A DNA stretch of 44,710 nucleotides from Sphingobacteriales bacterium (GCA_043780395.1 JAYWCR010000025.1:1-44710), one strand, 5' to 3'; numbered from the stretch's first letter, positions 1 to 44,710 are shown. Translations and numbers: made by a program. Notes: a model not told the origin generated them from the letters alone.

Positions 1-208
1 TTGTACTTAATGGGTTCAGGCTGCTGACGGTGATACTCAGAAGATCATTTCCCTGGATATAGGTTACCGGTGCTAAGGTCAGGGACCGTACGCTGGAGTC
101 GCGCTGTCCGTCAAAATAAACCGTATTCTTCAGGTCTGCGCAGGATGAGAACAGCAGTGGGATGATCAGAAAGCTGCCTGCTGCAATTAAGGAGTATTTG
201 TTTTTCAT
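1..208 (-). CDS. Polysaccharide export outer-membrane lipoprotein (Wza/BexD-like), N-terminal fragment; the gene runs off the left edge
   Basis: Minus-strand ATG at 206-208 (not in the ORF track because it is truncated). It translates to MKNKYSLIAAGSFLIIPLLFSSCADLKNTVYFDGQ...YIQGNDLLSITVSSLNP: a lipoprotein signal with a lipobox Cys, then the 'I..GD.L.I.V' motif typical of polysaccharide export proteins. It lies directly downstream of glycosyltransferase genes on the same strand. Confidence 0.55.
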   Translation of the reverse strand, partial: MKNKYSLIAAGSFLIIPLLFSSCADLKNTVYFDGQRDSSVRSLTLAPVTYIQGNDLLSITVSSLNPLST

Positions 209-227
209 AGGGTATAGGTTCTATTGA

Positions 228-1121
228 TTAAACACTGTTCTGTTCTGGCAGCGGGTCTTTTCTTTCTGCCTTGTAAAAAGCCCGTATCTGCTGCTCGTTC
301 ATACTCTCCCAGCTTCTTACTGAATGAATGATCTTTTTATGTTCTTTTAAAAGTTGTTCAGGAGAGGCAGGTAATCCTTTCCATGCACAGGCCATTGGTG
401 CATTGTTCATGGAGAGGCTTTCGAGGCTGAATCCAGTAGCTTTTGCCAACAGGGAAAATAAATGATCTTCACCAAGATTCAGATTCTTAAAACTATGTCT
501 TGGAAGAAGACCGCTCTCTGACAGACAGATCAGTAAAGCCTCACTTATAAAGTAGGCTCCGCCGAAAACACTTTCCCCCGTTCTATATCCGTTTCTGATT
601 GCGTTTCTATAGAGTGTTATCAGGCTCCAATTAGCTATCGGACGCCTGAAAAACTTCCAGCTCCGGGTGCTGTTAAGTATGCGTTTTTCAGGCCATTTCA
701 GATTCCATGGACTTCCGTCGTATTCAAGAGGATACTGACCTGCAATACCTGCAAAAGGCATGCTTCTGAATAAACTGATCGCTTCTTTTTCAAAAGCTTT
801 TCCAATGACCAGTGCATCTGTATCTAATTTAAGCAGGGCAGTAAATCTGTACTTTTCAATTGCGTATTTATATGCCATGCTCAGTGTAATGTAGAGCCCG
901 GCCCAGCCGCCCAGTTGTTTAGTTGTATGAATAAGGTCATAATGCGGAAACAGGTTTGCAATTTTTGTGCCAACGTTCTCACCAGAGTCATCCAGCAGAA
1001 TTACCTTATAAATCTGTTCTGAATAATGAATAAAGCTATCGATCGTATCTATGACGAATTCGGTATTGTTGCCTGGCCCTATAGGTACTACCAGAATAAT
1101 ATCATAGATGTACTTATGCAT
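228..1121 (-). CDS. Glycosyltransferase-like protein (EPS/capsule locus), family not assignable by eye
   Basis: 297-aa ORF. The N-terminus 'IILVVPIGPGNN...VILLDDSG' resembles a GT-A nucleotide-sugar-binding fold with a DD/DxD-like motif. It sits between a WbaP-like priming transferase and a Wza-like exporter on the same strand. Confidence 0.5.
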   Translation of the reverse strand: MHKYIYDIILVVPIGPGNNTEFVIDTIDSFIHYSEQIYKVILLDDSGENVGTKIANLFPHYDLIHTTKQLGGWAGLYITLSMAYKYAIEKYRFTALLKLDTDALVIGKAFEKEAISLFRSMPFAGIAGQYPLEYDGSPWNLKWPEKRILNSTRSWKFFRRPIANWSLITLYRNAIRNGYRTGESVFGGAYFISEALLICLSESGLLPRHSFKNLNLGEDHLFSLLAKATGFSLESLSMNNAPMACAWKGLPASPEQLLKEHKKIIHSVRSWESMNEQQIRAFYKAERKDPLPEQNSV

Positions 1122-1189
1122 TATATGTATATTAAATATCTATAGATATATATTTATAATAATAAAGAATATTTAATCATTTTAAATAA

Positions 1190-2572
1190 TTAAAAGGCAT
1201 TTTTTTCTCCTTTGAATACATTGGCCAGGGTCAGGTAAATGATCTTGCAGTCGAGCGTCAGACTCCAGTTTTCCATATACCAGATATCATGTTCTACCCG
1301 TTTGGATAGATGTTCATCCTTGGTGATCTCGCCCCTGAATCCATTGACCTGGGCCCAGCCTGAAATGCCGGGGGTTACAAAATGCCTGATCTTATATTCT
1401 TTTGAGGCTGCTGAAAACTTTTCAGTATGCTGAAGCATATGGGGTCTGGGCCCAACTACTGACATAGAGCCAGTAAGCACATTAATGAACTGGGGAAGTT
1501 CGTCCAGGTTGGTTTTACGGAGTATTCTCCCCAGCCTGGTTAACCGGGAGTCATTTCTTGACACCTGCACCGAATCATTGCCCTGGCTTACAGTAAGACT
1601 TCTGAATTTAAAACATGAAAAGGGCTTCAGGTTCTTTCCTGAGCGTTTTTGAACAAAAAGTACAGGGCCCCGCGAGTCAAATAAAATAAGAATGGCCAGA
1701 ATCGGAAATAGCCATGAGAGTACAAAAATCAGGATAAATGAACTGAACACTATGTCAAACAACCTCTTTTTTATTCTTGAGGGCCCATCCTCAAGGGGCT
1801 CAGACCAGAGCGAAATAACAGGGATATCTTTTATGAAATCTACATGGATCTTACGGTTCACGAACATATGCAGATCCGGAATGAATTTAAAGCGGATCAT
1901 ATTGGCCTCCGCCTTATTTGCAAGTTCATAGAGATAACTGTATTTCTCGGGAGAAAGCGTTGAATAGATCTCCGTCACTTTATTTTCGATCGCAAATTTA
2001 ATGCAGTCGGTATAATTGCCCAGGTAATCCAGTTTCAGGTCAGAAAGCTGCTTGTCAGTGTCATTGAAGTAACCCAGAATATCAATATGCGGATTGTGAT
2101 CACCTATATAATCAACCAGTTTCCGGGTTAGATGCGTATAGCCCAGTATAACTATATTGCCAGGTGCTGCACCTCCCTTTTTTTTATAAAGTACAAGTGA
2201 ATAGAACAGGCCTCTTATAAAAAGAAGACTCAGGGCAAACAGAGAAAAAAATAAAAAAATAAAAACTCTTGAGTAATAGAAATGATAGAAGAAAATTGAT
2301 AAGTTGGTTAAAAACACATATAAGCAAAAGGCACTTACCGTTCTTTTGATATATCGGGATACATTGAAATGATGGTCATTTATATAAACTCCATTTATAT
2401 ACGAAGAAATAAGCCATAGTATATTTACTACCAGGTAGAGCAGCATATATTGTTTCTCAAATCCCTGCACCTGTTTAAGGTTGAAATTAAGTACAAGAAA
2501 AAGTAAGTTCAATACCAGAAGATCAATAAAATGATAAAAAAAACGATATAGATTTATGTAGCGAGTATTCAT
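1190..2572 (-). CDS. Undecaprenyl-phosphate sugar phosphotransferase (WbaP/exopolysaccharide priming glycosylphosphotransferase)
   Basis: 460 aa with multiple N-terminal TM helices. The C-terminal bacterial sugar transferase domain carries 'DELPQFINVLTGSMSVVGPRPH' and 'PGISGWAQVNG' motifs. Confidence 0.85.
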   Translation of the reverse strand: MNTRYINLYRFFYHFIDLLVLNLLFLVLNFNLKQVQGFEKQYMLLYLVVNILWLISSYINGVYINDHHFNVSRYIKRTVSAFCLYVFLTNLSIFFYHFYYSRVFIFLFFSLFALSLLFIRGLFYSLVLYKKKGGAAPGNIVILGYTHLTRKLVDYIGDHNPHIDILGYFNDTDKQLSDLKLDYLGNYTDCIKFAIENKVTEIYSTLSPEKYSYLYELANKAEANMIRFKFIPDLHMFVNRKIHVDFIKDIPVISLWSEPLEDGPSRIKKRLFDIVFSSFILIFVLSWLFPILAILILFDSRGPVLFVQKRSGKNLKPFSCFKFRSLTVSQGNDSVQVSRNDSRLTRLGRILRKTNLDELPQFINVLTGSMSVVGPRPHMLQHTEKFSAASKEYKIRHFVTPGISGWAQVNGFRGEITKDEHLSKRVEHDIWYMENWSLTLDCKIIYLTLANVFKGEKNAF

Positions 2573-2700
2573 TTATTTCAGGAGTAAACAGATGCATACC
2601 ATAATTCAATTATTAAGCCATAGGGGCAGGGCCTGAAAGGGTCTGTCGGGGGAGAATTTATTTTTTATAGAGCGGAAATTTGATTTTACTTAGATTTTAG

Positions 2701-2708
2701 TATCTTTG
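2701..2708 (+). promoter_or_regulatory. Bacteroidota-type -7 promoter box (TATCTTTG = TAnnTTTG) upstream of rpmE2
   Basis: Perfect match to the TAnnTTTG consensus, ending 20 nt before the ATG at 2728. Confidence 0.4.
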
Positions 2709-2727
2709 ACCCTCTTAAAAAGAAGTA

Positions 2728-3021
2728 ATGAAAGCCGAAATACACCCAAAGAACTACAGGTTAGTTGTTTTTAAAGATACCTCCATTGACTATTCTTTTA
2801 TGACAAAGTCAACTGTCGAGACCAAGGATAAAGTGTTGTGGGAAGATGGAAAAGAATATCCTCTGATCAAACTTGAAATCTCCGATAAATCACATCCTTT
2901 CTATACAGGAAAGATAAAGATGGTAGATACTGCAGGCCGTATTGACAAGTTCAATAGCCGTTATGCAAAAAAAGAAGTTAAAGAGGTTAAAGAAGTTAAA
3001 GAAACCAAGGAAGGCGAATAA
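2728..3021 (+). CDS. rpmE2: 50S ribosomal protein L31 type B, with a short lysine/glutamate-rich C-terminal tail
   Basis: '[10 protein letters not shown]...' start and 'SHPFYTGK...[13 protein letters not shown]' core. The CxxC zinc motif is absent, as expected for type B. Confidence 0.9.
2971..3006 (+). repeat. In-frame 9-nt tandem repeat (aaagaRgtt x3 plus a degenerate fourth) encoding (KEV)3-KET at the L31 C-terminus
   Basis: Direct reading: aaagaagtt aaagaggtt aaagaagtt aaagaaacc. Confidence 0.7.
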
Positions 3022-3075
3022 ATTCTTATTCATTTTCTTTAGTTAATTATACAGGCATAAACCCTGATCATTAAA

Positions 3076-3110
3076 AGTCTTTCGGTCATCCGGAGGACTT
3101 TTCTATTTTT
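3076..3110 (+). terminator. Rho-independent terminator after rpmE2
   Basis: Stem AGTCTTTCGG / CCGGAGGACT (10 bp including G-U pairs), TCAT loop, followed by TTTTCTATTTTT. Confidence 0.6.
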
Positions 3111-3115
3111 ACACC

Positions 3116-4300
3116 ATGAACATTATTCTGTTTGATGATTATAGCCGTCTGGATCTATTTCCATTAACCTTAACAAGACCCATAGGCGCATTGAGGATTG
3201 GTATTCTTACCATAGCCGAAAAATGGGAACTGATGACCGGTCTGCCTGTTTCCTACCATACAGAAGAATACCTGCAGACAAAGTACCCGATGGCACTTGA
3301 AACTGATAACTTTCTTATAAATTCAAAACTTCTCCCCGATGCACAGCTCTGGGCTTCCATTCAGGCCCTTGGACCTGATGAGGCGCTGGGCTATGAAAAT
3401 GATCTTGTTGCCATCAGGCTCGACAGGGCAATGCTTGCCTCCGGGGCTGTGTGGATTCAACAGCAGGCAAAAATACCCTATACCGATGGTGTGCCCTTAA
3501 GAATTCTGAATGCCGAAGATCTTGTAAAACATAATCATAAAGCCCTTGAGGCCGATTTTGAGCTTCTTACTGCCAGCCGTCATTCGCAGAAACTTACACC
3601 TGACAACCAGGTGCTGGGATCACAGCTCTTTGTGGAAGAAGGGGTAAAATGTTCTTTTGCCACCATCAATACCACTACCGGCCCGGTGTATCTTGGTAAG
3701 GATGCGGAGATCATGGAAGGCTCCCATATTCGGGGGCCGTTCGCCCTGTTAAATAACAGTACGGTGAAAATGGGCTCCAAGATCTATGGAGCCACTACCG
3801 TTGGACCCTATTGTACCGTAGGAGGAGAGATAAAAAATTCTATTTTAAGCGGATACTCGAACAAGGGCCATGAAGGCTATCTGGGTGATTCTGTACTGGG
3901 TGAATGGTGCAACCTGGGTGCCGATACCAATAATTCCAATATGAAGAATACCTATCAGCAGGTATCTCTATATAACTACAAGCTTAAAGAGCGCCGGCTT
4001 ACAGGTATGCAGTTTCTTGGAATGATCATGGGTGACCATTCCAAGAGCGGAATAAATGCCACCTTCAATACGGGAACTGTACTGGGAATGGGGGTCAATT
4101 TTTTCGGAACCCAGATGTCTGCAGCCTTTATTCCCGATTTTACCTGGGCAGAACCGGGGAAATTCAGGGAATACCAGCTTGAAAAGATGCTTGAAACAGC
4201 CCGGAAAATGATGGAGCGGAAAAATCTGCTTCTGGATGCCGTTGAAGAAGAGATCATCAGGGAAGCCTATAAATTCACTGCAGCTTACCGGAATTATTAA
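3116..4300 (+). CDS. Putative sugar nucleotidyltransferase / GlmU-like protein with a left-handed beta-helix (hexapeptide repeat) domain
   Basis: 394 aa. The N-terminus 'IILFDD...LTLTRP' is nucleotidyltransferase-like. The central and C-terminal part has hexapeptide-like periodicity ('GKDAEIMEGSHIRGP', 'GSKIYGATTVGPYCTVGGEI', 'GDSVLGEWCNLGADT'). Confidence 0.6.
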   Translation: MNIILFDDYSRLDLFPLTLTRPIGALRIGILTIAEKWELMTGLPVSYHTEEYLQTKYPMALETDNFLINSKLLPDAQLWASIQALGPDEALGYENDLVAIRLDRAMLASGAVWIQQQAKIPYTDGVPLRILNAEDLVKHNHKALEADFELLTASRHSQKLTPDNQVLGSQLFVEEGVKCSFATINTTTGPVYLGKDAEIMEGSHIRGPFALLNNSTVKMGSKIYGATTVGPYCTVGGEIKNSILSGYSNKGHEGYLGDSVLGEWCNLGADTNNSNMKNTYQQVSLYNYKLKERRLTGMQFLGMIMGDHSKSGINATFNTGTVLGMGVNFFGTQMSAAFIPDFTWAEPGKFREYQLEKMLETARKMMERKNLLLDAVEEEIIREAYKFTAAYRNY

Positions 4301-4363
4301 AAAGAACATAATTTACTCCTGGAGCCTGACCGCTGAGGTCATTGAAATACTTAGATTTATACC

Positions 4364-5143
4364 ATGAGAAAACATATTGTAGCCGGAAACTGGAAAATGA
4401 ATACCAGTTTTGAAGAGGCGCTGGGACTTTTTACTGAAGTTAAAAATATCGTTAAAGATGAGCTTCAGCCTGGAGTAGAAGTCATTGTATGCCCGCCTTT
4501 TACAAGCCTTTACAGTATTAAGCAGTTGAATGACAGTGAGATAAAACTGGGATCCCAGAATATATGCTGGGAAGAGAAGGGTGCCTTTACAGGTGAGGTT
4601 TCGGCAGCCATGGTACGTTCTGTGGGCTGTACCCATGTAATTCTTGGGCATTCCGAGCGCAGACAGTATTTTGCCGAAAGCAGTTCAGTATTAAGCAAAA
4701 AGGTAAACCTTGCCCTTGAGCATGGAATGATCCCGGTTTTTTGTATCGGAGAAACACTGGCAGAACGTGAAAAAGGAGAACATATTTCCATTATAAAAAC
4801 ACAACTGTCTGAAGCACTTTTTCACCTTGATGCCGGGCAGTTCAGCAAGGTAGTGCTTGCCTATGAGCCGGTATGGGCCATTGGTACAGGACTGACCGCA
4901 AGCCCAGAGCAGGCTCAGGAAATCCACGCAGAGATCCGGAGTGCTGTCGCCAGCCAGTTCGATGCATCGCTTGCCGACAAAATATCAATTCTTTACGGAG
5001 GAAGCTGCAATGCTAAAAATGCAAATGACCTGTTTTCCCAGCCCGATATAGACGGTGGTCTGATCGGTGGGGCTGCCCTTAAAGCCCGTGATTTTATAGA
5101 CATTGCCCATGCATTGCAGGCTTGTAAAAGCAAAGCGATCTGA
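4364..5143 (+). CDS. tpiA: Triosephosphate isomerase
   Basis: 'AGNWKMN', 'ILGHSERR', 'AYEPVWAIGTG' and 'ILYGGS' signatures. Confidence 0.95.
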   Translation: MRKHIVAGNWKMNTSFEEALGLFTEVKNIVKDELQPGVEVIVCPPFTSLYSIKQLNDSEIKLGSQNICWEEKGAFTGEVSAAMVRSVGCTHVILGHSERRQYFAESSSVLSKKVNLALEHGMIPVFCIGETLAEREKGEHISIIKTQLSEALFHLDAGQFSKVVLAYEPVWAIGTGLTASPEQAQEIHAEIRSAVASQFDASLADKISILYGGSCNAKNANDLFSQPDIDGGLIGGAALKARDFIDIAHALQACKSKAI

Positions 5144-5146
5144 TCA

Positions 5147-5980
5147 ATGGAGTATACAGAGCTGGATTTTATCGTCCTTACAACAGATGACTATGTACAG
5201 GACCTGATCATCCAGGATCTTGCTGATCTTGGATTTGAAAGTTTTGAAGACACGGAATTTGGATTTAAGGGCTATATCATTACTTCGGCCCTTGACGAGG
5301 GGGCTATAGGCCGCCTTCTGGCAGGCTATATGTCTGTGTCGGCTTCCTATACCCTGAAAAAAATTGAACCCGTCAACTGGAACCAGGAATGGGAAAACAA
5401 TTATGCACCTATTCCCATAGGTGACCAGGTCTATATAAGAGCCTCTTTTCATGCGCCGGCGCCGGAATTTGCCCTTGAGCTTGTGATTGAACCCAAAATG
5501 GCCTTTGGCACCGGGCATCATGATACTACTTACTTAATGGCCGAATACCTGCTAGAGTTTGATCTTGCAGGTAAAAGGATGCTGGATATGGGATGTGGTT
5601 CGGGAATCCTGGCCATCCTTGCAGAAAAACGAGGTGCCTCGGCCGTCCATGCGGTAGATATTGATGAGATATGTACGCTGAGTACGCTTGAAAATGCAAA
5701 GATCAATTCCTGCACTGCCATTACCATAGCCACAGGTGATATTGAAATACTTGAAGGGCATGACTATGAGATCATTCTTGCCAATATAAACCGCAATATT
5801 CTGCTGGGCCATCTTGAACATTATTCAGGCATGCTTTCTGAAGGGGGGCTTCTGTTCATGAGCGGTTTTTATGCAAGCCCTGACCTTGACATTATAATTG
5901 GAAAAGCAAATGAAGTAGGGTTGACCCTATTGAAAAGCCGGGAAAAGAATGCCTGGTGTGCTGCTGTATTTACAAAATGA
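5147..5980 (+). CDS. prmA: Ribosomal protein L11 methyltransferase
   Basis: 'MAFGTGHHDTT' PrmA motif and 'LDMGCGSGILA' SAM-binding motif. It starts 3 nt after the tpiA stop. Confidence 0.9.
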   Translation: MEYTELDFIVLTTDDYVQDLIIQDLADLGFESFEDTEFGFKGYIITSALDEGAIGRLLAGYMSVSASYTLKKIEPVNWNQEWENNYAPIPIGDQVYIRASFHAPAPEFALELVIEPKMAFGTGHHDTTYLMAEYLLEFDLAGKRMLDMGCGSGILAILAEKRGASAVHAVDIDEICTLSTLENAKINSCTAITIATGDIEILEGHDYEIILANINRNILLGHLEHYSGMLSEGGLLFMSGFYASPDLDIIIGKANEVGLTLLKSREKNAWCAAVFTK

Positions 5981-7341
5981 AGAACATCCATTTTATTTCC
6001 ATTGGTGGCAGTGCCATGCATAACCTTGCTATTGCCTTAAAGAACAAAGGCTATCAGGTAACGGGAACAGACGATGAGATTGCAGAACCTTCACGCAGCA
6101 GGCTGAAGGCGCATGGCCTTTTACCTGCTTCAGAAGGCTGGAATCCTGCACTTATTACCAGCGGTCTGGAGGCTGTGATCGTAGGCATGCATGCCAGGGC
6201 TGACAATCCTGAGCTGGCCGAGGCCCGCAGGCTGGGCCTGAAGATCTTTTCCTATCCTGAATTTATCTACGAGCAGTCGAAAGATAAATTCAGGGTAGTG
6301 ATTGGTGGCAGCCATGGAAAGACCACCACCACGGCCATGATCATGCATGTGCTGCAGCATGAAGGGCTGAACTTCGACTATATGGTGGGCGCTGCCCTGC
6401 CGGGTTTTGAGCTTACTGTAAAACTCAGTGCCGATGCTCCGCTGATCATCATTGAAGGGGATGAATACCTGGCCTCCCCGCTTGACCCCAGACCTAAATT
6501 CCATTTATACAAGGCCAGTCTGGCCGTGATCACAGGCATTGCCTGGGATCATGTCAATGTATTTGCAACCCCCGAGATCTACAGAGCGCAGTTTTCATCT
6601 TTTCTGGATACGCTTGCAGATAGAGGTATCCTTATTTACAACGAGCAGGATGCACAGGTATGCAGGGTGGCTGAAGAATGTTCCCGTACGGACCTTGAAA
6701 TGGAAGGCTATTCAATGCCGGTCCACGAGGTAAGAGAAGGCATAACTTTTCTGAAAGACAACAGGGGCAGGGAGACCCCTTTATTCGTTTTTGGGGAACA
6801 TAACCTGCTGAACATGAATGCAGCCTTTCATGTATGCACTCATCTGGGTATTACGCAGGAAAGGTTCTATGCAGCAATTTCAGGTTTCAAAGGTGCTTCC
6901 AGGCGCCTTGAATATATTTCAGGGTCAGACCAGCAGGCTGTTTTTTGGGATTTTGCTCATTCACCCTCTAAACTGAAAGCAACCACTACGGCCGTCAAAG
7001 AGCAGTTTCCTCTGAGAAAGCTCATTGCCTGTATGGAGCTTCATACATTCAGCAGCCTGAACACGGAATTTCTGGATCAGTATGCCGGAAGTATGGATCT
7101 TGCTGACCTGGCCATCGTCTATTACAATCCTGCAACACTTCTTCATAAGAAACTTTCTGCGCTGGAACCTGAAACCGTGAAGACTGCCTTCGGACGTGAT
7201 GACCTGAAAGTATTCACTGATTCTTCCCTGCTTGAAGCTTTTCTTAAAAGTCTGCCACTGGACAGTTCTAACCTTCTGTTAATGAGTTCGGGCAATTTTG
7301 GAGGCCTTGATATTAAAGCAATTCCTTTTTCATTCATTTAA
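5977..7341 (+). CDS. mpl: UDP-N-acetylmuramate:L-alanyl-gamma-D-glutamyl-meso-DAP ligase (Mur ligase family, Mpl-like)
   Basis: 'IHFISIGGSAMHNLA' N-terminus and 'GGSHGKTTTT' P-loop, with a Mur-ligase central and C-terminal layout. I trimmed the start to the ATG at 5977, which overlaps the prmA stop (ATGA). The track ORF starts at 5956 inside prmA. Confidence 0.8.
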   Translation: MKNIHFISIGGSAMHNLAIALKNKGYQVTGTDDEIAEPSRSRLKAHGLLPASEGWNPALITSGLEAVIVGMHARADNPELAEARRLGLKIFSYPEFIYEQSKDKFRVVIGGSHGKTTTTAMIMHVLQHEGLNFDYMVGAALPGFELTVKLSADAPLIIIEGDEYLASPLDPRPKFHLYKASLAVITGIAWDHVNVFATPEIYRAQFSSFLDTLADRGILIYNEQDAQVCRVAEECSRTDLEMEGYSMPVHEVREGITFLKDNRGRETPLFVFGEHNLLNMNAAFHVCTHLGITQERFYAAISGFKGASRRLEYISGSDQQAVFWDFAHSPSKLKATTTAVKEQFPLRKLIACMELHTFSSLNTEFLDQYAGSMDLADLAIVYYNPATLLHKKLSALEPETVKTAFGRDDLKVFTDSSLLEAFLKSLPLDSSNLLLMSSGNFGGLDIKAIPFSFI

Positions 7342-7378
7342 CAAGCTTCCTAATTATATTTGTGAAGGAGAATATCAG

Positions 7379-9967
7379 ATGATGCTTGAGAAAAACAGAT
7401 TAAGAAACGATATTTTGCCCGAAAGGCCACCTGCATACAGGCAAACAGCCTCTGCGTCAGCAGCGCAGGCGAAGCCAGACAAAAAGAATCTGGCTGCATC
7501 TGCCCGTGTCCCAAGGAAACCTATTGACCCCCGGCTGTTCAAGCTGGGAGGCCTGTTTTTGTTGTTGCTCTCACTTTTTCTATTTCTTTCATTCAGTTCA
7601 TACCTTTTGGACTGGGGATCTGACCAGGCCCTTACCCAGCACCTGAACATTGATAAGTTTGCCAAACCCAATATGTATGATGTACATAACTGGATGGGCA
7701 TGATCGGTGCAGGTGTGGCTCATATGTTTATCTATCTGGGCTTTGGAGTAGCTTCCTATGCATTTGTATTTGTGTTTGGCGTTCTGGGCATACATCTTCT
7801 CTTTGCCGAAAAATGGTTCAACCTGCGCAAATCGTTGGGCAATGCCACGTTTTTTCTGCTTTATATCTCCCTGCTTGCTGCCTTTATTTCTATTCTTGCC
7901 AATAGCTCACAGTATCTGGGCGGGGTATTCGGATATCAGACTGTGCTCTGGCTTAATGGTACTATGGGCCATCTGGGAACAGGATTACTCCTTTTATTTG
8001 GAGGTCTTGGATGGAGTATCTATGTATTTAACCTCGAGCTTGACCTCGGCTTTTTGAAGCGCCGTACTCCTGTCCAGGGAGTTGATCAGGATGAGCTCGA
8101 AGAAGACTCTCTTACAGAAGATGTGTTTATGGAGGTAAAGCCTGAAAGACCTGCCAGAAAGAGCAAACAGGCCAAGGATGCGGAGCCGCTGATCATTCAT
8201 CATCTTGATGATGATGAAGTAACGATCTATCCGGCTGAGGAACCTGAAGAAGACGATGTATTCGAACTCTATACGAGTGCAGAGGCCATGCGGGCAAAGA
8301 AAGATGAACCTGCAGACATTCCTCTGATAATCAGGCAGGAAGAGCCTGAGCCTGAACGCAAGGCTGAGCCTGAACGAAAGCCTGCCGGCCCATCTTTTTC
8401 TGTGGAACGAATTGAACATGAAAAAAAGTCTGCTGAACTGGTAGAGAAATACGGAAAGTTCGATGAGACCCTGGATCTTTCTTCCTATCAGTTCCCTGGC
8501 CTGGATCTGCTTGAAGACTATGGAAGTCAAAAGATCCAGGTGAGTGCTGCGGAGCTTGAAGCCAATAAAAATAAGATTGTCAGCACGCTCGGTCATTATG
8601 ATATAGGCATTGAAAAGATCAAGGCAACGATCGGGCCTACTGTTACTTTATATGAGATCATTCCCAAGGCAGGGGTCCGCATCTCCAAGATCAAGAACCT
8701 TGAAGATGATATAGCCCTGAATCTTGCAGCCCTGGGTATCCGCATCATTGCCCCCATACCTGGGAAGGGAACGATTGGTATTGAGGTGCCAAATCAGAAT
8801 CCTGAGCTTGTTTCCATGCGCTCGGTGATATCTTCAGAGAAATACCAGCGCAATGAAATGGATCTGCCCATTGCCTTTGGTAAAACCATTTCGAATGAGG
8901 TTTTTGTGGCCGATCTGGCAAAGATGCCCCACCTGCTTATGGCTGGTGCTACAGGCCAGGGAAAGTCTGTAGGAATCAATGCCCTGCTGGTATCCCTGCT
9001 ATATAAAAAACATCCTTCCCAGCTGAAGTTTGTTCTTGTTGACCCTAAAAAAGTAGAACTCACGCTTTTCCGTAAAATTGAAAGGCATTTTCTGGCAAAG
9101 CTTCCCAATGAAGAAGAAGCAATCATTACTGATACTAAAAAAGTGATCAATACGCTGAATTCTCTTTGTATTGAGATGGATCAGCGCTATACCCTGCTGA
9201 AAGATGCAGCGGTCAGAAATTTAAAAGAATACAACCATAAATTTACCAACCGGCAGCTCAACCCCGAAGAGGGCCACCGCTACCTGCCTTTTATTGTACT
9301 GATCATTGATGAGTTTGCCGATCTGATGATGACTGCAGGGAAAGAAATTGAAGCCCCTATTGCCCGGCTTGCACAACTGGCCCGGGCTATCGGAATTCAC
9401 CTGGTCATAGCCACCCAGCGCCCCTCTGTGAACATTATTACAGGTACGATAAAGGCTAACTTTCCAGCAAGAATTGCTTTCAGGGTCACCTCAAAGGTTG
9501 ACAGCCGTACCATTCTGGATGCAAGTGGTGCCGATCAGCTCATTGGCCGTGGAGACATGCTTCTTTCTACAGGTTCTGAGATCATCCGCCTGCAGTGTGC
9601 TTTCGTAGATACTCCGGAGGTAGAAAGAATCACTGACTTTATTGGTTCCCAGCGAGGCTACCCATCTGCCATGCCCCTGCCTGAATATGAAGGTGAGGAA
9701 GCAGATGAAAAAGGGAAAAGCATTAACCTGGATGACCGTGATTCCATGTTTGAAGATGCTGCACGGTTAATTGTACTGCACCAGCAGGGTTCTACTTCCC
9801 TGATCCAGCGCAAGTTGAAACTTGGTTATAACCGTGCCGGACGTATTATGGATGAGCTTGAAGCGGCAAAGATAGTAGGTCCGTTCGAAGGTAGTAAGGC
9901 AAGGGCTGTGCTATACCCTGATGAGTACTCCCTGGAAAGATACCTCGAAAATTTAGACAAGAATTAG
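7379..9967 (+). CDS. ftsK: DNA translocase FtsK/SpoIIIE
   Basis: N-terminal TM helices, an acidic/proline-rich linker, a motor domain with 'GATGQGKS' Walker A and 'IVLIIDEFADL' Walker B, and a C-terminal gamma winged helix 'STSLIQRKLKLGYNRAGRIMDELE'. The start is taken at MMLEKN (7379); the track ORF begins at 7298, overlapping mpl. Confidence 0.9.
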   Translation: MMLEKNRLRNDILPERPPAYRQTASASAAQAKPDKKNLAASARVPRKPIDPRLFKLGGLFLLLLSLFLFLSFSSYLLDWGSDQALTQHLNIDKFAKPNMYDVHNWMGMIGAGVAHMFIYLGFGVASYAFVFVFGVLGIHLLFAEKWFNLRKSLGNATFFLLYISLLAAFISILANSSQYLGGVFGYQTVLWLNGTMGHLGTGLLLLFGGLGWSIYVFNLELDLGFLKRRTPVQGVDQDELEEDSLTEDVFMEVKPERPARKSKQAKDAEPLIIHHLDDDEVTIYPAEEPEEDDVFELYTSAEAMRAKKDEPADIPLIIRQEEPEPERKAEPERKPAGPSFSVERIEHEKKSAELVEKYGKFDETLDLSSYQFPGLDLLEDYGSQKIQVSAAELEANKNKIVSTLGHYDIGIEKIKATIGPTVTLYEIIPKAGVRISKIKNLEDDIALNLAALGIRIIAPIPGKGTIGIEVPNQNPELVSMRSVISSEKYQRNEMDLPIAFGKTISNEVFVADLAKMPHLLMAGATGQGKSVGINALLVSLLYKKHPSQLKFVLVDPKKVELTLFRKIERHFLAKLPNEEEAIITDTKKVINTLNSLCIEMDQRYTLLKDAAVRNLKEYNHKFTNRQLNPEEGHRYLPFIVLIIDEFADLMMTAGKEIEAPIARLAQLARAIGIHLVIATQRPSVNIITGTIKANFPARIAFRVTSKVDSRTILDASGADQLIGRGDMLLSTGSEIIRLQCAFVDTPEVERITDFIGSQRGYPSAMPLPEYEGEEADEKGKSINLDDRDSMFEDAARLIVLHQQGSTSLIQRKLKLGYNRAGRIMDELEAAKIVGPFEGSKARAVLYPDEYSLERYLENLDKN

Positions 9968-10019
9968 TATACTTATCCTGTAAAAACAGAACGGGCATGA
10001 GCTTTGAAGCACCAAAACG

Positions 10020-10679
10020 ATGAAGAAAAAATTTTTTATTTTAAGCCTGTATCTTTCGCTTTTAACCACTGCCCTTTTTGCACAGACAAATTCACACGAA
10101 AAAAAAGCAAGCCGCATCTTAAACGAGGTAAGCCAGCGGTATAAAAAGCTTAATACGATTGAAGCACATTTCAGTTTTACCCTGAGCAACCCCACAGACC
10201 ACCTGAATGAAACACAGGCAGGTGTATTATATGTGCAGCCTTCCGGTAATAAATACCACCTTGTTCTAAACGGCCAGGAGATCTTTTCAGATGGGAAGCT
10301 CACCTATACTTACCTGAAAGCCCAAAAAGAAATTCAGATCACGAATCCTGATACCAACAGCGAAACAATTAACCCTGCACGCATCTTCTCCATGTATGAA
10401 TCTGGCTTTACTTCAAGCTATAATAAAGAGATCCGCCAGGGGAAGTTAAAACTCGATTTGATTGATCTTAGCCCCGTGCATCCAAAAAAGGTAGTGAAAG
10501 CTCAGATTGCAGTCATCAGGCATTCCCATCAGATCTATCAGATCCATTCCTATGATAAAGGTGGTAATCAGGTGACCATTACTGTCAACCAGTTCATCCC
10601 CAATCCGCAGGTAAACAATGACCAGTTCAATTTTGTAAAAAAGAACTATCCCGGTGTGGAAGTGATTGACCTTCGATAA
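10020..10679 (+). CDS. Outer-membrane lipoprotein carrier LolA-like protein
   Basis: 219 aa with a signal peptide ('LLTTALFAQ'). Size and beta-rich composition fit LolA, as does its position immediately after ftsK, a widely conserved ftsK-lolA synteny. Confidence 0.65.
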   Translation: MKKKFFILSLYLSLLTTALFAQTNSHEKKASRILNEVSQRYKKLNTIEAHFSFTLSNPTDHLNETQAGVLYVQPSGNKYHLVLNGQEIFSDGKLTYTYLKAQKEIQITNPDTNSETINPARIFSMYESGFTSSYNKEIRQGKLKLDLIDLSPVHPKKVVKAQIAVIRHSHQIYQIHSYDKGGNQVTITVNQFIPNPQVNNDQFNFVKKNYPGVEVIDLR

Positions 10680-10969
10680 TGATTCCCTATACCCCTCATA
10701 GCTTAAGCCGTATTGAAACTATTTTCAAAGATCTGGGCTATAAAGTGAGGTATGAAAAGGGGAATTTCCATTCCGGATCCTGCTCCATCCAGCAATCAAA
10801 GGTTGTAGTGATCAATAAATTCATCAGCCTAGAACAAAAGATCAATTCAATGATTGGTATTTTGCTTTCAGGCCCGGTGCAGGAGGAACTGCTGGATGAA
10901 AAGCAGCGCGATTACCTTCGTCATGTGCGCCAGACGAGTCTGGACTTTGGAAAGAAGCAGGCAGAATAA
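10679..10969 (+). CDS. Small hypothetical protein (96 aa), translationally coupled to the LolA-like gene
   Basis: The ATG overlaps the upstream TAA (TAATG at 10677-10681). No motif recognised. Confidence 0.45.
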   Translation: MIPYTPHSLSRIETIFKDLGYKVRYEKGNFHSGSCSIQQSKVVVINKFISLEQKINSMIGILLSGPVQEELLDEKQRDYLRHVRQTSLDFGKKQAE

Positions 10970-10986
10970 TTTAAACAGCAATTCAG

Positions 10987-11748
10987 ATGAAGATCACCTT
11001 TCTTGGTACCGGAACATCACAGGGGGTACCTGTCATTGCCTGCGAATGCGCCGTATGTACGTCGGAAAATGCCTTTGATAACAGGTTGCGCTCTTCTATA
11101 CTTGTTGAAACAGAGGATAAAAAGGTTGTGATTGACTCCGGACCTGATTTTCGCTATCAGATGCTTCGTGCCCATGTGAAAACACTCGATGCCATTGTCT
11201 TTACCCATGAACATAAAGACCATGTGGCAGGCCTGGATGATATCCGGGCCTTTAATTTTAAAGATGGCCGTGAAATGGATGTCTACGCCTCTGAAGAAGT
11301 ACAACAGGCTATTATCCGGGAGTTTTCCTATATTTTCTCAGCTATCAGGTACCCGGGCATACCCCAGATAAACCTTATCGGCATTGAGAAACATCCGTTT
11401 ATGATCGGCAAAACTACCTGGAATCCAATAGAGGTAATGCATTATAAACTGCCGGTACTGGGCTTTAGAATAGGCGACTTCACCTATATCACAGATGCTA
11501 AAACTATCAGCCCTACTGAGTTTGATAAGATCCGTGGAAGTAAAGTGCTGGTTTTAAATGCCTTACAACCACAGCCACATATTTCACATTTTACGCTTGA
11601 TGAAGCAGTGGAAGTAGCCAGGCAGATCGGGGCTGAGCAGACCTGGTTTACACATATCAGCCATAGGATGGGGAAACATGAGGAAGCCAATGCAAAACTT
11701 CCCCATGGTATAAAACTCGCTTATGATGGTCTTGTTCTTAACATATAA
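10987..11748 (+). CDS. MBL-fold metallo-hydrolase (PhnP/GPMB-like)
   Basis: 'ITFLGTGTSQGVP' N-terminus and 'THEHKDHVAGLDD' (HxHxDH) metal motif. Confidence 0.85.
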   Translation: MKITFLGTGTSQGVPVIACECAVCTSENAFDNRLRSSILVETEDKKVVIDSGPDFRYQMLRAHVKTLDAIVFTHEHKDHVAGLDDIRAFNFKDGREMDVYASEEVQQAIIREFSYIFSAIRYPGIPQINLIGIEKHPFMIGKTTWNPIEVMHYKLPVLGFRIGDFTYITDAKTISPTEFDKIRGSKVLVLNALQPQPHISHFTLDEAVEVARQIGAEQTWFTHISHRMGKHEEANAKLPHGIKLAYDGLVLNI

Positions 11749-11759
11749 TAACAAAAAAT

Positions 11760-12125
11760 TCAAAAATCCATGGTCTTGTCAAGCTGGAACTGTACAGACC
11801 TGATAAGTTCATTGATATGAAATGGCTTTGGAATATAGGCATCAGCTCCGCAATCCCAGGAAACTTCCTTTATATTTTTATTGGCTGAGATCATAATGAC
11901 CGGGATATTGCGGGTCTTATCCTCTTTTTTAAGCCTTTTGCAAATGCTGTATCCATTTACCCCAGACAGGTCTATATCAAGAAGAAACAGGTCAGGATAT
12001 TCATTTTCCAGATTTTTACCATCAGAAGAAGGTATTACTTCGAAGCCCTCATTTTCAAGGATCAAACAAAGAACTTCCAAAATATCCGGATCATCATCTG
12101 CTACTACAATTCTTTTTTTTTCCAT
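11760..12125 (-). CDS. Stand-alone response regulator receiver domain (CheY-like)
   Basis: 121 aa with 'IVVADDDPDILE', 'DLFLLDIDLSGVNG' (phospho-acceptor Asp region) and 'ADAYIPKPF'. No output domain. Confidence 0.85.
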   Translation of the reverse strand: MEKKRIVVADDDPDILEVLCLILENEGFEVIPSSDGKNLENEYPDLFLLDIDLSGVNGYSICKRLKKEDKTRNIPVIMISANKNIKEVSWDCGADAYIPKPFHINELIRSVQFQLDKTMDF

Positions 12126-12206
12126 AAGAACTTTACGCTAAACTGATTAAACTGTATATAGCAATTAATATTCCTTAAATTTTATAAAAGGTATATTTTA
12201 CATTTA

Positions 12207-12875
12207 TTATGAAACAGTATTTTTTTCTTCTTCTCTGGTAAAACGAAACTGACCTCTGATACTTGCCTGGTGGTGTAAATTTATTGCTTGCCGGAGGGCT
12301 GCAAAATTAAACGTTGAATTTGTCCCGCAATCAAGCATCTTAAAATAAAGTGAAGGTTTAAGACTTTCCATATACTCTATAAGGTTCGAGCTCCATATCA
12401 ACTGGCATTTACCTTTCACCGCCGGGATAATTTCAGAAATTCCTTCCTGGACCTTTATTTGCCTTACATAAATTGATTCAAGCTGTCCCTGTGGGAACAT
12501 AAGCAGCACATTGCCGGGTGTTTCAAGGATCTCTGCGGCGTAACGGATGCTTTCTGCAACTGAACTCGTACCTGGAGATACTGAGAAAGAACCTGCATAG
12601 CGCAGCCAGCGGTTCTTTTTCATCTGCTTCTCTAATGACATAATATAGAGCCGGCCCGCTGTCTGCTGTTTTCTTATGGCATGATTGCAGATATAGAATG
12701 CCAGAATCCCGTCCCAGAAACTGAAATGATTGCACATAAGCAAATACGAATGCCCGTCAAGCAACTCAACCCCCCGGGTTTCAATTTTATTGAAGCTTCG
12801 TTTCAGGCTCTTGTCGATGAACCAGGAAACAAGCCTGAAAAGAAAAGGGGAAAGGGGCTTGGCAGTTATGATCAT
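12207..12875 (-). CDS. PlsC/LPLAT-family acyltransferase (lysophospholipid acyltransferase-like)
   Basis: HX4D catalytic motif 'NHFSFWDG' plus 'FPQG' (block III-like). The ATG overlaps the upstream stop (ATGA at 12872-12875). Confidence 0.7.
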   Translation of the reverse strand: MIITAKPLSPFLFRLVSWFIDKSLKRSFNKIETRGVELLDGHSYLLMCNHFSFWDGILAFYICNHAIRKQQTAGRLYIMSLEKQMKKNRWLRYAGSFSVSPGTSSVAESIRYAAEILETPGNVLLMFPQGQLESIYVRQIKVQEGISEIIPAVKGKCQLIWSSNLIEYMESLKPSLYFKMLDCGTNSTFNFAALRQAINLHHQASIRGQFRFTREEEKNTVS

Positions 12876-13696
12876 TGCAGGTATTGGATTAAAATATCGG
12901 CCAGTTGCTGGTTCACCAGCTCATGCCCTTCATCAAGTACCAGCTTGGTGGAATGCTGAAGCCTGGGCAGAACTTTACTGCCTATTACGGCAGGGTAAAT
13001 GCGGTCTTTTTTTCCAAAAATAAACAGACTTTTAATAGCAGCCCTGTTCATTGAGGCAACAAATACTTCCCCATCAAGGTCCAGATGCCGCAAGTAAGTA
13101 ATACAGGCATAAAATGCCAGCCTCAATTCAGGAGTTTCTATTTCTTTCATAAGAATTTCCTGTGCCCGCTGATCAATAATGCCAAGGTTTTTACAAAGAT
13201 TTAACAGCCGTATCATGCCCTGATCGCTTGTGCTTAATTTGCGGAGCAGAAAATTGGCAGCCCTGTTCTTGCTCAGGAAATATAAAAAGGGTTCGGGTCG
13301 CAGGGAAGAAGGAGCGATCGCAATATATTCATCTACTCTGGAGGCACATAGCTCAATGATGCTTGATGCATAATGGGTACCCATTGAGTAGGCGATCATC
13401 GAAAAACGGTCAATATGCTGGGATTCACAAAAATCCAGTATGATCGATTTAAGCTCTTCCTTGCTTATACCCCTGAGTATTTCATCCATGCCCTTGTTGG
13501 AAAGCCGGGTCTGTTTATGAAAAAAAAGGTCAAACCCATAAAAAGTAAAGGTGCTTCCAAGGCCTTCTTCAAGCACTTTAAACTGTTTGCCATGCATACC
13601 ATACCCATGAAAGCCAAGCATATGCCTGCTTCCATGCCCGAATTTATAAAAATGAATGCGCGCTGCCGGATGGTCAAAATAATGTTCTGTCATCAT
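12872..13696 (-). CDS. Alpha/beta-fold hydrolase (candidate thioesterase/esterase)
   Basis: 'LGFHGYGMHG' oxyanion region and nucleophile elbow 'IAYSMGT' (sm-x-S-x-G). 274 aa. Confidence 0.7.
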   Translation of the reverse strand: MMTEHYFDHPAARIHFYKFGHGSRHMLGFHGYGMHGKQFKVLEEGLGSTFTFYGFDLFFHKQTRLSNKGMDEILRGISKEELKSIILDFCESQHIDRFSMIAYSMGTHYASSIIELCASRVDEYIAIAPSSLRPEPFLYFLSKNRAANFLLRKLSTSDQGMIRLLNLCKNLGIIDQRAQEILMKEIETPELRLAFYACITYLRHLDLDGEVFVASMNRAAIKSLFIFGKKDRIYPAVIGSKVLPRLQHSTKLVLDEGHELVNQQLADILIQYLQ

Positions 13697-13700
13697 CTGA

Positions 13701-14117
13701 TTAAATGCGTACGGGTTCTGGGATGCTCAGGCAGGCAATAGCCCAAGCATACTGGCCTTCATGACTTATACTCAAACTGACCTTAAAGGTTGCAAAAGCC
13801 GCCGGAAGATTTACGAAAGGCTGTCCGGCAGGCATGTAGCGTATGATCTCAATTTGTTTCCAGCCTGGCATATTCGTAGAAACTTGTTTTAGCGCTTTGT
13901 AAACAGCCTCTTTAGCTGCCCAGGTAGAGGCATACCGCAACAGGGGTTCTGAAAAAGAATGGCAGTAAGCGAGCTCGGCAGGGCTGTAGACGCGGTCTAT
14001 AAATTCTGGGGTAAGGGAGTGGGTAAAAGCGGGCAGATGAACAAGGTCATTACCAAGTGCGAGGCAGGCTCCCTGCAGGGTCTGGCCCAGCTGCGCGTTC
14101 AGGGTTTCAGCTTTCAT
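13701..14117 (-). CDS. AcpS-type 4'-phosphopantetheinyl transferase (holo-ACP synthase)
   Basis: 'LGNDLVHL' (GxD), 'WAAKEAVYKAL' and 'SISHEGQYAWA' match AcpS motifs. The start is trimmed to MKAETL (14117). The track ORF's extra 42 codons lie inside the upstream FabI-like gene. Confidence 0.7.
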   Translation of the reverse strand: MKAETLNAQLGQTLQGACLALGNDLVHLPAFTHSLTPEFIDRVYSPAELAYCHSFSEPLLRYASTWAAKEAVYKALKQVSTNMPGWKQIEIIRYMPAGQPFVNLPAAFATFKVSLSISHEGQYAWAIACLSIPEPVRI

Positions 14118-14919
14118 CTGTTGGCACGCCCATAATGTTAAAGCCACCATCCACATAATGGATATTTCCTGTGACAGAGCCTGAAAGATCAGAAAAATAA
14201 TAAAGTGCAGCCCCCCCAACATCCTGGCCATCGATATTTCCAAGTGGAGCCATCACCTTACCCAGTTTGCGCAGTTTGCGGACTCCATTTATACCTCCCG
14301 AAGAACTTGTCATCACCAGGCCCGCAGAAATAGCGTTGACCCTGATGTTCTGGCTTCCGAAATAATCTGCCAGATAGCGCATGATATTTTCCAAAGCTGC
14401 CTTCAGTATACCCATGCCTGCATATCCTGGAAAGACCCGCTGTGAGGCATTATAGGTAAGAGTAAGGATAGAGGCACCTGGAGCAAGCAGGGGTTCAGCT
14501 ACCCTGCAGATGCGCAGCAGCGAATAGGCAGAAATATTAAAGGCATCCATCAGGGCCTCAAAGGGGATATCCAGGTATCTGGAAGGCGCTTCCCTGCTTC
14601 CATAGAAATTTGCACACATGACCTGCGGATTTCCATAGGCCACTGCATGGAGCATATAATGTATGGGCCCAAGACCTGAATGAATGGCCGTTAAAAATGA
14701 TCTTATCTGGTCTTCATCCCTGACATCTACCTCTGCTGCATAGCTTTTGTCAAGGCCATGCTGATCCATGAGAAAGAGTACATCTTCACGTGTATCCGCA
14801 GTATAGCTGAGAGCCAGGGTGCAGCCTGATTCTTTAAGTTTCAGGGCAATGGAAAAAGCAATGGAGCGTTCGTTTCTGACGCCGAACAGTACGGCTACTT
14901 TCTGCGAATTATCTATCAT
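14107..14919 (-). CDS. fabI: Enoyl-ACP reductase, FabI-like (SDR)
   Basis: 'VLFGVRNERSIAFSIA' and 'TYNASQRVFPGYAGMGILKAALENIMRYLA' align with the FabI Y-x6-K active-site block. 'RVNAISAG' is also present. Confidence 0.8.
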   Translation of the reverse strand: MIDNSQKVAVLFGVRNERSIAFSIALKLKESGCTLALSYTADTREDVLFLMDQHGLDKSYAAEVDVRDEDQIRSFLTAIHSGLGPIHYMLHAVAYGNPQVMCANFYGSREAPSRYLDIPFEALMDAFNISAYSLLRICRVAEPLLAPGASILTLTYNASQRVFPGYAGMGILKAALENIMRYLADYFGSQNIRVNAISAGLVMTSSSGGINGVRKLRKLGKVMAPLGNIDGQDVGGAALYYFSDLSGSVTGNIHYVDGGFNIMGVPTDES

Positions 14920-16277
14920 GCGTTATATTTTGAAAGGGACATGGCACTGTTCGTGCCTCCAAAGCCATAGTTCAGGCAAACAATGCGGTTAATTTCTTTG
15001 CTCAGGCTTTGCTGGGGTATGAGATCCCGGAAAGCCTCAAGAGGCTGGCGGGGACCTTTCCAGCCAGGGGCAAGCTGGAAGGGTTCAGACTCCTGGTTCA
15101 GCTGTCCGGAGTTCAGGCAGGGGCTTACTTTCTGTTCTTTCAGCATAAGCAGCGCTGCAATACATTCCACAGCACCAGCGGCGCCCAGCATATGGCCGAA
15201 CTGCGACTTAGGTGCTGCAATATGATAGCCTTCAGTGCCCATGAAATCAACTACACTCAGAAGCTCAATGGCGTCACCGATCGGGGTGGAGGTTCCATGA
15301 ACTTTTACCACATCAGGTTTCTGAAGTTCTGTCTCACCTGAGGGTTTCATCAGACCCTTCCACAAACGTTGCTGCCCTCCAAAGGAAGGTGCAAACATAT
15401 TGCCATCACCGTCTGAATTATTAAAATATGAATCTATGACAGCCAGAATATTTGCTCCCCGGGCCTTTGCATGTTCCATTTCTTCGAGGGCAACAATGCC
15501 TGCGCCGAACGAGCATACAAAGCCGTTCCTTTGTTTATCAAAGGGTCTGGAGCTTTCGCCGGGTGAAAACCCTTTGCTGAGTACCTGCATGGCATCAAAA
15601 CCTATAAAAGTTTCAAGGGAGGTCTCTTCGATGCCCCCTGCAAGTACACGGTCCTGGATGCCATGTTTGATGAGCCGGTAGGCATGTCCGATATTTCCGA
15701 GGCCTGTGGCACAGGCTGAAATGATCGATTCGCAGACGCCCTGGTTTTTGATCAGGCATGAAACATTTGCTGCCTCGCGGTAGCTCATGCTGCGGTCAAC
15801 GGTATGAGAGCCTACAATTCTTGTTTTTCCCTTCAGTTCAAAGAAATTATGCCATCCGGCGCGTAAAACCTTATTCCCTGAGCCCCCGGAGCCGATCACA
15901 ACACCTGTCTGCTCTGACTGTACTTCGCCTGTATTCCAGCCAGCCATTTCAATGGCCTCCAGTGTGGAGATCATCGCCCAGATGCTGCCTGCATCTGCAG
16001 TGGCAAGGTTAATATCAGGGATGCGGCCGGCCCTGTCAATATATGTTTCCGGATAGTTTTTTACAAGCGATGATTCTATCACTTCAAGCTGCATTTCTTC
16101 ATCCGTTACATAGCCTGAAACCGTAGAGCGTATATTCTTTCCATAGGCAGCTGCTTCCTGCCAGCTTCTGATAAGACTTTTATTGGAAAACAGGCTGTTA
16201 CTGAATTCTTCAAGCCCCGAACAGGTGGGGAAAACCCCTGCCATTCCTACAATAACGACCTTGCGATCTGCTGCCAT
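14916..16277 (-). CDS. Beta-ketoacyl-ACP synthase (elongating KS with a Cys-His-His triad)
   Basis: 'SACATG' active-site Cys, 'VHGTSTPIGD' and 'FGHMLGAAG' His motifs. The N-terminus 'VVIVGMAGVFP...EFSNSL' is PKS-like. The stop overlaps the next start by 4 nt. Confidence 0.9.
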   Translation of the reverse strand: MAADRKVVIVGMAGVFPTCSGLEEFSNSLFSNKSLIRSWQEAAAYGKNIRSTVSGYVTDEEMQLEVIESSLVKNYPETYIDRAGRIPDINLATADAGSIWAMISTLEAIEMAGWNTGEVQSEQTGVVIGSGGSGNKVLRAGWHNFFELKGKTRIVGSHTVDRSMSYREAANVSCLIKNQGVCESIISACATGLGNIGHAYRLIKHGIQDRVLAGGIEETSLETFIGFDAMQVLSKGFSPGESSRPFDKQRNGFVCSFGAGIVALEEMEHAKARGANILAVIDSYFNNSDGDGNMFAPSFGGQQRLWKGLMKPSGETELQKPDVVKVHGTSTPIGDAIELLSVVDFMGTEGYHIAAPKSQFGHMLGAAGAVECIAALLMLKEQKVSPCLNSGQLNQESEPFQLAPGWKGPRQPLEAFRDLIPQQSLSKEINRIVCLNYGFGGTNSAMSLSKYNA

Positions 16278-16284
16278 GAAATGA

Positions 16285-16533
16285 TTATTTTTTTAAGATG
16301 AGGTCAATGATGTCTTTAACCTTTGATCCAAGGCCGTCAATATCCTCATCTTCAAATTCAACACCAAACTTTTGCTCAGCCTTGGCGGCTATATTGATCA
16401 TCTCTGTGGAGGGTGTGTTCAGGTCAGTGATAAAATCAGTCTGCTCGGTAATTGTTTTCAGCTTTGCAGGGTCAATAGTTCTTACAGTTCTTAATATTTC
16501 TACCAAACCTGCTAAAATTTCTTCTCTAGTCAT
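16285..16533 (-). CDS. Acyl carrier protein (dedicated, non-canonical attachment motif)
   Basis: 82 aa and acidic. 'DLNTPSTEMINIAAKAEQKFG' aligns with the ACP '[21 protein letters not shown]', which puts the Ser at residue 42. Confidence 0.8.
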   Translation of the reverse strand: MTREEILAGLVEILRTVRTIDPAKLKTITEQTDFITDLNTPSTEMINIAAKAEQKFGVEFEDEDIDGLGSKVKDIIDLILKK

Positions 16534-16539
16534 GCTTAC

Positions 16540-17085
16540 TTATTTAATGAGGTCCATTTTCAATGCCCGCCCTGTAACCTGGAACAGTTCTGCCACCAGA
16601 ATGAAATCTTCAGGCAGTGAATAATCCAGCAGTTTCTGCACAGTAAAATCTTTTAGACAGAAAGAAAGATCTGTTCCTTCAGGAACTTTATAAATGCGGC
16701 CATCTGCCACCATCTGCCTGAATTTATAAAATTTTATATTTGCAAGGCTTATAAAAGTTTCTCCTGCTTTTATATAGCTGTGAAAGTAAACATTTCCAAT
16801 ACTTATGAATGCAGGAATATATCTTTTACCTACTTCCTGCATGCTTATCTGCTGTTTCTGACTTTCCAGAAAACCTGCACAGGATACAATGCTGGCCTGA
16901 GCAAAAGCCTCTATCTGGTCGACACCGCGAAAAATACCAAAATGGTCGGCTACATCTTTCCCGGTAGGCGTATAACTTGCTATTATGCCTGCAAGAGGCT
17001 CATGCCATAAAAAGGCATTGATCATCAGTTTTGAAGGTCCGTAGCTGAGCACATCTGCGGGAGCTGATCCCAGGAGGTTTTTCAA
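16540..17085 (-). CDS. Hotdog-fold dehydratase (FabZ/FabA-like), divergent
   Basis: 'DHFGIFRGVDQIEAFAQAS' resembles the FabZ 'HFP..PV.PGV...EA.AQ' block with catalytic His and Glu. It starts with TTG, which overlaps the FabG-like stop (TTGA at 17082-17085). Confidence 0.6.
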   Translation of the reverse strand: MKNLLGSAPADVLSYGPSKLMINAFLWHEPLAGIIASYTPTGKDVADHFGIFRGVDQIEAFAQASIVSCAGFLESQKQQISMQEVGKRYIPAFISIGNVYFHSYIKAGETFISLANIKFYKFRQMVADGRIYKVPEGTDLSFCLKDFTVQKLLDYSLPEDFILVAELFQVTGRALKMDLIK

Positions 17086-17804
17086 ATCAGCCCCCCGTTT
17101 ACCGGAATGTTACTTCCATTTATATAAGCTGCTTTTTCTGAAATGAGAAAAAGAATAGTTTCTGCAATTTCTTCTGTGCTTCCAAAGCGCCTGAGCGGAA
17201 TCATGGCCTCATATCTTTCCTTATCAGAAGTTCCCAGCCCATCGGCCATGCGGGTATGTATAAAGCCTGGAGAAACACTCAGTATCCTTATTTTATGAGA
17301 TTCATGCAGATAGGAGGCTTCTTTAGCCAGCGACTTTGAAAAAGCAATAAGCCCCGCCTTTGTAGCCGCATACACCGACTGAAAGGCATTGCCTGTTTCT
17401 GCCACACAGGAACTTATATTGATGATCACACCTTCTTTTTTAAGGTTAAAGATTTTCATGGCTGTTTTACTGATCATCACAGGGGCTTTCAGGTTTACCT
17501 GGATCATTGTATCAATTTCTTTTTCAGGTTGAAAAAGAAGTGATTTATCAAAAGACAGGCCGGCATTGTTTATAACTGCATAAAGAGATTCACTATGGTC
17601 TTGTTTGAGCTGCCTGCAAAAAGCCTGAAGCTGGTCATTCTCGGAAAAATCTGCACAGAGCGCATACTGCCCCGGCTGAAGTTCGGGCAGGTTTTCAGAC
17701 CTTGAGGCATGCAGGATCAGGTCATAATGCGGAGCAAGTGCCCTGGCAATAGCAAGGCCTATGCCTCTCCCTGCTCCGGTGATCAATACCTTTGGTCTAC
17801 TCAT
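17082..17804 (-). CDS. 3-oxoacyl-ACP reductase, FabG-like (SDR)
   Basis: 'ITGAGRGIGLAIA' cofactor motif, 'NNAG', and 'YAATKAGLIAFSKSLA' (YxxxK). Confidence 0.85.
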   Translation of the reverse strand: MSRPKVLITGAGRGIGLAIARALAPHYDLILHASRSENLPELQPGQYALCADFSENDQLQAFCRQLKQDHSESLYAVINNAGLSFDKSLLFQPEKEIDTMIQVNLKAPVMISKTAMKIFNLKKEGVIINISSCVAETGNAFQSVYAATKAGLIAFSKSLAKEASYLHESHKIRILSVSPGFIHTRMADGLGTSDKERYEAMIPLRRFGSTEEIAETILFLISEKAAYINGSNIPVNGGLI

Positions 17805-17830
17805 TGCATACTGAACTTCTTGGATGTTAA

Positions 17831-19435
17831 CTAGTTAATGCTTCCCGGCACTTGGTTTTCAGGCTCAAACCTGTTCATCAGGTTTAGCAATACGCCATTT
17901 GTCCATCCGAAGCCATCCTGCAAGCTATATTCTCCGCCCCCAGCTTTCAAATTTGTATCAATAACATTGTACTTCTCTACCAGCTTGCCTGTCTGTTCAA
18001 AGACATTTTTATTGAGCCTGATCCAGCGTTCTGCAATTGTTGCGGCAAGCTCTTTAAAACCATAATTCATCAGACCGTCTATGGCTATATATTCCAGCGG
18101 AGCCCAGCCATTGGGTGAGTCCCATTGCTGGCCTGATCGGTTAAGTGTGGTTACCAGCCCCCCGGCCTGTAAAAATCCGGATTTAAGGCGTTCGGCAGTT
18201 TTCAGGGCCTGGAACTGGGAGGCAATTCCGAATTCCAGAGGGAAAACACCCGCCAGGGTTTCCACAGACTCAATTTTTTCTTTTTTGAAATTATAATCCT
18301 TGAACCAGCCCTTCTTATCATCCCAGCAATATTTAAGGATTGCCTTGCGCCGGGCAGCGGCCTTTTTACGGAAATTCAGGCTTGAAACTTTATCGCCTGA
18401 AATAGAATAAGACCTTGCTATGGTTAGCTCCAGGTGATAAAGCAGGCAGTTCAGGTCTACGGCAAGCAGGTCAGTGGTCTGGATGCCGGAAAGGCTTCCG
18501 GAATCACCAAACCAGCGCGTGCTGAAATCCCAGCCCGATTCAGCTGCCGCCCTGATATTGCGGTAATAATCAGCAGGCAGTTCTTTGGTTTTTAGTACTG
18601 ATTCTACATCCTGCCTGTATGATTCTTCACGGGGCTGGTCACTGCTATCCCAATAGCGGTTCAAAAAGGATCCATCAGGTAACTTAACCAGGTTTCTATA
18701 CGCATGGCCAGCGCCCAGTGTATCCTTCCCCTGCATCCAGAAATTATATTCGGCCAGGAGTTCCTTTCTGTAAAGAGGCAATATCGATTCACCCTTGTCT
18801 TTGGCAAGCAGTTCTACCATGAGCGAAAAAAATGGTGGTTGTGAACGGCTCAGGTAATAGGTACGGGTGCCGTTGGGGATGAATCCATACCGGTCGATCA
18901 GGTTGGCAAAGTTCCGGATCATATTGTCGATCATGCCGGTCTGCCGGCTTTCCTGCAGGCCAAGCATTGTAAAATAGGAATCCCAGTAATAGATCTCCCG
19001 GAAACGCCCGCCGGGAATGATGAAATCGGCATTTAATGGTAACAGGGAAGAATGGGCTGCTGTATCATGGTACCTGTACAGTACCTGCCAGAGTGTATCT
19101 ATATGGGCACGGATCCCTTTCTTAAGGTCTGTTTTGAAGTTAATTCCGCTTCCTTCAGGAGGGCTGAAATTCCTTGCGGTAAATTCAGCGAGGCTGAAAC
19201 CCGGCCTGTTCTTTTCAGCGGTATACCTTTGCATGATCAGGGCAGGATCTACCTTCGGACTCATATCAACGAAGGTTTTATTGTCAGGAAACACATTGTT
19301 AAGCTGCACAGCTTCAAAAAGGCCTGGATAAAGCTGCCGGGGTGTAAGGGTCTGGGAACTGCCCGGCTGGCTCAGCAGGCAGCAGAATGCAATGAAGAAC
19401 AGCCTGTAAATATTGCTGCGTAGTGATCTTTTCAT
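17831..19435 (-). CDS. treA: Periplasmic trehalase (GH37)
   Basis: Signal peptide plus trehalase signatures 'PGGRFREIYYWDSYF' and 'QWDSPNGWAPL'. Confidence 0.92.
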   Translation of the reverse strand: MKRSLRSNIYRLFFIAFCCLLSQPGSSQTLTPRQLYPGLFEAVQLNNVFPDNKTFVDMSPKVDPALIMQRYTAEKNRPGFSLAEFTARNFSPPEGSGINFKTDLKKGIRAHIDTLWQVLYRYHDTAAHSSLLPLNADFIIPGGRFREIYYWDSYFTMLGLQESRQTGMIDNMIRNFANLIDRYGFIPNGTRTYYLSRSQPPFFSLMVELLAKDKGESILPLYRKELLAEYNFWMQGKDTLGAGHAYRNLVKLPDGSFLNRYWDSSDQPREESYRQDVESVLKTKELPADYYRNIRAAAESGWDFSTRWFGDSGSLSGIQTTDLLAVDLNCLLYHLELTIARSYSISGDKVSSLNFRKKAAARRKAILKYCWDDKKGWFKDYNFKKEKIESVETLAGVFPLEFGIASQFQALKTAERLKSGFLQAGGLVTTLNRSGQQWDSPNGWAPLEYIAIDGLMNYGFKELAATIAERWIRLNKNVFEQTGKLVEKYNVIDTNLKAGGGEYSLQDGFGWTNGVLLNLMNRFEPENQVPGSIN

Positions 19436-19512
19436 AAAGTATATTCAGGTTTCCTGATCAGTAAAGATATAAGTATCTCGGGCGCAGAGGTGTTTAGAGG
19501 TAGAAAATCCTG

Positions 19513-20265
19513 TCAGCATTCAGGTAAATTTCCTGTATGCTCTTTGTAGGTGAATGGATCCAGGGCTTCGGGCTGGTTGGCATTGGTTTTTGGATTGTGA
19601 ATGTCCATATGTACCGTATAGGCATGCATCTTTTCAGCAGGGTAAGGCTTTATAAAAGTGTTTGCCTCTGCGGCAGTAAATTCAGGGTCAAGCCATTGCT
19701 GTTCATGCTCAGGGCGGAGGATGAGAGGCATGCGTTCCTTTACATTATGCACCAGCTTCATCAATGGGTTTGCTTCTACTGTCAGAATGGAAAAGGTCGG
19801 GTGAGCAAGCCTCGTTTGAGGATCTGTCCAGGTATTGAAAATTCCGGCAAGTGAAAAGATCTCCCGGTCTCTGAGGTGAATATGATAAGGGATGCTTAAT
19901 GGTTTTCCCTTTTCAGATGGGAGGGTATGGGATTCAAAGAACCCTGTTACCGGGATCAGGCAGCGCTGGCCTCTGGCCCATGCATCTTTGAACGATGCCT
20001 TTGCACCCAGCTCTTCAGCCCTTGCATTTGCCACGCCCAGCATGCGCTGCACGGCATTTTCATATGATCTTTCCCAGGGCGGAATAAAGCCCCAGGTAAA
20101 GGCATTGAAGACTAGAGGGCTTTCTGTGGTCAGAACCTCCACAACCGGATGCATGAAAGCGGCCAGGTGATAGTAAGGATTCATGCTTTCATTCTCCGTA
20201 AAGCTTGCTCCATACCGTTCCTGCAAGGCTTTCTTTGTTGCTTTATTGGAGATCCGGTAACACAT
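19513..20265 (-). CDS. SOS-response-associated peptidase (SRAP/YedK, abasic-site processing protein)
   Basis: Starts 'MCYR' (catalytic Cys2). 250 aa, with an 'RCLIPVTGFFE' core and 'ERMPLIL' motif. Confidence 0.85.
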   Translation of the reverse strand: MCYRISNKATKKALQERYGASFTENESMNPYYHLAAFMHPVVEVLTTESPLVFNAFTWGFIPPWERSYENAVQRMLGVANARAEELGAKASFKDAWARGQRCLIPVTGFFESHTLPSEKGKPLSIPYHIHLRDREIFSLAGIFNTWTDPQTRLAHPTFSILTVEANPLMKLVHNVKERMPLILRPEHEQQWLDPEFTAAEANTFIKPYPAEKMHAYTVHMDIHNPKTNANQPEALDPFTYKEHTGNLPEC

Positions 20266-20310
20266 AGAAGAGATTTTATTGGTGAAGGTAGCAGGAAATT
20301 ATTTATTCAT

Positions 20311-20349
20311 AAAAAAAACCCTCTTCTAGCTATCTAAAAGAGGGTTTTT
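20311..20349 (-). terminator. Rho-independent terminator downstream of tRNA-Leu(CAG)
   Basis: Perfect 11-bp stem aaaaccctctt / aagagggtttt (20315-20325 / 20338-20348), followed on the minus strand by a T8 run. Confidence 0.7.
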
Positions 20350-20358
20350 AATTTAAGG

Positions 20359-20441
20359 TGCCCAGGGGGGGACTCGAACCCCCAAGGATAAACTCCAACG
20401 GCTTCTGAGACCGCAACGTTTGCCAATTTCGCCACCTGGGC
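20359..20441 (-). tRNA. tRNA-Leu (anticodon CAG), type II with a long variable arm
   Basis: The reverse complement folds by hand: acceptor GCCCAGG/CCTGGGC, anticodon stem GCGGT/GCCGT with loop CTCAGAA, variable arm, and T-arm GGGGG-TTCGAGT-CCCCC. CCA is not encoded. Confidence 0.85.
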
Positions 20442-20456
20442 TTTTTTAAGAGGATG

Positions 20457-20464
20457 CAAATCTA
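20457..20464 (-). promoter_or_regulatory. -7 promoter box TAGATTTG (TAnnTTTG) for tRNA-Leu(CAG)
   Basis: Perfect consensus on the minus strand, about 16 nt upstream of the tRNA 5' end. Confidence 0.45.
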
Positions 20465-20732
20465 ATCTCTTTTTTCACTTTACAAAATGTTTTTTTAGTT
20501 GATAACTGGTCTGACAGCCATATATGGGGTGTTCACCTGGTTTAATATTCTGATAATCAGATTTATTAATGATCAATGTCACATTTAATTCATGAATATA
20601 TGTTTGTATACCTAATCAGCCGGAAATAAATTAAAATGATAATTACGTAATCAAATTGCCTCCATATTTGTAATATAAATAGTACAAAAAGCATAGCATT
20701 CTTCATCTACCAGGCATTTTAAGAACAGCATT

Positions 20733-22703
20733 ATGAAAACATCCATTACAAATCAGATTGGTATAATAGATCTCGTAATTTTTTCATTTTTTGCTCTGTT
20801 TTTTTCTTCACTTGTTGTGAATGCACATGCATTTTCCTTTCATACCGCTGATTCTTCTACGAAAGTTCTTACCGGTTCTTCAAAAACCTATATCCAGCAA
20901 GGCGTTAAATTAAACGGTCTTGGTTCGGTAAAAGAAGCCGGGCTTGGATATTCCATTTCTGTAAGTGGAGATGGAAATACAGCTGTTACCGGGGGTTTTT
21001 CGGATAACGATGGTATAGGTGCAGCATGGATCTTTACCCGCAGAAATGCTTCCTGGGTACAGCAGGGAAGCAAGCTCATAGGAACTGGTGCTGTAGGAAT
21101 GGCACATCAGGGTATTTCGGTTGCTATCAGTAATGATGGTCATACGGCTATAGTAGGTGGGTTTACAGATAATTCAGGAATTGGTGCTGCATGGATCTAT
21201 ATCCTGCATGAGGGTACCTGGATCCAGCAGGGAGAAAAGCTGGTTGGCTCTGACTTTACCGCCACGCCCAATCAGGGGATTTCTGTCTCTATAAGCAGGG
21301 ATGGAAATACGGCCCTTGTGGGTGGCCTGCATGATCATATTAACAAGGGTGCTGCCTGGGTCTATACACGGGTAAATGGTACCTGGACCCAGCAGGGAAT
21401 GAAACTTATCGGAAGTGCTGGTTCGGAGAATGATCTGCAGGGTTGTGCCGTAAGTATAAGCGGTGACGGCACTACAGCCCTGGTAGGCGGGTTCGGCAAT
21501 AATTCAACAACAGGGGCAGTATGGGTTTTTGCCCGGAGCCCTCTGGGCTGGGTGCAGCAGGGTTTGAAGCTGGTGGGTACCGGCGCGGGTAATGGAGGGC
21601 AGGGTCTTGCAGTTTCTCTGAGTAATGACGGAAATACCGCTCTTGTTGGTGGGTACGCAGACAATCACAATACCGGCGCCGCATGGATCTTTTCCCGCTC
21701 AAGATCTGCATGGTTACAGCAGGGAGCAAAAATTGTAGGTACAGGAGCCGTCGGTGCAGCCAGCCAGGGCCGGGCGGTCGCTTTAAGCGCGAATGGAAGC
21801 ACAGCCATCATTGGAGGCTATTATGATAGCCTGGGTGCAGGTGCGGCCTGGATCTTCAAATGCCATAAAGGCAGCTGGTCACAGCAGGGTTCCAAGATCG
21901 TAGGTCAGGGTTTTGATAGATCACAGCAGGGCCGTTCAGTGGCCCTTAGCTCAGATGGAAGTACAGCCATGGTGGGCGGCTCTGGTGATTCCAGTGGGGT
22001 AGGCGCTGCCTGGGTTCTTACGGGTGAAGGCGCAGAGGCTGATATTGACAGTTCTGAAGATGAAATAGCCTCAGCTCCGCTAAAAGTAACGTATACTCCC
22101 CTGAGCCGTGTGTTCTCAGCAGATCTGGCAAGCCTGACTACCGTTCAGCTAGAATCTGAATTATCGTTCAGCCCTGCTACACTGGATTACCTGGTAACTG
22201 TTGAAAATTCAATCATTTATTATACAATTCTACCTCTTGCTCACGATTCAGATGCAAGGATCAGTTTGAACGGCGTTCTGCTGAAGAAAGGGGCTTCAGG
22301 TACCATGTCTCTTGGAATAGGGTCAAATGTATTTCATGTCAGTGTGCTTGCTGCAGACGGGATCACCAAAAAAGAATATCTGCTGACCATAAACAAACTT
22401 GCCGCTCCAGCCAGACAACAGGGAATTCAGGCAACAAATATTCTGACCCCCAATGGCGATGGGGTAAATGATACCTGGTTAGTGAAAGATGTTCAGAACT
22501 ATCCCCGCAATCATGTAGCGGTTTATAATTCTGCCGGGGGGCTTGTCTTTGCAAAAGCAGGTTATGCCAATGAATGGGGCGGTACCTTTAAAGGCCGCGT
22601 CTTACCAGAAGGTTCCTATTATTATGTGGTTGATCTGGGAAATGGTTTTGTGTTCAGAGGCTTTATTTCGATCATGAATACTTTCATTGCTTCGAGTATC
22701 TGA
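20733..22703 (+). CDS. Secreted seven-bladed beta-propeller repeat protein with a beta-sandwich spacer and a T9SS type-B C-terminal sorting domain
   Basis: N-terminal hydrophobic signal, then seven ~54-aa repeats ('..QQG.KL.G.G......G.SV.S.DG.TA.VGG..D..G.GAAW.F'). The C-terminus 'LTPNGDGVNDTWLVKDVQNYP...VYNSAGGLVF...EWGGTFKGRVLPEGSYYYVVDLG' matches the gliding-motility-associated C-terminal domain pattern. Confidence 0.8.
   Translation: MKTSITNQIGIIDLVIFSFFALFFSSLVVNAHAFSFHTADSSTKVLTGSSKTYIQQGVKLNGLGSVKEAGLGYSISVSGDGNTAVTGGFSDNDGIGAAWIFTRRNASWVQQGSKLIGTGAVGMAHQGISVAISNDGHTAIVGGFTDNSGIGAAWIYILHEGTWIQQGEKLVGSDFTATPNQGISVSISRDGNTALVGGLHDHINKGAAWVYTRVNGTWTQQGMKLIGSAGSENDLQGCAVSISGDGTTALVGGFGNNSTTGAVWVFARSPLGWVQQGLKLVGTGAGNGGQGLAVSLSNDGNTALVGGYADNHNTGAAWIFSRSRSAWLQQGAKIVGTGAVGAASQGRAVALSANGSTAIIGGYYDSLGAGAAWIFKCHKGSWSQQGSKIVGQGFDRSQQGRSVALSSDGSTAMVGGSGDSSGVGAAWVLTGEGAEADIDSSEDEIASAPLKVTYTPLSRVFSADLASLTTVQLESELSFSPATLDYLVTVENSIIYYTILPLAHDSDARISLNGVLLKKGASGTMSLGIGSNVFHVSVLAADGITKKEYLLTINKLAAPARQQGIQATNILTPNGDGVNDTWLVKDVQNYPRNHVAVYNSAGGLVFAKAGYANEWGGTFKGRVLPEGSYYYVVDLGNGFVFRGFISIMNTFIASSI
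20889..22040 (+). repeat. Seven tandem ~162-nt (54-aa) intragenic repeats (propeller blades)
   Basis: Each repeat starts at a '(Y/W)xQQG' motif and ends at 'GAAW(I/V)(F/Y)'. Counted directly in the translation. Confidence 0.8.
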
Positions 22704-22738
22704 TCCGTTCTTCCGGAGGTATCAAACTAGTGTCAAAC

Positions 22739-22770
22739 TAAAAAGCCCGTTGCAGAGCAACGGGCTTTTT
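22739..22770. terminator. Bidirectional rho-independent terminator (for the T9SS cargo gene on + and tRNA-Leu(GAG) on -)
   Basis: Stem agcccgttg / caacgggct with loop cagag, flanked by an A-run and a T-run. Confidence 0.75.
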
Positions 22771-22776
22771 CCAACG

Positions 22777-22857
22777 TGCCCAGGACCAGACTCGAACTGG
22801 CATCGGTTTCCCGCCACCCCCTCAAGATGGTGCGTCTACCAATTTCGCCACCTGGGC
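22777..22857 (-). tRNA. tRNA-Leu (anticodon GAG)
   Basis: The reverse complement folds: acceptor GCCCAGG/CCTGGGC, D-arm GCG..CGC, anticodon stem CCATC/GGTGG with loop TTGAGGG, variable arm, and T-arm GCCAG-TTCGAGT-CTGGT. Confidence 0.85.
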
Positions 22858-23052
22858 ATCGTGAACAAGGAATTATTTTTCCCTTTCGGTGGCCGTAAAA
22901 ATACATGCTTGGACTAAAAATTCCTATTCTAAAATGTATTAAAGGCGATTATCTTTGAATAATTTTATAAAAGACTCATCCGCTGAATTTTAACGTTGGC
23001 CGAATATTTGCGCTTTGAGCAAGCTAAATAATTATATTTACCATATTATTCT

Positions 23053-23517
23053 ATGAAGCAGCTTTTTCTGATACTCTTTTTTTTTACTTGTATTCCCCTG
23101 AGCCAGAGTGAGCCAGCCCTGATCATAAGGTCATCTGTGCAGACAGAAGCAGACTTTATTCTGGGCACCTGGCTTTCTGAGAATAAAGAGGGAAAGATTC
23201 TGGTGTATAAAGAAAAGGATAAATATTTTGGAAAGGTCAGCTGGATAAAGCGAAAGAATGCGGATAATTCAGCCATCCTGGATTTTAAAAATCCTGATCC
23301 TGTGCTTAAAAAGCAGGAAGTGCTGGGGCTTGTCATACTAAAAGGCTTTAATTTTGCCGGCGATGATCTTTGGAACGGGGGTACGATCTACGATCCTCTT
23401 TCAGGCAATACGTATTCAAGCAGAATTGTAAAAGCATCATCCACGGTGATCAAGATCCGCGGATTTATAGGGTTACCCATGTTTGGGCGCACCACAGTTT
23501 GGACAAGGGTAAATTAA
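23053..23517 (+). CDS. DUF2147-family secreted protein
   Basis: Signal peptide, then 'GTWLSENKEGKILVY...KYFGKV' and 'GGTIYDPLSGNTYSSRI', typical of DUF2147. Confidence 0.7.
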   Translation: MKQLFLILFFFTCIPLSQSEPALIIRSSVQTEADFILGTWLSENKEGKILVYKEKDKYFGKVSWIKRKNADNSAILDFKNPDPVLKKQEVLGLVILKGFNFAGDDLWNGGTIYDPLSGNTYSSRIVKASSTVIKIRGFIGLPMFGRTTVWTRVN

Positions 23518-23521
23518 CAAG

Positions 23522-24379
23522 ATGGGAAAGGTAGCTTCAACGGGTCTGATCATTTTTGCATTGCTGACGCTGGAATGTGCCTTTTCTGTAAAATGCACTG
23601 AACTTTACCCGGGCCCTGACCAGTCTGTTTCCAAAAAGAAATCCCCGTCAAAAAAAGCAGCCGACCCAACGCTCGTTCATGGCGACAGGGTTGAAAATGT
23701 GATACTTGGAAAGCCGGTTAAAGAAATTCTCTCCATGTATCCTGCTGCAAGAATTCAGAAAGTTCTGGTTTACGATGCCAAGGGGAGCTATGAAAAGCTC
23801 GAAATAATGACTCCTGACCATTCTTCGGTCTTATTTTTTGTGGAGCCCGACTGCAATGCAGATTCGGGTTGTGTCATAAGAAGAATAAATGTGACAAACA
23901 ACCTTTATCATTCACGAAAAAATCTTCGTGTAGGTAAATTCTATGTCGACCTTGTCAGATCTGGTGAATCCCTTAAGGAGGTAAACTGGTTTGAAGGCAA
24001 CCTGATCGCTCAGAGTGCAGAAACAGGGCTCAATTATGTACTTCAGACTAATTTCATCCCCCGGCCCTGGTATACTGATATGAATAAAGATATGCTTCCC
24101 GACAGTACCCGTATTATAGGTATGATGATTTCTGGAAATAATCTGAGAGGGGTAAGCTGGCATGCTGCAGATAGCATAAATAAAAGCATGGCCCTGAAAA
24201 AGGGTAGTCACCCTTCCGGTAATATCTTGTCAGGCATCCATCAGTCGGGCAGGAAACATGTTTCCACAAAAAGATCAAAGAAGAAAGATACAGCACTTGA
24301 TTCCACAGCAGGGATGCTTCTTGAATCTATGGCAGACAGCAGCAAATCAGAGGGCTCCCGCAAATCACTCGTTAAATAG
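23522..24379 (+). CDS. Hypothetical secreted protein with a basic, low-complexity C-terminal tail
   Basis: 285-aa ORF starting 4 nt after the DUF2147 stop. Has an N-terminal hydrophobic segment. No motif recognised. Confidence 0.45.
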   Translation: MGKVASTGLIIFALLTLECAFSVKCTELYPGPDQSVSKKKSPSKKAADPTLVHGDRVENVILGKPVKEILSMYPAARIQKVLVYDAKGSYEKLEIMTPDHSSVLFFVEPDCNADSGCVIRRINVTNNLYHSRKNLRVGKFYVDLVRSGESLKEVNWFEGNLIAQSAETGLNYVLQTNFIPRPWYTDMNKDMLPDSTRIIGMMISGNNLRGVSWHAADSINKSMALKKGSHPSGNILSGIHQSGRKHVSTKRSKKKDTALDSTAGMLLESMADSSKSEGSRKSLVK

Positions 24380-24402
24380 ATACCTGGCAGATCAGGCTGT
24401 TA

Positions 24403-25143
24403 TCAGATTCCTGAAGTAATGAATGAACCAAGTATGGCCAGTACTTCTGTCTGTGAAAGCACCTCGTCAAAAGATTCAGAAGCTGCAATATTCGTGATTT
24501 CAGTATGCCCGTTAATTCCTTGTATCTGGATCTGTGCCTGAAATGTATTGTCTTCATTCAAATACACATTCAGCAGGTTTGCATTCTCGGTGATGATAAC
24601 CGGATTTATAGACGTTCCTTCAGCCATATTCCCCGACAGGGTGATCCACGGCTTGATATTTATGCCTGATGCATTCCGGATAATACGGATATAGCCTGCA
24701 TGTCTGGCTTCTACAGAATGAAGATCTAAAAAATAAGTAAGCAGGGTCTGATTGCTGGCAAGTCTGGCCAGCTGACCCTTGTAATACCGTACCGAAGTAT
24801 CTTCAAGGACCTGTGCGGCAAGAAGAAGAGTAGCTGGATTGGTGTAGATATCAGGAAAAATTGAGTTTGCCGTCAGGTCTATGCGCATGGATGACATAGA
24901 TGGCGCTGAGGTGGTTGTTCCTGTAAACAGCCCTGTTAAAAAGTTCACATGGTTCTGCTCATCTGATCCAATGATCTTCAGGCCGGCTTGCTGGGCGGGA
25001 GTTAAAGCCAGAAAGGAAGCTGAAGGCGCTGAGGTTGCCGTTCCTGTCATCTGCTGGTAGAAAAAAAGCTCAAGCAGCTCAAAGCTCAAAGCAAAACTTA
25101 GGGTCGACAGAAGGGCTGTTGACAGGGCTGGGGTGCTTTCCAT
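24403..25143 (-). CDS. Ferritin-like domain protein, 'B2' (paralogue of 25935-26777, lacking the N-terminal signal)
   Basis: 'FELLELFFY', 'SDEQNHVNF', 'VLEDTSVRYY' and 'HSVEARHAGYIR' are collinear with B1. The shared C-terminal block is 'KPWITL...INGHTEI...ASESFDEVL'. Confidence 0.7.
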   Translation of the reverse strand: MESTPALSTALLSTLSFALSFELLELFFYQQMTGTATSAPSASFLALTPAQQAGLKIIGSDEQNHVNFLTGLFTGTTTSAPSMSSMRIDLTANSIFPDIYTNPATLLLAAQVLEDTSVRYYKGQLARLASNQTLLTYFLDLHSVEARHAGYIRIIRNASGINIKPWITLSGNMAEGTSINPVIITENANLLNVYLNEDNTFQAQIQIQGINGHTEITNIAASESFDEVLSQTEVLAILGSFITSGI

Positions 25144-25154
25144 TTATGTGGTGA

Positions 25155-25820
25155 TTAACTGCTCGGCAATGAACCGGAATCAAGTTTGGTTTTAATATAG
25201 ATGCCCTGCAGCAGGGCCAGCACCTGGGCTGGTTTTTTATGGATCTCCATGCCTGAGGCATTCAGAAGAGAAGCTCCTGAAAAAGTGCCAGGCATGACCA
25301 GTTCATGAATAAAGCTAGCATGCCTTGCCTGCACGGAGATGATCTCAGCCATGATAGTAATAAAAGCTGCTGCCTGCAGGTTTCTGGTCAGTCCGTTCAT
25401 TGCCTGAACCGTAAGGTCTTCAAAGAAAAGAGCCGACTGAAGGGTCAGGCTTCTGCTGGTAAAGTTGATGCTGGTGAAATCCAGCGCCATTGCCGGGAGC
25501 GCGTTCGAGCCCAGGGCTACTTTTAGGAATTCTCGCTGTGCAGTTTCATGTTTTAAGATATCAGACAGGAGTAATCTCTGGTCGGGGACACTTCCAGCCT
25601 TTAGTGCCTGTGTATAGAACCCTGCCTGTACCTGGCTAAGTACATAGGCATAGTTGAGAAGAGCAATATCGCCGGTTCCAAAAATATATCCGTTCGCGCC
25701 TTCACCAGCGCCACCTGCAGATTCTTTTTTACATGAATTTATATAAAAAAGTAAAAGCCCTGAGGCAAGGAAAGAAGTTTTAAGGAAATTTTTTCTGTCT
25801 ATTTTATTTATCAAGGGCAT
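25155..25820 (-). CDS. Ferritin-like domain lipoprotein, 'A2' (degenerate paralogue of 26791-27504)
   Basis: 'FGTGDIALLNYAYVLSQVQAGFY', 'HETAQREFL', 'FEDLTVQAM' and 'ISVQARHA', with a C-terminal 'IKTKLDSGSLPSS', are all collinear with A1. The start is taken at MPLINKIDRKNFLK (25820). The track ORF start (25880) abuts a terminator hairpin. Confidence 0.65.
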   Translation of the reverse strand: MPLINKIDRKNFLKTSFLASGLLLFYINSCKKESAGGAGEGANGYIFGTGDIALLNYAYVLSQVQAGFYTQALKAGSVPDQRLLLSDILKHETAQREFLKVALGSNALPAMALDFTSINFTSRSLTLQSALFFEDLTVQAMNGLTRNLQAAAFITIMAEIISVQARHASFIHELVMPGTFSGASLLNASGMEIHKKPAQVLALLQGIYIKTKLDSGSLPSS

Positions 25821-25880
25821 TCCTGTATTGCCTTTAAAGGTCAAGCATCTGCAATAATAATCCGAATTGCTCATAAACAC

Positions 25881-25916
25881 AAAAAGGGTGTCTTTATTTT
25901 AAAGACACCCTTTTTT
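25881..25916. terminator. Strong hairpin terminator separating the two ferritin-like gene pairs
   Basis: aaaaagggtgtcttta-ttt-taaagacaccctttttt: a perfect stem of about 12 bp flanked by A and T runs. Confidence 0.7.
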
Positions 25917-25934
25917 AAAAGTGGGAAACTAATC

Positions 25935-26777
25935 TTATAAACCCTTTGTTACAAAAGCCTTAGCAAGTGCTAAAACCTGATCTGTAGTCAGAATTTCATC
26001 AAAAGCTTCTGATGCTACCTTTGCATCAATCTCCATATGACCGTTAAGACCGATCAGATTCATGCCAGCCTGTGTAGTAACTTCTTCACCTGCATAGTTT
26101 GCATTTACTGCAGGGCTTCCAATACCTGTCTGGTTCAATGTGATCCATGGTTTTAGCATAGCTCCGCGTAAATGACGGATCTGACGGATATGTGCAGCAT
26201 GACGGGCTTCAACTGAATGGATGTTCAGGGCAGCTGTCAGAATAGCACCCGTACCTAAAAGGTAACCTGCCTGTCCTTTATATGCACGAACTCCTGTGTC
26301 TTCCAATGCCTGGGATACGGCAAGAAAAGTATCATAATTTGAAAATACATCAGCAAATGTTCCGCCAGCTGTAAAATCATAGGTAAAGTTTGACTGAGGT
26401 ACGGGTGTTCCACCAGCACCTGAAATAGCTGCCTGTAAGAAAACAACGTGCTTGGCCTCATCACTCACAATCAGGGCAATTCCTGCTGTATCAACAGATG
26501 GAATCTTATTACCTAACTTTTCTGTGCCCATATTGTAAAATGATGACTCAAGGTACTCAAGTGTTAGTGCAAAGTTCAGTACATCCAGCGGTCCGCGCAT
26601 TGATGTACCGGCATATGCTTTTTTGAACATGCTGCCCAGCATAAGCGGAACAGCTGCAATTGCAACTTTTCCTGCCATACCTGCAAATTCCTTCATGGCT
26701 GATCTGCGGGTGTCCATACGGCCGTAAACCTCTGGGTCTACTTCCTCAATCTTATTTAAAATGTTGTCTAAGTTCAT
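25935..26777 (-). CDS. Ferritin-like domain protein, 'B1', with a Tat-like signal
   Basis: N-terminus 'DTRRSAMKEFAGMAGKVAIAAVPLMLG...AYA'. Di-iron-like motifs are 'LEYLESSFY', 'SDEAKHVVF', 'ALEDTGVRAY' and 'HSVEARHAAHIR'. Confidence 0.75.
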   Translation of the reverse strand: MNLDNILNKIEEVDPEVYGRMDTRRSAMKEFAGMAGKVAIAAVPLMLGSMFKKAYAGTSMRGPLDVLNFALTLEYLESSFYNMGTEKLGNKIPSVDTAGIALIVSDEAKHVVFLQAAISGAGGTPVPQSNFTYDFTAGGTFADVFSNYDTFLAVSQALEDTGVRAYKGQAGYLLGTGAILTAALNIHSVEARHAAHIRQIRHLRGAMLKPWITLNQTGIGSPAVNANYAGEEVTTQAGMNLIGLNGHMEIDAKVASEAFDEILTTDQVLALAKAFVTKGL

Positions 26778-26790
26778 GACGATTTAGGTT

Positions 26791-27504
26791 TTAGGAATTA
26801 GGTAATGAACTTGCGTCCAGTTTGGTTTTGATAAATGATGAAGCAATTGCAATAACAGCCTGTGGTTTCTTTGACTGCTCCAGCGCGTTCATATCCAGAA
26901 TAGTATCGTCGGCAAACGAATTGTACTTGTTCAGATCGCGCAGATAGGTTGAATGACGTGCTTCTACAGAAACAATCTGTCCAGCCAGTGTCAGATATGC
27001 ACCACTTACAAAATACTGTCCGGCTCCATTATAGGCCTGAACTCCTAAATCTTCAAATGCCTGTGCATGTCCTAATACACTTGCACGGCTTGTGAAATCA
27101 ATTGAACTTAGGTCAAGGGTTAAAGTAGGTAGAGCTGCTGAACCCAGGGCATTCTTTAAAAACTCACGGTGGAGTACTTCATGACGTGTAATATCCGTCA
27201 GATAAATTTTTTCTTCATCAGAGATACCATTGTACCATGCTGAGCTTGCTTGTGTGTAAAAGGCTGCTTCCAATTGCTCAAGTGAATAAGCAAAGTTTAG
27301 AATAGCAATATCGCCTGTTCCAAAACTGAGTCCTTTTGAAGGAGTCATATAAGGATTGGAATCTTTCTTGCAGGATGCTACTGCAAATACTGCCAGTGCT
27401 GCGGTGGATAGACCAGCTGCTTTCAGGAAGTTTCTACGTGGAATAGACTTCATAATGCCATCCCTCGTCTCCATTTCATTTTCATCGAGAAGGTTTTCTT
27501 TCAT
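26791..27504 (-). CDS. Ferritin-like domain lipoprotein, 'A1', with a canonical twin-arginine signal
   Basis: 'IPRRNFLKAAGLSTAALAVFAVASC' (Tat motif plus lipobox). Motifs are 'LEQLEAAFY', 'HEVLHREFL', 'FEDLGVQAY' and 'VSVEARHS'. The true start may be the internal MKSIPRR at 27453. Confidence 0.75.
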   Translation of the reverse strand: MKENLLDENEMETRDGIMKSIPRRNFLKAAGLSTAALAVFAVASCKKDSNPYMTPSKGLSFGTGDIAILNFAYSLEQLEAAFYTQASSAWYNGISDEEKIYLTDITRHEVLHREFLKNALGSAALPTLTLDLSSIDFTSRASVLGHAQAFEDLGVQAYNGAGQYFVSGAYLTLAGQIVSVEARHSTYLRDLNKYNSFADDTILDMNALEQSKKPQAVIAIASSFIKTKLDASSLPNS

Positions 27505-27623
27505 GACTTATTTAGATTAGTTATTTCTACGAGATACGTGAGAAAATAACTTTCAGATTTGTAAGTGATAAAAATCTCAATAAACTTCCTGTTACAAGCT
27601 TTTAGAAATTGTTTTGAAAACAG

Positions 27624-27670
27624 AAAAAAAAAGGGATTCATATATATCCAGACAGACATATATGAACCCC
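27624..27670 (-). terminator. Rho-independent terminator after the glutathione peroxidase gene
   Basis: The minus strand reads ggggttcatatat-gtctgtctgg-atatatatgaatccc followed by T9: a 13-bp stem with one mismatch. Confidence 0.7.
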
Positions 27671-27692
27671 TCTTAAATAAATTATGTACAGC

Positions 27693-28271
27693 CTATTTCT
27701 GCACGGCAGCAAGTATTTCAGGACTTAAAGGATCAACCTTTGATTCCCAGAAATTCACAAGCTCACCCTTTTCGTTAATCAGGTATTTGCAAAAATTCCA
27801 GGTAGGAACTTTATCATTCCAGCCATTCTCTTTCTTGTCAGTCAGCCATTTATAGAGTGGACTCTGGTCTGCACCAAGCACAGATAATTTTTCAAACATC
27901 TGAAAGGTCACCCCATAATTCTTTGTGCAGAACTCAGAGATCTCCTTGCTTGTACCTGGCTCCTGTTCATTGAAATTATTTGCAGGAAAACCAAGAATTA
28001 CCAGTTTGTCACCCATTTTCTGATGCAGGGCCTGTAGCTTTGCATACTGGGGCGTAAATCCACATTTTGAGGCTGTATTAACGATAAGGATCTTTTTTCC
28101 GCGGTATTTGCTCAGGTCGATCATCCGACCGTCAAGGGCTGGAAGTTTAAAGCTGTAAATTGATGGACCTGCGTTGGTCGGACCCTTTTTATCGGGGTGT
28201 ACCGGGAACCCAAATGTTGTTCCTGCAGTTAAGAGCGCTGAGGCTAACAAGATGAATGCTTTCATAATCAA
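27693..28271 (-). CDS. Glutathione peroxidase family protein with an N-terminal signal peptide (Cys-type, not Sec)
   Basis: 'VNTASKCGFTPQY' (peroxidatic Cys encoded by TGT at 28063-28065), 'GFPANNFNEQEPG' and 'WNFCKYLI'. Signal 'MKAFILLASALLTAGT'. Confidence 0.9.
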   Translation of the reverse strand: MIMKAFILLASALLTAGTTFGFPVHPDKKGPTNAGPSIYSFKLPALDGRMIDLSKYRGKKILIVNTASKCGFTPQYAKLQALHQKMGDKLVILGFPANNFNEQEPGTSKEISEFCTKNYGVTFQMFEKLSVLGADQSPLYKWLTDKKENGWNDKVPTWNFCKYLINEKGELVNFWESKVDPLSPEILAAVQK

Positions 28272-28277
28272 TGGTTT

Positions 28278-29915
28278 TTAAAATATAAACTGGGTGTTCA
28301 AAAATTTGGATTCGTTTTCGTGAACAATTGTATTAAAAATTAGCTTGTTTTTAGTATTTAATTTCGTTGCTACCATCGTCCGGATTGAAAAAGCTCTGAG
28401 TGCATCATCAACAGAAAGTGTGCCCACTGCAGAATCTTTTCTTCCGGTGAATGGGAAAACATCGGGTCCGCGCTGACACTGGGCGTTTACATTCACCCGG
28501 CATACCAGGTTTACCAGCTGGTCAAGCAAACTTGAAATTTCAACATGTGAATTACCAAAGATACTTACCTGCTGCCCATGATCTGAATGAATCAGGTAGT
28601 TAATAGGTTCATCAATCTCATCAAAGGCAAGTACAGGAATGATGGGGGCAAACTGCTCCTCTCTGTATAATTTCATGCGTTCATCGATCGGGTACACTAT
28701 AGCTGGCTTGACCAGGGTCTCTGAGGTTTCACCACCACCTTCATTGTAAATGCGGGCGCCCATCGAGATCGCCTCATCCAGGCATTCTTTTATATATGCA
28801 GGTTTTCCAGGTTCAGGAAGAGGAGTGATCTGCACTCCTTTTTGCCATGGCATACCCATTTTCAGCTTGTTCACTTCTTTGGAAAGCAAGGCCAGGAATT
28901 CTTCAGCCAGCGATCTGTGTACATAGATAATCTTAATAGCTGTACAACGCTGCCCGTTAAAGGTCAGGGCACCAAGCACACATTCTCTGACAGTCTCTTC
29001 AAGATCAGCATCTTTCAGAATGATGGCTGCATTCTTGGCATCCAGACTTAAGATAGGTCTTAAACGGTTGGTTTTAGGGTGGAGTTTGATCAGCTGGTCG
29101 GCAACCCTGCTTGAACCTATCAGGGCAAGACAATCGATCTTTCCTGATTTCATTAAAGTAGGTGCTACCGTAGCTCCCCGTCCGTACACTGTATTTACAA
29201 CTCCTGCCGGAAAGGATTCCTGAAAAGCTTTAAGCAGGGGGCAAAACAGCAATGTTCCATACTTGGGTGGCTTGAAAAGTATCGTGTTGCCCATGATAAG
29301 TGCCGGTATCATGGTGGTAAAGGTTTCGTTCAAAGGGTAATTAAATGGACCCATGCAAAGCACGACACCCAGTGGTGCCCTGCGGATCTGGCCGGCAATA
29401 CCCTGCGCTATCTCAAAGCCTGATGACTTGTTATCAAGAAGTTTAAGAGATTGAATAGTCGCATGCATGTATTCAATGGTACGGTCAAACTCTTTTTCTG
29501 AATCTGCTAGTGGTTTTCCTATTTCCCACATCAGCAGGTTCACCACTTCCTGGCGGCAACCGATCATTTTGAAAGTAAAATCTTCCAGATGGCGTATCCT
29601 TCCTGGAACTCCCATGGTGGGCCAGTGGCCACGGCCATAATCATAGGCTTTTACAGCGGCATCCAATGCTTCCAGGGCTTCTGTTTCTGTAGCCAGGGGA
29701 TAACTTCCAATGGCCATTTTAGTTAGAACCCCCGCCTCGTCGCGGATACATACAGGCGAGTATACCTGCTGAACAGGTCCATGCCAGGTGCGGAGTTCTC
29801 CATTGATCAGAATTTCACGCTGGTCGATTGGTTTGATTGCTTGTTCCGCCGGGATCTCATCGTGGGTCGGAAAAAATGAAGAAACGGTACTGGTAAGCTG
29901 ATCGGGAAAGTCCAT
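28278..29915 (-). CDS. Aldehyde dehydrogenase family protein (GapN-like non-phosphorylating type)
   Basis: 545 aa with 'FNGQRCTAIK' catalytic Cys block, 'GPFNYPLNE', 'LIGSSRV' and 'EEQFAPI'. Confidence 0.8.
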   Translation of the reverse strand: MDFPDQLTSTVSSFFPTHDEIPAEQAIKPIDQREILINGELRTWHGPVQQVYSPVCIRDEAGVLTKMAIGSYPLATETEALEALDAAVKAYDYGRGHWPTMGVPGRIRHLEDFTFKMIGCRQEVVNLLMWEIGKPLADSEKEFDRTIEYMHATIQSLKLLDNKSSGFEIAQGIAGQIRRAPLGVVLCMGPFNYPLNETFTTMIPALIMGNTILFKPPKYGTLLFCPLLKAFQESFPAGVVNTVYGRGATVAPTLMKSGKIDCLALIGSSRVADQLIKLHPKTNRLRPILSLDAKNAAIILKDADLEETVRECVLGALTFNGQRCTAIKIIYVHRSLAEEFLALLSKEVNKLKMGMPWQKGVQITPLPEPGKPAYIKECLDEAISMGARIYNEGGGETSETLVKPAIVYPIDERMKLYREEQFAPIIPVLAFDEIDEPINYLIHSDHGQQVSIFGNSHVEISSLLDQLVNLVCRVNVNAQCQRGPDVFPFTGRKDSAVGTLSVDDALRAFSIRTMVATKLNTKNKLIFNTIVHENESKFLNTQFIF

Positions 29916-29999
29916 TTCTTATTCAGTTTTTAGTAAGCTTTATAATTCTATATGCATACAGACAAGCGGTTAACCAATATAAGAATAGGAATGTTTTAA

Positions 30000-31367
30000 T
30001 TAATTATCAGCCTCCGGGTCTTCCTCCTCATTGCTGGCTGAATCATTTATTTCAGTATCATCAGCGAGCAGTGCTTGCTGGTGCTGGGGCAGAAGTTGTA
30101 CATCATTGAGCTTGCGGATCACCTGCCGCGAGCTGGTTGCCGCCTGTTCTATGACGTTACTTGCTTCCTGTAACTTCTTTCTGGTTTTTTCAATGGCTAT
30201 GCCGAATTTCGAGAATTCACTTTTTACTGACGAGAGCATATTCCATACTTCGGACGACCGCTTTTCGATGGCCAGAGTTCTGAAACCCATCTGCAGGCTG
30301 CTTAAGATGGCAGAAAGGGTAGTAGGGCCTGTAATGATGATCTTTGACTCACGCTGAATGGATTCAAAAAGACCGGGGGTGCGCAAGACTTCTGCATAAA
30401 GGCTTTCGAAAGGCAGGAATAATAAAGCGAAATCTGTAGTGAACGGGGGTTCTACATATTTTAAAGAGATTTCTGCAGCACATTTTTTTATACCGCGTAC
30501 AAAGTTCTTCCGGCACTCTTCAATCGTTCCCAGGTCTGAAAGCTCATAGGCCTGCATCAAAACCTCAAAATCTTCCTTAGGGAATTTCGAATCCAGGGGC
30601 ATCCACACGGGCATTTCCTTCTCATCCCTGCCAGGCAATTTAATGGCAAATTCCACCACACCCGAGGAGCCAGGCCTTGGTTTCACATTTTTACCGTACT
30701 GGTCGGGCGTGAGCAGTTGTTCGAGAATATTTTCAAGCTGGTATTCGCCCAGAATGCCTCTTGTTTTTACATTGGAGAGTACCTTTTTAAGATCTCCAAC
30801 GCCGGTTGCCAGCTGCTGCATATCGCCCAGGCCCTTATGTACCGCCTCAAGCCGCTCGCTGACCAGCTTAAAGGATTCACTAAGCCTGTGTTCAAGGGTT
30901 TTCTGCAATTTCTCATCCACAGTTGCCCTCATTTCCTCAAGCTTTTGGGCATTGTCGTCCTGCAGTTCCTTCAGACTTTTTTCTGTAGCAGCCTTCATTT
31001 CAGAGATCCGCTCGGTAAGATTTTTATGCTGCTGGCTCTGGGCCGTATTCAGGTCAGTAAAATTTTCACGCTGTCGGTCTGAGAAATCTTTAAGGGAAGA
31101 ATTTATATTCAGCCTGAAGGTTTCCAGCACCTCATTGAGCTCTTTTCTGCTCTGGGCATGAAGCTGGGAGGCTTCAGTACGGTTGTTTCGCAGTTCGTCT
31201 TTTACAGAATGTTCAATACGGTTCATTTCCTTTTCCATGGCCTGAAAACCTGGATTCAAAAGGCTCAGCAATTGCTGGGGATCTTTACCCCGGCCGTTCA
31301 GGCTCAGGTATAGATTGATAAGCAATAAGGCAATAATTAACAGCAGGAGGGCAAAAAGGTAAGACAT
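30000..31367 (-). CDS. rmuC: DNA recombination protein RmuC
   Basis: N-terminal TM helix, a long coiled-coil, and a C-terminal RmuC nuclease-like domain ('DFALLFLPFESLYAE...IIITGPTTL'). Confidence 0.85.
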   Translation of the reverse strand: MSYLFALLLLIIALLLINLYLSLNGRGKDPQQLLSLLNPGFQAMEKEMNRIEHSVKDELRNNRTEASQLHAQSRKELNEVLETFRLNINSSLKDFSDRQRENFTDLNTAQSQQHKNLTERISEMKAATEKSLKELQDDNAQKLEEMRATVDEKLQKTLEHRLSESFKLVSERLEAVHKGLGDMQQLATGVGDLKKVLSNVKTRGILGEYQLENILEQLLTPDQYGKNVKPRPGSSGVVEFAIKLPGRDEKEMPVWMPLDSKFPKEDFEVLMQAYELSDLGTIEECRKNFVRGIKKCAAEISLKYVEPPFTTDFALLFLPFESLYAEVLRTPGLFESIQRESKIIITGPTTLSAILSSLQMGFRTLAIEKRSSEVWNMLSSVKSEFSKFGIAIEKTRKKLQEASNVIEQAATSSRQVIRKLNDVQLLPQHQQALLADDTEINDSASNEEEDPEADN

Positions 31368-31443
31368 GGTATGATTTTTTGAAGGGAATCAGGGCGGAAA
31401 TTTAATCAATATTTTAATTTCAGCCCTCGTTCAGATCTTCATC

Positions 31444-32211
31444 ATGGCAGAGAAAAAGAATGCATTTTATTCAGGTACCAGTGGTCTGGTACTTCCTTTC
31501 AAGAATAAAGCCGCCTATCCTCCTTCATTTCAAGGGGGAAGCCGATTGAACTTTTATGCATCCCTTTATTCAAGTATTGAAATTAACAGCAGTTTTTATC
31601 GCATTCCCCTGGCCAGAACGGTTGAAAAATGGACTACTGAAGTGCCGGCTGGCTTTCGCTTCACCTTCAAGCTCTGGAAGGGGATCACCCATGCAAGGGG
31701 GCTCTTCTTTAAGGAAGAAGATGTGCTCAGGTTTATGGAGGTGATTTCCCGGGCAGGAGACTATAAAGGGGCTCTTCTTGTGCAGTTTCCACCCAGCCTT
31801 ACCAGCCTCGCCTTTATGCAGGTACAGCTCTTGCTGGACCTGATCAGGGTGGCAGACCCTGAAAAAAAATGGGACCTTGCCTTTGAATTCAGGCATAGCT
31901 CATGGACCGACCAGGAAGTTTATGACCTGCTTAATGATTTCTCTGCAGGGCTGGTCATCCAGGATAAGTATGCTACAGGCCTGGGGGTGCCGGAGAGTAC
32001 ACCTGATTTTATCTACCTCCGTTTCCACGGGCCGTCTGGTGATTACAGAGGCTCCTATACCGATGACTTTCTGGAAGAATATGCTTTATACATTCAGCAA
32101 TGGAAAGAGCAGGGTAAAACAGTCTATGCTTATTTTAACAATACCATAGGTAATGCTTCAGAAAATCTGCAGGCGCTGAATGCTTTTGTGGCAAGGGGTT
32201 CAGAGATGTGA
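31444..32211 (+). CDS. DUF72 (YecE-like) family protein
   Basis: 'GTSGLVLP...YPP......RLNFYASLYSSIEINSSFYRIP' and 'YLRFHG' are typical DUF72 blocks. Confidence 0.8.
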   Translation: MAEKKNAFYSGTSGLVLPFKNKAAYPPSFQGGSRLNFYASLYSSIEINSSFYRIPLARTVEKWTTEVPAGFRFTFKLWKGITHARGLFFKEEDVLRFMEVISRAGDYKGALLVQFPPSLTSLAFMQVQLLLDLIRVADPEKKWDLAFEFRHSSWTDQEVYDLLNDFSAGLVIQDKYATGLGVPESTPDFIYLRFHGPSGDYRGSYTDDFLEEYALYIQQWKEQGKTVYAYFNNTIGNASENLQALNAFVARGSEM

Positions 32212-32278
32212 AAAATCTTTAATTCAGGAAACGGACATTAAATGTTTTTTTTAATTTAAACGGTCTTGTCTCAAACGC

Positions 32279-32310
32279 AAAAAAGCCTTAACTATATAGT
32301 TAAGGCTTTT
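32279..32310. terminator. Bidirectional terminator between the DUF72 gene and tRNA-Lys
   Basis: Perfect stem aagccttaact / agttaaggctt with loop atat, flanked by A and T runs. Confidence 0.7.
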
Positions 32311-32318
32311 AAATAAAG

Positions 32319-32391
32319 TGACCCCTCAGGGGATCGAACCCTGGACCCAAAGATTAAGAGTCTTTTGCTCTACCAGCTGAGCTAAGGAGTC
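32319..32391 (-). tRNA. tRNA-Lys (anticodon CTT)
   Basis: The reverse complement folds: GACTCCT-TA-GCTC-AGCTGGTA-GAGC-A-AAAGA-CTCTTAA-TCTTT-GGGTC-CAGGG-TTCGATC-CCCTG-AGGGGTC-A. Confidence 0.85.
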
Positions 32392-32404
32392 ATTTATTGG
32401 ATTG

Positions 32405-32412
32405 CAAACTTA
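32405..32412 (-). promoter_or_regulatory. -7 promoter box TAAGTTTG (TAnnTTTG) for tRNA-Lys
   Basis: Perfect consensus on the minus strand, 13 nt upstream of the tRNA 5' end. Confidence 0.45.
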
Positions 32413-32483
32413 AGAAATTTATTAAAATATACTTCATGCATATCGAAATTAGTATCTTATCCTTGCAGCCTTAACTCTTTTTA

Positions 32484-33086
32484 ATGCTCATACGCCCTGC
32501 AAACAGTACCGATGCCGACCAGATCCTGGCCATCTATGCCCCTTATATCTACCATTCTGCCATTACTTTTGAAACAGAAGTGCCTTCTGCTGAAGATTTT
32601 AAAGCAAGGGTAGCAAGGATCATAGAAAAGTACCCGTGGCTGGTCTGTGAAGAAGAAGGGCAGATCATAGGCTATGCCTATGCCGGTGGCCATCGTGACC
32701 GCATTGCCTATCAATGGTCAGTGGAGATCTCTGTCTATATCAATGAAGCAGCGCATGGAAGAGGCGTGGCCACACATCTTTATCAGGCTTTGCTTGCCTT
32801 GCTTAAAATTCAGGGGGTCGTAAATATATATGCCCTGATCACAGTACCTAATCTTAAAAGTATTGCCCTTCATGCACGCTTTGGATTTAAGGAACTCATA
32901 GTCTTTGAGAAGATCGGTTATAAAGAAGGCGCATGGCATGATGTACAGTGGATGCTGCTGGTGATCAATGCACATGAGAAGGTTCAGTCAGCGCCAATTC
33001 CATTTGTTCAACTTAGAAACGACAGCCGCTTGCTGGAAATTCTTGAAAAAGAAAATAGTTCCCTCAATGGAGAATCCAATGGTTAA
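32484..33086 (+). CDS. GNAT N-acetyltransferase, phosphinothricin/methionine-sulfoximine acetyltransferase-like
   Basis: 'IRPANSTDADQILAIY...ITFETEVPS', 'GYAYAG..RDR.AYQWSVE.SVYI' and 'RGVATHLY' resemble the PAT/MddA subfamily. Confidence 0.75.
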   Translation: MLIRPANSTDADQILAIYAPYIYHSAITFETEVPSAEDFKARVARIIEKYPWLVCEEEGQIIGYAYAGGHRDRIAYQWSVEISVYINEAAHGRGVATHLYQALLALLKIQGVVNIYALITVPNLKSIALHARFGFKELIVFEKIGYKEGAWHDVQWMLLVINAHEKVQSAPIPFVQLRNDSRLLEILEKENSSLNGESNG

Positions 33087-33118
33087 TTAGGTAATTTCAG
33101 AAGACAAACCCCTCTGAA

Positions 33119-35581
33119 ATGACAAGGTTTATTGAAATTCTATGGTTCATAGGCCTGCTGGCAGGCCCGGGTTCAACTGCACTGGCCCAGGCACCTGCTG
33201 AAAAACTCCTGCTTACAGGCTCGGGTTCAACTGCACTGGCCCAGACGCCTTCAGAAAAGCTGCTGATCTCAGACAGTATTCTCCATATAAAATGGCATGC
33301 GAAATGGATCGAAGCCCCGGGGCAGCCGGCAAACGGCTATGGCATCTACCATTTCCGTAAAATGATAGACCTGCATTCAAAGCCAGCTACCTTCATTGTG
33401 CATGTATCCGGTGATAATCGCTATAAGTTATATGTGAACGGAGATCTTGTTGCGCTCGGGCCTGCCCGGGGTGATCTTTTTCACTGGTACTATGAAACGG
33501 TCGATCTTGCCCCTTTTTTAAAAGCAGGAAGCAACCAGCTGGCAGCCGTGGTCTGGAATGACGGAGAATGGAAGCCGCAGGCCCAGCTAACCTACCGGAC
33601 GGCCTTTATTCTGGCCGGTAATTCAGCTGCAGAGCGCATAGCCGATACAGGCCCCGGCTGGAAGGCTATTGCTGATTCGGCTTATACTGCCTTTACTCCC
33701 AGAGTTACCGGCTATTATTATCTTACCGGGCCGGGTGAAAAGATCAACTATCACCGCTATCCCGAAAATTGGGAGGGCCTGAGTTTTAATGATCAGACAT
33801 GGAGAGCGGCAAAGCCTGTATTTGAAGGGTCGCCCAAGGGATCCTTTGACTGGTCAGACGGCTGGATGCTGCTGCCGGCCATGATCCCTGCACCAGAACT
33901 CAGGGTGCAACGCCTGCAGCGTATACGCATTGCTACCGGAATGCCTATGCCTGCATATGATGCTGCAAAACCGTTCAGGATCATGGTGCCTGCCCATTCC
34001 CATATCAAGTTCCTGATTGATCAGGGCTTTTTGACCAATGCCTACCCGGTATTGAAGTTCAGCGCAGGAGCAGGAGCGGGGCTATCCCTTGCCTATGCCG
34101 AGGCTCTTTATATAAAAGACATCAAAGACCCTCAAAGCAATGTCAAGGCGAACCGCAATCAGGTAGAAAATATGCGCTTTTCCGGTAAAACGGATTCTCT
34201 GGTGGCCGATGGGAAGGAGCATTCTTTCAGCCCTCTCTGGTACCGAACCTACAGGTTTCTGAAACTTGAAGTGCAGACAGGGAACGAGGCACTTGAAATT
34301 GAAGATTGCTACGGCTTGTTTACCGGGTATCCCTTCATACTCAATGCCGCTTTTCAGACCGGTGACTCTGTATTGACCCGTATCTTTCAGACCGGCTGGC
34401 ACACAGCCCGGAGCTGCGCGGTAGAGACTTATATGGACTGCCCCTATTATGAAGAGCTCCAGTATGCCGGCGATACGCGGATCCAGGCCCTGGTATCCAT
34501 CTTTAACAGTGGTGACGACCGGCTGATGAGGCAGGCTATCACGCAACTGGATTATTCCCGGATCCCCGAAGGTATCACCTATAGCCGTTACCCCTCCACG
34601 CACCAGCTCATTCCTCCTTTTTCTTTATGGTGGATAGGCATGCTTCATGATTATTACCAGTACCGCAATGATCCGGCATTTATCCGCTCCATGCTGGAGG
34701 GTAGCCGGCAGGTGCTGAAGTTCTTTGAGAAATATCAGCAGGCCGACGGATCATTGAAACCAGTTCCTTACTGGAACTTTACTGACTGGGCAGTAGCGCC
34801 TGGCTGGAACAGCGGTATAGCGCCCAATGATCCGGTATTGGGTTCTGCAGAAATGGACCTTCAGTTGCTATGGGCCTGCCAGCTGGCAGAAGAAATGGAG
34901 CGGTCACTGGGAAGTAAAGAACTGGCCATGACCTATGCAGGCAGGGTAATGCTGCTGAAGAAGACCATCCGCGCCAAATACTGGAACCGGGAGCAGGGTC
35001 TTTTTACTGACCTGAAGGGCAGGAAGGTCTTTTCACAGCATACGAACAGCCTGGCTATCTTAACAGGGGTCGTGGAAGGCGCTCAGGCCAGAGAACTGGC
35101 CGGAAAGATATTAAAGGACAAACACCTGGTCCAGGCTACTATCTATTTCCGGTATTATGTAAATCAGGCTCTGGTGAAGGCAGGTCTGGGAAATGAGTAC
35201 CTCAACCTGCTTGGTGACTGGAAAACACAACTCGACCATGGGCTGAGCACCTGGGCAGAAATTTCAGATGTGGATCATGCCCGTTCTGACTGCCATGCCT
35301 GGGGAGCCAGCCCGAACATTGAATTTATCAGAACTGTACTGGGCATTGATGCTGCCACACCGGGTTTTACAAGAATAAGGATCGAACCCCATCTGGGCAG
35401 GCTTGAGAAAGCAAGTGGAAGCATGCCCCATCCAAACGGGCTTATTTCCGTGAACTATGAAAAAAAAGGCAGTCAATGGTTTATACGTATCACGCTCCCT
35501 CAAAAAACCAGGGGATCCCTGATCTGGAAGGGTCTAAGATTCGAATTGGACGCCGGAAAGGAAACCATTCTTAAAGTTTAA
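33119..35581 (+). CDS. Alpha-L-rhamnosidase-like glycoside hydrolase (GH78-like six-hairpin glycosidase), secreted
   Basis: 820 aa with a signal peptide. 'VSGDNRYKLYVNG' is the N-terminal rhamnosidase-type beta-sandwich, and 'MDCPYYEELQYAGDTR' is analogous to GH78 'DCPxRxExxGWxGD'. The C-terminal beta-sandwich includes 'IRIEPHLG'. Confidence 0.65.
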   Translation: MTRFIEILWFIGLLAGPGSTALAQAPAEKLLLTGSGSTALAQTPSEKLLISDSILHIKWHAKWIEAPGQPANGYGIYHFRKMIDLHSKPATFIVHVSGDNRYKLYVNGDLVALGPARGDLFHWYYETVDLAPFLKAGSNQLAAVVWNDGEWKPQAQLTYRTAFILAGNSAAERIADTGPGWKAIADSAYTAFTPRVTGYYYLTGPGEKINYHRYPENWEGLSFNDQTWRAAKPVFEGSPKGSFDWSDGWMLLPAMIPAPELRVQRLQRIRIATGMPMPAYDAAKPFRIMVPAHSHIKFLIDQGFLTNAYPVLKFSAGAGAGLSLAYAEALYIKDIKDPQSNVKANRNQVENMRFSGKTDSLVADGKEHSFSPLWYRTYRFLKLEVQTGNEALEIEDCYGLFTGYPFILNAAFQTGDSVLTRIFQTGWHTARSCAVETYMDCPYYEELQYAGDTRIQALVSIFNSGDDRLMRQAITQLDYSRIPEGITYSRYPSTHQLIPPFSLWWIGMLHDYYQYRNDPAFIRSMLEGSRQVLKFFEKYQQADGSLKPVPYWNFTDWAVAPGWNSGIAPNDPVLGSAEMDLQLLWACQLAEEMERSLGSKELAMTYAGRVMLLKKTIRAKYWNREQGLFTDLKGRKVFSQHTNSLAILTGVVEGAQARELAGKILKDKHLVQATIYFRYYVNQALVKAGLGNEYLNLLGDWKTQLDHGLSTWAEISDVDHARSDCHAWGASPNIEFIRTVLGIDAATPGFTRIRIEPHLGRLEKASGSMPHPNGLISVNYEKKGSQWFIRITLPQKTRGSLIWKGLRFELDAGKETILKV
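33165..33272 (+). repeat. 54-nt (18-aa) in-frame tandem duplication spanning the signal-peptide cleavage region
   Basis: 'gggttcaactgcactggcccag' occurs at 33169 and again exactly 54 nt later at 33223. The peptides are GPGSTALAQAPAEKLLLT and GSGSTALAQTPSEKLLIS. Confidence 0.85.
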
Positions 35582-35629
35582 CGCTGCTTGTTTGTATAAC
35601 AGACAAATTAATTTAATTTTAGTGTCTGT

Positions 35630-36352
35630 ATGTTAAACATGTTTATTCACGGTAATATTAAATTCCTGAGGCTGAGAAAGGGTGTTACCCAGGCCGATGC
35701 TTCCGCCTCGATGAGCTTTTCACGTTCACAGCTTGCTGGTTATGAAAGCACGATCAGGCCTACCCTTGATGCCCTGCTCTCTCTCTCGGCTTATTTCTGC
35801 ATAAGTACAGATGCCCTGCTTAAGATTGAGCTCGGAACTCTTACAGAATATAAGATCCGGGAACTGATCCATGGCAACGAAAGTTTTATAAGTGGAAACA
35901 AGCTCAGGGTCATTGCTACCAGTGTCAATCATGAAGGTGAGGATCTTACCGAAGTAGTGCCTGTCAGGGCAAGAGCAGGCTATATGAACGGGCATACCGA
36001 CCCTGAATATATAGGTGAACTTCCAAGGCTAACTTTTCCTTTTCTTTCCAAATCATTGAAATATAGAATGTTTCAGCTTGAAGGCGATTCCATGCTTCCC
36101 ATGAACACGCATTCCTATGTGGTCTGCTCGTACCTTGATAACTGGAACAGGCTTGTGGAAGGTCATAAATATGTGCTTCTGACAAGGCAGGAAGGGATTG
36201 TTTTTAAACTGGTATATTTTAAAAAAGCGGATAAGAGTACCCTGCTTCTATGTTCGTTAAATACAGAATATAAGCCTTTTGAGATCAATATGGAAAACAT
36301 TCTTGAAATCTGGCGGTTTGAAATTCATATAACTGAACCTTTGTATGCCTGA
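35630..36352 (+). CDS. XRE-family HTH / S24 (LexA-like) self-cleaving repressor
   Basis: N-terminal HTH ('LRKGVTQADASASMSFSRSQLAGYESTIRPTLDALLSLSAYF') and C-terminal S24 peptidase with 'QLEGDSMLPM' (catalytic Ser). An alternative start lies at 35639. Confidence 0.8.
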   Translation: MLNMFIHGNIKFLRLRKGVTQADASASMSFSRSQLAGYESTIRPTLDALLSLSAYFCISTDALLKIELGTLTEYKIRELIHGNESFISGNKLRVIATSVNHEGEDLTEVVPVRARAGYMNGHTDPEYIGELPRLTFPFLSKSLKYRMFQLEGDSMLPMNTHSYVVCSYLDNWNRLVEGHKYVLLTRQEGIVFKLVYFKKADKSTLLLCSLNTEYKPFEINMENILEIWRFEIHITEPLYA

Positions 36353-36455
36353 GGGCTTGTATAGTATATTTAGTTATCTTTGTGCCGCCTGTTCAAGGCA
36401 TCATACTTACAAGTTTTTGTACAGGTAAAGTTTACCGGTTCCGATCTGTTCCCAC

Positions 36456-37166
36456 ATGGAAAATCTTAGTGAAATAATGGCTTCCCGCAATGACAAGCAA
36501 CTGGAAGACCTGATAATAAAAAGAGTGCGTTATGCGGCCGATTCTGTAGAAGCTGCCATTGCAGAACTTGAAAAGAGGGGGCGGATCTTCTCTTTTGCTG
36601 AACTCAGGGCTATCGACATTGATCTGCGTGCTAAAAAAAGGGCTGAAAATGAGAAGCCTGCTGACCCCTGGTTTCAATTGCCAGCTGCGCCTGATACGAC
36701 CTTAAGGGTCCAGGAAGCTGGTTCTGCGACTGGTTCTGATGATTCGCTGGCACCAAGTTATTTTTCACCCAGAGCGATTAATATTTTTACCATTCTTTTC
36801 GGAGCCATTTACGGGGCTATTCTGCTGGCTATTAATTTCAATAAGTCAGGGAATAAAAAAGCTGTCTGGGAGGTGGTTATATTCGGAATACTTTATACAA
36901 TCGGGATCAGCCTTTTAATGAGGTTAATTCCTGTGCCGGCACCTAAACAACAGGTTTTACTGTTCCTTTACAGTGCATTACAGGTTCTCTTCAATGTGCT
37001 GGGAGCTTTTCTGCTGATCAGGTTTTTCTGGAAAAAATATATTGGCACAGATACCCCTTTTACGGCCCGTCCGATCGGAAATCTGATCTTTATTTCAATT
37101 CTGGTTGTGATCGGTATTGTATACCTGTTGATGAGAACGGGTAATATTCCTGTTCCCGTAGCCTAA
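36456..37166 (+). CDS. Hypothetical membrane protein (N-terminal soluble helical domain plus about 4 TM helices)
   Basis: 236-aa ORF. Hydrophobic segments include 'IFTILFGAIYGAILLAINF', 'VVIFGILYTIGISLLM', 'VLLFLYSALQVLFNVLGAFLLI' and 'LIFISILVVIGIVYLL'. No family recognised. Confidence 0.5.
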   Translation: MENLSEIMASRNDKQLEDLIIKRVRYAADSVEAAIAELEKRGRIFSFAELRAIDIDLRAKKRAENEKPADPWFQLPAAPDTTLRVQEAGSATGSDDSLAPSYFSPRAINIFTILFGAIYGAILLAINFNKSGNKKAVWEVVIFGILYTIGISLLMRLIPVPAPKQQVLLFLYSALQVLFNVLGAFLLIRFFWKKYIGTDTPFTARPIGNLIFISILVVIGIVYLLMRTGNIPVPVA

Positions 37167-37178
37167 GGCAATTGAAAT

Positions 37179-37227
37179 AAAAAAGCGAAAAGAACTTTTC
37201 AGATGAAGAGTCCTTTCCGCTTTTTTT
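37179..37227. terminator. Hairpin terminator between convergent genes (the membrane protein gene and slyD)
   Basis: aaaaaagcgaaaag...ctttccgcttttttt: a 9-bp outer stem with one mismatch, flanked by A and T runs. Confidence 0.5.
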
Positions 37228-37232
37228 ATTGT

Positions 37233-37760
37233 TTATAATCCGCTTTCTTCGTCAGACTCTTCTTCTGAATCTTCATGTCCGCCCTGGCCATGTACATGTC
37301 CATGCTCAAGTTCTTCTGCACTTGCATCGCGTACATCCTGGATCTGACCCTTGAAGCGAAGATCCTGGCCTGCCATCGGATGGTTCAGGTCAACTACCAC
37401 TACATCTTCTTCAATAGCAAGTACCTGGCCTTGAAAATGGTGTCCGCTTTCATCCTGTAAAGGAAGCATGCTTCCTTCTTCGGGAAGCTCAGCACCCTGA
37501 AACATTTCTTTGGGAAGCTTTGTGACAGCTTCATCATTATACTCGCCATAAGCATCTTCAGCAGTCAGTTGAAATTCATAAAGATCACCACTTTTCAGCC
37601 CGCTTAAATGCTCTTCGAATTTAGGAAGCATCTGACCTGCACCATATAAGAAAACCAATGGCTCTTCAGGTGTAGTGCTTTCAACCAATGATTCAGTATC
37701 ATCTTCCTTGATATACAGGTCGTAAGTAAGGGATACGACTTTATTATTTTCAATTTTCAT
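37233..37760 (-). CDS. slyD: FKBP-type peptidyl-prolyl cis-trans isomerase SlyD-like, with an acidic/His-containing tail
   Basis: 'VVSLTYDLY', 'PLVFLYGAGQMLPKFEEHLSGLKSGD' and 'VDLNHPMAGQDLRF', with the C-terminus 'HGHVHGQGGHEDSEEESDEE'. Confidence 0.85.
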   Translation of the reverse strand: MKIENNKVVSLTYDLYIKEDDTESLVESTTPEEPLVFLYGAGQMLPKFEEHLSGLKSGDLYEFQLTAEDAYGEYNDEAVTKLPKEMFQGAELPEEGSMLPLQDESGHHFQGQVLAIEEDVVVVDLNHPMAGQDLRFKGQIQDVRDASAEELEHGHVHGQGGHEDSEEESDEESGL

Positions 37761-37886
37761 CTTGCTGTGTATTAAGTGATCTTAAAGCTCAAATGTACCA
37801 ATCCTGCGTTGGTTGTGGTGCATGTTCCTGTTCTCAATAAAGTTTTTACATAGTTCAGAACAGTACAGCACAGACTGTCAGCCCAT

Positions 37887-37918
37887 AAAAAAAGGTTACC
37901 TGCGGTGGTAACCTTTTT
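37887..37918 (-). terminator. Rho-independent terminator after the gluconate-2-DH-subunit-3-like gene
   Basis: aaaggttacc-tgcggt-ggtaaccttt, with a T-run on the minus strand. Confidence 0.7.
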
Positions 37919-37938
37919 AGTTCTGGAAAAATGACAGA

Positions 37939-38613
37939 TCAGGAAGTTGCCCAGGCTTTCTGGCCTTTCAGGTATGGCACATCCCCATCATAATGGCCCG
38001 GAACTGCTACATAGCTCAATGCCTTCGTAGCTCCTTCTTTAGAAGTGAAATACCCCCAGAGGGTGAGTTGCTTGAACATGGTAAAATAATGCTCTGGTGG
38101 TTTGACCACTTTGGCAGCAATGCTTTCACGGTTCAGGTTAGCTTCCCTGGCTGCGGCCTCATAGACCTGGGTCTTTGCATCTTTAGCAGGTTCTGCAGGC
38201 TTTGCAGCATGCATATTTTTCTGGTATTCCTTGGCTTCAGTATCAAGCTGCACAAGCAGGTCGTGCTTTTGCCCCGCTTCAAGGTCAACAAAAGACTTCT
38301 GGTATTTAGTCTGGCTCGAGGCGTTCAGTTTTACGATCCCGTCTGTAAAGAGTTTCTGGTTGGCAGGCGTATAACAGTCGCTCACCATCGTATTCATGAA
38401 CTCACCTATTTTGGCAGCTTTAGCACCTGGTGAAGAAGCTGTAGCCGGAAGAATGGTTTCCCCAACTTCATCCAGAAAAGCGATGTTATCAGCAGTTAAA
38501 ATGCCTTTCTGGGTTTTAGTTCCGGTGGAACAGCCAGACAGGAATGCATCTGCGCCTATAATTGTGCCTCCCAGTAGCAGGGCTACTGTAGATAAGGCTT
38601 CTCTTCTATTCAT
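37939..38613 (-). CDS. Gluconate 2-dehydrogenase subunit 3-family protein (Tat-signal small subunit)
   Basis: 'MNRREALSTVALLLGGTIIGADAFLSGCS' Tat-type signal with a lipobox. Size (~224 aa) and the 'LTLWGYFTS' C-terminal block are typical. The start is trimmed to 38613; the track ORF starts at 38664. Confidence 0.6.
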   Translation of the reverse strand: MNRREALSTVALLLGGTIIGADAFLSGCSTGTKTQKGILTADNIAFLDEVGETILPATASSPGAKAAKIGEFMNTMVSDCYTPANQKLFTDGIVKLNASSQTKYQKSFVDLEAGQKHDLLVQLDTEAKEYQKNMHAAKPAEPAKDAKTQVYEAAAREANLNRESIAAKVVKPPEHYFTMFKQLTLWGYFTSKEGATKALSYVAVPGHYDGDVPYLKGQKAWATS

Positions 38614-38738
38614 TTTTATGAGTTGATCGTAAAGCAATTTGGCATTAAATTTCTGTATAATCAAATATTTCCTTTTAACTAACTTGTAGTATTCATTGGC
38701 AGTACAGGGGTGTTAAAAGCCCGTAAAGAAATCAAAGG

Positions 38739-40307
38739 ATGGAATCTATATTCAGATACGGTATTGACAGGCTTACGGTTGGTAAATGCCTTGATCTTGC
38801 AGAAAGGAAGATAAATGGAATTCTGGACCCTGAGGCCAGAACAAAGGTGGCTGCCTCAAGGGCTCATGTAGATCAGATCGTAAAAAGTGGTCAGGTTGTT
38901 TATGGGATCAATACAGGCTTCGGTCCTTTATGTGATACCCTGATCTCTGAGAATGATACCCGCTCACTCCAGTACAATATACTCCAGAGCCATAGTGTTG
39001 GCATTGGCAGAGCCGTACCTGAAATTATTTCAAAGATCATGATGATCACCAAGGTCCATGCCCTGGCCCAGGGATATTCCGGAGTTCGTCTTGAAACGCT
39101 GGACAGGATACTGACCTTTCTTGAACTGGGTATCCATCCGGTTGTTCCTGAAAAAGGTTCTGTTGGAGCTTCAGGTGACCTTGCCCCCCTTGCGCATCTC
39201 TTTCTTCCTCTTATAGGTATGGGTGAGGTGACCTTTAAGGGAGTTACGATGCCTGCTGGGCGGTGCCTTCAGCTCAGGCAGCTGGAGCCGCTAGTACTTG
39301 GACCCAAAGAAGGCCTGGCCCTGATCAATGGTACACAGTTTATTCTTGCCTTTGCTGTACTGGGTCTTAAGCGCATGCATACTATTCTTGAAACTGCAGA
39401 TATTGCCGGTGCTATGTCATTGGAAGGGCTTATGGGTTCCTCTCATCCATTTGATCTGCGCCTGCATTCCCTGAGGCCTTTTGCAGGAAATCTGTTTGTT
39501 GCCCACCGGTTGAGAACCTTGCTGGAAGGATCGGAAATTCTGGTCTCTCATGCAGATTGTGGCCGGGTGCAGGATCCTTACTCTCTGAGATGTATGCCCC
39601 AGGTTCATGGTGCTTCCAGAAATGCCTGGTTACATCTGAAAGAGCTTGTTACTATTGAATTGAATTCTGTCACCGATAATCCTGTGATCTTCAATGACAG
39701 GGAAACTATCAGCGGAGGTAATTTTCATGGACAGCCCCTTGCCCTGCCCCTTGATTATACCACCTTTGCGGCTGCTGAACTAGGTAATATTGCTGACCGG
39801 CGCTGTTACCTGATGACAGAGGGCCGGTTCGGACTTCCCCGGCTTCTGATCGATGAGCCGGGCCTGAACTCTGGTTTTATGATTCCCCAGTATACGGCTG
39901 CCGCCCTGGTCAGTGAAAACAAGACCTATTGTTTTCCGGCCAGTGCAGACAGTATTCCCACTTCTCTGGGGCAGGAAGACCATGTGTCCATGGGTTCTAT
40001 AAGCGGGCGCAAGCTTCATATGGTGGTAGACAACCTTGAATATATTATGGCCATAGAGCTCCTTTACTCCTCTCAGGCCCTGGATTATCGCAGGCCGCTG
40101 AAATCAACTCCTATCTTGGAAGCCTGCCATAAGCTGGTGCGTGAGCATGTCTCTTTTGCCACTAAAGACCGCATATTTTCTATAGATATAGAAAAATTAA
40201 GAACCATTGTAAGTGAAGGAATATTGCCGGCCCTTGCCTGCACAGTGTCGGAAGAAAGAATTTTGAACCTGACGGATAAAAACTATGAATGCTTCGGACT
40301 TTATTAG
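38739..40307 (+). CDS. hutH: Histidine ammonia-lyase
   Basis: MIO-forming '[15 protein letters not shown]', plus 'NGTQ' and 'QEDHVSMG' motifs. Followed by hutU, hutI and hutG. Confidence 0.93.
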
Positions 40308-41961
40308 AATCTATGCCAGCCATCCCCATTATAAGGCCCCCCGGGGAACCGTGCTTCATGCCAGAAGCTGGCAGACAGAGGCGCCCCTGCGTATGTTGCT
40401 GAATAACCTCGATGCCCAGGTGGCTGAAGATCCTGCTGCACTTGTGGTTTACGGAGGTAACGGGCAGGCAGCCAGAAATGTAGATTGCCTGCATAAGATC
40501 ATTGAAATTCTCCTTGAGCTTGATGAAGAGCATTCACTGCTCATTCAGTCAGGTAAGCCGGTAGGTATTGTGCGCTCCCATCCTCAGGCTCCCCGCGTGC
40601 TGATCGCCAATAGCAATCTGGTGCCTGCATGGGCGAACTGGGAACATTTTAATTCACTTAAATCACAGGGTCTTATGATGTACGGGCAGATGACTGCCGG
40701 GAGCTGGATCTATATCGGTACCCAGGGCATTCTGCAGGGAACATATGAAACATTTATGGAATGTGCCCGCCAGTATTTTGGAGGGAGCCTGAAAGGCAAG
40801 CTGCTTGTCACTGCAGGCCTGGGAGGCATGGGTGGGGCCCAACCCCTGGCCGCAACAATGGCGGGCGGGATCTGTCTGGCTGCAGATACAGACCCGTGGC
40901 GTATCAGAAAAAGGCTTGATACACATTATATAGACCGGATGACTGATTCACTTGAAGAAGCTCTCTCCTGGATCTGGCCGGCCATGGAGAAGGGTGAGCC
41001 CCTGTCTGTAGGCCTTGTTTCTGATGCGGGCGATATGCTTGAAAAGCTCCTTGCTGCCGGTATCTATCCCGATATGCTTACTGACCAGACCTCCGCGCAT
41101 GATCCTCTGAACGGGTATATCCCAAACGGACTGAGTCTGGACGAGGCAGCCCTGCTCAGAAACCATGACCCAGTGCTTTATAAAGAACGTGCTGTCAGAA
41201 GTATGGCACGTCATGTAGGTTTTATGCTTGAGATGAAGAAACACGGATCAGTCACCTTTGATTATGGAAATAACCTGCGAGAATTTGCAAGGCAGGGAGG
41301 GCAGGAAGCTGCCTATGCCTACCAGGGCTTTTGCCCTGCCTTCATCAGGCCTTTATTCTGTGAGGGAAAGGGCCCTTTCAGGTGGGTAGCTTTGTCGGGT
41401 GATCCTGAAGATATTTTTACGACCGATAAAGCGCTGGCCGAAGCCTTTCCAGAAAATATAGAATTGCATAAATGGCTTGAAAAGGCTGCCCGGCTGGTAA
41501 GTTTCCAGGGCCTTCCGGCCAGGATCTGCTGGCTGGGTATGGGTGAGCGTGAAAAAGCAGGGCTTCTGTTTAATGAACTTGTGGCCACAAAAAAAGTAAA
41601 AGGGCCCATCGTCATCGGCCGCGATCATCTCGACTGCGGCTCCGTAGCCTCACCCAACCGTGAAACAGAAGCAATGGCCGACGGATCGGATGCAGTCTCT
41701 GACTGGCCGCTGCTAAACTTAATGGCCAATACTTCAGGTGGGGCTACCTGGGTATCCTTTCATCATGGGGGAGGAGTTGGGATGGGCTTTTCACAGCATG
41801 CAGGGATGGTTGTAGTGGCCGACGGCACAGAGCGGGCTGCTTCCTGCCTTCGCAGGGTGCTCTACAATGATCCGGCTATGGGTATATTCAGGCATATGGA
41901 TGCCGGATATGAAAAAGCCACTGAATGGGCAGCAAGATTTGACCTGCAGTTATGGCCATAA
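40285..41961 (+). CDS. hutU: Urocanate hydratase
   Basis: '[26 protein letters not shown]', '[13 protein letters not shown]', '[12 protein letters not shown]' and 'GRDHLD'. Confidence 0.95.
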
Positions 41962-43184
41962 TGGAATTGATCGGTCCCTTCAGCCAGCTTATAGGCCTGG
42001 CTGGCCTGGCTATAAAAGGTGCGCTGAAGAATGAAGAACTTGAAATAATACCTCATGCAGGGCTGCTTGTTTCTGAAGGAATTATTCTGGATACGGGTAA
42101 TTTTGAGGATCTATGGCGCCTGCATAAAGAAGTTAACGTTCAGGAAATTACAGGAAACCATGTGCTTCTTCCTGGTTTTACAGATGCCCATACACACCTG
42201 ATCTATGCAGGTTCCAGGGCTGCTGATTATGCATTGCGCTCATCAGGAGTATCGTATCCTGAAATTGCTGCAGGCGGAGGAGGTATCTGGACTACGGTGC
42301 AGGCATCAAGGAATGCTGCGGATGCTGCACTGAAGGAAGGGCTTTTGCACCGGCTGAACATTCAGCTGGAAGGTGGAATAACAACTACAGAAATTAAAAC
42401 GGGCTACGGCCTTTCCGTTGGCCAGGAACTGCGGATGCTGGAGCTGATCGGGCAGACCGCTGGCGATACGCCTCTTGATCTTGTGCCTACCTGTCTTGCG
42501 GCCCATATGAAGCCGCATGATTTTGATGGAGGGGCAAAGGCCTGGCTTGAATACCTGGCCAGGGAATTATTGCCGGTAATCTGCCAGAGGAATCTTTGTA
42601 AAAGGATAGATATTTTTGTTGAAAAAGGTGCCTTTTCAGTAAAGGAAGCCCGTTTCTACCTTCTTCAGGCCGCCCGAATGGGATTCGACCTTGTCATTCA
42701 TGCCGATCAGTTCAGCTGCGGGGGAGCGGCTCTTGCTGCAGCGCTTAAGGCCCGTTCAGCAGACCATCTGGAGGCTATTGGGGCCACCCAGATCAGGGCT
42801 CTTGCAGCTTCAGATACGGCAGCCATTGTTTTGCCTGGTGCTTCTCTTGGTCTGGGAATGCCTTTTGCACCCGCCCGTGCTTTGCTCGATGCGGGTGCCA
42901 GCCTTGTCATCGCCAGTGACTGGAACCCGGGGTCAGCCCCTATGGGCAATCTTTTGATCCAGGCCTCCGTGCTGGGTGCTGCCCAGAAGCTTAATGCTGC
43001 AGAAATCTATGCAGCCCTGACCTACAGGGCATCAGCATCCCTGGGTCTTTACGACAGGGGGCAGATCAGACCGGGGCAGATGGCCGATTTGCAGGCTTTT
43101 CCAGTTGCTGATCACCGTGAGATCTTTTATCATCAGGGAATACTTAAATCAGATCTGCGCTGGAAAAGGGGCAGGTCTGTATAA
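41952..43184 (+). CDS. hutI: Imidazolonepropionase
   Basis: '[10 protein letters not shown]', 'GGGI..TV', 'EIKTGYGL', 'HADQF' and 'ASDWNPGS', characteristic of amidohydrolase HutI. Confidence 0.9.
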
Positions 43185-43193
43185 TATCATATT

Positions 43194-44195
43194 ATGCAAT
43201 ACGTACAGGGAACCTATATACCCGCAGATAAAGACGATTGGAACGGGCGCATAGACGCAGAAGACTCCGGCTCGTTGCGCTGGCACCAACAAATACACTG
43301 TATTGATCTGGAGCGTGCAAAACTGCCTCCTTTGAAACCCGGAGGCAGGGGAATTGCCATTCTGGGCTTTGCTTGTGACGAAGGGGTTCTCCGCAATCTT
43401 GGCCGCCCCGGTGCCGCTAAGGGGCCGGCAATGCTTAGAAAAGCTTGTGCCAGCCTTCCTGTACATTTCCCTGATACCCTGACCCTGGTAGATGCCGGTA
43501 CGATCTGCTGCAAGAACGGTGCCCTGGAACTTGCTCAGGCATGCCTCTCAGTAACTGTAAGCGATATTCTAGGGCAGGGATACCTGCCTATGGTCTGGGG
43601 AGGGGGGCATGAGCTTATGTACGGGCATTTTACAGGGATCAGAAACTTCTACAGGCAATCTGGCAGTGCAGCAATCGGAATTATAAATTTTGATGCCCAT
43701 TTTGATCTTCGCAGTCAGGGACCTGGAGGCGCAAATTCTGGAACAGGCTTCTTTCAGGCTGCTGTGGATTGCCGGAATGAAGGGGTGGAATTTATTTACC
43801 TCGCCCTGGGAATCCAGCAAAACAGCAATACACGCAGTCTTTTTACAAGGGCCGATGAACTTGATGTCAGGTATATTGAAGGAAAGGAATTTCTTGCCGG
43901 GAACAGCAGACTTATTCAGGAGTCAGTACAGGATATACTTTGGAGATCTGAAGGAATTTACCTGACCCTTTGTATGGATGTTTTTGCAGCCGCTTTCGCA
44001 CCCGGGGTTAGCGCTCAGGCAAAGAGTGGAATTTTTCCTGATGGTCTTTTCTGGAACACGCTGAAAATGATCCTTTGCAGCGGTAAGGTCAGGGGAGTAG
44101 ATATTGCGGAACTTAATCCTTCACTGGACCCTGAGATGAAAACAAGCGGCCTGGCAGCAGCCCTGAGTTTTGAAATTGTAGAGAGTCTTAAATAG
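43194..44195 (+). CDS. hutG: Formimidoylglutamase (arginase family)
   Basis: 'GGGHE', 'INFDAHFDLR' and 'LCMDVFAAAFAPGVSA' Mn-binding motifs. Last gene of the hut operon. Confidence 0.85.
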   Translation: MQYVQGTYIPADKDDWNGRIDAEDSGSLRWHQQIHCIDLERAKLPPLKPGGRGIAILGFACDEGVLRNLGRPGAAKGPAMLRKACASLPVHFPDTLTLVDAGTICCKNGALELAQACLSVTVSDILGQGYLPMVWGGGHELMYGHFTGIRNFYRQSGSAAIGIINFDAHFDLRSQGPGGANSGTGFFQAAVDCRNEGVEFIYLALGIQQNSNTRSLFTRADELDVRYIEGKEFLAGNSRLIQESVQDILWRSEGIYLTLCMDVFAAAFAPGVSAQAKSGIFPDGLFWNTLKMILCSGKVRGVDIAELNPSLDPEMKTSGLAAALSFEIVESLK

Positions 44196-44196
44196 A

Positions 44197-44226
44197 ACAG
44201 GGTGCAGGTTAAGTTCTGCACCCTGT
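44197..44226. terminator. Hairpin between the convergent hutG and DUF892 genes
   Basis: Perfect 10-bp stem cagggtgcag / ctgcaccctg with an 8-nt loop. The U-tail is weak. Confidence 0.5.
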
Positions 44227-44236
44227 GATGCTTTAA

Positions 44237-44710
44237 TTATTTAGCTGTGGCAGCTTTTGGATTCACTTCATTCACAGCTACCTGACTTAACAGGGCATCT
44301 GCTTTCTTTTCTTCTTCAAGTGTCTGACTGAGCATGGCATTCACTCTTTTATCTTCGAGATGTGTTGACATGGCAGCAAGGCCTCCGTAAGTAGCAATTT
44401 CATAATGTTCGATCTTCTGACCAGCAAAAATAATGGCTGCATCGATGACAGCAGCATCCATATTTTTAGTCTCGTCCATAATCTCTTCAGCCTCTTTCAG
44501 CAATCCTTTCATAGCCTCACATACCTTTGCCTTGGCTGGCTCACCAAGGGAGGTAAAGATTTGCTCAAGACGCTGAACATGGGTTTCAGTTTCTTTAAGG
44601 TGTTTTTCGATACCGGCTTTGAGGGTTGAGGAGCTGGCTCCCTTAATCATTTTAGGAAGGGCTTTAACAAGGTGACTTTCGGCCCAGTAAATATCCTGAA
44701 GCCCATCAAT
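44237..44710 (-). CDS. DUF892/YciE-like ferritin-like stress protein; the 5' end lies beyond the right edge
   Basis: The reading frame stays open upstream of the track's Met. The minus strand reads IDGLQDIYWAESHLVKALPKMIKGASSS..., matching the DUF892 'L.D.Y.AE......LPKM' N-terminal block. 'HYEIATYG' is also typical. Confidence 0.7.
   Translation of the reverse strand: MDGLQDIYWAESHLVKALPKMIKGASSSTLKAGIEKHLKETETHVQRLEQIFTSLGEPAKAKVCEAMKGLLKEAEEIMDETKNMDAAVIDAAIIFAGQKIEHYEIATYGGLAAMSTHLEDKRVNAMLSQTLEEEKKADALLSQVAVNEVNPKAATAK

Follow-up and report, generated by a model that had tools for sequence, protein, structure and literature searches.

The window, i.e. the whole stretch of DNA that was analysed, is a 44.7-kb contig of a soil-type bacterium of the family Sphingobacteriaceae (Bacteroidota), and gene content was read from this contig alone. 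At positions 12207-17804, flanked by unrelated housekeeping genes, it carries an operon of eight genes, all on the minus strand, which are given here from the first to the last:

17082..17804, minus: KR, FabG-like 3-ketoacyl-ACP reductase, 240 aa; first gene
16540..17085, minus: DH (DH*), divergent dehydratase of predicted FabZ-like hotdog fold, 181 aa; TTG start, 4-nt overlap with the KR stop codon
16285..16533, minus: ACP, private acyl carrier protein, 82 aa
14916..16277, minus: KS, elongating beta-ketoacyl-ACP synthase of the KAS I/II superfamily, 453 aa
14107..14919, minus: ER, FabI-like enoyl-ACP reductase, 270 aa
13701..14117, minus: AcpS-type PPTase, 138 aa; ATG at 14117, within a longer ORF; 11-nt overlap with ER
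12872..13696, minus: alpha/beta-fold serine hydrolase, cytoplasmic, 274 aa
12207..12875, minus: HX4D acyltransferase of the PF01553 (PlsC/LPLAT) superfamily, 222 aa; final gene

According to the ORF coordinates, the junctions from KR to the acyltransferase are a 4-nt overlap, a 6-nt gap, a 7-nt gap, a 4-nt overlap, an 11-nt overlap, a 4-nt gap and a 4-nt overlap, exactly as a sequence-only reading had described them for its eight minus-strand genes. That reading had also proposed one translationally coupled operon, and the genes indeed behave as a tightly packed, conserved unit: identical order and tight packing were found at no fewer than 55 fetched Sphingobacteriaceae loci, which differ in their flanks. 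The junction medians across 55 other loci are 3, 5, 2, -1, -11, 1 and -4 nt, the 11-nt overlap of ER and AcpS being the median value in these genomes, and the TTG start of DH agrees with the N-termini of 24 homologues. Pfam and NCBIfam searches of the eight proteins found no MCAT, FabH, CoA ligase, lyase, CLF or exporter domains, in line with the earlier gene inventory, and there are no fabD, fabH or acc genes at the locus. To call the system self-contained was an overstatement, as the operon encodes neither a malonyl loader nor an initiator.

Properties of the eight proteins

In Pfam, the matches were strong for KR, KS, ER and AcpS and weak for ACP, hydrolase and acyltransferase, and none of the operon proteins reached the cut-off of an NCBIfam equivalog model for FabF, FabB, FabG, FabI, AcpP or AcpS. 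The KR matches adh_short_C2 (6.9e-44) and the KR domain, carries a YAATK catalytic motif, and stays with its top NCBIfam match (TIGR01830, 192 bits, cut-off 297.75) below the FabG equivalog threshold; orthologues of 58-67% identity occupy the same position in Sphingobacteriaceae loci. The ER (adh_short_C2, 2.2e-57) is matched by twelve FabI equivalog models, all below cut-off (top score 199.7 versus 441), its closest PDB entry is Thermus FabI (1ulu), followed by FabI from many species, and its Y-x6-K block reads YAGMGILK. The KS has the N- and C-terminal ketoacyl-synt domains of Pfam, and its Cys-His-His residues can be read in translation in ACATG, HGTST and GHMLGAAG. Against the FabF and FabB models it scores about 240 bits (cut-offs 387-630), and its top PDB matches are FabB structures (178.8 bits), slightly ahead of FabF. 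KS orthologues are 67-77% identical in Pedobacter, Mucilaginibacter and Daejeonella and are labelled by PGAP as 'family protein' and not as FabF; the names of orthologues are generic, and none is AcpP.

The DH had no match at all in Pfam and NCBIfam. By its AF2 model (pLDDT 86.8) and Foldseek, where the top matches are all FabZ (TM 0.7-0.82, normalised to the target, at 15-18% identity), it is predicted to be a FabZ-like hotdog protein, and His48 and Glu59 are invariant within DHFGxFRGVDQIEAFAQA. The ACP is unusual in that its attachment site is Pro-Ser (DLNTPSTEM), replacing the canonical Asp-Ser-Leu; across 82 sequences, DLxxPS(T/A)E is kept and the Ser is invariant. Its PP-binding score of 18.3 bits is below the gathering score, it is below the cut-off of every AcpP model, and its top PDB matches are mycobacterial AcpM (49.8 bits), the remaining listed ACPs reaching at most 32 bits. 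With 51.7 bits for PF01648, where 25 are required, and 54.3 bits for TIGR00556, where 45.35 are required, the PPTase is above both cut-offs but stays below those of the AcpS equivalogs; its top PDB matches are the PPT domain of yeast FAS, Corynebacterium Ppt1p and M. tuberculosis AcpS.

The hydrolase matches Abhydrolase_1 and, over its N-terminus, BioH-like models, in both cases weakly. Across 60 sequences, its HG motif, nucleophile Ser (YSMG), Asp (FIFGxxD) and late His are conserved to 95% or more, and the protein may act as a type II thioesterase or in editing. For the acyltransferase, whose NHFSFWD motif was read in translation, the PF01553 score of 20.1 bits is below the cut-off of 23; PF01553 is matched by all 25 of 25 family members (best 2.2e-9). 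N49, H50, S52, F53, D55 and G56 are invariant, and there is a PQGxLES block. The acyltransferase has no match to Lip_A_acyltrans (LpxL family), and the closest folds to the AF2 model (pLDDT 83.3) are PatA (5oce, 5f2z) and plastid GPAT (1k30, 8ia1), at modest TM values of 0.4-0.5. By sequence, the catalytic residues of KS, KR, DH, ER, hydrolase and acyltransferase are intact. The domain searches, together with the DH model, bear out the assignment of KS, KR, DH and ER as well as that of a private ACP with an AcpS-type PPTase of its own, and the motifs of the Ser hydrolase and the HX4D acyltransferase that follow are conserved family-wide.

Distribution and partner genes

A DH family search gave 433 matches, with names that are Sphingobacteriaceae-type throughout or absent; the 1.84 billion representative proteins searched contain no more than 40 clusters of this family, which occurs in at least 140 of 185,579 species genomes. 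Its distribution is patchy, with Sphingobacteriaceae, a few Chitinophagaceae MAGs, one Zobellia species (80 loci listed) and Opitutales. The more widely shared unit consists of DH, ACP and KS, usually together with KR, ER and AcpS and often with a FabA-like gene, and this DH-ACP-KS core occurs sporadically in Chitinophagaceae, Zobellia, Verrucomicrobiota and metagenomes. The eight-gene unit as first delimited holds for Sphingobacteriaceae, where the order is kept, but the wider unit is smaller, and even some Mucilaginibacter lack the hydrolase. Hydrolase and acyltransferase are additions specific to Sphingobacteriaceae: among the relatives examined the hydrolase is confined to Sphingobacteriaceae loci, and the acyltransferase family is limited to Sphingobacteriaceae-type sources. 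In some Mucilaginibacter/Sphingobacteriales loci (L001/L085, L054, L066, L072), the hydrolase is missing while the acyltransferase is kept. A FabA-type gene with the motif HF..DPVMPG..QD is present in the non-Sphingobacteriaceae versions and is lost in Sphingobacteriaceae.

The off-loaders are swapped between lineages. The core of relatives is adjoined by a type III PKS in L004 and L007, and by FeeM-, Acetyltransf_5- or LuxI-like N-acyltransferases in L006, L014, L092 and L096/L097, with a weak FeeM assignment in case of L006 (E = 3.5e-6) and L092 (E = 3.4e-3). In the distant relative L007, a convergent pair of MMPL and LolA-like genes lies beside the core. The Chitinophagaceae loci have a six-gene core without an adjoining off-loader, and the acyl-ACP may therefore go elsewhere. 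Literature searches found no published description of the eight-gene operon, which agrees with the first impression that the gene order matches no characterised Bacteroidota pathway.

Related systems and alternative explanations

The rhizobial AcpXL, FabZXL, FabF1XL-FabF2XL and LpxXL proteins form a very-long-chain acyl system for lipid A, and the sequence-only reading had placed the logic of the operon closer to this system than to pigment clusters. Both share a dedicated ACP that is clustered with paralogous FabZ and FabF genes and a dedicated acyltransferase that puts the product on a lipid, with housekeeping enzymes filling in missing steps. This part of the comparison stands and is in agreement with the other acyl-ACP users in relatives, but the acyltransferase belongs to PF01553, with a PatA/GPAT-like fold, and is not LpxXL-like. 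Moreover, the operon has one KS instead of two, its own KR, ER and AcpS, and no alcohol dehydrogenase, and the likeness, which is known here from the genes, stops short of very long chains and a lipid A target. With mycobacterial FAS-II (AcpM, KasA/B, MabA, HadABC, InhA), the operon shares a FabI-family ER and the principle that an additional, dissociated FAS has an ACP to itself, and the closest solved relatives of its ACP are AcpM, those of its PPTase including M. tuberculosis AcpS. However, it belongs to another phylum, its KS is closer to FabB/FabF than to KasA (137 bits), it has a PF01553 off-loader instead of Pks13, and its genes do not indicate products of meromycolate length. The Azotobacter type I synthases ArsA/ArsD feed the type III PKS ArsB/C, and FeeM-type N-acyl amino acid synthases work with a private ACP. 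Relatives resemble such systems in having a type III PKS (L004, L007) or a FeeM/LuxI-like N-acyltransferase (L006, L014, L092, L096) in or beside the operon, whereas the window has the PF01553 acyltransferase and neither of these enzymes.

Which other explanations come into question? The operon could be a membrane-fluidity or unsaturated-acid branch, modelled on E. faecalis FabN/FabO/FabI and E. coli FabA/FabB, in which the DH would act as dehydratase/isomerase, the FabB-like KS and FabI would elongate the cis-enoyl chain, and the PlsC-like enzyme would pass it to ordinary phospholipid. The slight preference of the KS for FabB over FabF structures and the true FabA-type gene in non-Sphingobacteriaceae versions are features shared with these systems. 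The E. faecalis module uses the housekeeping ACP, whereas the Sphingobacteriaceae operon additionally encodes a private ACP, AcpS, KR, hydrolase and acyltransferase, and at least the first three would be needless for a side branch of the housekeeping FAS. In the fabI-fabN-fabO operon, which is described within the membrane fatty-acid synthesis of the cell (PMC9671860), genes for a KAS I-like synthase and a FabZ-homologous dehydratase accompany that for a FabI-type ER; the DH, the KS and the FabI-like ER are likewise encoded side by side in most of the loci studied here. Coxiella burnetii CBU_0034-0038 (ACP, FabB, FabZ, FabA, FabH) were horizontally acquired, are shared with Spirochaeta africana, and have been proposed, from homology alone, to serve unsaturated acids (PMC5423948). 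They likewise constitute a mobile accessory set of FabA, FabZ, ACP and FabB-like KS beside inherited FAS genes, and these four gene types are also combined in the non-Sphingobacteriaceae relatives, but the Coxiella set includes FabH while lacking KR, ER and AcpS, and its FabZ is likened to DH by gene type only, the DH profile having found the 40 clusters mentioned above. As FabA-like genes are gone from Sphingobacteriaceae, as sequence cannot reveal an isomerase activity, and as the type III PKS and N-acyltransferase partners of relatives point to specialised products, we regard such a branch as unlikely. Self-resistance by means of resistant copies of FabF and FabI is known, and duplicate KS, ER and ACP could in principle keep up the supply of phospholipid chains while FabF or FabI is blocked by inhibitors from soil competitors. 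The full elongation set, the own carrier, the PlsC-superfamily acyltransferase and the strong conservation across soil genera would suit such an inhibitor-insensitive back-up FAS, which is nevertheless quite improbable, as there is no FabH, FabD or PlsX/PlsY-type phospholipid entry, the hydrolase is left without a role, the core is accompanied by enzymes of secondary metabolism in relatives, and no antibiotic gene cluster is linked to the operon within the window.

If the operon supplied the ACP-bound precursor of a cofactor, for instance pimeloyl-ACP (biotin) or octanoyl-ACP (lipoate), by means of its own ACP and in the style of mitochondrial FAS, the hydrolase would serve as a BioH-like esterase, BioH being its only named match; high conservation in the family and the stand-alone core without off-loader in some lineages would also fit. 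This is very improbable: the N-terminal BioH match is far below cut-off (32 versus 207 bits), BioC, BioF, LipA, LipB and LipM were not found near any locus examined, the hydrolase is missing from some genomes, and the acyltransferase is left without a role. That the operon is simply the housekeeping FAS II locus of the organism might be thought, as KS, KR, DH, ER, ACP and AcpS are all present and gene copies were judged within the 44.7-kb contig, but this can hardly be the case. The scores of six proteins well below the curated equivalog cut-offs, the ACP without DSL motif that is AcpM-like rather than AcpP-like, and the sporadic phyletic distribution argue against a housekeeping role; FAS II is needed by all bacteria of these lineages, yet the DH family is found in so few species genomes, orthologues carry neither FabF nor AcpP as PGAP names, and fabD, fabH and acc are absent from the locus. 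Aryl-polyene, flexirubin and xanthomonadin clusters have a discrete KS, ACP, KR, hotdog DH and LPLAT acyltransferase in common with the operon, the latter anchoring the product to a lipid. In addition, the KR has a sub-threshold match to the flexirubin FlxB model (144.9 versus 340 bits), and one distant relative has the MMPL and LolA-like genes. Such a pigment is extremely unlikely, and the sequence-only reading had already argued against it from the ER, because there is one KS without a chain-length-factor partner, because a FabI-like ER is present, which would destroy a polyene, and because aryl-starter genes are absent. Ammonia-lyase, CoA ligase, thioesterase, glycosyl-/methyltransferase, DarAB and export genes are likewise absent from the operon, and the sole aromatic lyase of the window is HutH, beside urocanase.

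A putative accessory type II FAS

Gene content, catalytic motifs, folds, operon conservation, divergence from equivalogs, sporadic distribution and off-loader swapping lead us to consider it fairly probable that the operon is a putative accessory, orthogonal type II FAS cassette, which would transfer an acyl chain from a private ACP via a lineage-specific acyltransferase to a lipid. All biochemical steps, including malonyl loader, primer, chain length, saturation and acceptor, we infer from these features. The private apo-ACP would be converted to the holo form by the AcpS-type PPTase of the operon, and this dedicated PPTase may have been retained because of the unusual Pro-Ser site. Malonyl loading would be carried out by an enzyme encoded elsewhere, presumably the housekeeping FabD; lacking loader and initiator, the operon relies on cross-talk, which the unusual ACP might hinder. 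The Cys-His-His KS would catalyze condensation, and KR, FabZ-fold DH and FabI-like ER would fully reduce the beta-keto group, so that iterated cycles would yield an acyl chain that is mostly saturated and stays bound to the private ACP, a carrier that would shield it from housekeeping acyltransferases. The HX4D acyltransferase would then take the chain off the private ACP to form an ester with a hydroxyl of a membrane-lipid acceptor. The Ser-Asp-His hydrolase may be an auxiliary thioesterase or editing enzyme, dispensable because it is missing from some genomes. The structural matches of the acyltransferase are moderate, and the high conservation throughout the family, where KS identity is around 70%, could likewise be expected of genes with a core role in physiology. 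If the proposed accessory cassette exists, the cell would run a second, private fatty-acid-building machinery beside its ordinary FAS, with its own carrier, its own activator of this carrier and its own acyltransferase.

Layout and conservation of the operon

The eight minus-strand open reading frames that a sequence-only reading had assigned to one operon are all present in the ORF list at the coordinates tabulated here, and these coordinates directly reproduce the seven junctions it had described, which from KR to the acyltransferase are a 4-nt overlap, gaps of 6 and 7 nt, overlaps of 4 and 11 nt, a 4-nt gap and a final 4-nt overlap. Homologues start DH (the divergent FabZ-fold dehydratase) at the same TTG and AcpS at the same internal ATG.

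Operon genes and flanking genes in the window, from the ORF list, with typical identity of homologues to the window (tblastn)
17831-19435, minus: periplasmic-type trehalase (PF01204, 1.7e-140), stop 26 nt before the KR start
17082-17804, minus: KR, about 62%
16540-17085, minus: DH, TTG start, about 57%
16285-16533, minus: ACP, 70-80%
14916-16277, minus: KS, about 70%
14107-14919, minus: ER, about 68%
13701-14117, minus: AcpS, internal ATG start, about 52%
12872-13696, minus: hydrolase, about 48%
12207-12875, minus: acyltransferase, about 54%
11760-12125, minus: single-domain response regulator, start 81 nt after the acyltransferase stop

Mapping 88 loci with tblastn shows that the order KR-DH-ACP-KS-ER-AcpS-hydrolase-acyltransferase is retained throughout the Sphingobacteriaceae, with median junctions of 3, 5, 2, -1, -11, 1 and -4 nt in the 55 loci that have all eight genes. 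Complete genomes with the operon include Mucilaginibacter sp. SP1R1 (CP183226), Pedobacter sp. MW01-1-1 (CP179926) and P. heparinus. The hydrolase is absent while the acyltransferase is kept in some of the numbered loci fetched from other genomes for comparison (L001/L085, L054, L066, L072). The flanks of the operon vary between genomes. In the window, the trehalase and the response regulator could be co-transcribed with the operon, but neither these two genes nor LolA or FtsK are conserved as operon neighbors in the other genomes examined. The one recurrent neighbor is a secreted 493-aa TPR protein, encoded convergently and directly after the acyltransferase in 45 loci, of which no homologue is found in the window.

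Features at or near the operon in homologous loci
L001 14162-15640, minus: TPR protein
L003 14968-16449, minus: TPR protein
L082 14903-16384, minus: TPR protein (found also in 42 other loci)
L031 13486-14502: two-gene insertion
L071 13432-14390: two-gene insertion
L086 9098-10053: two-gene insertion
L087 13431-14386: two-gene insertion
L028 17091-20534: hybrid NRPS-PKS ORF, adenylation then KS domain
L043 15378-19310: hybrid NRPS-PKS ORF, adenylation then KS domain
L082 16740-20561: hybrid NRPS-PKS ORF, adenylation then KS domain

Insertions were also seen within the operon. About 1 kb with two genes, of 166 aa and 152 aa, separates AcpS from the hydrolase in four loci of Sphingobacteriaceae (one MAG and three named Pedobacter species). 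Inspected by eye, this pair resembles an antitoxin of the Xre/DUF2384 type with a RES-domain toxin and not a pathway gene, and it apparently leaves the flanking genes intact. At the KS/ER junction, three Mucilaginibacter loci contain a non-coding insertion of 220-330 bp (L028 12157-12480, L075 12186-12410, and L083). In L075, the same peptide is repeated in two overlapping short ORFs (…ALTLLMRCRNKFGMT…), which suggests a small repeat element.

Elsewhere in the window, four tandem Ferritin_2 (PF13668) genes, one of them with a TAT signal, lie on the minus strand at 24403-27504, and in Mucilaginibacter sp. SP1R1 a Ferritin_2 pair (L001 4757-6364) likewise occurs within a few kb of the operon, which is a loose synteny. 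A plus-strand gene at 20733-22703 encodes a 656-aa FG-GAP/cadherin-like protein that bears a type IX secretion signal (CHU_C), which fits a Bacteroidota origin of the window. A four-gene run on the plus strand at 38739-44195, comprising an aromatic amino acid lyase (PF00221), a urocanase, an amidohydrolase and an arginase-family protein, can be read as a histidine-utilization set (HutH, HutU, HutI-like, HutG-like).

Assignment of the proteins and the housekeeping question

KR, KS, ER and AcpS give strong Pfam matches, but no protein of the operon reaches an NCBIfam cut-off for a housekeeping FAS equivalog. KS scores 239-241 bits against the FabF/FabB equivalogs (cut-offs 387-630), KR 192 bits (cut-off 297.75) and ER 199.7 bits (cut-off 441). 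In the KS translation, the Cys in ACATG, the His in HGTST and GHMLGAAG, and the C-terminal GFGGTN are present; its closest solved structures are FabB, marginally above FabF, a placement that is a ranking of HMM and PDB scores. ER is a FabI-family protein with Y-x6-K (YAGMGILK), and its top PDB match is Thermus FabI.

The carrier protein has an invariant DLxxPS(T/A)E attachment site in 82 sequences, in which Pro-Ser replaces Asp-Ser-Leu. It scores 53 bits against NCBIfam (cut-off 84) and 23.8 bits against TIGR00517 (cut-off 70.45), and its top PDB matches are the mycobacterial AcpM (49.8 bits), the other ACPs listed, mitochondrial ones included, reaching at most 32 bits. Its sequence lacks both the D-S-L attachment motif and close AcpP similarity, and this protein is not of the AcpP type. 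AcpS, with a single ACPS domain in the 120-140 aa range that scores above the family cut-off, is an AcpS-type PPTase: it passes the domain cut-offs (PF01648, 51.7 bits, cut-off 25; TIGR00556, 54.3 bits, cut-off 45.35) and scores 37-52 bits against the AcpS equivalog models, whose cut-offs are 60-195. Its best PDB matches are the PPT domain of yeast FAS, Corynebacterium Ppt1p and M. tuberculosis AcpS; the closest solved relatives of the ACP and the PPTase are thus found among actinobacterial/fungal FAS components, not among proteobacterial AcpP/AcpS.

DH matches no Pfam family, FabA/FabZ included, and no NCBIfam model, and a profile of 25 homologues searched against PDB sequences finds FabZ first, weakly (E = 0.06). 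The AF2 model (pLDDT 86.8) has FabZ structures as all of its top 50 Foldseek matches, with probability 1.0 and a TM of 0.69-0.82 (normalized to target), and the FabZ catalytic residues His48 and Glu59 are invariant in the DH motif DHFGxFRGVDQIEAFAQA. The model thereby points to a FabZ hotdog fold and not to the FabA/FabZ sequence family, membership being one of fold only because the Pfam FabA/FabZ match is missing.

The acyltransferase has an invariant NHFSFxDG block (HX4D) and a variant motif III, with PQGxLES where FPEGT is expected. PF01553 is matched by 25/25 members of its family (best 2.2e-9), and the window protein itself scores 20.1 bits (cut-off 23). No NCBIfam model is matched. In the PDB, a sequence search finds nothing and only the fold comparison gives matches: the AF2 model (pLDDT 83.3) has PatA and plastid GPAT as best folds with probability 1.0 and a TM of just 0.4-0.5. 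Taken together, the HX4D block, the family match and the modeled AGPAT/GPAT-type fold place it in the PlsC/LPLAT superfamily (PF01553). Database names point to PlsC sensu stricto (1-acyl-sn-glycerol-3-phosphate acyltransferase) and a lysophosphatidic acid acceptor, but these names are automatic. Across 60 sequences the hydrolase retains an HG oxyanion motif, the nucleophile elbow YSMG, an Asp and, late in the sequence, a His; weak BioH-like matches are its sole named similarities.

Could the operon simply be the housekeeping FAS II? Indirect evidence makes this very unlikely: the equivalog scores stay below threshold, the ACP resembles AcpM and has a Pro-Ser site, the locus lacks fabD, fabH and acc genes, and the distribution is patchy. 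The DH family is tiny, with at least 40 clusters at 50% identity among 1.84e9 representative proteins. It occurs in at least 140 of 185,579 species genomes, with a patchy spread beyond Sphingobacteriaceae, a pattern not expected of an essential pathway. PGAP names the orthologues "family protein", "hypothetical" or generic acyltransferase. No DSL-type ACP was found in the about 1.5 Mb of fetched loci. KS matches of 26-28% in the Mucilaginibacter loci L028, L043 and L082, considered as a second KS/FabF, trace back to the KS domain in an NRPS-PKS megasynthase, whose ORF starts 2-3 kb past the acyltransferase, beyond the TPR gene, and probably represents an independent gene cluster.

An older core with varying partners

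The 80 loci listed are mostly from Sphingobacteriaceae (Pedobacter, Mucilaginibacter, Daejeonella, Pelobium, Pseudopedobacter, Desertivirga), the rest being a few Chitinophagaceae/Chitinophagales MAGs, one Zobellia species and Opitutales/Verrucomicrobiota MAGs. When HMMs of the hydrolase and the acyltransferase, made from the loci, are run on the set, they detect neither gene outside the loci already carrying them. Because the HMMs match nothing in the loci from outside Sphingobacteriaceae, the two genes are lineage-specific additions to an older core. An alpha/beta hydrolase upstream of KR in Zobellia was considered as a counterpart, but HMM comparison detects no homology.

The usual unit outside Sphingobacteriaceae consists of KR, a gene of the FabA type (about 230 aa, with an HF..DPVMPG..QD motif), DH, ACP, KS, ER and AcpS (L004, L006, L007, L014, L080, L092), and the six-gene core stands by itself in the Chitinophagaceae locus L048. 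The partners of this core vary, and this is the most informative result of the analysis. A type III PKS is the first gene of the operon in L004 and L007; in L007 a LolA-like gene and a convergently encoded MMPL transporter are also present. A protein of about 215 aa that resembles FeeM/Acetyltransf_5, with weak Pfam matches, follows AcpS in L006 and precedes KR in L014 and L092, and a clearer Autoind_synth/Acetyltransf_5/FeeM-like protein is encoded after DH-ACP-KS-x-AcpS, without ER, in L096 and L097. L005 has a convergent NAD_binding_4 reductase, and the Zobellia locus the unrelated upstream hydrolase. Acyl-ACP donors can be used by type III PKSs, by FeeM/LuxI-type enzymes and by PF01553 acyltransferases alike, and the simplest reading is that the core is a portable module which supplies acyl-ACP to whatever consumer is attached. 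In two Opitutales/Verrucomicrobiota MAGs (L009 8028-11873, L010 5-3547), KS directly follows DH, the two genes being about 60 nt apart without an intervening ACP; the L009 locus has an ACP-like match about 3.5 kb off on the opposite strand.

Predicted pathway, related systems and significance

The operon is a dedicated type II FAS-like cluster for a predicted lipid. We infer all biochemical steps of its pathway: AcpS would activate the Pro-Ser ACP, which a trans-acting malonyl transferase, presumably FabD, would load; KS, KR, DH and ER would then iterate to a reduced acyl chain, and the acyltransferase would transfer this chain to a hydroxyl of a lipid. The hydrolase may edit or release, and it appears dispensable, as some genomes do without it.

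The main rival to this model, or a refinement of it, is that the acyl chain is monounsaturated. The FabB-like KS and the FabA gene in relatives speak for this, as do parallels with the fabI-fabN-fabO genes of E. faecalis (PMC9671860) and with a Coxiella ACP/FabB/FabZ/FabA/FabH operon (PMC5423948). The likeness to FabI-FabN-FabO consists in the co-location of three gene types; a role of the operon's DH as 3-hydroxydecanoyl-ACP dehydratase/isomerase is putative, as is elongation of cis-3-decenoyl-ACP by KS.

Among known systems, aryl-polyene and flexirubin clusters have two KS-family genes (KS plus a partner), no ER and aryl-starter genes (ammonia-lyase, CoA ligase), whereas the operon has a single KS, an ER that is FabI-like and neither lyase nor ligase, and the earlier exclusion of such a product therefore stands. 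The PF00221 lyase of the window adjoins the urocanase and belongs to the hut genes, not to the operon; it is not to be taken for a flexirubin/aryl-polyene tyrosine ammonia-lyase. By analogy, the operon may work like dedicated-ACP lipid pathways, namely AcpXL/LpxXL, mycobacterial FAS-II, aryl-polyene clusters and the anammox amxACP/amxFabZ cluster, but the features tested place it in none of them. A full-text literature search, with most subscription journals outside its coverage, found analogues only and no published description of the operon.

The sequence-only reading is thus borne out in its main lines, subject to three qualifications. The operon cannot be called self-contained, as fabD, fabH and acc genes are absent at its locus (nor do other FAS genes lie elsewhere in the 44.7-kb window). 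The eight genes form a conserved unit in Sphingobacteriaceae, but the older core has to be told from the lineage-specific add-ons. The likeness to AcpXL-LpxXL holds as a functional analogy only: the rhizobial system has an LpxL-family (Lip_A_acyltrans) acyltransferase and two FabF paralogues, the operon a PF01553 match only and one KS. What makes the operon notable is its completeness, with its own ER, ACP and PPTase, together with the non-canonical carrier, the family-wide conservation and the modular reuse of the core.

Tentatively, we propose a wider reading as one possibility: DH, the Pro-Ser ACP and KS, usually with KR, ER, AcpS and a FabA-like protein, may be a portable, orthogonal "plug-in" FAS that has moved between Bacteroidota and Verrucomicrobiota as a private acyl-donor for interchangeable off-loaders (type III PKS, FeeM/LuxI-like N-acyltransferases, PF01553 O-acyltransferase), and that in Sphingobacteriaceae makes an unrecognized, family-wide acylated lipid whose chain is unlike the bulk iso-branched fatty acids, e.g. 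straight or monounsaturated.

If the operon proves to be merely redundant FAS, its significance is minor. Otherwise, the Pro-Ser ACP with the AcpS matched to it would form a natural orthogonal carrier pair, of interest in pathway engineering, and the type III PKS and N-acyl synthase partners of the distant versions suggest a reusable way of keeping a special acyl pool apart from primary metabolism. Sphingobacteriaceae such as Pedobacter and Mucilaginibacter are plentiful in soil and rhizosphere, and their lipidomes still include unidentified polar lipids and aminolipids. With its complete second elongation cycle, its unusual ACP/PPTase pair and an acyltransferase of its own, an operon conserved across the family would be a concrete genetic handle on one such lipid.
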